A stretch of 42,410 nucleotides of DNA, taken from an uncultured virus (IMG/VR IMGVR_UViG_3300025387_000001) (Duplodnaviria > Heunggongvirae > Uroviricota > Caudoviricetes). The position numbers and the translations under genes are program-made. This document shows, one piece after another, positions 1-42,410 of this stretch. Each line of letters starts with the position of its first letter. Positions within the stretch are counted from its first letter, which is position 1. The notes under the pieces were generated by a model. It had not been told where the DNA came from, did no database searches, and saw only the letters and a list, made by a program, of their open reading frames with translations. The stretch is taken from the IMG/VR virus record IMGVR_UViG_3300025387_000001; one strand, given 5' to 3'.

Positions 1-135
1 ACTGGTATTAAAGAACTGATGGCTGTTACTCGCCGTATGCCATCGTTTGATCATATTGAGTTTAATATTGAGGACATCGTGCGAAGCGGTGTGGTGAAAG
101 AATATATAATACAAAAGACTGAAATGGGACTCTAA
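1..135 (+). CDS. phoH: PhoH-family protein, 3' end only (partial)
   Basis: Frame 1 reads TGIKELMAVTRRMPSFDHIEFNIEDIVRSGVVKEYIIQKTEMGL*. The IEF..EDIVRSG.VKEY motif is the PhoH C-terminus, and phoH next to the exonuclease is typical T4-like synteny. Confidence 0.85.
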   Translation, partial: TGIKELMAVTRRMPSFDHIEFNIEDIVRSGVVKEYIIQKTEMGL

Positions 136-138
136 AGG

Positions 139-167
139 TTGACATTTACGGAGAGGTGTAGTATAAT
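139..167 (+). promoter_or_regulatory. sigma70-type (early) promoter
   Basis: TTGACA (139-144), 17-nt spacer, TATAAT (162-167); perfect consensus upstream of the exonuclease gene. Confidence 0.85.
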
Positions 168-200
168 GGATGAAACAGTTGAGGACGACTTTGATGTTGG

Positions 201-890
201 ATGCTAGTGAAAACTTTTAATCATATAAACCATGACCACTTTCTAACTACTCTGAAAAGGGAAGAATATAATGGAAAACGATACTACATCTCTCCAAATG
301 GCACCAAGTTGCCTTCGGTTACAACATTCTTGTCTCATTTTAAAGGCGATAGCATCGCAAAGTGGCGCGCCAAAGTCGGTGAAGAAGAGGCAAACCGAGT
401 ATCAGCAAGAGCATCTAGACGCGGTACACAATTTCATTCTCTCATGGAATCTTATATCAAGAATGAGGAAGGGTCAACTTACCTAACCAAAGATTTGATG
501 CCTGATATGAAACAGGCATTCCGTAATATGTTGCCAACATTGGATCGTATTGATAATGTCCATTATGTTGAGGCAATGTTGTATAGTGAGGCCATCGGAC
601 TAGCAGGTCAGGTTGATTGTATTGCTGAGTTTGATGGCATCACTTCCATTATTGACTTTAAGACCTCGTTGAAACCTAAGAAAGAGGAATGGATTCTCAA
701 TTACTTTGAACAATGCACCGCATACTCCTTGATGTATGAGGATATGACCGGCATCCAGGCCAGGCAGATTGTTGTATTGATATCAGTAGACCACGAAATC
801 CATCCACAGATATTCGTCAAGAGAAGGACAGATTATGTTAAAGGATTATATGATAAGATTGTCCAGTTTAGAGAGGAATATGAACTATGA
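201..890 (+). CDS. PD-(D/E)XK exonuclease (T4-like 'exonuclease A', MGME1/Cas4-like fold)
   Basis: Motifs LPSVTTFL, RGTQFH, GQVDCIAEFDG..SIIDFKTS and YFEQCTAY. The start could alternatively be GTG at 207. Confidence 0.85.
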   Translation: MLVKTFNHINHDHFLTTLKREEYNGKRYYISPNGTKLPSVTTFLSHFKGDSIAKWRAKVGEEEANRVSARASRRGTQFHSLMESYIKNEEGSTYLTKDLMPDMKQAFRNMLPTLDRIDNVHYVEAMLYSEAIGLAGQVDCIAEFDGITSIIDFKTSLKPKKEEWILNYFEQCTAYSLMYEDMTGIQARQIVVLISVDHEIHPQIFVKRRTDYVKGLYDKIVQFREEYEL

Positions 891-1000
891 AATATTTCCT
901 ACCAATATTGGTGTTTCTTTGTCTTGGTTTGGCTAGCTGTAACACTATCACCATCGCAGACTGCCTTATACGGGACAACACTAGTAGCCCCTGTAACTAA
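887..1000 (+). CDS. 37-aa predicted lipoprotein (not in ORF track)
   Basis: MKYFLPILVFLCLGLAS-CNTITIADCLIRDNTSSPCN*: basic N-terminus, hydrophobic core, LASC lipobox. ATGA overlap with the exonuclease stop, and GAGG upstream. Confidence 0.65.
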   Translation: MKYFLPILVFLCLGLASCNTITIADCLIRDNTSSPCN

Positions 1001-1070
1001 AGGTTCCGTAGACCATCGTGGTGTTTCGGCGCCACAGATGGAAGAGTTTGAGAACCAAGTAGAATAATAC

Positions 1071-1098
1071 TTGACATTCCCAAAAAATACTCTATAAT
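1071..1098 (+). promoter_or_regulatory. sigma70-type promoter for tmRNA
   Basis: TTGACA (1071-1076), 16-nt spacer, TATAAT (1093-1098). Overlaps a late-promoter-like AATAAATA (1096-1103). Confidence 0.75.
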
Positions 1099-1104
1099 AA
1101 ATAG

Positions 1105-1345
1105 TATGCTTAGGTCGTTGAGAACGGTAGAATAAGCAGGCAGGACCTGGGAGCGTTACCCAGCCGGTCCACCAAAGGACATTAAGGTGTCTTTTGGGGG
1201 CCGGAAGTAGGATCGACTGATGTGGTAAAGGCCGAAGGAGACCAAAAGCAATCGTAAATGCTAACGATAATTCAGCATATCAGGATCTTGCTCTAGCAGC
1301 ATAGTCCTACGGGCCGCCGGCAGCCTCGGAACAGAATGCCGGCAC
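1105..1345 (+). ncRNA. ssrA: Circularly permuted (two-piece) tmRNA, alphaproteobacterial type; ends approximate
   Basis: Acceptor piece comes first: T-arm CTGGG-AGCGTTA-CCCAG, then CCGGTCC-A-CCA (1164-1174). Intervening hairpin 1172-1197. Coding piece starts GGGCCGG (1198-1204), giving a 7-bp acceptor stem with G3:U70, followed by AAGTAGGATCGAC. Tag frame 1260-1304 encodes ANDNSAYQDLALAA*. 3' hairpin GCCGGCA...TGCCGGC. Confidence 0.93.
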
Positions 1346-1363
1346 CTCACAAAGGACACTAAA

Positions 1364-1495
1364 ATGAAAACAAAAAAGTTGATTTTAAAGTTCTATCGTG
1401 CTATACTGAATAAAGATGCTAAGAAGGAGAGGAAGTTTTGGTTTAAACTCCTCAAGAAATCTTTCAAAGGCAAAAACACTCACGCAATCCGATAG
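1364..1495 (+). CDS. 43-aa Lys-rich hypothetical protein (not in ORF track)
   Basis: AAGGA SD then ATG; MKTKKLILKFYRAILNKDAKKERKFWFKLLKKSFKGKNTHAIR*. Its stop overlaps the AGGAG SD of gp33. Confidence 0.6.
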   Translation: MKTKKLILKFYRAILNKDAKKERKFWFKLLKKSFKGKNTHAIR

Positions 1496-1508
1496 GAGAT
1501 ATTATATT

Positions 1509-1733
1509 ATGACGCCTGAAGAAATCAATAAATTTTCTATGGCTATTGAAGAGATGGTTTATATGAAGGACATTCCTTACATTGATGCCATCTGTATGTT
1601 TGCGGAACAAAACAATATAGAAATGGAGACCGCTGGCAAACTTGTGTCTGGCGTCCTCAAAGCCAAAATCCAACTAGAGGCTGAAGACCTCAACTTCCTT
1701 AAGAAATCTAAAACTGCTAAACTACCAATATGA
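1509..1733 (+). CDS. gp33: Late promoter transcription co-activator gp33
   Basis: MTPEEINKFSMAIEEMV..DIPYIDAI...LKAKIQLEAEDLNFL..KLPI. AGGAG SD before ATG 1509; lies just before gp59. Confidence 0.85.
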   Translation: MTPEEINKFSMAIEEMVYMKDIPYIDAICMFAEQNNIEMETAGKLVSGVLKAKIQLEAEDLNFLKKSKTAKLPI

Positions 1734-2341
1734 GTCACTTTTCCGCGTATGGTGCATACGTGGTCTTTGTTACTATCAGAACTCACTTTGAGAGTCCTAC
1801 ATTTGACCTCTTTACGCACCATAAAGTAAAAGCATCTAAGACCACTTATGAAAAGAGACCTGATAGATGGTTCTTTGATAAATTGGCCAAGGAGTATGAA
1901 GACAGAGAACTACGAGATTTTTTTATTGCTAATAGATTGAAGGATCGTAACTATGTCACTGAGTTATTGGAGGACGAAGCAAAAGAAAACTACATTCAAT
2001 ACAAAGGAAGAAAACAGGCACTCACATATCACTTCGAGAATGACGTTGATAGAGTTTTTAAATATGGCCTTGATCTTCCTTTTGATGTTAGGGACGGTGA
2101 GTATCCTTATATTGTTTGCCTATATCTTAGGGGAAGTATTTCTCCTGAGTCCATGGTCATTCTAAATGACTTTATAGGTTATACAGAAAAGTTTGATAAA
2201 TATATGGGTGGCAATGATCCCATCTGGTCCAAGGTGGCGTTGAAATTACGTAAATACAAACCTTTTGTAAAATACGATAAGAATAAATTCAAACGCATAC
2301 TCAAGGAGAAAATAGATGGCACCCCGAAAGAAAACGTCTAA
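1730..2341 (+). CDS. gp59: Helicase loader gp59
   Basis: Motifs HF....DLF, YEKRPDRWFFDKLAK, YLRGSISPESMVILN, DPIW..V..KLRKYKPF; 33-59-32 synteny. Confidence 0.85.
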   Translation: MSHFSAYGAYVVFVTIRTHFESPTFDLFTHHKVKASKTTYEKRPDRWFFDKLAKEYEDRELRDFFIANRLKDRNYVTELLEDEAKENYIQYKGRKQALTYHFENDVDRVFKYGLDLPFDVRDGEYPYIVCLYLRGSISPESMVILNDFIGYTEKFDKYMGGNDPIWSKVALKLRKYKPFVKYDKNKFKRILKEKIDGTPKENV

Positions 2342-2570
2342 CGTTACTCCAGTTGAAGATATAACAAACTGTGAATATGCACCTGGCAAACCATCAGAGA
2401 TACTACTAAACTATGCTGAAGGTCATTACCAAAAGATATATACAGACGAAGGCGAAATGGCGTTCCTAGATAAACATACACAAAGAACACTAAAGATTCC
2501 TGAGGATTCGCTACACCTTATGGAAGTCCTTCACGGATTTGAAATGTTAGCAGAAATTTTTGTATTATAA
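2316..2570 (+). CDS. Hypothetical protein
   Basis: 84-aa ORF with AAGGAG SD; no recognisable motif. Confidence 0.6.
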   Translation: MAPRKKTSNVTPVEDITNCEYAPGKPSEILLNYAEGHYQKIYTDEGEMAFLDKHTQRTLKIPEDSLHLMEVLHGFEMLAEIFVL

Positions 2571-2573
2571 ATA
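2566..2573 (+). promoter_or_regulatory. T4-type late promoter
   Basis: TATAAATA upstream of the ORF at 2639. Confidence 0.6.
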
Positions 2574-2638
2574 TAAAGCACTATTATTATGTTTTCTTGT
2601 GAGATATCTAGCAAACATCTTATGAGGAGATAAAAAAG

Positions 2639-2806
2639 ATGACTAAAGAAGATTTGTTAAAAGCAATGGCACTAATTATAGATGCTAATGAGTCCACAAA
2701 AGCATCTCAATTGATATGGGATTTATGGCAAAATCATGGATCTTATTCTGTTATTAAAAATAAAATCCTACATAAAGAAACCGGTAAAGAACTCGGCGAA
2801 AAATAA
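2639..2806 (+). CDS. 55-aa hypothetical protein (not in ORF track)
   Basis: GAGGAG SD; MTKEDLLKAMALIIDANESTKASQLIWDLWQNHGSYSVIKNKILHKETGKELGEK*. Confidence 0.6.
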   Translation: MTKEDLLKAMALIIDANESTKASQLIWDLWQNHGSYSVIKNKILHKETGKELGEK

Positions 2807-2814
2807 AATAATAC

Positions 2815-2843
2815 TTGACAGGACCTTAGGGTCCTGTTATTAT
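2815..2843 (+). promoter_or_regulatory. sigma70-type promoter of gp32 with palindromic spacer
   Basis: TTGACA (2815-2820), 17-nt spacer, TATTAT (2838-2843). Inverted repeat ACAGGACC-TTAG-GGTCCTGT at 2818-2837. Confidence 0.7.
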
Positions 2844-2851
2844 ACAAGAAT

Positions 2852-2958
2852 AGAGTATGGTATAAAACCGGTTCGGTATACGAACTTGGCAAATCCATAC
2901 TCTCTTACATCATGATAATGTGGATAAGAAACATACAACGTTATACAAGGAGAATACG
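2852..2958 (+). promoter_or_regulatory. Structured gp32 5' leader, putative translational autoregulation site
   Basis: Stem AGAGTATGG (2852-2860)/CCATACTCT (2895-2903) encloses GTTCG-GTATA-CGAAC. ATAC motifs recur up to the AAGGAG SD. Analogous to the T4 gene 32 operator. Confidence 0.5.
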
Positions 2959-3894
2959 ATGAACTTTGCAAATCTAAAAAAGCAATCTAAGGATTTCAAC
3001 GGCCTTCTAAAGCAGGTTGAAAAGATGAATGGCGGTGGTGGTAACTTCGAGAAGGAAGATACCGACAACTATTGGAAGCCAACACCAGACAAGACAGGTA
3101 ATGCTCTTGCTGTTATTCGTTTCCTTCCAGGTCCTGCCGTTGATGGTGACGACGCCCTTCCTTGGGTCCGTTACTTTGATCATGGTTTCCAGAACAAGGT
3201 TACTGGAAAGTGGTATATTGAAAAGTCCCTAACAACCTTCGATGAGAAGGATCCTGTATCAGAGTATAACTCAACACTCTGGAACTCCACACAAGACGAT
3301 AACTCTCCTGAGCGGAAGCAAGCGCGTGATCAGAAGCGCCGTCTTCACTACGTTTCTAACATCTATGTGGTGAGTGATCCTAAGAATCCTGAAAATGAGG
3401 GTAAGGTATTCTTGTTCAAGTATGGCAAGAAAATCTTTGATAAGATCACAAAGATGATGAACCCAGACCTTGAGTCCGAGGGTAAGGTCAATCCTTTTGA
3501 TCTTTGGCAAGGTGCTCATTTCAAGTTGAAGGTAACCCGTCAGAATGTTAATATGGGTGGTCGTAACGTATCATTCCCTAACTATGACGAGTCCGTGTTC
3601 CTCGCACCAGGTCCTCTATCAAAGGACGATGATGAGATGGAAGCAATCTGGAAGCGTGAACATTCTCTCAAGGAGATTGTTGACCGTAAGAACTTCAAAA
3701 CCTATGCTGAACTCAAGGCCCGCCTTGATGAGGTGAATGGTTACACAGGTTCAGCACCAGCACCACGGGCACCTGCTCCTGTAGAAGAGGAAGCACCTTG
3801 GGTAGAGACACCAAAGCCTGTCGCCAAGGCACCAGTTGTGGAAGATGAAGAGGATGAAGACCTCGCAATGTTTCGCAAGTTGGCTGAGGACTGA
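2959..3894 (+). CDS. gp32: Single-stranded DNA-binding protein gp32
   Basis: WKPTPDKTGNALAVIRFLP, HGFQ...GKWYIEKSLTT, NIYVVSDPKNPENEGKVFLFKYGKKIFDKI, acidic tail EDEEDEDLAMFRKLAED. AAGGAG SD before ATG 2959. Confidence 0.96.
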   Translation: MNFANLKKQSKDFNGLLKQVEKMNGGGGNFEKEDTDNYWKPTPDKTGNALAVIRFLPGPAVDGDDALPWVRYFDHGFQNKVTGKWYIEKSLTTFDEKDPVSEYNSTLWNSTQDDNSPERKQARDQKRRLHYVSNIYVVSDPKNPENEGKVFLFKYGKKIFDKITKMMNPDLESEGKVNPFDLWQGAHFKLKVTRQNVNMGGRNVSFPNYDESVFLAPGPLSKDDDEMEAIWKREHSLKEIVDRKNFKTYAELKARLDEVNGYTGSAPAPRAPAPVEEEAPWVETPKPVAKAPVVEDEEDEDLAMFRKLAED

Positions 3895-3921
3895 GACCTT
3901 ACAAGATAACTATTAAGATTG

Positions 3922-3949
3922 GGGGAGCAGAAATGCTCCCCTTTTTTTT
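3922..3949 (+). terminator. Rho-independent terminator after gp32
   Basis: GGGGAGCA-GAAA-TGCTCCCC followed by T8, at the convergent junction with the minus-strand cassette. Confidence 0.9.
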
Positions 3950-6900
3950 ATGCGTTAGTGTTACCGAATGTATAATTGTTTGTAGGATCTCTTGAAGTAT
4001 CCTCACTAAACTTAGATCGGTATACCGCTCTTTGGAATGATGGACTATGGAAAGGTGCCGTTTTATTTTGTCTCACTAGATCGCCAATAAAATTAGGCAT
4101 ATCATTTCTAGGTTCTTGTCTGGTAGTAGGTTGAATTTGAGATGCCTGGCCAGCAGCAGATAAACTATCCAACTCTTGCCTTATGGCATCAAACTCGCTT
4201 CTTATATTATCACTAGTTGGGCCCATATTACCATTTACTTTTTGCGATGGTGTTACATCTATTCTCTCGCCGCCTCTAGCAGTGAATAAAGGTTGTTGTG
4301 TTTTAGTGTCAATCGCCGCAACATTATCTCTTTTATCCATAGGATAGAAAGAAACATCACCATTAACTCCGAATGATCCACCATCAGAAGCACCAGGTAT
4401 TCCTTGTGAACGAAGGAAATTACTAGTAGAGGCCGCATCGGGTGGTGTTGCTACAGTAGGCGGTGGTGTAGGTGAAGGAGGCGTTCCAGTGACAGGTGTT
4501 GGTGTAGTTTTAGGTGTAGATGGTACTGCCGTTGGTGTTTGTACCGGTGCTGCCTGCGCCTGTTGTCCACCTCCAGGAAATAATTCTCTTTGTATATTCT
4601 GCATAGTTGAAGGAGGCTGAGGTGCTGCCTGAGGTTGTGGAATAATCACAGATGGTGGTGTAGCAGGCGAAGAAACACCAGGAGGTGTTTGTGCTTGTGC
4701 AGTTTCAATTGAAGGTTGAACTGGTTCAGCAACAGCCAATATGTCTTTTCTTTCCTGATCATATCTGTTTTTATACTTACTAAACTTTTCTGTTCTAACA
4801 TCAAACAATCCATGAACTTGTGTATCAGCATCCATACCTACGGTAGATAGTGCGTCAGGATGATTTAATATCTTATTGGCGGCCCTACGATGTTGAACCG
4901 ACATACTATACAATGCCTCTTGAACTTTTGGATGTTCAACATTATATCCTAGTTTCTCTGCCTTTGCTCTTAACGGTTCATAATGCGTTCTTCTAATAAA
5001 TGCGTGTTGAGCATCATCAAATCCATATGGATCTTCTTTGGCCAATTTAGAATAGATATTATTAAATGCTTTAGAACCTGGTCTATGGGATCCAAATTTA
5101 CTTTTATAATCTGCTCCTTCTGGTGATTTAAGGAATTCAGACATTGTTCCTGTTCTAGAGGATAACTGGTGAGAACCATATGAAACACCACCTTTATCAC
5201 CTCTACCGGTTGAAATAGTATGAACACCTCTGTTACCGGATTCATACTTAGCAGAGGCATGACCTAATCTTGGTGTTATATTAGCATCGGTCATTGTTCC
5301 GGTATCAATTGAGGCATACTGTGAATATGCAGACATACTATCTTTTTTTACATCTTTGCCATATCTACTTGCTAGAAATTGTGCGGATGATAATGATGCA
5401 GTTTGATTGGAATCAGCTTGTGAAGTTTTATCACCTTTCTTGAGGAATCTATTTTGATCCAGGCCATTCTCTTTCATATCTTGCATAACTTTTTGAAAAC
5501 GAGGATCGCTTTCATTTATTTCAATTTGAGCACCACTCTTTGTTTTTTTCCATTTTACACCTTGTTCGTCCAACCCAGAAGTAATCTTATTCCATAAATC
5601 TTCTCTAGAATATATAAAACTGGCAGAAGGATGAGCCTCTAAGATGTTATCAACAATGGACTCTCTACTAAGGTGCCATACAGGTGTTGGTGTTTGCACA
5701 GGTACAACTGTAGCAGTTGATGTGGAAACTGGAGAGGTCTGTTCGGATGTTTTACCTGTTCCTGATTTAATAAAACCACCTAGTGTTCTATCTTCCATTG
5801 ATGGTGGAGGTGGAGCAGGTCCTGCTGATGGCCCAGCAGGTGTCTCTGTTGTCAAATTTTTCATTCTATTATTCATATCTTTCCAGTAGTCATCAGTTCT
5901 GAACCTTTCGGCCATAACTCTTCCTTCTGGAGTACCACCAGGACCTAATGCATTTCTTGTAGGATCTTTACCTTGTATTTCACCATGGCCTACAGGAAAA
6001 TTAGGAGTACCATCTTCATTATAAGTTGGTATACCATGTGTCTTATAAAGACCGGGCATAATACGATGGGCAGCATCAATTTGTGCTTGAGTAGGTTTTC
6101 CGCCGCCTGTTATGAATCCTACACCTAATGCATTGTTATTTGTTAGATCAAATCTACTAGTTCTTTCGGCCGCACCGGCACCTCTAATTTGGTTTGGTCT
6201 GTCATCATGACCAGCCATTTGATATACTTTACCATCTTTATCAATAACATAATGGTAACCATATCCAGTTTTTTTCTGAAACGCCATTTGATCTTGTATT
6301 GATTGTGTGCCTGTAACATGAAAAACCACACCTTTAAATTTTTCCGCATTTTTAGTTGCTGATGTATTTTTATATGCATACTCCATACCTTCAGCAACGT
6401 TATCAGCAATTGATCCTTTTGTTGCCTGAGAAGAAGGAGGTGTAGCAGCACCTTGACCACCTTTTTGAGGTGTTGTAGCACCCGAGGTAACACTGTCTGG
6501 AGGTGCAGTATTGAACCTTGACCCTCCAACAACATTTCCTTGTTTCAAATAATTTGGATTGGTTCCTTTTCCATAAGCTGCTGGATCATTAGAGGTAAAA
6601 TCTGTCTGACTTTTTGAAACCTTAGGTGTTATATTTTCAATTGCACCAAAAATTGATTCTGATCTTTTACCAGAACCAGGACCTTGCGTATAATTTTTAC
6701 TCGGTCCTGGAGAATATCTTGTACCAGTTACAGCCTGAAATTGGTTAGGTTCATTTAAAACTGATGTAATACTTTTACCTTTCAATCTTGCTCGGTTAAG
6801 TATTGATGCTGAAACCATACCAACTTCGGTTTGATTACTACCTGCTTCAGCATGAGTTGCGTTCACTAAATCATTCCATTCTTGATCTGTCATTGACCTA

Positions 6901-7322
6901 CCAAGATAACCTTCAGCTGCTTTTCTTGCTTTCAAAGCATCACTGGTAAAATTTGTTTGATTTATTTCAGTTCTTGGTGCCCCGCCTGGTGTAGTAGCAG
7001 ATGGTCTTACACCACCAGTAGAACCTTGTCTTATCTGACGGCCAGCTTGTTCTGCTTGGTCTACGGTACCGCCTCCTCTATGGGCCAGTCCAGTCAATAT
7101 GTCTTGCTGTTTTTGTTGAGATTTTTTGGATATAGCATCACGAAAACCACCAACATCGGGCATTCTTCTTTCCCAATATTTTGGAAATAGTTCAGCAAAT
7201 TGGGTAGGTGTTAATAGAGCAAGCATAGTAGCACCAGACGGGCCGTTGGCAACTTCCATTCGTTGCTTTAATGCTAGTTTCTTTAGTTTATTAAATACTG
7301 ATTTGTTAACCCTATTTGCCAT
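3948..7322 (-). CDS. Virion-associated multi-domain peptidoglycan hydrolase, tape-measure/hub position (SleB-like + Amidase_2-like + VgrG3-C-like lysozyme)
   Basis: SleB/Hydrolase_2-like ATHAEAG..ILNR..SVLNEPNQFQAV (~6900-6510). Amidase-like VVFHVTG..GYHYVIDKDGKVYQ..NALGVGF..PTQAQI..VGHGE (~6340-5930). Lysozyme-like SAKYESG..ISTGRGDKGGVSYGSHQL..AQHAFI...HYEP..YSMSVQH..RYDQE (~5270-4735). P/T/A-rich linkers; follows gp51. Confidence 0.75.
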   Translation of the reverse strand: MANRVNKSVFNKLKKLALKQRMEVANGPSGATMLALLTPTQFAELFPKYWERRMPDVGGFRDAISKKSQQKQQDILTGLAHRGGGTVDQAEQAGRQIRQGSTGGVRPSATTPGGAPRTEINQTNFTSDALKARKAAEGYLGRSMTDQEWNDLVNATHAEAGSNQTEVGMVSASILNRARLKGKSITSVLNEPNQFQAVTGTRYSPGPSKNYTQGPGSGKRSESIFGAIENITPKVSKSQTDFTSNDPAAYGKGTNPNYLKQGNVVGGSRFNTAPPDSVTSGATTPQKGGQGAATPPSSQATKGSIADNVAEGMEYAYKNTSATKNAEKFKGVVFHVTGTQSIQDQMAFQKKTGYGYHYVIDKDGKVYQMAGHDDRPNQIRGAGAAERTSRFDLTNNNALGVGFITGGGKPTQAQIDAAHRIMPGLYKTHGIPTYNEDGTPNFPVGHGEIQGKDPTRNALGPGGTPEGRVMAERFRTDDYWKDMNNRMKNLTTETPAGPSAGPAPPPPSMEDRTLGGFIKSGTGKTSEQTSPVSTSTATVVPVQTPTPVWHLSRESIVDNILEAHPSASFIYSREDLWNKITSGLDEQGVKWKKTKSGAQIEINESDPRFQKVMQDMKENGLDQNRFLKKGDKTSQADSNQTASLSSAQFLASRYGKDVKKDSMSAYSQYASIDTGTMTDANITPRLGHASAKYESGNRGVHTISTGRGDKGGVSYGSHQLSSRTGTMSEFLKSPEGADYKSKFGSHRPGSKAFNNIYSKLAKEDPYGFDDAQHAFIRRTHYEPLRAKAEKLGYNVEHPKVQEALYSMSVQHRRAANKILNHPDALSTVGMDADTQVHGLFDVRTEKFSKYKNRYDQERKDILAVAEPVQPSIETAQAQTPPGVSSPATPPSVIIPQPQAAPQPPSTMQNIQRELFPGGGQQAQAAPVQTPTAVPSTPKTTPTPVTGTPPSPTPPPTVATPPDAASTSNFLRSQGIPGASDGGSFGVNGDVSFYPMDKRDNVAAIDTKTQQPLFTARGGERIDVTPSQKVNGNMGPTSDNIRSEFDAIRQELDSLSAAGQASQIQPTTRQEPRNDMPNFIGDLVRQNKTAPFHSPSFQRAVYRSKFSEDTSRDPTNNYTFGNTNA

Positions 7323-7540
7323 TACATTTTTTTCCGGTTAGCGTGATTTAGTCTATTTTTCAACTCATTCTCACGGTCTTTGGCCTTTTGTTCTTCATCT
7401 TTAAGAAACTGTTGTAATAGGTCAATATAGATATATCGTTCCCAAGGCATCATTGCTTCTAATGTGTCTAGACTCCACTTGTGATGCTGTATCAAACCAA
7501 ATTGAGTTTTGTAGTGGTTTTCTAGTCTATCATGTCCCAT
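7322..7540 (-). CDS. gp51: gp51-like baseplate hub assembly protein (possibly made as a frameshift extension of gp26)
   Basis: LENHYKTQFGLIQHHKWSLDTLEAMMPWERYIY is the typical marine/freshwater T4-like gp51 motif. No SD precedes its ATG. Confidence 0.85.
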   Translation of the reverse strand: MGHDRLENHYKTQFGLIQHHKWSLDTLEAMMPWERYIYIDLLQQFLKDEEQKAKDRENELKNRLNHANRKKM

Positions 7541-7542
7541 TG

Positions 7543-8265
7543 CTACATAAAAAAATCATAGAAATCTGTATACCTCACATTATGATGATATCCACATTTA
7601 TTACAATCGGCCTCCATTTTAACCACAAATGTTGGAAAATTATCAACAAACTCCATCATCTTGTTATAGTTTTCTTCTGTCAAGGTTTCTACAAACTCTT
7701 TTAGTTCCTCTTTACTATAATCTTTCCAAGAATACATACCTTTGGCATCGTAAATATAGTCAATAGCATTTACAATGGTGTTGGTCTTTTCATCAACTTC
7801 GTTTCCAAACTCTACTCTTTTCATAGCAGCATAGTTTGGATACCTCATCTTAACACCTTGTTTCTCATTCAACTTAATATCATCACTGATTTTTTCTGGA
7901 TAAACCACCTCACATTTAGCAATATCCATCATAGCAGGAAAAAAATTACCGCAGGTGTTACCATCATCTAGAACGTTGTTACAGGTTAGATTTACCTCAA
8001 CTGCTTCACCAATAGACTTGGCACGTAGAAATATAAACAAAAAGTCTATATCAAAAAATGGTAGTTTATCAATCTCAACTTTACCAGTAATGATACAGTT
8101 ATTAATAATCTGTTTAACCGTATTTACAATCTCATTTACGTCTTTAGACTCCATTGCCATTAACAAAAGTTTTTCTTCTTTCACGTTAAATGGTCTAACT
8201 TTAATCTTTTCTTTATTTGATGGTATCTCAATTTCATATGTTGGTACATCAATTTTTGGTAACAT
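7543..8265 (-). CDS. gp26: gp26-like baseplate hub assembly protein/chaperone
   Basis: MLPKIDVPTYE..RPFNVKEEKLLL, FDIDFLFIFLRAKSIGE, Cys motifs including CNKC, ends ..DFF. Confidence 0.9.
   Translation of the reverse strand: MLPKIDVPTYEIEIPSNKEKIKVRPFNVKEEKLLLMAMESKDVNEIVNTVKQIINNCIITGKVEIDKLPFFDIDFLFIFLRAKSIGEAVEVNLTCNNVLDDGNTCGNFFPAMMDIAKCEVVYPEKISDDIKLNEKQGVKMRYPNYAAMKRVEFGNEVDEKTNTIVNAIDYIYDAKGMYSWKDYSKEELKEFVETLTEENYNKMMEFVDNFPTFVVKMEADCNKCGYHHNVRYTDFYDFFM
7549..7555 (-). other. Candidate -1 ribosomal frameshift slippery heptamer T TTT TTT
   Basis: Minus strand reads GAT TTT TTT ATG TAG CA ATG GGA. A -1 slip gives TAT GTA GCA ATG GGA, in frame with gp51. Confidence 0.6.
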
Positions 8266-8280
8266 AATTTATTCACTCCA

Positions 8281-8868
8281 TTATGGTGTTATATAATCTG
8301 GTCTATCCCAATACTTATATGCAAATGTAACCTGTAATCTTAAAATATCTTGATCTGCCCATGTTACTTGTTGTGGTGCTACTAATGTGGGCCAAGCTTT
8401 ATTTAATGTCCATCCATAAATTGCATTTGATGGAGTATTTCTTCCTCCAAATTCAGAAAATTGAAAAATTTGAATGTTGCAATAATAATTTACAGGATAT
8501 TCAAAATTAAATGATGTAGTCGGATTAATATACTCCATCCAATCATCAAAAAATGCTCGTTCTGTGCTGGCAGAACGACAAAGGAACTGTAGATTACAGG
8601 TGTTATACATTGTATTGTTAGGCATCACCTGACTTGGGCCATAATATCTAATCTGAGTGACATCAAAACCACGACCTGGAAATTCTGCTGCTTCACACAT
8701 ATAAATTAGATCATTTTTTGGTAATGATGTTAGCATTGTTGCTGAAGGATTAATCTTGACAACAAATCGGCAACTTTTTGCAAATTGACCTAGAGCATCA
8801 GAAGCTGCTCTAAATGCGTTTAATGACAATGACTGTGGAACATTTGTTTGTTTAAAATTATTGATCAT
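8281..8868 (-). CDS. gp54: Tail-tube-fold baseplate tube initiator (gp54/gp19-like)
   Basis: CEAAEFPGR, FFDDWMEYI, AWPTLV..TW...LQVTFAYKYW tail-tube motifs; adjacent to gp48. Confidence 0.75.
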   Translation of the reverse strand: MINNFKQTNVPQSLSLNAFRAASDALGQFAKSCRFVVKINPSATMLTSLPKNDLIYMCEAAEFPGRGFDVTQIRYYGPSQVMPNNTMYNTCNLQFLCRSASTERAFFDDWMEYINPTTSFNFEYPVNYYCNIQIFQFSEFGGRNTPSNAIYGWTLNKAWPTLVAPQQVTWADQDILRLQVTFAYKYWDRPDYITP

Positions 8869-9605
8869 TAGTATCCGTCCAAAACGTTTTGACTATTGAT
8901 AACTCTCATCTCTTGGAATGCCATTGTCAACATAGCAGATGTTGGTGCACCATCTTTAAAGGTGCTCCACTCTCCTGTTGGAGTATAATTAATATCAATA
9001 CCCGTAAGAACACAACGTCCTATTTTAGGTATATTTTCATTTGGAGTTGCTGTACCATTTTCATCCAAGTACCAAAACTGAATTAAAAATTCTGATGGAG
9101 ATAAGTATAGGCCGCCAGTGCTTAGAAACTCTGCTTGATTACCTACCGACCCAATATATCCTGTTTGTGGATCACTGGTACCTTCAACAAGAGTTGGAGA
9201 AGAATATTGTCGTAATGTTTGAACTATTAACTTTAATTGTCTTGATTCTTCTGGTGATTGTGGAGACATAATAAAACTAAATTGAAATCTACGTAGTGCG
9301 GTATCACGATATAGCACCTCAACCTTAGAGTTTATAGCACCACCTGCGGCGCCTGCTACCGTTTGTATAAGTCCACCTATTGCACCAATAGCACCTGGAA
9401 CAACATAACCCATTTTCTTGTCAACATATTCGTGAGAGGTTTCCCACACCATATTTGACCCATTAATACCTCCAGGAACAAACAATGAAATTCCTGCCTG
9501 TGGTGAATTATCATTACCACGACCGACAGGCATTATAATCATATAATGGCCTTGTCTGGCGGATGTTAAATCTTCTGGAAACGATAAATTGAGAAAACCT
9601 GGCAT
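8868..9605 (-). CDS. gp48: Baseplate tail-tube cap gp48
   Basis: LSFPEDL, LRRFQFSFIMSPQSPEES, PSEFLI, CVLTGIDINYTP..FKDGAP...MAFQE. Confidence 0.85.
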   Translation of the reverse strand: MPGFLNLSFPEDLTSARQGHYMIIMPVGRGNDNSPQAGISLFVPGGINGSNMVWETSHEYVDKKMGYVVPGAIGAIGGLIQTVAGAAGGAINSKVEVLYRDTALRRFQFSFIMSPQSPEESRQLKLIVQTLRQYSSPTLVEGTSDPQTGYIGSVGNQAEFLSTGGLYLSPSEFLIQFWYLDENGTATPNENIPKIGRCVLTGIDINYTPTGEWSTFKDGAPTSAMLTMAFQEMRVINSQNVLDGY

Positions 9606-9630
9606 TTATTCCTCCGGTATACCTAGATAC

Positions 9631-9638
9631 TATTTATG
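9631..9638 (-). promoter_or_regulatory. Late promoter variant driving the minus-strand tail cassette
   Basis: Plus-strand TATTTATG is CATAAATA on the minus strand. It overlaps the gp4 ATG, upstream of the GGAGG SD of gp48. Confidence 0.55.
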
Positions 9639-10079
9639 GCACACTACAAGCAAGGTTTATTTAAGCCTGTGAATCCTAAAAAATATATCGGAGACCCTAC
9701 CAACATCGTATATAGGTCTGGATGGGAAAAGAGGGTAATGGATTGGTTAGACACCAACACCAATGTTGTCCGTTGGGGGTCGGAAGAGATAGTCATTCCG
9801 TATGTATCACCCATAGATAATAAACTCCACCGATACTTTACGGACTTTTATGTGGAGGCGGTTGGGAGAGACGGTGAGACACGTAAGATGCTTTTAGAGG
9901 TCAAACCAAAGGCCCAGACCCAAGAACCAAAAAGACCACAAAGGACTACTAAAAGGTATATTACCGAGGTGATGACTTACGGAGTTAATCAGGCTAAATG
10001 GAAGGCCGCAGAAGATTATTGCCGTCACAAAGGATGGGAATTTAGAGTTATAACGGAATCAGACCTATTCAAAAAGTGA
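9636..10079 (+). CDS. gp4: Head completion nuclease gp4
   Basis: FKPVNPKKYIGDPTNIVYRSGWE, WGSEEIVIPY, HRYFTDF, EVKP, NQAKWKAA. Confidence 0.93.
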   Translation: MAHYKQGLFKPVNPKKYIGDPTNIVYRSGWEKRVMDWLDTNTNVVRWGSEEIVIPYVSPIDNKLHRYFTDFYVEAVGRDGETRKMLLEVKPKAQTQEPKRPQRTTKRYITEVMTYGVNQAKWKAAEDYCRHKGWEFRVITESDLFKK

Positions 10080-10087
10080 TATAAATA
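10080..10087 (+). promoter_or_regulatory. T4-type late promoter
   Basis: TATAAATA 6 nt upstream of the gp2 ATG. Confidence 0.75.
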
Positions 10088-10093
10088 CAGGTT

Positions 10094-10603
10094 ATGGCAG
10101 AAAAATATTCATCTAAAGACCTACAAAAGTGGTTATTTGATAAGGCCTTGGATGCTGCGTCACCAAAGGCTCGTAAACTGTTACTAGCATCCGATCAAAG
10201 AGGTCGTGATGATACTGTTATTGGAAAGTTATTCTTTTTTAAGTATGACCCGAAAGGGAAGGCGACACTAGCAAAGTATGATAAGTTTCCAATGGCATTT
10301 CCAATTGAGATGTATGGAGATGGTTTTCTTGGTTTAAACCTACACTATCTTAGTATAGGTGAAAGACAATCTTTATTAGGTCAATTGATGAAGTTTCAAA
10401 ATAATAAATTATTTGATGAAACGACCAAACTAAAATTGAGTTATCAGTTATTACAAGGTTCAAGAAGATTAGAGTCCTTGGCAAAACCTTGTATCAAAAG
10501 ATATCTTTATACACAGGTTAGGTCTCAGTTCATCGAGATCAACGTTGATGAGTTTGATAAAGCAATACAACTCCCAGTTGAAGATTGGGTATTCAAGAGG
10601 TAA
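10094..10603 (+). CDS. gp2: DNA end protector gp2
   Basis: GKLFFFKYDPKGK..L..YDKFP, GFLGLNLHYL, KPCIKRYL...VRS, LPVE. Confidence 0.9.
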   Translation: MAEKYSSKDLQKWLFDKALDAASPKARKLLLASDQRGRDDTVIGKLFFFKYDPKGKATLAKYDKFPMAFPIEMYGDGFLGLNLHYLSIGERQSLLGQLMKFQNNKLFDETTKLKLSYQLLQGSRRLESLAKPCIKRYLYTQVRSQFIEINVDEFDKAIQLPVEDWVFKR

Positions 10604-10605
10604 AA

Positions 10606-11460
10606 ATGGCAGTCGATAATACAGTAACAGGTACTCCAGGACCTTCATATAACACACCGTTTTTTGGTGCATTTCCTACTATGGAATATGATATTAATAA
10701 TACTGTTACTTATTTAATAGGTCCTCACGAAACCGTAACCGATATTTTCTTTCGTTTTGGTATTCTCAAAAAAATTATTAATAATACATCAGCATATTAT
10801 GTTTATGATGTATTGGATTCCGATACACCAGAATTATTAGCAGAAAAGATTTATGGTGACGTTGGTGCTGGTTGGATTATATTATATGCCAATAAAATTT
10901 CAGATGCACAATTTGACTGGACTTTACAATATGATGCCTTCCAAAAAATGATTAACGACAAATATGGTTCAGTAGATTGGGCACAGGCGAATATACATCA
11001 TTGTGAAATGGTTATTGAAAGAACCAATGAATTTTATGGAACAACAAGCACAACAACTTTTGTTATTGATGAAACTCGTTTAACAAATAATTTTCCAAAT
11101 GTTCCTTATGCTTATTTTACTCCTTGGACCGTTACGACACATAGAACCTCTGATAGTAATGTATTTACCGCAGATGACGATAACAGGCCATATTTGACCG
11201 CCGATTTGACTTACGATGATCTCGTAACAGTTTCTAGATCAGGTTCTATACCTCTCATCCAAGGTACACAAACTTATCAAATTGATGGTAAAACAATAGT
11301 TGAAACAACATCAGGTCAGAGAATTTCATATTATGATTATGAATTAAAACTAAATGATGATAAAAGAATTATTAAAATTATTAAACCGGAATATTATCCG
11401 CAAATTATGGCAGAATTCAAAAAACTTACAAATGCTACAACATCATATTTGAGGAAATAA
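10606..11460 (+). CDS. gp53: Baseplate wedge gp53 (LysM-like)
   Basis: FF..FP...Y, YDVLDSDTPELLAEKIYGD...WIILYAN, YDYELKLNDDKRIIKIIKPEY. GAGG SD before ATG 10606. Confidence 0.88.
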   Translation: MAVDNTVTGTPGPSYNTPFFGAFPTMEYDINNTVTYLIGPHETVTDIFFRFGILKKIINNTSAYYVYDVLDSDTPELLAEKIYGDVGAGWIILYANKISDAQFDWTLQYDAFQKMINDKYGSVDWAQANIHHCEMVIERTNEFYGTTSTTTFVIDETRLTNNFPNVPYAYFTPWTVTTHRTSDSNVFTADDDNRPYLTADLTYDDLVTVSRSGSIPLIQGTQTYQIDGKTIVETTSGQRISYYDYELKLNDDKRIIKIIKPEYYPQIMAEFKKLTNATTSYLRK

Positions 11461-11466
11461 TATAAT

Positions 11467-12633
11467 ATGACATTTCAAGGAACTTATGAAGGCCGTTTGG
11501 TTGATGCAAGAATTGGAATAGGCGGTGTGATTTTTGCTGATATTACAGTCAAAGAAATCATACTTGGTGAAAGCTTAACAACACCTGGACTTCAAACTGC
11601 TATAACTCTACAATCTTTTATATATAGCAAAATATCTAAAAATTTAGATCAATATAAAGACCAAACAATCACCATCGATCTCCAAACAAAAGATGGTAGT
11701 AATACAATGTTTGTTAGTCAGCAAGTATATAGAATTGATAACAGACATTTTGAACCTATTAATATAGGTCAAACCGAAGAATTTACTGTCCATGCCTGTG
11801 ATCAAAGTTTACTCAATGATGCTCAATCTTTAGTTTCAAAGTCTTGGAAATGTACCACACCCGATAAAATCGTTAATTATGTTTTAAGTTCATGTGCTGG
11901 TGCTACAAGAACGGTCATTGATTCTGCTTCGCCTGCTAGAGATTATATGGCAGACAATATACATCCATTCCAGGTGGTAGCACAACAATGTAATGTCGCA
12001 TTAGATGGCAATGATCCATCATTTTTACATTATATGACTTATGAAAATGGAGGCACACATTATTTTAGATCATTAAACTATTTGAGAAACCAAGGTCCTG
12101 TTCAAACATTTTATCACTCAGAAGGTAATAACGATCTTTCAAATCCAAATCGTGCTATTATGTTTAGTTTTCCTTGTGACTTTGACTATCTATCTGATCT
12201 TCTTAATGGTGTTGATAAAAATGGTAATCCTATTAATACCGTCACAGCATGGAATCCAGTAAGTTATAATGTAAATCTACATGGAGGTAATGTTGGTGGA
12301 TGTGGTATAGGAAGTGGTAATCATAAAACTGCAATAACCAATAAAGGCACAGCACAACAACAAGACGGTTGTGAGATAGATGTTGAAGAATGGTTATTAC
12401 TTAGACAGGCTAGAATGGGTCTATTAGAAAAAGATAAGACCGCATTAAGAATTACCGTTCCATGGAATCCAAATTTACACGTTGGTAATGTTATTGGTTT
12501 AAGTTGGACAAATAAATATAATAATGCTCCGGTCTATGGTGCCGGTAACTATGTAATCGCAGCAATGACTCACAATATACAGTTTGGTGGTTTTGCTACG
12601 ACCACGATGGATTGTATCAAACGAGTTTATTAG
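11467..12633 (+). CDS. Baseplate hub protein (gp27/late-control-D-like)
   Basis: 388 aa between gp53 and gp5. C-terminal ITVPWNPNLHVGNVI...GNYVIAAMTHNI resembles the hub-protein C-terminus. Confidence 0.55.
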   Translation: MTFQGTYEGRLVDARIGIGGVIFADITVKEIILGESLTTPGLQTAITLQSFIYSKISKNLDQYKDQTITIDLQTKDGSNTMFVSQQVYRIDNRHFEPINIGQTEEFTVHACDQSLLNDAQSLVSKSWKCTTPDKIVNYVLSSCAGATRTVIDSASPARDYMADNIHPFQVVAQQCNVALDGNDPSFLHYMTYENGGTHYFRSLNYLRNQGPVQTFYHSEGNNDLSNPNRAIMFSFPCDFDYLSDLLNGVDKNGNPINTVTAWNPVSYNVNLHGGNVGGCGIGSGNHKTAITNKGTAQQQDGCEIDVEEWLLLRQARMGLLEKDKTALRITVPWNPNLHVGNVIGLSWTNKYNNAPVYGAGNYVIAAMTHNIQFGGFATTTMDCIKRVY

Positions 12634-12643
12634 GGAATATAAA

Positions 12644-14035
12644 ATGTCACAGAATGATCTTCAGGGACAAATAAAAGTTGGTGTAGTTAATAGAGGTTTT
12701 AAAGGTGATACACCTGTTGATCAATCATTGAACCACGGTGTAAGAGACATAAACGCTGGCCCAGATGTGAAGGATCCAGATTGTGGTTTCTGGCCTCTAA
12801 GTATAAACCCTTCACAAGGTAGTGCGTGTGAGTTTGGCGGCGGAATGGATCCTGCACAACTTGTATATTATATAAAAAATGCAGGTCAGACCGGTGGAAT
12901 TATATTAGGTTTAGCAAATGCTATTAAAAATGGTGGATCTGGTGGTGCAGGTGGTGGTCAAAGCCTTTTAGGTGATGCTGTTCAAGAACTTATGAATACC
13001 ACTATTGGTATTAATATTCCTCCACAAATACAAGAAACCACCGAAAGAGGTGCCAAGGTACGTACCATTAAAGAAAAAGGCCAGCAACATAGCACAGGTT
13101 TATTAGACGGTCTTCCTTTACATGGCGCTCTTTTTAATATGTCTGGATTTAGATTACCAGCAGTTAAAAAAGTACCTACTGCCAGACAAACTAATGACCA
13201 GATGATGACGATGGATGTGTTTAATCAGTTGTCTGGTCAAATTATGTCTCTTGCTCAAATGTTCCAAGGTCTTATGCAGAATGGATCTGGTGGTGGAACT
13301 GGTGGTGCCTCTGCCGCACAGGCCGGAGGACTAGGTAACGGTCAAAGTTATTGGCAAGATATACATGATAAATTGACTCCTAATATGTCTGCTGCTCTAA
13401 ACAGTCTTTCAACACTCATACAAGGACATGAGACAGACAATGGTGTTGGTTATGTTACAGGTAATGTTGTTCATTATGGTATCTACTTAGAAAATGCAAC
13501 GGCATTATTAAGTCAGGCGCAGTCAATAGACGATCTTATGAACGTCCTTAGTCAGCTACAATGGGATACCTCCATTATGGGCCACGATGCCCTAGATAAT
13601 GTTGTTGTTCAAATTGAAAATGCTTGGGGTACCGCATTACAAGAAGTTGACTATAACGGAACAATTACCGTTTCATATGCTAATGCAAATGCTCAGATGA
13701 ACTTTGCTAATAGTATGAGTAACACCACATATGCCAGTGCGGCATCTTCTTCTCCTGCACCTCCTCCTTATTTTGGTGGTGGTAATCAAGGTGGTGGTAG
13801 TGGCGCCAATGTTGGTCAAATAGCAGGTCAAGTTCAAAGTCTTATGGGCCAGTTGTTTGGTAAAAGTTCCGGCACATTGCAAGATATGTGGAAAAGACTA
13901 GCACCTTCTGGCGAACAAACCGCTAAACAAATGCACGAAAAATTAACACAACAACAAGAAGCACAAAAACAGAAACAAGTAAATGATGCTACGACAAAAA
14001 ACCAAGGAGATCCTTTCTCCGTCTTTACGCAATAG
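12644..14035 (+). CDS. Putative gp5 N-terminal part (OB-fold-like N-terminus plus Gln/Gly-rich helical region)
   Basis: N-terminal VGVV...DPDCGFWPL..NPSQ...GGMDPAQLVYY...GGIILG loosely matches the gp5 OB-fold. AGGGA SD before ATG 12644. Confidence 0.45.
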   Translation: MSQNDLQGQIKVGVVNRGFKGDTPVDQSLNHGVRDINAGPDVKDPDCGFWPLSINPSQGSACEFGGGMDPAQLVYYIKNAGQTGGIILGLANAIKNGGSGGAGGGQSLLGDAVQELMNTTIGINIPPQIQETTERGAKVRTIKEKGQQHSTGLLDGLPLHGALFNMSGFRLPAVKKVPTARQTNDQMMTMDVFNQLSGQIMSLAQMFQGLMQNGSGGGTGGASAAQAGGLGNGQSYWQDIHDKLTPNMSAALNSLSTLIQGHETDNGVGYVTGNVVHYGIYLENATALLSQAQSIDDLMNVLSQLQWDTSIMGHDALDNVVVQIENAWGTALQEVDYNGTITVSYANANAQMNFANSMSNTTYASAASSSPAPPPYFGGGNQGGGSGANVGQIAGQVQSLMGQLFGKSSGTLQDMWKRLAPSGEQTAKQMHEKLTQQQEAQKQKQVNDATTKNQGDPFSVFTQ

Positions 14036-14046
14036 GGAATTAAAAA

Positions 14047-15336
14047 ATGGCAGAATTACAAGCGAGTGTGTTTACAGCAGGAGGAGACTCCTTCAATACT
14101 AATGAAGATGGCCTAGGCACACCAAGAGCATTTGATGTTGATCAAGATGCAAATTCTCAAAAAGGTGCGGGAACTTACCCAAACTACTGGGGTCGTAAAG
14201 ATCGTGCAGGAAACTGGTTTTCAATGGATGCTTCTGAAGGTAATGAGACAATAACCTTACAACACAGAAGCGGTTCATCAGTTCAGTTCCGTCCGGATGG
14301 TGGTTTGTTGATGACAACGCACAACGGTAAATATGAGGTTGTGTTTGGTGAGAATCGTGTAACCATTTCAGGTGCCCACGACATCACAGTAAAAGGTGAC
14401 ACATCTATGCGTGTATATGGAAACAATAATATGACCGTTCACGGCGATCATAATATGACCATTATGGGCGATTATAATATCACAGCAAAGAATATAAACT
14501 ATTCTGTCCGTGGTAATATAGACACAGAGGCCAAGAATATCAATACTAGAGTAGAAGGTTCTGGTACTTATAACTATCTTGGTGGTGTTTCTACGGTTTC
14601 CAAAGGTAATATGACCACAATGTCTACTGCTGGTAATAGATATGATGGTGCTGGTAAAGACCATCATACAAAAGCAAAGAGCAATAAAACCACACAGGTT
14701 GGTAAAAATGAAACACACATTGTAAATAATAAATTTGAATTTAGTCTAACAGGTGGTCCAGTATCGGGACCTTCACAGGCTAAACGCAAATATGGAGCAA
14801 GTTCTAATCAATCAGCAGTTTATCAACAAACTATTGATCAAAATGGTGAAAAAATCAATAATACTAAGGATTCTAAACTTAAAGTTGGTGGTGATACTGA
14901 AAATCAACATGGTGGTGATCTAAAAGAAAAGATCACTGGTAAGAAACAAACACAGGCTATGATGGGTATTGAAGCGGAATCTCAAGCAAACTATGTTATT
15001 AAAGCATTGTCTAATTTACAGGCCACTGCTGGCGCCTCGATGGATATGAGAGCACCTTCAGGTCAGGCATCATTTGCTGGTGCATCTACGGTTGTTAATG
15101 CTTTATCTGGTGCTTTAGGTATAGCAGGCGCCGCAGGTGTTAACCTAGATTCCTTAGGTTCTTTACTCAATCTTAATGGTGGTATTGCATCAATTGTTTC
15201 CGCGTTGGGCCTTCAGTTAAGTTTTGATTTTGGTGATATAACTTCAAATATTCAATTACCAGATATCACAGGTGCCCAGGCGGATCAACCACAAGAAGAG
15301 CCTGATTTAACCAGTGAAATATCTAGTTGGTTGTAA
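14047..15336 (+). CDS. gp5: gp5-like spike, C-terminal beta-helix part
   Basis: YPNY..KDRAGNWFSMDASEGNETITLQHRSGS..FRPDG, then 8-residue VxG repeats (ISGAHDITVKGDTSMRVYGNNNMTVHGDHNMTIMGDYN). No lysozyme domain. Confidence 0.8.
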   Translation: MAELQASVFTAGGDSFNTNEDGLGTPRAFDVDQDANSQKGAGTYPNYWGRKDRAGNWFSMDASEGNETITLQHRSGSSVQFRPDGGLLMTTHNGKYEVVFGENRVTISGAHDITVKGDTSMRVYGNNNMTVHGDHNMTIMGDYNITAKNINYSVRGNIDTEAKNINTRVEGSGTYNYLGGVSTVSKGNMTTMSTAGNRYDGAGKDHHTKAKSNKTTQVGKNETHIVNNKFEFSLTGGPVSGPSQAKRKYGASSNQSAVYQQTIDQNGEKINNTKDSKLKVGGDTENQHGGDLKEKITGKKQTQAMMGIEAESQANYVIKALSNLQATAGASMDMRAPSGQASFAGASTVVNALSGALGIAGAAGVNLDSLGSLLNLNGGIASIVSALGLQLSFDFGDITSNIQLPDITGAQADQPQEEPDLTSEISSWL

Positions 15337-15365
15337 GCTAAATAAGGAAACGCTAAAGGACCGCT

Positions 15366-15773
15366 ATGGCAGTATCTCCATTTGTAAATAGGGAACCAGA
15401 CTACTCAGACCTAGACCTGGATTTTACCAGGAATCCTGCAACTGGTGATGTAAATATATTATATGGACAACAAGATATTAAAAGGTCTGTCCGCAATCTA
15501 GTATTGACCAACTATTATGAAAGAAAGTTTCAATCTACGGTTGGTTCAGATGTTTCTTCTCTACTATTTGAGAATTTTACACCTTTAACATCAGTTTTTA
15601 TACAAAATGCCATAATAGCATTGATAAATAACTTTGAACCTAGGGTAAAATTACAAAGTGTAGCAGTATCCGAAGATATTGATAATTACGGTTTTAACGT
15701 TACAATACAATATATTATATTAAACAGGAATTTACCTGTAACATCAACATTATTCTTAGAGAGAATCCGATAA
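15366..15773 (+). CDS. gp25: Baseplate wedge gp25
   Basis: YSDLDLDF..NP.TGD, IKRSVRNLVLTNYYERKF...GS...LLFE, NFEPRV. Confidence 0.95.
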   Translation: MAVSPFVNREPDYSDLDLDFTRNPATGDVNILYGQQDIKRSVRNLVLTNYYERKFQSTVGSDVSSLLFENFTPLTSVFIQNAIIALINNFEPRVKLQSVAVSEDIDNYGFNVTIQYIILNRNLPVTSTLFLERIR

Positions 15774-17852
15774 ATGGCAACCGGTAACACTTCACTTAGG
15801 GTCACGGAATTAGATTTTAATTCTATCAAGAACAATCTGATCCAATATTTACAAAGTCAAAGCACTTTCAGTGACTATAATTTCCAAGGTTCTGGTATGT
15901 CCGTTCTATTGGACATTTTGGCCTATAATACCTACTATAATGCTTTCTATTTAAATATGGTGGTCAATGAAGCATTTCTAGACACTGCACAAGATCGTAA
16001 AAACATTCTCTCACACGCCAAGCTGATTAACTATGTTCCCAATTCTTCACACGGCGCCCAGTCATTATTAAATTTAAAGATCACACCATCTAACGGTGAA
16101 AATACAGATGTTAATTATATTATTCTAGACGAATATACAAGACTTGTTGGTGCTGATATCAACGGCGTTAATTATCCATTTGCTACCGTCAATGCTAATA
16201 CTTCATATAAGGTAAATGGATCATTTACATTTGCAAACGTAGTGATTAGACAAGGCGAGGTTATTACTAACCAGTTTATTATTGATGCTAATAATGTCAC
16301 AGGCCGATATCAAATTCCTTCTTCTAATGTAGATACTGATACTTTGGTGGTTGTTGTTCAAGAATCCACATCCAATACAAAAACAACTCAATATTTCCTT
16401 GCTCAAGATTTGACAGAAATTCAAGCAAATTCAACCGTATATTTCCTGGAAGAAGATCAAGATTTGAGATATACAATTTACTTTGGTGATGATGTATTAG
16501 GTAAAAAGCCTGCTAATGGAAATATTGTGCAAGTTACTTATCTAGATACGGTTGGTTCTGTTGCCAATGGTATTCAAAAATATGTTTTCACAGATCCTAT
16601 TGCTGGATTATTTAAAAATAATGTAAAAATTACTGTTACACAAGGTTCATATGGTGGCACAGATAAAGAAGATATTGAAGCAATTCGTTTTCGTGCTCCA
16701 TATTTCTATACTGCACAAAATCGTTGTGTAACAACCAACGATTATGAGTCTATTGTTACAAAAGACTTTCCAGATATTCAGGCCGTTTCGGTCTGGGGTG
16801 GAGAATCAAATGTGCCGCCAGTTTATGGAAAAGTTTATATGTCTTTAAAAACCAGAGGATATTATAAACTAACGGCACTTGAAAAACAAAATATTAAAAA
16901 TTCATTAGTGACAAATAGAAATGTATTAACGGTTGTTCCTGAAATTGTTGATCCAGAATATATTTTTATCCTTGTAGGCGGAAATGTTTATTACAATCCA
17001 TCATTAACAACTCAAACAGAAACATACATATTAAACGAAGTTAAAAATTCTATTTTTAATTATGCTGAAAATTCATTATATAATTTTAACTCAACATTCG
17101 TTTTATCACAATTGCAGCAATATATTGAAAACTCTGATGGTTCTATTACAGCATCGGATGTTTTAATTTATTTGCAAAACAGAGTTCAATTGTTTCCTGG
17201 TACAACACAATCATATATTATTAATTTTAACACACCTCTTAGAAAAGGTGACCAATATCAAAAAATATATACCTATCCTCAAATATCGGTTTTGGATACT
17301 ACAGGTGTAACAAGACAAGTTTTATTTGAAGAAGTTCCTAATGCTTATACGGGAGTTGAATCTGTTAATGTTGTTAATTCTGGATATGGTTATTCTAGCA
17401 CCCCTATTATTACCATTAGTGGTGATGGTACTGGTGCTACAGCCGAAGCAGTTGTTGTTAATGGAAGAATAAGATCGGTAAAAGTTACCAATTCTGGAAT
17501 AAATTATTCTTTGGCCACTGTTAGCATTACCGATCCTAGTGGTGTAGAAGCATCATTAACAATATCTTTGAGTTCTAATTATGGTAAATTAAGAACATAT
17601 TATTATCAGTCAAATGGTCAAAAAGTTTATGTAAATGAAAATGCAGGAACTATTGATTATCTCAAAGGAATTGTTACTTTGTCAAGCTTAGAATTATTAT
17701 CGGTAGCACTAAATCCATTTTATGATGAAAATATATTAACGTTTAACGTTGTTCCGGAACTATCAGTTATTACACCTCTAAGAAATAGATTGCTGGTAAT
17801 TGATACAAATAATGGCCAGGCCATCCAATTAAATATGGTTCCACAAACATAA
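15774..17852 (+). CDS. gp6: Baseplate wedge gp6
   Basis: ELDFNSIKNNL, FSDYNFQGSGMSVLLDILAYNTYYNA, IYFGDDVLGKKP, AQNRCVTTNDY, VWGGE..PPVYGKV. Confidence 0.95.
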   Translation: MATGNTSLRVTELDFNSIKNNLIQYLQSQSTFSDYNFQGSGMSVLLDILAYNTYYNAFYLNMVVNEAFLDTAQDRKNILSHAKLINYVPNSSHGAQSLLNLKITPSNGENTDVNYIILDEYTRLVGADINGVNYPFATVNANTSYKVNGSFTFANVVIRQGEVITNQFIIDANNVTGRYQIPSSNVDTDTLVVVVQESTSNTKTTQYFLAQDLTEIQANSTVYFLEEDQDLRYTIYFGDDVLGKKPANGNIVQVTYLDTVGSVANGIQKYVFTDPIAGLFKNNVKITVTQGSYGGTDKEDIEAIRFRAPYFYTAQNRCVTTNDYESIVTKDFPDIQAVSVWGGESNVPPVYGKVYMSLKTRGYYKLTALEKQNIKNSLVTNRNVLTVVPEIVDPEYIFILVGGNVYYNPSLTTQTETYILNEVKNSIFNYAENSLYNFNSTFVLSQLQQYIENSDGSITASDVLIYLQNRVQLFPGTTQSYIINFNTPLRKGDQYQKIYTYPQISVLDTTGVTRQVLFEEVPNAYTGVESVNVVNSGYGYSSTPIITISGDGTGATAEAVVVNGRIRSVKVTNSGINYSLATVSITDPSGVEASLTISLSSNYGKLRTYYYQSNGQKVYVNENAGTIDYLKGIVTLSSLELLSVALNPFYDENILTFNVVPELSVITPLRNRLLVIDTNNGQAIQLNMVPQT

Positions 17853-20074
17853 TGGTTGACTCATCAAATAATAAAACATCATATCTAGTCAATTCACAAC
17901 TACCCGAATTCGTTAGGAGAGACCACCCTAAGTTTGTAGAATTTATAGAAGCATATTACAAGTCACTAGAACAAGACGGCGGCATGATGTATACCGCCAA
18001 AAGATTTCAGGACTTCTATGACATTGACACTCTAAATGCTGATTATTTGGAAGATTTGGAAGAAGGTGGTGGTGAAAACGAAGAATACCACATTCTAAAT
18101 GAAGAATTTTATAAAAACTTCATTAAATTTATTCCATCCAATTCTTTAATAGATCCAATTATAATTCTTAAACATTCTAAAGACTTTTATCGATCAAGAG
18201 GAACAGAGAAGTCTATTAGATTTTTGGCCAGAATACTTTTTAACAAAGATGCCAAGGTTTATTATCCAAGAAATAACATATTAAAGCCTTCTGATGGAAC
18301 CTGGTTTGTCCAAAAGTCTATTAATATTCAAAACGTTTTAGTTGATAATGTTGCCAATAGTATAGCGTTTTCTAGGTTTGTTAATACTTCCATTAGAGGT
18401 GTAACATCCAATTCTACAGCCACTATAGAAAGCGTCAGTCCCTATTATCAAAATGGTTTTCTTGTAACCGAACTAATAGTTTCTGAAGTTGTTAAAGATT
18501 TCTATGATGGTGAATCAGTTTATACAACAATTGAGGATCAAGGCGTTTCAAAAAGATTGTCGGCAAACGTTTACTCAGGTGTAATTATTAAGACAACTGT
18601 TACATCTCCTGGTTCAGGATATGTTGAGGGTTCTTCCGTTCCTATTATACCTATTGATGGTGATGGATATGTAGTCTCAAATGGTACCCTCCAATTTGGT
18701 TTTGGTGGCCAAATTATTATTGATAAAGTTGCTAAAGGTAAACTTGAAGGAAAAATTAAATCAACTAACGTTGTATTTCCAGGAGCAGGATATAAAATTG
18801 ATGACTTGTTGCTTTTTACAGGTGGTGGAGGATCCAATGCATCTGGAAGGGTTTATTCGGTACTAGATGATTTCACATATCATCCAATTTATTATGATAT
18901 TGTTGGTTCTACAATTGATCAAGTTGCAGATTTACCCATTATAAATGCTGTTGGTGATATTGTAGAAACACAGGCATATTCTAATTTAGCAACTCAATGG
19001 TCTAATACATCCAATTTGGATATTAGCACGGAACCTGGTGGAACCATCAATGATATAACATTAAGTCAAAATTTGGCCAATTCAAATGTTTATTTTGAAA
19101 CTGGTGACGTTCTTTTTGTGCAGAATACTTACCAAACCATTACAGCAAGTAATAAGTATTATTGGGAATTAACGATTCAACCAGGACTTCCTGGTGGACT
19201 TTCAAACGTTTCTTTTGTTGTTAATAAAAAACCTAATGTAAATACTTTATTAGCAAACTCTATGATTTATTGGACATATGGGCCTTGCGGGCCAATTATC
19301 TCTTGTGCTATTACTAATCCTGGTAGCGGGTACATTGAACTACCAAATGTTTCGGTTATTTCAAACACCACCATCCGTTCTATGGGTATTCTTGGAAGAA
19401 TGGATATCATCGATGGTGGTATGAATTACCAGGTAGGTGATCAGATAACATTTGATAATCCATATGGAACATATGGTGTAGGAGCCAACGCACAAGTATC
19501 AGTTGTTGATGCTAACGGAACTATTACACAAGTTAATTTCTTTGCTGAGCCTGGAAAAATACCAGGTGGTTATGGATATCGTGCAGATTTATTACCAACC
19601 GCCAATATTCAAACTTTAACAGGAAATGGTGCTAATATAGTCGTTTCTGCAACCATAGGTGATGATGCTATTGTTACTGCCAAATCAAACGTCATCGGTT
19701 CCATTGAAACCTTAAAAATAGTTTCTGGTGGATTAGGATATAAAAACCCACCAATCATAGACTTATCAACTCAAGGTGATGGTACGGCCCAGGCATATGC
19801 TAATATTATTACAGGTATTTACAGTTATCCTGGTCGTTATATAGATCAAGCAGGACAACCAAGTTCGCCATATGTAATTCAAGATAGAGATTTTTATCAA
19901 AACTATTCTTATGTGATAAGAATTGATGAATCTTTAAACAAGTATAGAAAAGCACTTAGCGATCTTATACACCCTGCTGGCCTTAAAGTATATGGTGAAT
20001 ACTTGTTTGAAGATAATAATCAGACGTTATTAAATCCTGTGCAAGTCGTAAATACAAAAATTACAATTACATAA
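17852..20074 (+). CDS. gp7: Baseplate wedge gp7-like
   Basis: SQLPEFVRRDHPKFVEFIEAYY, FYRSRGTEKSIRFL, C-terminal IQDRDFYQNYSYVI...HPAGLKVYGE; lies between gp6 and gp8. Confidence 0.8.
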   Translation: MVDSSNNKTSYLVNSQLPEFVRRDHPKFVEFIEAYYKSLEQDGGMMYTAKRFQDFYDIDTLNADYLEDLEEGGGENEEYHILNEEFYKNFIKFIPSNSLIDPIIILKHSKDFYRSRGTEKSIRFLARILFNKDAKVYYPRNNILKPSDGTWFVQKSINIQNVLVDNVANSIAFSRFVNTSIRGVTSNSTATIESVSPYYQNGFLVTELIVSEVVKDFYDGESVYTTIEDQGVSKRLSANVYSGVIIKTTVTSPGSGYVEGSSVPIIPIDGDGYVVSNGTLQFGFGGQIIIDKVAKGKLEGKIKSTNVVFPGAGYKIDDLLLFTGGGGSNASGRVYSVLDDFTYHPIYYDIVGSTIDQVADLPIINAVGDIVETQAYSNLATQWSNTSNLDISTEPGGTINDITLSQNLANSNVYFETGDVLFVQNTYQTITASNKYYWELTIQPGLPGGLSNVSFVVNKKPNVNTLLANSMIYWTYGPCGPIISCAITNPGSGYIELPNVSVISNTTIRSMGILGRMDIIDGGMNYQVGDQITFDNPYGTYGVGANAQVSVVDANGTITQVNFFAEPGKIPGGYGYRADLLPTANIQTLTGNGANIVVSATIGDDAIVTAKSNVIGSIETLKIVSGGLGYKNPPIIDLSTQGDGTAQAYANIITGIYSYPGRYIDQAGQPSSPYVIQDRDFYQNYSYVIRIDESLNKYRKALSDLIHPAGLKVYGEYLFEDNNQTLLNPVQVVNTKITIT

Positions 20075-20082
20075 ATTTGGCA

Positions 20083-20090
20083 TATAAATA
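20083..20090 (+). promoter_or_regulatory. T4-type late promoter
   Basis: Intergenic TATAAATA upstream of gp8. Confidence 0.75.
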
Positions 20091-20113
20091 GAAGGTACTC
20101 AAAGAGAGAGATC

Positions 20114-21436
20114 ATGGCATCGACATATTCAAAAGACCTTGAGGTTCATTCATCCGACCAGTTTATCAAATCTTTCAACAGCTCAAATGTCTATTTAACA
20201 TTTGGATATCAGAGTCCATGGACAAATGAACTTAGTCCAGATCAAGCCAACACTTCTGTAGAGTCTTACTATGAAACATGGAAATATATGATTGGTGGTA
20301 AACTGATTACCGGCAATGATTTACGTCATGTCATACCTAGAATAAATTGGACTTCCAACACAACATATATTGCTTATGATCACACACAAGATTCATTAAC
20401 AAAAGGTGCCAATACAGCATATTATGTGGTTACAGATGCTTTTAATGTTTATAAATGCATTGCTAATAATTATGGGTATCCATCCACATCTAAACCAACC
20501 TCAACAAATCCTACTATTATATTTCAAACTGCCGATAAGTATTATTGGAAATATATGTATACCTTGAGTGTCGATGAACAACAAAAATTTACAACTGATA
20601 GTTTTATACCTGTTAAAACATTGAAATCTGACGATAACTCTTTGCAATGGCAAGTTCAACAAGACGCGGTTCCTGGTGCTATTAATAGTATTTTGCTCAC
20701 CAATTTTGGATCAGGATACTTATATCAAAACGTTATTTCTGTCTCCATAACAGGCGACGGCCGTTTTGCTAATGCTTATGCGGTAGTTAATACACAAACC
20801 GATACAGTTCAAAGTATTGTTGTTGATAACTTTGGTGCTGGATATACCTATGCCAACGTTATTATCAGTTCAACCGTAGGCAGATATGCCAATGCCAGAG
20901 CAATTATTAGTCCTCCTGGAGGTCATGGGTCCGATGCATTATATGAATTGGGTGGTTCATATGTTATGATCAATGCATCTTTGAATGGTGATGAAGATGG
21001 TATTATCTCAATACAAAGTAATTATAGACAAGTTTCATTATTAAAAGATCCTTTAGTATATGGAACATCAAATGCTATGATCAATCTAGCATTTTCACAA
21101 GTAACAAATATCACATTAAGTGAATCCAGTTCAACAACCAATTATTTATTGGATGAAATTGTTTATCAAGGATCGAGCTTATCAAATGCATCATTTACGG
21201 CATTGGTTGTAGGATGGGATTCGGCCAATTCTGTTTTAAAATTGAATAATGTTCAAGGAACACCTGTATCTCAGCCTATCATAGGATACACAAGTTCAGC
21301 AACTAGATACATAAGTTCCGTTAAAGATCCTGATTTAAAGTTTTATTCCGGACATATCCTATATAAGGACAACATTACTGCTATCGAAAGAGCAGTTGAT
21401 CAAAACGAAAATTTTAAAATAGTTCTAAGTTTCTAA
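20114..21436 (+). CDS. gp8: Baseplate wedge gp8
   Basis: VIPRINWTS, FNVYKCIAN, YYWKYMY, SPPGGHGSDA..ELG, C-terminal IERAVDQNENFKIVLSF. Confidence 0.9.
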   Translation: MASTYSKDLEVHSSDQFIKSFNSSNVYLTFGYQSPWTNELSPDQANTSVESYYETWKYMIGGKLITGNDLRHVIPRINWTSNTTYIAYDHTQDSLTKGANTAYYVVTDAFNVYKCIANNYGYPSTSKPTSTNPTIIFQTADKYYWKYMYTLSVDEQQKFTTDSFIPVKTLKSDDNSLQWQVQQDAVPGAINSILLTNFGSGYLYQNVISVSITGDGRFANAYAVVNTQTDTVQSIVVDNFGAGYTYANVIISSTVGRYANARAIISPPGGHGSDALYELGGSYVMINASLNGDEDGIISIQSNYRQVSLLKDPLVYGTSNAMINLAFSQVTNITLSESSSTTNYLLDEIVYQGSSLSNASFTALVVGWDSANSVLKLNNVQGTPVSQPIIGYTSSATRYISSVKDPDLKFYSGHILYKDNITAIERAVDQNENFKIVLSF

Positions 21437-21452
21437 GAGGAAAGAATATAAA

Positions 21453-24400
21453 ATGGATGCCAACACTTCCAATAGCACATCATTAACCACAAATTTTAAT
21501 GTCACACCATATTATGACGATTATGATCCTTCAGCAGGTTATTATCGAATCCTCTTTAAACCAGGTTATTCTGTTCAGGCACGCGAACTTACCCAGATGC
21601 AGACTGCTTTACAAGAGCAGATTGCTCGTTTTGGTAAAAATATTTTTAAAGATGGTACAATTGTTTTACCAGGTCAATTTACTCTCGAAACGAACGAAGG
21701 ACGTCCAGCAGGCCGCGGAATTTCGTATGTTAAAGTCAATGATCTTGATGCATCTAACAATACTGTTATTATGGATCAATGGAACACATATATCAACCAA
21801 GGTAAATCAAATGGTAACACCCGTCTAGAGGTTGTTGGATCAACATCAAATATTTATGCTAAAGTTATTCAAGTTCTAGACGGTGTTCAATCATCCCAGA
21901 ACACTAAAACCCTTTATGTTGCTTATACCTCAGGATCTAGTGCCAACGTATCATTAAAATCATTTCAGGCCGGCGAGACATTAACTGCTAATGTTAACGG
22001 AACAATCAGAACTCTTGTAGTTGCTAATACAGCAAATGCAACTGGTAAAGGTTCTCGATTCAGCATTTCATCTGGTGTTCTTTTTGCTAAAAACCATTTC
22101 GTGGCATTCCCAGATCAGGCAGTTATTATTGATCGTTATAATGCAAACCCAACAGCAAGAGTTGGTTTCTATATCACAGAAGATATTGTAACGGCATCAC
22201 AGGATTCTACACTATTGGATCCTGCACAAGAAGCATCAAACTATTCTGCTCCAGGTGCAGACCGTTTGGCATTGAATCCAACACTTGATGTTGTTCCAAT
22301 TGATGCAACACCTAGTGTTCAAGATTTCGTATCACTATTTACAATTGAAAACGGTATTGTTAAATCATATAATGCTAACACGCAATATTCATATATTAAT
22401 GATGCTATGGCCCGACGCACATTTGACAACTCCGGTGATTATGTCGTTAATGGATTAGATGTCCAACTTAAAGAACATGATGATACCGGTTCAAACTATG
22501 GACGCTATCCAAACGGAAATAATAAACTACTTTATGTAGGTGTATCACCGGGTTCTGCATACGTATCTGGTTATCAAGTTGGCATGCCGTCAACTATGGA
22601 CCTTGCTACTGAAAAAGGTCTAACAACAGCAAACGTTACATCTCAATTGACAGCAATTAATATGGGTCAATATGTTACTGTTAATGAATTTGTTGGTGGT
22701 TGGCAACTTAATAAAGGTAATACAATAGGCCTTTATGATACTGCACAAAAAAGAATAACCGGAAAAGGTTGGTCTACTGCGGCCCAAACCGGCACTCTAA
22801 TTGGTAATGCTATTATTCTATCAGTTCAATATATTTCTGGTACACCAGGTTATGATGCCAAGTATAATGTTTATCTTGCTGATATTAAGATGACAGGTTC
22901 ATATACATTTGGTCAGGTAAAAAGCCTCTATGCGGCCGCAGTTGGTGGATATAATTCCGCAATAGGTGCTGATAGCGTTTTAGACCTCAATGGTAATGCA
23001 GTTCTACAGAATGTTCCACAATCAACATTATTGTATTTTACAGGTTCTAATTATACTAGCACAGTTCGTGACTCAAATGACATACTTTCTTCACACACCA
23101 CATTTGAATTCAACGATACTCAAGGTATTTCATCCGCAGTTCAGGTTTCAACAAATGGTGTATTCACATTAAGTATTTCTCCTGGTATTGAACAGTTTCC
23201 TTATGGTACAACAACTCTTCAGGGAATTTCCACAAACGGAATTTATGTAACATTTAATAAAACTTCTGGCGGCGCAACAAGCATGGCTGTTGGACTAGGT
23301 GGTGTTACATCAACATCATCATCAAACGTTATCCTTAATGGTACAGGTACACACTTTACTAGCCTAAATGTTGGTGACAAAATCAAGTTATCCGGTAATA
23401 CATTTGTTTATCAGGTAAAATCAATTGTAAGTGATACACAACTTGTAGTTGATCAGGATTTACCATCATCAAACAATGGTAATACTCTCACCAAGATTTA
23501 CGAAGCAGGTGACCAAATTAATTTATTTGGTATTGGTGCAGCAGCCGGATCACAAAGAACAATTGCAACAACATCAACATCATTACAGTTCAATCTACAA
23601 GAAACATTCCCAAGCATCTTCTATGCTACCGTAACATATCCAGTGGCAAGAACAACTGCACTTGAAATAAAAAAGACACTTAATGCTGGTCGTTATGTTA
23701 TGATTGATTGTTCAACAGCAGGTATCAATGGTCCTTATGACCTTGGTTTCTCTGATGTTTACAAAATTAAGTCTATTAGAAAAGGTACAGGTTCATATCC
23801 TTCATCTAATACTGCCGGTTTAGACGTAACAACATCATTTGTATTTGATAATGGTCAGAGAGATACACATTATGACCATGCTACAATTAAACCAAAAGTT
23901 CTGTTGGCTTCAACAGATATGTTACTTGTTGAGTTGGATTATTTCTATCCTGACTTTACTAACCGTGGTGGTTTCTTCTCTATTGACTCCTATCCAATTC
24001 AGGATGATGATACTCTGTTTAATCCTGCAAACAACATTAGAACTGAAAACATTCCTGTATTCAAATCATCAATTACAGGTCAATCATATGATTTGAGAAA
24101 CCAGTTGGATTTCCGTGTTGTTAAAGATAGAACCGCAACTGACACAACAACACCAGGTTCGGCATCTGTTAATCCATCACCAACATCAACTTTGATTTAT
24201 CCAGCAGCAGGTATGAAATTTCCTGTACCTTCTTCAGTAGTTGAATATGATTACTATTATTATCTTGGAAGGATTGACATTGTTGTAGTAGATAAAGATA
24301 ACAGATTTCAGGTTATTAAAGGACAACCTACAACTAATCCACAGAGTCCAGTTGTTCCTCCTGGAGTTATGGCTCTTTCACAATTGACTATTTCTCCATA

Positions 24401-27400
24401 CCCATCATTGTCACCTGCATATGCTACAAAACTTAATAGATCAGAACTTGCTTCTACTCCAAAGTCTTTAGCAGTATATCGCTATACAATGAGGGATATT
24501 GGTTCTCTCAAGCAACGTATTGTTAATCTAGAATACTATACATCTTTGTCTCTATTGGAAAAAGCGGCCACTGGCACTGTAATTCAGAATGATGCTGGAT
24601 TAGATCGTTATAAAAACGGTATCTTTACCGATTCTTTCCGCGATAACTCAAATGCGGCTGATTATGATCCAGAATTTAGAATTGTATTTGATACAACAGA
24701 AAAGACAATTCGTCCAGTTTATAAAATGGAATCTATTGTCTATAACTATCTAAGTGGTACAAACGTTAAATATAATAACCCAGTTATCACGGTTGCTTAT
24801 ACTGAAGTTCTTCATCATGCGCAACAATATGTTACTATGGACATAAATGTGGAGCGCCAATCTTGGTTGTTTCTTGGTACAGTTAATTTGTTCCCATCCC
24901 AAGATATTTGGGTGGATACAACCATTCTACCTGATGAACAATTAACTAAACAATCAATTTATATTGTAACCTACGGTTCTCAAGGCACTGCCAATGAAGC
25001 AAAAGTTGCTTATGGCACAACAGCACACTATGATTTAAACAGCGGTAATACCAATTATGGCATCTATCAAGCAAATGGTTATTTTAATCAAAATACTACA
25101 GGTGGTGTTGTTGACGTTCTCAATACCACAAACTGGAATGCCTGGAATACACATGTTGTAGGATATAAAGTTTATACAGGTAGTGTTGGATCAGATGGTA
25201 ATCCATATTCTACAACATTTTCAACATACGATGCTGCCAGAAACTATGCCAACTCAATTAATCCTGTAGGCGGCGCCGGTGTTACAATTGAAACAGTCTA
25301 CAACACTGTAAGAACAGGTACTCAATATTGGGAAGCTGACAGCACTGACACGGTTCAAACCGATTACAAAGTTATTGATGTTCAGAATTATGCATACATC
25401 CGTCCTCAAACTATTGCAGTTCAATGCACCGGTATGAAACCTTTTACACGAATGTGGCCATACTTTGATAGTGTTGCGATGGCAAATAGCGCGAGGCCTT
25501 TGACCGCCAACCAGTTCTCATGGATTATTAACAACGGTCAATATGGACTTGCTGCAAATACTCTTAATAATATATCATTAGGAACTTCAACAAATCCTGC
25601 GGCAGGTATCGTTGCACTACCATCTACACTTGGTCCTTGGGCCAACTATGGTGATAGTTTGATTACTGATGCTAATGGTATTGTTACTTTCCAAATGCAA
25701 ATCACAACCGGACAATTTAGAGTTGGACAGCGCCAATGTTTAGTTATTGATAGCAGAAACTATATTGATCTAAGCAGTGCTACTAGTACCGCTGATATTC
25801 CTGTTGATGTTTCAACCGGTGGTGCCGCAGTATTTACGGCATCTGGTCAAGCAGTAACCAAACAGCGTTCTATTCTATCCACAAAAACAGTTTCTTATCA
25901 TGCAGAAGCAGTTTCCCAGAATTATAACTCTGCTGGATTTGAGTATATAGCGGCGCCCCCTCCACCTGCGCCAGCTTCACACTCTTGTACCGCATACTCA
26001 TTCTTGGCATCTGCACCAAATGGTGAAGAAGGTATCTTCCTCACCTCAGTTGATCTATTTGTATCACGTATCGGCCGTGAAGGTTTTTGGTGTGAAATTC
26101 GTGAAATGGATTCTGGACAGCAGATTACACGTAATACAGTTCCATATTCTGAAGTGTTCTTTAATAATCCTGCTAGTGTTCCAATTTCAACAAACGGCAG
26201 AGATAATCCATGTAATGTTAAGTTTGATATTCCAATCTTCTTGTATAACAATACACAATATGCGTTTGTTATTCATCCAATCAATGCTAATCCAGACCTT
26301 TATGTTTGGTGTTCTAGACTCGGTGAATTGGATATTAACGGACTTGGTACACTAAATGATCGTCGTGGTACTGGCACATTCTATCAAACAAACAATAATA
26401 CAAACTGGGATATCATCGAAGGCCTAGACTTAACCTGTAATTTCTATCGTGCAGAGTTTAACAAAAACCAAGCATCTGCTACAATTGGTAATAGACCAAT
26501 TGAAAAACTTTTTGTTAGAAATGTTGGAATTGATTTCTCTAATAATCGTGGTGATATATTCATCTCTGGTGACCATATTTCATTACCAGCATTGAATAGT
26601 GGTGCTTCTGTTGCCGTGACTGACTTTGTTGTTGGTGATCGTTCATTTGTTAATAGTGCCGCAGTAAACGTTTCTACTGGTATCGCAGGAGTCATTGCTG
26701 CCGGTAATACGGGTTATTATGTTGGCGAAGTTATACGTATTTACTCATCCAATGGTACGTTTAAAGGCCAAGCAACAAACAGTGGTATTACAAATGGCCA
26801 AGGAACACTTGATTACTATATCAACGGCAGTGATACTTCACTTGTCCAACTTACTGGTTCAGGTGGTGGATTCGTTGTTGGTGATGCTATTATCTGCTCA
26901 ACTGATTGGAGCCAGTATGGTTATTTGTATAACATCTATGCAATCTCAAACTGGAGATATTCCGCATTCCATTTTGAACCATCTGCATTGAACTTCCAAT
27001 TGACAGATATGACTTATGAAATGACTTCTGTTGGTACAACTGGTTCTAATCAATTAGTCACAAAGATTGATCCATCAACTACACAATATTTTAATACAGA
27101 AAGAGCAGTTCTTTCTAGAACAAATGAAATTAACCAACTTGCTGGTGCTAACTCACAGATTATTTCAGTCAATATGAAAACTTCATCAAATGCAGTTTCA
27201 CCATTGCTTGATCTAACAAAAACACAAACAATCATACTTGATAACATTATCAACAATGACACAACGGATGAAACATTACCAACTCATGGTGCTTTGATCA
27301 ATAAGTATATTTCAAAGACAGTAACCCTTGCTGAAGGCCAGGATGCTGAAGATATGCAAGTTATTCTATCGGCATATCGCCCACCAGGAACTGATGTTAA

Positions 27401-27965
27401 AGTTTGGATTAAAATTCTAAACGCTCAGGATGGTACATCATTCGCACAGCAACATTGGGTTGAATTGTATAAGGATGGTAATGGTGATCAAACCTACTCA
27501 TCACTTGATGATAGAAGTAACTTTAAGGAATATACATATCTTGTTCCTACAAGTTCTGTTGATAGAATAACAATCGCAAACACATTAGGATTCTCAACTG
27601 GTATCAACGTTGGATTCACACTAAACGGTCTAACATCAGGGTTCTCCGCAATGGTAGAGAGAATTGAGGGTGGTACAATCTACGTTATGTCTGATACAGG
27701 ATTTGATGCTGGCGAAACTGCCAATGTTGTAGATACAACTGGTGTCGTAGTAGGCAATACTCAAGTCCTATACACCGGGCGTACCGTGGCACTCAATGGT
27801 GATTATGCTGGTGCTGCTAATGTTATCACCTACACGACTGATGCTGGTGTAACCTATAGCACATACAAATATTTCTCCATCAAGGTAGGTCTCCTAAATG
27901 ATGGTGTAAACTCTGCCGTTGTTCCAAGAGTAGGTGATCTAAGAGCAATTGCTTTGCAAAAATAA
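21453..27965 (+). CDS. Large virion structural protein, DUF4815/VrlC-like
   Basis: NFNVTPYYDDYD...YRILFKPGYSVQARELTQMQ, APGADRL, LARRT-like MARRTFDNSGDY, RYTMRDIG.L..RI.NLEYYTSLSLLE, ends PRVGDLRAIAL. Confidence 0.85.
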   Translation: MDANTSNSTSLTTNFNVTPYYDDYDPSAGYYRILFKPGYSVQARELTQMQTALQEQIARFGKNIFKDGTIVLPGQFTLETNEGRPAGRGISYVKVNDLDASNNTVIMDQWNTYINQGKSNGNTRLEVVGSTSNIYAKVIQVLDGVQSSQNTKTLYVAYTSGSSANVSLKSFQAGETLTANVNGTIRTLVVANTANATGKGSRFSISSGVLFAKNHFVAFPDQAVIIDRYNANPTARVGFYITEDIVTASQDSTLLDPAQEASNYSAPGADRLALNPTLDVVPIDATPSVQDFVSLFTIENGIVKSYNANTQYSYINDAMARRTFDNSGDYVVNGLDVQLKEHDDTGSNYGRYPNGNNKLLYVGVSPGSAYVSGYQVGMPSTMDLATEKGLTTANVTSQLTAINMGQYVTVNEFVGGWQLNKGNTIGLYDTAQKRITGKGWSTAAQTGTLIGNAIILSVQYISGTPGYDAKYNVYLADIKMTGSYTFGQVKSLYAAAVGGYNSAIGADSVLDLNGNAVLQNVPQSTLLYFTGSNYTSTVRDSNDILSSHTTFEFNDTQGISSAVQVSTNGVFTLSISPGIEQFPYGTTTLQGISTNGIYVTFNKTSGGATSMAVGLGGVTSTSSSNVILNGTGTHFTSLNVGDKIKLSGNTFVYQVKSIVSDTQLVVDQDLPSSNNGNTLTKIYEAGDQINLFGIGAAAGSQRTIATTSTSLQFNLQETFPSIFYATVTYPVARTTALEIKKTLNAGRYVMIDCSTAGINGPYDLGFSDVYKIKSIRKGTGSYPSSNTAGLDVTTSFVFDNGQRDTHYDHATIKPKVLLASTDMLLVELDYFYPDFTNRGGFFSIDSYPIQDDDTLFNPANNIRTENIPVFKSSITGQSYDLRNQLDFRVVKDRTATDTTTPGSASVNPSPTSTLIYPAAGMKFPVPSSVVEYDYYYYLGRIDIVVVDKDNRFQVIKGQPTTNPQSPVVPPGVMALSQLTISPYPSLSPAYATKLNRSELASTPKSLAVYRYTMRDIGSLKQRIVNLEYYTSLSLLEKAATGTVIQNDAGLDRYKNGIFTDSFRDNSNAADYDPEFRIVFDTTEKTIRPVYKMESIVYNYLSGTNVKYNNPVITVAYTEVLHHAQQYVTMDINVERQSWLFLGTVNLFPSQDIWVDTTILPDEQLTKQSIYIVTYGSQGTANEAKVAYGTTAHYDLNSGNTNYGIYQANGYFNQNTTGGVVDVLNTTNWNAWNTHVVGYKVYTGSVGSDGNPYSTTFSTYDAARNYANSINPVGGAGVTIETVYNTVRTGTQYWEADSTDTVQTDYKVIDVQNYAYIRPQTIAVQCTGMKPFTRMWPYFDSVAMANSARPLTANQFSWIINNGQYGLAANTLNNISLGTSTNPAAGIVALPSTLGPWANYGDSLITDANGIVTFQMQITTGQFRVGQRQCLVIDSRNYIDLSSATSTADIPVDVSTGGAAVFTASGQAVTKQRSILSTKTVSYHAEAVSQNYNSAGFEYIAAPPPPAPASHSCTAYSFLASAPNGEEGIFLTSVDLFVSRIGREGFWCEIREMDSGQQITRNTVPYSEVFFNNPASVPISTNGRDNPCNVKFDIPIFLYNNTQYAFVIHPINANPDLYVWCSRLGELDINGLGTLNDRRGTGTFYQTNNNTNWDIIEGLDLTCNFYRAEFNKNQASATIGNRPIEKLFVRNVGIDFSNNRGDIFISGDHISLPALNSGASVAVTDFVVGDRSFVNSAAVNVSTGIAGVIAAGNTGYYVGEVIRIYSSNGTFKGQATNSGITNGQGTLDYYINGSDTSLVQLTGSGGGFVVGDAIICSTDWSQYGYLYNIYAISNWRYSAFHFEPSALNFQLTDMTYEMTSVGTTGSNQLVTKIDPSTTQYFNTERAVLSRTNEINQLAGANSQIISVNMKTSSNAVSPLLDLTKTQTIILDNIINNDTTDETLPTHGALINKYISKTVTLAEGQDAEDMQVILSAYRPPGTDVKVWIKILNAQDGTSFAQQHWVELYKDGNGDQTYSSLDDRSNFKEYTYLVPTSSVDRITIANTLGFSTGINVGFTLNGLTSGFSAMVERIEGGTIYVMSDTGFDAGETANVVDTTGVVVGNTQVLYTGRTVALNGDYAGAANVITYTTDAGVTYSTYKYFSIKVGLLNDGVNSAVVPRVGDLRAIALQK

Positions 27966-27974
27966 GAGGTTATA

Positions 27975-28751
27975 ATGGAATTTACTTTTGATATGAGTGA
28001 AATGATGACCCACATCATAAATGTGGATTTTAAAGATGGTCGTGGTAAAGTTCCTGCTCACCAACATGTAAATGGTGGAGGATGGGTAGCAGAAACGGCA
28101 CATGTTGATTCAGAATGTTATGTTGGACCTCATGCAGTGGTTTTTGGTAATGCAAGAGTTACTGAAAAGGCCGTCATAAACGATTTTGCAAAAGTATATG
28201 GTAGTGCTAGAGTTTATGGATCCGCAAGAGTTTATGGTGATGCTGAAGTATATGATACGGCACAGATATATGATAATGCCAGGGTATGTGGACATGCAAA
28301 AGTCTATGAAAATGCAAGAGTTGTAAATAATGCCTTGGTATATGATAATGCGGAAGTTTACGGTAATGCTATGGTTAGAAACAATGCAGAGGTTCTAAAT
28401 CACGGAAAAATATTTGGTAATGCTGACATATATGACTCCATAAAGATTTATGATAATTGTGTGGTATCAAGAAAACCTATTGTTTGTTTTGGATTTGACT
28501 CAAACGTATTGATTGCTGATCATCATGTGGCATTAGGTTGTGTTGTCTTTCCTCCATATTTTGTGGCCAAGACAGGTAAAAGAATGATGAGACTTATGGG
28601 TTATAGTCCAGATATCTCAGAAAAGTGGATTCAGGCCTTACAATTTGTTATTGAGTTTCATGGTTGTACCGATAGACCGGAAGACCTAGAACATTTTGAT
28701 GAACGAAAGGCCATTATGGATCTACTAACTGCCAAAGTAGGTATTAGATGA
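27975..28751 (+). CDS. Left-handed beta-helix (hexapeptide repeat) protein
   Basis: H.NGGGWVAETAHV, followed by many six-residue A.VY(G/D)N-type repeats. Confidence 0.75.
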   Translation: MEFTFDMSEMMTHIINVDFKDGRGKVPAHQHVNGGGWVAETAHVDSECYVGPHAVVFGNARVTEKAVINDFAKVYGSARVYGSARVYGDAEVYDTAQIYDNARVCGHAKVYENARVVNNALVYDNAEVYGNAMVRNNAEVLNHGKIFGNADIYDSIKIYDNCVVSRKPIVCFGFDSNVLIADHHVALGCVVFPPYFVAKTGKRMMRLMGYSPDISEKWIQALQFVIEFHGCTDRPEDLEHFDERKAIMDLLTAKVGIR

Positions 28752-28948
28752 CGGACGCAAAAACAGATTTACCTGGTGTTTATAGAACCCCTGAGGGATT
28801 TCTTATAAATAAGGATAATAAATCTCTAGAAGCATATAAGGCTAGAAGACAAAGAGAAAAAGAACTCGATACATTAAAAGATGATGTATCATCACTTAAA
28901 AATGATTTACAAGAAATAAAAGATTTGTTAAAAGGACTGGTAAAGTAA
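28748..28948 (+). CDS. Small coiled-coil virion protein
   Basis: 66 aa, LINKD...AYK..R then heptads; usual companion of DUF4815 genes. Confidence 0.65.
   Translation: MTDAKTDLPGVYRTPEGFLINKDNKSLEAYKARRQREKELDTLKDDVSSLKNDLQEIKDLLKGLVK
28804..28811 (+). promoter_or_regulatory. Late promoter embedded in coding sequence
   Basis: TATAAATA inside the LINK codons, upstream of the 28949 fibre gene. Confidence 0.55.
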
Positions 28949-31528
28949 ATGGGAATTGCAAACGTTAACCTCACTGATACATTCCAAACCTGGGTTACTA
29001 AAACTAACCAGGTGATCATTTATGCAAACCAGTTAGATAATACGCAAAATTTACAGTTTCAAGCTCTAAATACATCTTTCACCACTTTGAATTCTGCATA
29101 TACAACGACAAATTCTAGTTATGTCGTTACTAACATTGCTTTCAATACCACAAATGCTTGTTATAACGTAACAAATGCTAATTATGATACAACAAATGCT
29201 AACTATATCCTTACCAATTCAGCATTTGTTCGTGTAAATTCGGTTTATGATCTAACAAATTCCAATTATGATACAACCAATGCAGCATGGGGTATGCTAA
29301 ATTCTGCATATGTTGTTGCCAACGCAGCATATAATAATGCCAATGTTGGTTTTATTTCTACTAATAACTATGCTAATCTTGTAGGTATATCCTCTAATGC
29401 TTATGCCGTAGTGGTTGGAGCATCCGCAAATGCATATACAAATGTTGTAGGTTCATCATCCAATGCTTATACCAATGTTGCGGTAACAGCATCAAATGCA
29501 TATACAAATGTTGTAGGTTCATCGGCCAATGCTTATTCAAATTTTGTAGGAATAGCAGGAAATGCTTATACCAATGTTGCGGTAACAGCATCAAATGCAT
29601 ATACAAATGTTGTAGGTTCATCGGCCAATGCTTATTCCGTAGTAATTGGTGCCTCTGGTAATGCTTATGCCAACGTAGTTGGTACATCAGGCAATTCTTA
29701 TACGGTTGTTGTTGGTACATCAGGTAATGCATTTGCCAATGTTGTTGGTGTTAATGCTAATAACTGGAGCAATTCATATTCTAATACGGTTGGTGTTAAT
29801 GCTAATAACTGGGCAAATACCGTAGTTCTTAATGCCAATACATATGCTAACTTGGTTGGTGCTAGTGCTAATGCCTATACAATGACCGTGGATTCAAAGG
29901 CACAATCGGCATTTACCTTAGCAAATAACGTAAACGGTGCTATAACACTTATATTAGGAAATAGTGCAAACTCTCTACAAGTAGCACAAGCAAACTATAA
30001 TACAACCAATGCGGCGTTTGACTCTGCTAACACAACTGCTAATAATCTCGCTAATACCGCCGTTGCTGCCAATAACTATGCTGGTTATATGGCAAATTCC
30101 GCCAACGGCCGCGCTAATACTACCGTTGCTGCTGCTTATGCATATGTAAATACTACCTCATCTTCAATAAATGCTTATGCTAACCTTGTCGGAACATCTG
30201 GCAATGCTTATATAGTTGTTGTTGGTGCTTCAGGAAATGCTTATACAAATACAGTAACAGCATCCGATAGAGCATATACCAATACATCCGTAACATCGGC
30301 TAATGCCTATTCCGTAGTAGTTGGTGCCTCTGGTAATGCCTATTCAAACGTTGTAGGAGCATCTGGTAATGCTTATGCTAACGTAGTTGGTGCCTCTGGT
30401 AATGCATACTCCAACGTAGTTGGAACGTCAGGAAACGCCTATTCAGTAGTAGTTGGAGCATCTGGTAATGCCTATACTAACGTAGTTGGAACTAGTGCCA
30501 ATAACTATGCGTCGGCCACATATTATGCTAAAGTGGGCGGAACAATTTCAGGCGATGTATTCATTACAGGCAACTTAACCATTGCTGGTAATACCACATA
30601 TGCCAATACAAATACATTCCTTGTAGGAAATAATACTATTGTCCTTGATACAAACTTACCAAGTTCTGCATCACCATTCTTAAACGCAGGTATCATTGTT
30701 AATAGAGGCAATAAAAATTCTAATGCTGCTATTACATGGGTTGAAGTATCAAATGCTTGGGCATTTACAAGTAATACACTAAATGCTTACACAACTTTTA
30801 TCGCATCAAATGGTGATGTTCTTTCTGTAGCAACAAATACAACTGCTGCTTTCGGACATTCTAATTTAACTTATGCAGCAGTAAATAGTGCCTTTGGTGT
30901 TATCAATGCCGCCTTTGGTGTTGCTAATAATGCCTATACTTCCACTAATGGTTCTGCTGCCTTTGGTTTTGCTAATGGTGTTTCAACCAATACTACCGCA
31001 GCATTTGCCAAAGCAAATGGTGTATCAGCCGGTGCTAATGCTTATGCCTCATCGGTTGGTACTTCTACCAATAACTATACATCTGCTACTTACTCAACAT
31101 TAACACAATTTGGATCAGTGTTTGGTGTTGCTAATTCTGCTTTTACAAAAGCAAATAATGCTGCTACTTCTGCTAATCCAACATTTACAGGAACAATTGA
31201 TCTTACATCTGCAAGTTTTAAAAACCAAACATTAACAGATGCAGCAACAATTTCGTGGGATACATCATTAGGCACAGTTGCAACTATCACATTAGGCGAC
31301 AACAGGATTATGGGTGCTCCGACAAATCTCAAAGTTTCTACATATATACTACACGTTTATCAAGACTCAACAGGAGATAGAACTCTTGATTTTACAACCG
31401 CAGGTATATTCAAATGGCCAGGAGGTGTTGCTCCTGTAATAACACCAGGTCCAAATGCTCATGATGTTATTTCTTTTGTCTGTGATGGTACTTATCTTTA
31501 TGGATCATGGTTACCAGACGTAACTTAA
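28949..31528 (+). CDS. Tail fibre protein A (Asn/Ala-rich coiled-coil stalk, C-terminal WD..-WP..-CDG domain)
   Basis: N-terminal NVNLTDTFQTW..KTN; 11-residue NAY.NVVG.S. repeats; GNLTIAGNTT beta segment; C-terminal ISWD...QD.TG.RT...FKWP.G.AP...D..SF.CDG..LYG. Confidence 0.75.
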   Translation: MGIANVNLTDTFQTWVTKTNQVIIYANQLDNTQNLQFQALNTSFTTLNSAYTTTNSSYVVTNIAFNTTNACYNVTNANYDTTNANYILTNSAFVRVNSVYDLTNSNYDTTNAAWGMLNSAYVVANAAYNNANVGFISTNNYANLVGISSNAYAVVVGASANAYTNVVGSSSNAYTNVAVTASNAYTNVVGSSANAYSNFVGIAGNAYTNVAVTASNAYTNVVGSSANAYSVVIGASGNAYANVVGTSGNSYTVVVGTSGNAFANVVGVNANNWSNSYSNTVGVNANNWANTVVLNANTYANLVGASANAYTMTVDSKAQSAFTLANNVNGAITLILGNSANSLQVAQANYNTTNAAFDSANTTANNLANTAVAANNYAGYMANSANGRANTTVAAAYAYVNTTSSSINAYANLVGTSGNAYIVVVGASGNAYTNTVTASDRAYTNTSVTSANAYSVVVGASGNAYSNVVGASGNAYANVVGASGNAYSNVVGTSGNAYSVVVGASGNAYTNVVGTSANNYASATYYAKVGGTISGDVFITGNLTIAGNTTYANTNTFLVGNNTIVLDTNLPSSASPFLNAGIIVNRGNKNSNAAITWVEVSNAWAFTSNTLNAYTTFIASNGDVLSVATNTTAAFGHSNLTYAAVNSAFGVINAAFGVANNAYTSTNGSAAFGFANGVSTNTTAAFAKANGVSAGANAYASSVGTSTNNYTSATYSTLTQFGSVFGVANSAFTKANNAATSANPTFTGTIDLTSASFKNQTLTDAATISWDTSLGTVATITLGDNRIMGAPTNLKVSTYILHVYQDSTGDRTLDFTTAGIFKWPGGVAPVITPGPNAHDVISFVCDGTYLYGSWLPDVT
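29462..29637 (+). repeat. 77-nt direct repeat, 99-nt (33-codon) period
   Basis: Identical copies at 29462-29538 and 29561-29637; the period equals three 11-aa units. Confidence 0.85.
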
Positions 31529-31537
31529 GGAAAAAAA

Positions 31538-31879
31538 ATGTCCGAATACGTAGAACTTTATATGGACCAAGGTGCAGACTTTAGCACTACTATACAGATA
31601 AATAGTGAAGATAATAATTTAGCACAAAACCTAACTGGTTATATTGTAACCAGTCAAATGAGAAAATCTTTAGTTTCTATAAATGCAACTGCCAACTTGG
31701 TTTGTACCATTCCTGATGCCAATACAGGCGAGATTTTTGTAGAACTAGATGCTGCTAATACGGCCAATATAGAGGCTGGAACATATTTCTTTGATGTTAA
31801 AGTGAATGATACTGTTGCTGGATTAAGATCCAGACTTATTGAAGGTATTATGTTTGTTACTCCAACAATAACACAATAG
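31538..31879 (+). CDS. Small Ig-like fibre adaptor / virion structural protein
   Basis: ELYMDQGADFS...NLTGY...QMRKS...G.I...L...T..I.AG.Y..DV...R..EG...VTP..T pattern common in T4-like fibre clusters. Confidence 0.65.
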   Translation: MSEYVELYMDQGADFSTTIQINSEDNNLAQNLTGYIVTSQMRKSLVSINATANLVCTIPDANTGEIFVELDAANTANIEAGTYFFDVKVNDTVAGLRSRLIEGIMFVTPTITQ

Positions 31880-31889
31880 GTACAACTAT

Positions 31890-32099
31890 ATGGCCAAAAT
31901 AGTAGTAACAACAACACCTAAAAACCGAATTTTGATAAATACATTTAATGGCGCAGGTGGCGGCGGAGTCCAAGAACTTGTTCAACTTAAAGACGTTGAT
32001 GCCAGCCATATAGCAAATAACGAGACAGTCGTTTATGATGAGCAAAGTGGAAAATTTGTAATCGAAGCATTGCCCATCTTAGACGGAGGAGAATTTTAA
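31890..32099 (+). CDS. 69-aa linker protein ending in LDGGEF
   Basis: L..L.DVD.....ETVVYD..SGKF and a C-terminal DGGxF motif. Confidence 0.6.
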   Translation: MAKIVVTTTPKNRILINTFNGAGGGGVQELVQLKDVDASHIANNETVVYDEQSGKFVIEALPILDGGEF

Positions 32100-32102
32100 G
32101 AT

Positions 32103-33233
32103 ATGACAGCAAGTAATACAATCATCCAGATCAAACGATCTTCATCAACAGTAGTTCCAATAGACGGATCACTAAATCCAGCGGAACTTGCGTATTCCTA
32201 TAATTCTGAAAAACTATTTATAGGTAATGCAGCTGGCGATGGCGTTATAGCCATTGGCGGTCAGTTTTTCATTGATCAACAGAACAGTATTTACGATTTA
32301 GTTAATGCTGCTTATGCACAAGCAAATACTTCTTCTGATACATCTTTTATATTTGACCTATTAAATGTAACATTTAATACCACTAATTCTGCATACACTC
32401 TTGCTAATGCTAACTTTGATGTTACCAATGCGGCATATGGATTAGCAAATTCCAATTATGATGTTACCAATGCAGCATACACTCTTGCCAATGCTAACTT
32501 TGACGTTACCAATGCTGCATATACACTGGCCAATGCTAACTTTGATGTAGCAAATGCTGCTTATGGTTATGCAAACGCATCTAATACTTGGGCAAATACA
32601 ACATTTGTAAAATTGTCTTTACCTGGACAAACACAAACGATTGCAAGTGATATTGCTATTACAGGTAATCTTAATGTAACTGGTACAACCACTTATGTTA
32701 ATACAACAACAGCTCAAGTAGGCACTAATCTTCTTATTTTGGATGCAGAGTTACCAAACACAGATGCACCATATATGTTGCAATCTGGTTTTCAAGTTAA
32801 CCGTGGTTCATCTACCAATACATATCTCGTTTGGGACGAATCATTTACTAAATGGGCCTTTTCAAATGACGGTTTAAATGAACTATTCATTGCTTCTAAT
32901 ACAGACATTGAGGCCGGTAATTCTTATGCATCAGCAGTTGGCGTTGCTGCTAACGTTTATGCTGCGGCAGTTGGTGTATCTGCTAATGTTTATGCCGATG
33001 GAGTAGGATCAGCTGCAAATACAAATGCTGCTAATGCATCCTACATTAATACAGGAACACTAGCAGTTCCTTATGGCGGTACAGGAGTAGGTACATTCAC
33101 CGTAAACGGTATACTATACGGTAATACAACAGGTCCTTTGAACGTAACTGCTGCTGGTACATCAGGTCAAGTATTACAGGCTGATACACTCGGTGTTCCA
33201 TTCTTCGGTATGCTAGACGGAGGTTCTTTCTAA
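32103..33233 (+). CDS. Tail fibre protein B (Mtd-N-like N-terminus, ends LDGGSF)
   Basis: IIQIKRS...L..AELAYSYNSEKLFIG; 14-residue NAAYTLANANFDVT repeats; GTLAVPYGGTG. Confidence 0.7.
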   Translation: MTASNTIIQIKRSSSTVVPIDGSLNPAELAYSYNSEKLFIGNAAGDGVIAIGGQFFIDQQNSIYDLVNAAYAQANTSSDTSFIFDLLNVTFNTTNSAYTLANANFDVTNAAYGLANSNYDVTNAAYTLANANFDVTNAAYTLANANFDVANAAYGYANASNTWANTTFVKLSLPGQTQTIASDIAITGNLNVTGTTTYVNTTTAQVGTNLLILDAELPNTDAPYMLQSGFQVNRGSSTNTYLVWDESFTKWAFSNDGLNELFIASNTDIEAGNSYASAVGVAANVYAAAVGVSANVYADGVGSAANTNAANASYINTGTLAVPYGGTGVGTFTVNGILYGNTTGPLNVTAAGTSGQVLQADTLGVPFFGMLDGGSF

Positions 33234-33262
33234 TTTTTTAACTCGTAAACTGGAGATTGGTT

Positions 33263-33910
33263 ATGTCGGATTCAAGTGCTTTTGTTAATTCTTATATTGA
33301 AAATGCGATTGGAATGTTACATGAAAATATAAGTACCATTCTACAATTAAAAACGCAGACAAAATTATCAAATGATATAGCAAAAGCAAAAGTTGAAGAA
33401 GTAATAAAACTCCAAGAAGAGTTGAATAAAGTTAAATCCGAATTGGAAATGAGTAAGTCCGACCTACAATCAAAGTTGGACTTTACTCGTTCCGATTTGG
33501 AAGGCAAATTAAGTAATACTCGCACAGAACTGCAAAAAACTAAAACAATTGACAATGAGCAAATAAATAATGCTCGTAAAGATGCCAAAAGATGGGAAGA
33601 TGAATGTAATGCATTGAAAAATAAAGTATCAGTTTTAGATACTTTGACTAATCAATTCAATGATGTAAAAAAGCAACTTATTGATAAAAATAATGAATTT
33701 AATTCTTTAAAAGAAAAATATGATAGTTTACAAAACTTAGCTACTGAATTAGATAAACTGAAAAAATTACTTGATGAAAAAGAAAAACAAATAGAAATAC
33801 TTGAAAATCAAAATGTTAAAAAATCGTCTCAATCTTTTCCTAAAAAAAGTATAAATACTAAAAACATTGTTTCATCTGTAGAACCGGAAGAGAAAGCTGA
33901 CGATTTTTAA
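33263..33910 (+). CDS. Coiled-coil protein, probable fibre assembly chaperone
   Basis: K/E/L heptads throughout. GGAG SD fits ATG 33263 better than TTG 33257. Sits within the fibre cluster. Confidence 0.55.
   Translation: MSDSSAFVNSYIENAIGMLHENISTILQLKTQTKLSNDIAKAKVEEVIKLQEELNKVKSELEMSKSDLQSKLDFTRSDLEGKLSNTRTELQKTKTIDNEQINNARKDAKRWEDECNALKNKVSVLDTLTNQFNDVKKQLIDKNNEFNSLKEKYDSLQNLATELDKLKKLLDEKEKQIEILENQNVKKSSQSFPKKSINTKNIVSSVEPEEKADDF
33850..33857 (+). promoter_or_regulatory. Late promoter embedded in coding sequence
   Basis: TATAAATA inside the SINT codons, about 50 nt before the 33910 gene. Confidence 0.55.
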
Positions 33911-35733
33911 TGTCAAACACAGTAATTCAACTTAAAAGTTCCGGTGTACCGTCTCATATTCCGACTAGTCTGGCCAATGGTGAGATTGCTCTTAACTATG
34001 CTGATGGTAAATTTTATTATAAAAACGTTACAGGACAAATTGTAAGTTTTTCTGGTTCTGGTAATGTTTATAGTTTTGCTACTATTAATGCCAATAACTC
34101 TCTTATTACAGCACTAAGTAATAGTTCAGTTCTTTCTATAGTTCCAGGTCAAAATATTGGTATTACTTCCGATATTATCAACGACATCATAACTATTAGT
34201 GCTAATTTAAAACCAGCATTTGACATTGCCAATTCTGCATTTAACTATGCTAATACGCTTTCAGGTGGATTAAATCTTACAGACATTAGTGATAGAGCAA
34301 ACCTTGCTTTAGATGAGGCAAACGCTGCCTATGATGTTGCCAATGCTGCCTATGGTGCTGCTAATGCTGCCAGTGGTGGTATTGATATTACAGCGATTTA
34401 TAATGAGGCAAACGCTGCCTATGATGTTGCCAATGCTGCCTTTAATTATGCTAATGGAATTGGAACTTATGAATCCGCTTCTTATAATGTTGCTAATGCG
34501 GCATTTGACAAGGCCAATTCTGCCAACTCTCTAGCATATAATACTGGTATTGGTGCAAATAACTATGCCGGTGCAATGGCTAATAGTTCTAATGGTTATG
34601 CATATAATGTAGGTATTTCTGGTAATGCATATGCCGATACAATTGGAACAAATGCTAATAATTATGCCAATCTATCATTTTATACCATTGCTAACGGACA
34701 ATCTTTATATGATACATCTAATGCAGCATTTGGTGTCGCTAATTCAGCATATGATAATGCCAATGCTACATTAATACTAACACAGGCAGCATTTGATTAT
34801 GCCAACTCTATAGGTACCAGTGAAAGTGCGGCGTATCTTGTTGCTAATGATGCCTTTGATACAGCCAATGCTGCTTATGATAAAGCAAACTCTGCCAATT
34901 CTTTAGCATACAATACTGGTATCGGTGCTAATGCTTATTCTTACATCTCAACATCTTCTGCAAATAACTATGCTGGTGTTATGGCAAATTCTGTTAATGC
35001 TTATGTTGATACATCCACCAGTGCTGCCAATAACTTTGCCGGTGCAATGGCAAATTCATCCAATGCCTATACCAGAACATTTGCTAATACAGTTGGTGTA
35101 AAAGCAAACACATGGGCCAATACCGTTGGTGCTTCTGGAAATGCTTATACTAATCTATCCACAACATCTGCCAATAACTATGCTGGATATCTATCAAATA
35201 CTGTATATGGTTATGTAAACACCTCTATGACAATTGCCAATGCAGCATTTGATAATTCCAATACTTCATATAATCTGACAAATGCAACCTATACTGCGGT
35301 TAATTCAGCATTTGGTGTTATCAATGCGGCATTTACAACTGCTAATAATGCACTGGCAAACAATTCTGGTAGCGTATTTAATGGTGACCTGATAATTACA
35401 GGAAGTGTAACAGTAGGATCTTCCGAACTCACAAACTTTACATTAACAACATCTTCAAATAATGACCAAATTCTAGACCATTTCCAAACAACTTCATATC
35501 GTTCGGCTCATTATACTATTACAATTGATGCTGGTGTTGAATGGGAAACCACACAGATTTCTCTAATTCATAATAGCACAGATACATTTATTACAGAATA
35601 TGGATTGTTATATACTTCCAACATTCTTGCTACATTTAGTGCATCTGTTACTTTAGGTGAAGTTAGATTAAATGTTGTTCCTAAGTATGCTTCTTCTACA
35701 ATTAGAGTATTAAGAACAACACTTGATGATTAA
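33910..35733 (+). CDS. Tail fibre protein C (Mtd-N-like N-terminus, C-terminal YRSA..TEYG domain)
   Basis: VIQLKSS...P.SLANGEIALNYADGKFYYKN; AN-rich repeats; C-terminal D.F....YRSAHY.....IHN.....TEYG. Confidence 0.7.
   Translation: MSNTVIQLKSSGVPSHIPTSLANGEIALNYADGKFYYKNVTGQIVSFSGSGNVYSFATINANNSLITALSNSSVLSIVPGQNIGITSDIINDIITISANLKPAFDIANSAFNYANTLSGGLNLTDISDRANLALDEANAAYDVANAAYGAANAASGGIDITAIYNEANAAYDVANAAFNYANGIGTYESASYNVANAAFDKANSANSLAYNTGIGANNYAGAMANSSNGYAYNVGISGNAYADTIGTNANNYANLSFYTIANGQSLYDTSNAAFGVANSAYDNANATLILTQAAFDYANSIGTSESAAYLVANDAFDTANAAYDKANSANSLAYNTGIGANAYSYISTSSANNYAGVMANSVNAYVDTSTSAANNFAGAMANSSNAYTRTFANTVGVKANTWANTVGASGNAYTNLSTTSANNYAGYLSNTVYGYVNTSMTIANAAFDNSNTSYNLTNATYTAVNSAFGVINAAFTTANNALANNSGSVFNGDLIITGSVTVGSSELTNFTLTTSSNNDQILDHFQTTSYRSAHYTITIDAGVEWETTQISLIHNSTDTFITEYGLLYTSNILATFSASVTLGEVRLNVVPKYASSTIRVLRTTLDD
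34313..34441 (+). repeat. 39-nt direct repeat, 90-nt period
   Basis: ATGAGGCAAACGCTGCCTATGATGTTGCCAATGCTGCCT at 34313 and 34403. Confidence 0.8.
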
Positions 35734-35753
35734 GGTATTAAAAATAAAAATTA

Positions 35754-35761
35754 TATAAATA
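35754..35761 (+). promoter_or_regulatory. T4-type late promoter
   Basis: Intergenic TATAAATA upstream of the 1665-aa fibre gene. Confidence 0.7.
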
Positions 35762-35794
35762 GATAAAATAGACATTTAGGGGAAAGGGAACCAA

Positions 35795-38700
35795 GTGTCA
35801 AACAAAGAATTTATAGTCCGCAATGGGCTAGTTGTCACTGCCAATGCAAACATCACAAATCCAACACTGTTGGTTGCCGGACAAAACGTCCTAGCATCAA
35901 TCATTTCTGCCAATAACTATGCTGGTTATATGGCAAATTCCTCTAATGTCTATGTCGATACGTCTACCAATGCAGCAAACAACTATGCCGGCGTTATGGC
36001 AAACGGTGCAGGTACCATCGCCAATGCGGCCTTTGGTCATTCCAATACAACATATGCTGCGGTCAATTCTGCTTTTGGTGTTATCAATGCCTCATTTGGT
36101 TCAGCAAATACCGTAGGTGGTTATGCCAATACAGCTGGATCACTAGCTAACCAGGCAGGTGTTATTGCAAATGCAGCATTTGGTTCATCCAATACAGCAG
36201 GATCATACGCAAACACTGCCGGTGGTAATGCCAATCAGGCAGGTGTTATTGCTAACGCATCTTTTACTATTGCTAATGGTGCTTATGATCATTCCAATAA
36301 CATATCCATTTCTGCCAATAATTGGGCAAATACAGTTGGTGCCGCAGGTAATGTTTATGTAAATACAGCGACTCAAAGTGCTAATAATTATGCCGGTGTT
36401 ATGGCAAATGCATCTAATGCTTGGGCTAATACAACCGGTGTTTCTGGTAATAATTATGCTGGACTTATGGCAAATAGTTCCAATGGTTATGCTTATACCA
36501 TTGGTATCTCCGGTAATGCTTATGCTAACTTTGTAGGTGCTGCTGCCAATGCTTATTCTGGGTCAATTGGAGTAAATGCCAATGCTTATGCCAATACTGT
36601 AGCAATAGCATCCAATAATTATACAAACGTTGCAGTTGCCGCAGTAAATGCTTATGTCAACTTATCAACCTCAGCATCTAATACCTGGTCCAATACTGTT
36701 GGTGCTTCAGGTAATGCCTATGTAAATCTATCCACATCATCAGCAAATAACTATGCTGGTGCAATGGCAAATGCGGTCAATGCTTATACTGCATCATCTT
36801 ATACAGTCAAGGGAGCATATGATGTTGCTAATGCGGCCTTTGGTATCGCTAATGCTGGATATGTTTCAGGTAATGCTAACTATGTTCTAACAAATACCGT
36901 ATTTGGTATAGTCAATACTGTTTATGGAATCTCAAATGTAGCAGCATCAACCTCTGCCAATACCACATACGATCTCCAGATGCGTGGTTTCGTCAAGGCA
37001 AGTGATACATCCATTTCAGTTGGTGGATATCAAAACAACACATTTACCCTTTCCAATACAAACAACGGTTGGGCCTACTATATGAATGGCCAGCGATATG
37101 TTTGTTATGGTGCCAGAACTGCAAATCTTGCGATATCAGCACCTGCCGCTAATGGTAATTATTGGGTTAGTATTAATAACGATACAAATGGCACACTAAC
37201 AGTTTCTACAACAGCATGGAATATGAATGACCCAACCACTGTTCCAGTTGCCTTCATTCAATATAATTCTTATACTAGCCCAATGTTCCATTTGGATGAT
37301 AAAAGGTTCTTATCTTCTTCAACAACAACATTAGATTATTATTTACATACTGTTCTTGGTACAAGAGCAACAACTGTAGGTGCATTAAGCGGATATACTG
37401 TAGGTGGTACATCAAATGCTAATAATCTTATTAGTGTTAGTACCACCATATTACAAGAAGAGTCCTTAACAAAAACTCAATCAGCATTGAACGTTACAGG
37501 TGTTGCAAGTAATAACTATATCACATATTATAGATTATCTTCAGGTCCTGATGTATGGACCTGGGGTTATTCCGATATGCCATATTACCATGATGGTGGT
37601 ATCATCCAGTGGGATAATAATGGTACACTAACTACTGGTACCAATAACAAATATTATAACTCTTATCTATTGTTTACCACTTATCAAGGTGCCGGTCGTT
37701 TTATATTCGTCAACGGTAGAGGTTCATTCAACTCTTCTGCCGAGGCACAGTTGGAAGACATTACAACATGGGATTGGTCATCACTACAAGGTGTTGAATA
37801 TGTCTTTGCGTACCAACTTACATGGAAGGCACTAAACTCTCTAAACACATCAGGCAAGGCACAGCTTGCCGTTGCTCCTCGTGCGCTAAACATTACAACG
37901 GCACCATCTGCCAGTATTCCTACCAATCCTGCTCATAACTCATTAGCAGGTATTCAAGGTGGGTTACCAAACACAGAGTTCTTCCATCTAACAGCGTCCG
38001 AATATGGAACTTTACAAGCCAATATCGGAGTTGCGGCATTTAACCTTGTAAATACCGTATTTGGTGGTGCTAATGCTTTAGGTGCTCAAGATAACGTAGC
38101 ATTTAATGTTACCAATGCGGCCTTTGGTGTTGCTAACGCAGCATACAATAATGCCAATGTTGGTTTAGCAGCATCTAATGCCTATAGTAATACTGTAGGT
38201 ATTTCTGGAAATGCTTATGTAAATCTATCAACATCCGCAGCAAATGCTTATGCTATAACAATTGGTGCTTCAGGCAATGCATATGCTAACTTTGTTGGTA
38301 CGGCAGGAAATGCTTACGTAAACTTTGCTACCATTGCTGCTAACGGATATTCTAATACAATAGCAATTGCTGCAAATAACTATACAAATGCATCCACAAC
38401 ATCAGCCAATAATTATGCTGGTGCAATGGCAAATGCTGCCAATGGTTATACAGCAACATCTGCCGGATCTGCTAATAACTTTGCCGGTTCTATGGCCAAT
38501 AGTTCCAACTCTTGGGCTAACCAGGTTGCGGTATATGCCAACTCATATGCTAATACTATTGCCGTAGCAGCAAATAATTATGCCGGATTTATGGCCAATA
38601 GTTCTAATAGCTATGCAATATCAGTTGGTGACGCGGCTAATGCTAATGCACAAGTTGGTCACGCATCTGCAAACAACTATGCTGGTGTAATGGCCAATAG

Positions 38701-40792
38701 TGCTAATGCTTATGCTACTGCCACTTATGCAACACAGACCACCGTTGCTACTAATGCAACAAGTGCTAATAACTATGCTGGTGCCATGGCCAACGCAGCA
38801 AATGCTGTTGCTGCAACAAAGGTTGCATCTGTTACCGGTACATCTGGTCAAATCTTTAGTTCTGGTGGTACAACACCTACAATCAACCTAATTTCTACTG
38901 GCGTTACTTCCACCACATACGGTGGTTCTACACAGATTCCAGTAATTGCTGTTGATACTTATGGTCGTTTGACATCTGCCGCAAATGTTACTGTTCAAGG
39001 TATGGATTATCCATATGTCAATACTTCCGTTGCCGCGGCCAATAACTGGGCAAATACAAAATTATCAAATACAAGTGGTGTTGTATTTAACGGTAATATA
39101 ACATACACTGGTTATGTTACTGCTAATAACGGTCTATATTCAGGAAATAATTTCACCGGTTCATTTACAGATGGTATTGTTGTTGATTATGTAACAGGCA
39201 ATGGTCGTATCAGTGTCGGTACATCCGATGGCCTACAATTCTTTGCTGGTGGTGTTGGTACAAACATTCTTATGTCTTTGACACCATCTGGTTACATTGG
39301 TCTTGGTACAGCAAATCCTGCATATCCAGTTCAAATTATTACAGGTGGTGCTACATCAACCACACTTGCCGGTGCTATCTTTGATGCTGAAGGTACATCA
39401 AACTTTACAACTCAGTTGAATATCCGCAACGCAACAAACGGTGTTGGTTCTTCATCTGACTTGGTTGCAACTGCTGATAACGGTACAGATACTACAAACT
39501 TTATTGACGTTGGTATCAATAGTTCCGGATATAATCAGGCAGGTTGGACAATCAACGGCGCAGGTGATGGATATGTTTATACATCCGACGGTGCTCTATC
39601 AATTGGTACCGCAAACACTTCCGTAACGAACAAATACATTTCATTCTTCGTTCGTGGTACTTTAGCATCAAACGAAGCTATGCGTATTCAGGATTCTGTT
39701 GGTGGTGCCAATGTTGGTATTGGCACAACAAATCCACAGTATAAGTTGGATGTTGCTGGTACCGCAAACATAGCAAACGTATTGGTTGTCAATGGCGTAA
39801 ATGTTGTTCCATCGTTTGCTTCAACCAATAACTGGTCTAATGTTTATTCTAATACCGTTGGTGTTAATGCAAACAACTGGTCTAATGTTTATGCTAACCA
39901 GGTTGGTACTAATGCCAATACTTACGCCTCCAGTGTTGGCGTAAATGCCAATACATGGGCCAACTCTAAAGTTTATTCAATAACAAGCAATAGCACTTCA
40001 AGAGTTTGGGCAAATACTATTACAACCAGCGGTTATCAAAATGTTTATATTGACCTTGCTACATCGGGTGTTACAGCAACCACATATGGTGGTGCTTCTG
40101 CAATTCCTGTTATCACAATTGATGCCTATGGTCGTGTTACTGCGGCAGCAAACCAATCAGTTACAAGTGGTGGTGTTACTTCACTGTCACAAGGCACCGG
40201 TCTTTCATTCAGTGCCAATCCTATTACCACAACCGGTACAATTTCACTTGCGTCTGGTATTGTTACTGCACAGGCATGGACAGGTGGTATTTCTGCAATA
40301 ACAACAGATACTTATGGTCGTGTAACATCGGTTACTGCTTCTGCTGGTTATCTTACATCTGCCGTAACGTCTCTTTCACAAGGCACAGGTCTTTCATTCA
40401 GTGCCAATCCTATTACCACAACCGGTACAATTTCTATTGATTATACCACATTCAATGCTGGAACACCTGCACAGTCAATGACAGTTACCTCATTGTCCGA
40501 TTCTTCCGGTACAATTTCGTGGGATGCCTCGACATCAAGAATGGCAACTGTTACAATGTCTGGTACCGGTAGAACTATGGCAAATCCAACCAACTTAAAG
40601 GCTGGATCCTATATATTAATAATAAAGCAAGATGCTACAGGTTCAAGAACCATCACCACATGGGGTTCAGTATTCAAGTGGCCTGCCGCAGTAGCACCAG
40701 TATTATCAACAACCGCATCCACTACCGATGTATTCTCCTTCTGGTGTGATGGTACTAACTTGTATGGTACATACATTCCAGATTGTAGATAA
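35795..40792 (+). CDS. Long tail fibre protein D (GTG start; C-terminal WD..-WP..-CDG domain)
   Basis: N-terminal KEFIVRNGLVV; AN-rich stalks; VD.YGR.T.A repeats; G.IGLGT.NP and VGIGTTNP..KLDV.G knobs; C-terminal domain paralogous to fibre A. Confidence 0.8.
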   Translation: MSNKEFIVRNGLVVTANANITNPTLLVAGQNVLASIISANNYAGYMANSSNVYVDTSTNAANNYAGVMANGAGTIANAAFGHSNTTYAAVNSAFGVINASFGSANTVGGYANTAGSLANQAGVIANAAFGSSNTAGSYANTAGGNANQAGVIANASFTIANGAYDHSNNISISANNWANTVGAAGNVYVNTATQSANNYAGVMANASNAWANTTGVSGNNYAGLMANSSNGYAYTIGISGNAYANFVGAAANAYSGSIGVNANAYANTVAIASNNYTNVAVAAVNAYVNLSTSASNTWSNTVGASGNAYVNLSTSSANNYAGAMANAVNAYTASSYTVKGAYDVANAAFGIANAGYVSGNANYVLTNTVFGIVNTVYGISNVAASTSANTTYDLQMRGFVKASDTSISVGGYQNNTFTLSNTNNGWAYYMNGQRYVCYGARTANLAISAPAANGNYWVSINNDTNGTLTVSTTAWNMNDPTTVPVAFIQYNSYTSPMFHLDDKRFLSSSTTTLDYYLHTVLGTRATTVGALSGYTVGGTSNANNLISVSTTILQEESLTKTQSALNVTGVASNNYITYYRLSSGPDVWTWGYSDMPYYHDGGIIQWDNNGTLTTGTNNKYYNSYLLFTTYQGAGRFIFVNGRGSFNSSAEAQLEDITTWDWSSLQGVEYVFAYQLTWKALNSLNTSGKAQLAVAPRALNITTAPSASIPTNPAHNSLAGIQGGLPNTEFFHLTASEYGTLQANIGVAAFNLVNTVFGGANALGAQDNVAFNVTNAAFGVANAAYNNANVGLAASNAYSNTVGISGNAYVNLSTSAANAYAITIGASGNAYANFVGTAGNAYVNFATIAANGYSNTIAIAANNYTNASTTSANNYAGAMANAANGYTATSAGSANNFAGSMANSSNSWANQVAVYANSYANTIAVAANNYAGFMANSSNSYAISVGDAANANAQVGHASANNYAGVMANSANAYATATYATQTTVATNATSANNYAGAMANAANAVAATKVASVTGTSGQIFSSGGTTPTINLISTGVTSTTYGGSTQIPVIAVDTYGRLTSAANVTVQGMDYPYVNTSVAAANNWANTKLSNTSGVVFNGNITYTGYVTANNGLYSGNNFTGSFTDGIVVDYVTGNGRISVGTSDGLQFFAGGVGTNILMSLTPSGYIGLGTANPAYPVQIITGGATSTTLAGAIFDAEGTSNFTTQLNIRNATNGVGSSSDLVATADNGTDTTNFIDVGINSSGYNQAGWTINGAGDGYVYTSDGALSIGTANTSVTNKYISFFVRGTLASNEAMRIQDSVGGANVGIGTTNPQYKLDVAGTANIANVLVVNGVNVVPSFASTNNWSNVYSNTVGVNANNWSNVYANQVGTNANTYASSVGVNANTWANSKVYSITSNSTSRVWANTITTSGYQNVYIDLATSGVTATTYGGASAIPVITIDAYGRVTAAANQSVTSGGVTSLSQGTGLSFSANPITTTGTISLASGIVTAQAWTGGISAITTDTYGRVTSVTASAGYLTSAVTSLSQGTGLSFSANPITTTGTISIDYTTFNAGTPAQSMTVTSLSDSSGTISWDASTSRMATVTMSGTGRTMANPTNLKAGSYILIIKQDATGSRTITTWGSVFKWPAAVAPVLSTTASTTDVFSFWCDGTNLYGTYIPDCR
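40187..40434 (+). repeat. 59-nt direct repeat, 189-nt period
   Basis: Copies at 40187-40245 and 40376-40434 (SQGTGLSFSANPITTTGTIS) with one synonymous mismatch. Confidence 0.85.
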
Positions 40793-40822
40793 ATATAGAG
40801 AGAACTCCAACGAGGTAAATGA

Positions 40823-42410
40823 ATGTTTCTTGTTCCTATTTTGAGACCTACAAAGATTGTTACGCTATCAGCAGCGACTAACAATGTAAATCTCTATACG
40901 CAGGCAGGAAGTCCTGCTTATCCTCTGAATCTTCTTTGTTTCATTAATGCTAATATTGGTAGTTCATCAACAGCATCGGCAGCATTCCAAACAGGATCAT
41001 CTTGGAAAGGCGGTTCACTTCTTTATATTAAAAATGCTGCGGTTATTACTGGTGGAACCGGAGCACCAGTAATAACCGCAGGCACTATAGGAACCACTGG
41101 TACGGCAGGAGCACCAGGAACTACAGGAACTACAGGCACTATAGGAACCACTGGTACGGCAGGAGCACCAGGAACCGCAGGCACTATAGGAACCACTGGT
41201 ACGGCAGGAGCACCAGGAACCGCAGGCACTACAGGCACTATAGGAACCACTGGTACGGCAGGAGCACCAGGTTCAGGCGGCGCCGGTGGGAATGGCGCTG
41301 GCCTCAGCTCGCCAGGGCCCTGGGCGACGCCGATGAACAATGCAACATCAGGACAACCAGGAGGAACCGGTCAACCAGGAGGCACAGGTGGTACAGGTGG
41401 AACCGGTGGCCCAGGATCAGCAGCACAACCAGGAGGTGCAGGTGGAACCGGTGGCCCAGGATCAGCAGCACAACCAGGAGGTGCAGGTGGTACAGGTGGA
41501 ACCGGTGGCCCAGGATCAGCAGCACAACCAGGAGGCACAGGCGGAACCGGTGGCCTAGGAGGAACCGGTCAATCAGGAGGAATTTCTATAAATTCTGACA
41601 CCGTTTCAGGTATTAAAATTCTTTTAAATAATTTAGGAAGCATTATAGGCGGAACAGGAGGTCAAGGAGGAACCGGTGGCCCAGGAGGTCCAGGCGGAAC
41701 AGCAGGTTCAGTAGGATCTGGAGGAACCGGTGGCCCAGGAGGTCCAGGCGGAACAGCAGGTTCAGTCGGCGCCGGTGGCCCAGGAGGTCCAGGCGGAACA
41801 GCAGGTTCAGTAGGATCTGGAGGAACCGGTGGCCCAGGAGGTCCAGGCGGAACAGCAGGTCCAGGTGGCGGAGGAGGCGGCGGTGGCGCCGGCGGCTCGG
41901 GCGGCTCGATAAAAGGTTTTAATGTTATTGGCGGAGGAGGAGGAGGAGGAGCAGGAACCCCTGGAGGACCCGGTGGTACACCATATTTTCCTGGAAATCC
42001 GGGAACGGCGCCGGCACCTCATCCTGGCCAAGCAGGAACCTCAACAACAGGTGGAACAGGCGGCGCTATTGCAGTTTCTTTTGATCCCTCGCCGTTTGTG
42101 CCATCTAGTAGTAGAGGAGGAAACGGAGGAGGATTAGGACAAAACGGGCAAGCAGGACAACCATTTATACCTGGTGGTAGTCCGTGGACTTTTGCCGCAA
42201 TAGGAGGTAGCGCAGGAGCAGCAGGAACGGCCGGCGCAACAGGATCTCAAGGCGCCGCAGGACAACCAGGAGCAGCAGGAACAACAGGTGCCACAGGTGC
42301 CACAGGACAACCAGGAGCAGCAGGAACGGCCGGCGCAACAGGATCTCAAGGCGCCGCAGGACAACCAGGAGCAGCAGGAACAACAGGTGCCACAGGTGCC
42401 ACAGGACAAC
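40823..42410 (+). CDS. gp38-like glycine-rich adhesin with long Gly-X-Y insertions (3'-partial; not in ORF track)
   Basis: GAGG SD, ATG 40823, open to the window end: MFLVPILRPTKIVTLSAATNNVNLY...IGSSSTASAAFQTG..LYIKNAAVITGG-(GXY)n-...GGISINSD...ILLNNLGSIIGG-(GGX)n-GGGGGG. This matches the T-even gp38 layout. GATAAATA late-like promoter at 40788. Confidence 0.75.
   Translation, partial: MFLVPILRPTKIVTLSAATNNVNLYTQAGSPAYPLNLLCFINANIGSSSTASAAFQTGSSWKGGSLLYIKNAAVITGGTGAPVITAGTIGTTGTAGAPGTTGTTGTIGTTGTAGAPGTAGTIGTTGTAGAPGTAGTTGTIGTTGTAGAPGSGGAGGNGAGLSSPGPWATPMNNATSGQPGGTGQPGGTGGTGGTGGPGSAAQPGGAGGTGGPGSAAQPGGAGGTGGTGGPGSAAQPGGTGGTGGLGGTGQSGGISINSDTVSGIKILLNNLGSIIGGTGGQGGTGGPGGPGGTAGSVGSGGTGGPGGPGGTAGSVGAGGPGGPGGTAGSVGSGGTGGPGGPGGTAGPGGGGGGGGAGGSGGSIKGFNVIGGGGGGGAGTPGGPGGTPYFPGNPGTAPAPHPGQAGTSTTGGTGGAIAVSFDPSPFVPSSSRGGNGGGLGQNGQAGQPFIPGGSPWTFAAIGGSAGAAGTAGATGSQGAAGQPGAAGTTGATGATGQPGAAGTAGATGSQGAAGQPGAAGTTGATGATGQ
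41081..42410 (+). repeat. Four coding tandem-repeat blocks, each with 54/45/54-nt spacing
   Basis: Unit starts: 41081/41135/41180/41234; 41372/41426/41471/41525; 41675/41729/41774/41828; 42213/42267/42312/42366. Confidence 0.9.

What the first reader, a model, noticed from the sequence alone, without database searches (positions are those of the whole stretch)
40823..42410. Four unrelated repeat arrays in one adhesin share an identical 18/15/18-codon register: a length-matched four-stranded polyglycine stalk?
Seen: the gp38-like ORF has four Gly-X-Y blocks with different unit sequences (GTIGTTGTAGAPG; QPGG..GGTGGPGSAA; GGPGGPGGTAG; GAAGT..GQP). Unit starts are 41081/41135/41180/41234, 41372/41426/41471/41525, 41675/41729/41774/41828 and 42213/42267/42312/42366, so 54, 45 and 54 nt apart in every block. 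The blocks alternate with globular pieces: base segments (LYIKNAAVITGG; ISINSD..ILLNNLGSIIGG) and aromatic/Pro loop segments (SSPGPWATPM; IKGFNVI..PYFPG..FDPSPF..SPWTF). Known: T-even gp38 adhesins use packed polyglycine-II helices with hypervariable loops at the tip. Inference: the chain runs out-back-out-back, and the four strands form one antiparallel PGII rod that holds the receptor-binding loops away from the fibre. The symmetric 54/45/54 pattern fits antiparallel packing. Because the units differ, one duplication cannot explain it; four expansions must have been co-selected, making a telescoping adhesin rather than ordinary trimeric collagen.
Basis: partly seen in the sequence, partly recalled or inferred. 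Interest (0 to 1): 0.85.

Follow-up and report, generated by a model that had tools for sequence, protein, structure and literature searches.

The report
Long-stalked gp38-type phage tail-fibre adhesin
The last gene of this phage fragment encodes a relative of the gp38 host-binding tip protein in which four glycine-repeat strands have been lengthened in lock-step to about 80 residues each, most likely forming a thin single-chain stalk of about 25 nm that holds the binding loops away from the tail fibre.

Summary
ORF 40823-42409 is cut by the window end. It carries four arrays with different units but the same 54/45/54-nt register, which is a 99-nt period in 2.0-2.3 copies.

The gene lies directly behind a 1665-aa fibre gene of an uncultured T4-like phage and belongs to a divergent gp38 adhesin family. 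AlphaFold models of two homologues match S16 and PP01 gp38 (Z 13.4-13.7) and nothing else above Z 7.3.

The four arrays correspond to the four glycine helices that join the beta-helix base to the binding head. In 19 complete relatives their lengths range from 13 to 76 residues but stay equal within each protein (r 0.96-0.99). Breaks in the repeat sit at the same height in several arms.

Two sister genes show the same rule with other periods, 36 nt and 27 nt in all four arms. This points to lock-step lengthening by duplications of equal size.

A second contig supplies the missing 3' end. It gives a fourth arm of 76 residues if the array has two copies.

The rod itself is inferred, because no model coordinates, reads or oligomer test were available.

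The scan found this kind of adhesin before on other DNA. I found no description in print.

The parts
35795..40792 (+). Fibre gene (1665 aa) directly upstream. It has alanine/asparagine-rich repeats and a conserved C-terminal domain of about 100 aa.
   Evidence: ORF. It has no Pfam or PHROG family. The same C-terminal domain ends the gene just upstream of the adhesin in 17 of 17 loci examined.
40823..42409 (+). gp38-type adhesin gene: the first 529 codons, with the 3' end cut by the window end.
   Evidence: The 3' end is seen on L036: 8 further arm residues plus a 22-residue C-terminal motif and a stop.
40823..41050 (+). N-terminal part of the beta-helix base (residues 1-76).
   Evidence: 83% and 65% identical to L004 and L007. 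Its profile finds GP38-family proteins. pLDDT is 96-98 in both homologue models.
41051..41290 (+). Arm B1 (residues 77-156, 80 aa), strict Gly-X-Y, running outward. Corresponds to S16 helix 1.
41291..41350 (+). Loop 1 (residues 157-176), rich in Pro and aromatic residues, predicted at the distal end.
   Evidence: The loop is variable or absent in homologues.
41351..41578 (+). Arm B2 (residues 177-252, 76 aa), Gly-Gly-X type with three 5-residue breaks, running back to the base. Corresponds to S16 helix 2.
41579..41647 (+). Middle beta segment (residues 253-275), a further rung of the beta-helix base.
   Evidence: Conserved in all long homologues. Modelled as strands with pLDDT 96-98.
41648..41905 (+). 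Arm B3 (residues 276-361, 86 aa), about two thirds glycine and ending in a poly-Gly run, running outward. Corresponds to S16 helix 3.
41906..42205 (+). Head (residues 362-461): short glycine motifs alternating with aromatic/Pro loops. This is the presumed receptor-binding tip.
   Evidence: The only difference from the near-identical record L003 (41922 A/C, Asn/Thr) lies here.
42206..42409 (+). Arm B4 (residues 462-529, at least 68 aa seen), strict Gly-X-Y, running back to the base. Corresponds to S16 helix 10. It contains two perfect 99-nt copies up to the window end.
   Evidence: L036 overlaps the window end perfectly by 107 nt and adds 8 arm residues, giving 76 aa if the array has two copies.

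Best explanation
The ORF encodes a single-chain tail-fibre tip adhesin of the gp38 kind.

Architecture. As in Salmonella phage S16 gp38, a small beta-helix base sends out two excursions. Here the base is made of the N-terminal 76 residues, a middle beta segment and a C-terminal motif. The first excursion is arm B1, loop 1 and arm B2. The second is arm B3, the glycine-motif head with variable aromatic loops, and arm B4.

What differs. In S16 these four connecting polyglycine-II helices are only a few residues long. Here each is 76-86 residues.

Proposed structure (inferred). The four arms run out, back, out and back, side by side and in register. The glycine-richest arm, B3, has the most neighbours. 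Together they form a thin stalk of about 24-27 nm that places the receptor-binding head far from the fibre tip.

Proposed evolution (inferred). The shared 18/15/18-codon register is a record of how the stalk grew. Each arm was lengthened by tandem duplications of the same size, first 15-18 codons and then 33 codons. Selection for equal arm length retained them.

Shown versus inferred. Shown: gp38 relationship, topology by homology, equal and co-varying arm lengths, and gene-specific shared periods. Inferred: the packed rod, the monomeric state, the order of duplications and the binding role of the head.
For: Family:
- The profile of the N-terminal 78 residues finds 162 proteins at E<=0.001 among 1.84 billion.
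- I scanned 87 of the 150 listed hits against Pfam, leaving out the short fragments. 25 match PF05268 GP38 at E<=0.001, and 20 of those reach its 25-bit cut-off. P0126 also shares this family's C-terminal motif.
- The AlphaFold2 model of the 322-aa homologue (L015) has mean pLDDT 91.7, with the arms above 90 and without DSSP secondary structure.
- Foldseek against PDB gives PP01 gp38 at E 2e-11 and S16 gp38 at E 1e-7. Only three rows reach E<=0.001, all of them gp38 chains of these two entries.
- VIA-align gives Z 13.6 and 13.4 (rmsd 2.9 and 2.7 A; 152 and 156 residues aligned). The next best is Z 6.9.
- The 458-aa homologue (L021), compared with all 48,161 PDB representatives, gives 6f45_D at Z 13.7 and 9v85_C at Z 13.4. 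The next best is 7.3.

Length matching:
- In 19 complete proteins the arms span 13-76 residues. Pairwise r is 0.96-0.99. The mean within-protein SD is 2.45, against 16.7 after shuffling (0 of 10,000 shuffles as low).
- On phylogenetic contrasts r is 0.92-0.99, and 10-11 of 12 non-zero contrasts have the same sign.

Register:
- Breaks in the Gly-every-third pattern lie at the same height from the base. In L024 all four arms are broken at 17-21, 14-24, 18-21 and 17-21 residues.
- L023 and L027 have breaks in three arms at about 32-39. L018, L028 and L030 have overlapping breaks in two arms.

Strand environment:
- The glycine fraction is 0.43, 0.52, 0.70 and 0.43 for B1 to B4. B3 is the highest in 20 of 20 proteins.
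- In known bundles the glycine content rises with the number of neighbouring helices (bioRxiv 10.1101/2023.11.25.568672, passages).

Growth:
- The window gene has a 99-nt period in all four arms. L011 has 36 nt in all four. L012 has 27 (54) nt in all four at about 3.8-4.3 copies.
- The other homologues have matched arms without recent DNA repeats.

Gene position:
- The adhesin directly follows a fibre gene with a conserved C-terminal domain in 17 of 17 loci.
Against: - No model coordinates were returned, so straight side-by-side arms were never seen directly.
- The window protein itself was not folded. Both AlphaFold jobs went to homologues.
- In the long model (L021, mean pLDDT 79.1) only the 33-36 residues of each arm next to the base are confident, and the distal halves fall below 50. 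That pattern may simply follow alignment depth.
- The arm boundaries were curated with the help of homology. An uncurated, strict measure gives weaker correlations (r 0.63-0.81, n=22).
- There are exceptions. L011 has B4 of 71 against 55-63 for its other arms. L026 has B4 of 31 against 37-40. L017 (220 aa) lacks most of B3 and the head.
- A test for bulky residues at equal heights in all four arms was weak for the window gene: 1,200 of 35,937 shift combinations did as well. It was negative for L011.
- The copy number of the fourth array is unknown.
- The oligomeric state was not tested.
- I know of no solved four-strand polyglycine-II rod of this length.
Confidence: 0.62

Rival explanations
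1. The protein has the same gp38 fold, but each long arm folds back on itself several times. The result is a wider polyglycine-II lattice with many short helices, and the head stays near the base. There is no long stalk.
For: In S16 all ten helices are short and joined by tight turns. The arms of L012 and L011 have 9- and 12-residue periods, which could be read as one helix plus a turn. The models align to six- and nine-helix antifreeze bundles only weakly (Z 3.4 and 3.0).
Against: A lattice gives no reason for four arms to be equal to within a few residues over a range of 13-76, or for breaks to lie at equal distances from the base. Most homologues have no internal period in their arms. The glycine content is constant along each arm and specific to each arm.
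Confidence: 0.13
2. The protein is a homotrimeric collagen-like fibre. The Gly-X-Y blocks form inter-chain triple helices separated by globular trimeric domains, as in collagen-like phage tail fibre proteins.
For: B1 and B4 are strict Gly-X-Y. Residues 430-529 hit PHROG tail-fibre and collagen-like families at E 1e-8 to 7e-4. Pfam Collagen hits the relatives L011 (41.3 bits) and L021 (40.1 bits) above its cut-off. The nearest Atlas clusters partly carry Collagen.
Against: The family is gp38 by profile and by fold, and gp38 is described as monomeric (PMC12032242, passages). The monomer model packs all arms at pLDDT above 90. Each arm pair must return to the same base, so neighbouring strands are antiparallel, whereas collagen strands are parallel (recalled). 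B2 breaks the Gly-every-third pattern. A linear fibre does not explain the length matching.
Confidence: 0.08
3. The arms are flexible glycine-rich tethers. They let the head move but do not pack into a defined rod.
For: The distal halves of the arms have pLDDT below 50 in the long model. The sequence is of low complexity.
Against: Flexible tethers need not be equal in length or broken at equal heights. Short and proximal arm parts are modelled at pLDDT above 90. Gly at every third residue is kept along almost the whole length.
Confidence: 0.08
4. The equal array lengths in this window are an assembly artefact: tandem repeats collapsed to a similar size.
For: Three assemblies of this virus break inside the gene. 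The window ends in the perfect 99-nt repeat. G001 ends at window position 41760, which is the end of the 89-nt exact repeat in block 3. L036 starts inside block 4. No reads could be examined.
Against: The longest exact repeats in blocks 1-3 are 54, 52 and 89 nt, which is short enough for ordinary reads. Blocks 1-3 are identical in L003, and blocks 1-2 in G001. Arm matching holds in 19 other genes, most of them without DNA repeats.
Confidence: 0.04

Closest known systems
gp38 adhesins of T2/T6/S16/PP01-type Straboviridae (PDB 6F45 chain D, 9V85; Pfam PF05268)
   Same: The gene sits directly behind the distal fibre gene. The protein has a beta-helix base with two excursions made of glycine-rich polyglycine-II helices, alternating with variable loops at the far end. 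Homologue models match these structures at Z 13.4-13.7.
   Different: The four helices that join the base to the head are 76-86 residues long here, against a few residues in S16. S16's whole excursions are 18 and 77 residues. Here the first excursion is 176 residues and the second at least 254. The N-terminal attachment domain of S16 (residues 1-36) is absent. The window ORF has no direct Pfam GP38 hit.
Snow-flea and springtail antifreeze proteins (PDB 2PNE/3BOG, 7JJV)
   Same: They are single-chain bundles of antiparallel polyglycine/polyproline-II helices, with glycine on the inward faces. Alignment to the L015 model is weak: Z 3.4 with 67 of 81 residues at 2.2-2.3 A, and Z 3.0.
   Different: They are unrelated in sequence and function. 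By the sizes of the solved chains (81 and 126 residues for six and nine helices), their helices are roughly ten residues long, not 76-86.
Collagen-like phage tail-fibre and bacterial collagen-like proteins (Pfam PF01391)
   Same: They also have long Gly-X-Y runs. Pfam labels the relatives L011 and L021 as Collagen.
   Different: Collagen is a parallel three-chain helix (recalled). Here the strands of one chain must run antiparallel between a common base and head, their lengths are matched four-fold, and the fold of the rest of the protein is gp38.

Membership tests
gp38 adhesin (Pfam PF05268; S16/PP01 type) | Detectable sequence relationship to GP38-family proteins | tested here: met
   The relationship is indirect. 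The window ORF has no Pfam hit at E<=0.01. The profile of its N-terminal domain finds proteins of which 20 of 87 scanned reach the PF05268 cut-off; 25 of 87 match at E<=0.001.
gp38 adhesin (Pfam PF05268; S16/PP01 type) | Fold: beta-helix base with two excursions of polyglycine-II helices | tested here: met
   Tested on two homologues (L015 and L021), not on the window protein itself. 6f45_D gives Z 13.4 and 13.7; 9v85 gives Z 13.6 and 13.4. The next best matches are Z 6.9 and 7.3.
gp38 adhesin (Pfam PF05268; S16/PP01 type) | Gene directly downstream of the distal long-tail-fibre gene | tested here: met
   The adhesin starts 31 nt after the 1665-aa fibre ORF. The same arrangement is seen in 17 of 17 loci. 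The fibre is not recognisably gp37.
gp38 adhesin (Pfam PF05268; S16/PP01 type) | N-terminal attachment domain (helices with conserved Trp) that docks on the gp37 trimer | tested here: not met
   Model residue 1 aligns to S16 residue 37, and the ORF begins at the beta-helix. Attachment must therefore work differently. I file this as a divergent subfamily, not as S16-type gp38 proper.
gp38 adhesin (Pfam PF05268; S16/PP01 type) | Monomer capping a trimeric fibre | not testable with these tools
Collagen triple helix (Pfam PF01391) | Uninterrupted Gly-X-Y | tested here: inconclusive
   Met in B1 and B4. B2 has three 5-residue breaks, and B3 is of Gly-Gly-X type. The window ORF has no Pfam Collagen hit, but L011 and L021 do.
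Collagen triple helix (Pfam PF01391) | Parallel homotrimer | not testable with these tools
   No oligomer prediction was available.
Polyglycine/polyproline-II helix bundles (antifreeze-protein type) | Antiparallel packed PGII helices in one chain | tested here: inconclusive
   Matches are weak: 3bog and 2pne at Z 3.4, 7jjv at Z 3.0. No coordinates were available to inspect the packing.

The most novel reading that the evidence does not exclude
A single polypeptide builds a four-stranded antiparallel polyglycine-II rod tens of nanometres long. Its length is tuned in evolution by lock-step duplications of equal size in all four strands. This would be a way of making a protein fibre that is neither collagen, coiled coil nor beta-helix, and it would let a phage set the reach of its receptor-binding head.
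Probability: 0.55. Interest if true: 0.85.

Novelty: new variant of a known kind. Interest (0 to 1): 0.72.

Why it matters
Known gp38 tips are compact caps. A version on a stalk of adjustable length would add a new variable to phage host recognition, namely reach through capsules, S-layers or sheaths.

It would also explain why many "collagen-like" phage genes are mislabelled.

For protein science it would be a natural, length-programmable polyglycine-II rod made from one chain. The three sister genes with periods of 99, 36 and 27 nt show compensatory length evolution between distant segments of a single protein, which can be tested directly by deleting units from one arm or from all four.

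Tried and rejected
- A word-index protein search with residues 1-90 found nothing.
- tblastn of the L004 homologue against GenBank phages found no match.
- A PDB sequence search gave only chance hits.
- L008 and L009 from the first locus scan are unrelated high-GC collagen-like proteins and were dropped.
- A 23-nt head-specific pattern found nothing in the viral or metagenome contigs. The block-4 pattern found nothing in the metagenome contigs and one viral contig, L036.
Read support, copy-number variants, trimer versus monomer and fibre binding therefore stay untested.
- The window's own assembly is not held.
- The similarity test between units of different blocks used a codon shuffle, which destroys the Gly periodicity. 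Its "0 of 500" results are not meaningful evidence of common descent.
- The test for bulky residues at equal heights was weak or negative.
- A homologue of the 2OG-Fe(II) oxygenase lies within the DNA held downstream in 7 of 22 loci with a complete adhesin, and just beyond it in two more. That is too weak to link it to the adhesin.
- Literature searches found no paper describing elongated gp38 arms or a gp38 stalk. Subscription journals and supplements were not covered.
Full report
**Observation.** The ORF at 40823-42409 (+) is open at its 3' end and gives 529 residues. Tandem Repeats Finder describes each block as one 99-nt period (54+45):
- 41074-41271: 2.0 copies, 96% matches
- 41357-41580: 2.3 copies, 84%
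- 41647-41865: 2.2 copies, 92%
- 42213-42410: 2.0 copies, 100%

Copies within a block differ at 8, 12, 5 and 0 of 99 positions, mostly at the array ends. The units of different blocks reach only 0.57-0.69 identity at their best cyclic alignment. Blocks 1 and 4 are strict Gly-X-Y. Block 3 keeps Gly at every third residue throughout. Block 2 has three 5-residue breaks. The block-4 starts are one base out of frame, and block 4 is cut by the window end.

**Context.** The window is part of an uncultured T4-like myovirus. It encodes gp59, gp32 and baseplate proteins gp5, gp25, gp6, gp8 and gp53. Its gp6 is about 30% identical to that of cyanomyoviruses. The ORF starts 31 nt after a 1665-aa fibre-like ORF (35795-40792). 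G+C is 0.59 in the gene against about 0.37 elsewhere.

**Relatives.** Two scans of IMG/VR gave 26 loci that encode the N-terminal domain. Twenty-two hold complete ORFs of 220-526 aa and 4 are cut. All share one architecture: an N-terminal domain of about 76 residues, arm B1, loop 1, arm B2, a beta segment of about 23 residues, arm B3 ending in poly-Gly, a head of short glycine motifs and aromatic loops, arm B4, and a conserved C-terminal motif of about 20 residues. In 17 of 17 loci examined the gene just upstream ends with the same domain of about 100 residues.

**Family.**
- The window ORF has no Pfam hit. It has only weak PHROG hits to collagen-like tail fibres over residues 430-529.
- A profile of the N-terminal 78 residues, run against 1.84 billion proteins, found 162 hits at E<=0.001. 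I scanned 87 of the 150 listed hits against Pfam, leaving out the shorter fragments. Twenty-five match PF05268 GP38 at E<=0.001, and 20 of these reach its cut-off.
- Ordinary gp38-like proteins of about 250 aa show the same order of parts, with arms of about 10 residues. One of them, P0126, carries this family's C-terminal motif.
- AlphaFold2 on the 322-aa homologue (34-row alignment) gave mean pLDDT 91.7, with the arms above 90 and no DSSP secondary structure.
- Foldseek found PP01 gp38 (E 2e-11) and S16 gp38 (E 1e-7). Only three rows reach E<=0.001, all of them gp38 chains of these two entries.
- VIA-align gave Z 13.6 and 13.4, with the next best at 6.9.
- The 458-aa homologue, compared with 48,161 PDB representatives, again gave only the two gp38 entries above Z 8 (13.7 and 13.4).
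- Model residue 1 aligns to S16 residue 37, so the S16 attachment domain is missing.

**Topology.** The authors' account of S16 gp38 describes a five-ring beta-helix. Two of its turns, of 18 and 77 residues, extend along the fibre axis to form ten polyglycine-II helices. The first turn carries helices 1-2 and the second carries helices 3-10. Variable loops sit at the far end, and one gp38 caps a gp37 trimer (PMC6851490, passages; PMC12032242, passages). Mapped on this plan, B1, B2, B3 and B4 are helices 1, 2, 3 and 10, which are the four that connect base and head. In the window protein the first excursion is 176 residues and the second at least 254.

**Length matching.** I defined the arms by anchors: the end of the N-terminal domain, loop 1, the beta segment, the end of the first poly-Gly run, the loop after the conserved Gly-Asn-Leu-Gly motif, and the C-terminal motif. 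Examples from the 19 complete proteins (B1/B2/B3/B4):

| Protein | Arm lengths |
|---|---|
| L023, L027 | 52/52/52/52 |
| L024 | 70/70/76/70 |
| L021 | 61/61/65/61 |
| L035 | 40/38/40/37 |
| L015 | 22/19/25/26 |
| P0015 | 16/16/16/16 |
| P0026 | 13/13/15/13 |

- Pairwise r is 0.96-0.99. The mean within-protein SD is 2.45, against 16.7 after shuffling columns (0 of 10,000 shuffles as low).
- Contrasts on a tree of the conserved parts give r 0.92-0.99, with 10-11 of 12 non-zero contrasts in the same direction. That tree is short and weakly supported.
- Rows left out: L013 and L016 (identical to L012 and L015); L020 and L032 (near-identical to L019 and L028, with the same lengths); and L017 (220 aa), which lacks most of B3 and the head and whose two excursions are 54 and about 47 residues. 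P0049, P0064 and the proteins of about 250 aa were not curated.
- An uncurated strict measure, in which runs are never merged across breaks, gives r 0.63-0.81 (n=22). Its outliers are the proteins with breaks.
- Exceptions in the curated table: L011 has B4 of 71 against 55-63, and L026 has B4 of 31 against 37-40.

**Register and environment.**
- Where the Gly-every-third pattern is broken inside arms, the breaks lie at the same distance from the base. In L024 all four arms are broken at 17-21, 14-24, 18-21 and 17-21 residues, and the breaks hold Leu or Phe in three of the four arms. L023 and L027 have breaks in three arms at about 32-39. L018, L028 and L030 have overlapping breaks in two arms. 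These distances are measured from sequence anchors and do not depend on the arm-length curation.
- The glycine fraction is 0.43, 0.52, 0.70 and 0.43 for B1 to B4, and B3 is highest in 20 of 20 proteins. In solved bundles the glycine content rises with the number of neighbouring helices, and helix 3 of S16 is central (bioRxiv 10.1101/2023.11.25.568672 and PMC6851490, passages).
- In the long model each arm is confident only for the 33-36 residues next to the base (77-110, 171-205, 230-262, 400-435), and the rest falls below 50. That is compatible with in-register pairing. It may also only reflect where the alignment is deep.

**How the arrays arose.** The window gene, L011 and L012 form one clade, with N-terminal domains 88% and 84% identical to the window's. 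Each has its own period, shared by all four arms:
- Window gene: 99 nt.
- L011: 36 nt, at 2.6, 3.2, 4.7 and 3.9 copies.
- L012: 27 nt (54 in B1), at about 3.8-4.3 copies.

The other 15 genes examined have matched arms without recent DNA repeats. The simplest reading is that a duplication of d residues in one arm is tolerated or favoured only once the other three gain d residues. The easiest way to gain exactly d residues is a tandem duplication of that size. This is inference. Neither the order of events nor any intermediate was observed.

**Assembly and the missing end.**
- L003 differs from the window at 1 of 7,254 positions (41922 A/C, Asn/Thr in a head loop) and has identical blocks 1-3. 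G001 is identical over 2,438 nt.
- The longest exact repeats are 54, 52, 89 and at least 99 nt in blocks 1 to 4.
- G001 ends at window position 41760, the end of the 89-nt repeat. The window ends in the perfect 99-nt repeat.
- L036, a 4,885-nt IMG/VR contig, starts inside block 4. It overlaps the window end perfectly by 107 nt (or, one period on, by 8 nt). It continues with 8 more arm residues, a 22-residue C-terminal motif like that of L011, and a stop.
- With two copies B4 is 76 residues, beside 80, 76 and 86 for the other arms. With three copies it would be 109.
- Reads could not be examined.

**Size.** At a recalled rise of about 0.31 nm per residue for polyproline-II-type helices, arms of 76-86 residues give about 24-27 nm.

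**Rivals.**
- Zig-zag lattice (0.13), flexible tethers (0.08) and an assembly artefact (0.04) each fail to explain the four-fold length matching and the equal-height breaks across many genes.
- A trimeric collagen fibre (0.08) fits the Gly-X-Y runs and the Collagen labels on L011 and L021. It does not fit the gp38 fold, the antiparallel path or the confident monomer model.
- None of these is excluded by direct structural data.

**Novelty.** Four full-text searches found papers on compact gp38 tips and on polyproline-II bundles, but none on elongated gp38 arms. Subscription journals and supplements were not covered. The scan's own notes record the same reading on other genomes (e1-5644171, e1-5644159, e1-5744034, e1-6349482). 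I reached my reading before seeing them, and they are not independent evidence. This window adds four things:
- the shared internal register and its counterparts in two sister genes
- the equal-height breaks
- the arm-specific glycine content
- the 3' end on L036

Noticed in passing
window 41922: The only difference between the window and the near-identical record L003 over 7,254 nt is A/C at 41922. It changes Asn to Thr in the first aromatic loop of the adhesin head.
   Followed up: partly
L036 2214-2846 (-); L004 7913-8533 (+): A 2OG-Fe(II) oxygenase (PF13640, 51 bits) is the next gene after the adhesin on L036 and the second after it on L004. Homologues lie within the downstream DNA held in 7 of 22 loci with a complete adhesin, and just beyond it in two more. 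This Pfam family includes prolyl hydroxylases (recalled), so hydroxylation of the Pro-rich arms is a lead only.
   Followed up: partly
window 35795-40792: The 1665-aa fibre ORF matches no Pfam or PHROG family. It is built of Ala/Asn-rich repeats. Its last 100 or so residues are conserved upstream of the adhesin in 17 of 17 loci, while the fibre length varies from fewer than 200 to 1670 codons. This domain is probably the docking site for an adhesin that lacks the S16-type attachment domain.
   Followed up: partly
window 3948-7322 (-): A 1124-aa protein combines an Amidase_2 domain (E 3.5e-14) with a T6SS VgrG3-like C-terminal domain (E 7e-40).
   Followed up: no
window 21453-27965 (+): A 2170-aa structural protein of PHROG 358 / DUF4815 lies between the baseplate genes and the fibre genes. 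It is followed by a 258-aa beta-solenoid (YdcK/hexapeptide-like) protein at 27975-28751.
   Followed up: no
L007 7395-10209: Downstream of the short adhesin of L007 lie three ORFs of 271-342 aa, each with a Ser-Gly-Gly-x-Asp-Ser motif near its N-terminus. This looks like a PP-loop ATPase motif (recalled). They have no Pfam hit at E<=0.001.
   Followed up: partly
protein P0004: The top hit of the N-terminal profile is a 2359-aa protein matched in 41 stretches to profile positions 20-59. It carries DUF1771. It is probably a repeat or compositional match and was not examined.
   Followed up: no
proteins P0027, P0045, P0039, P0043: Some relatives carry additional non-glycine domains of about 200 aa after the C-terminal motif (P0027, P0045) or inserted in the first excursion (P0039, P0043). 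The scaffold evidently tolerates grafted domains.
   Followed up: no
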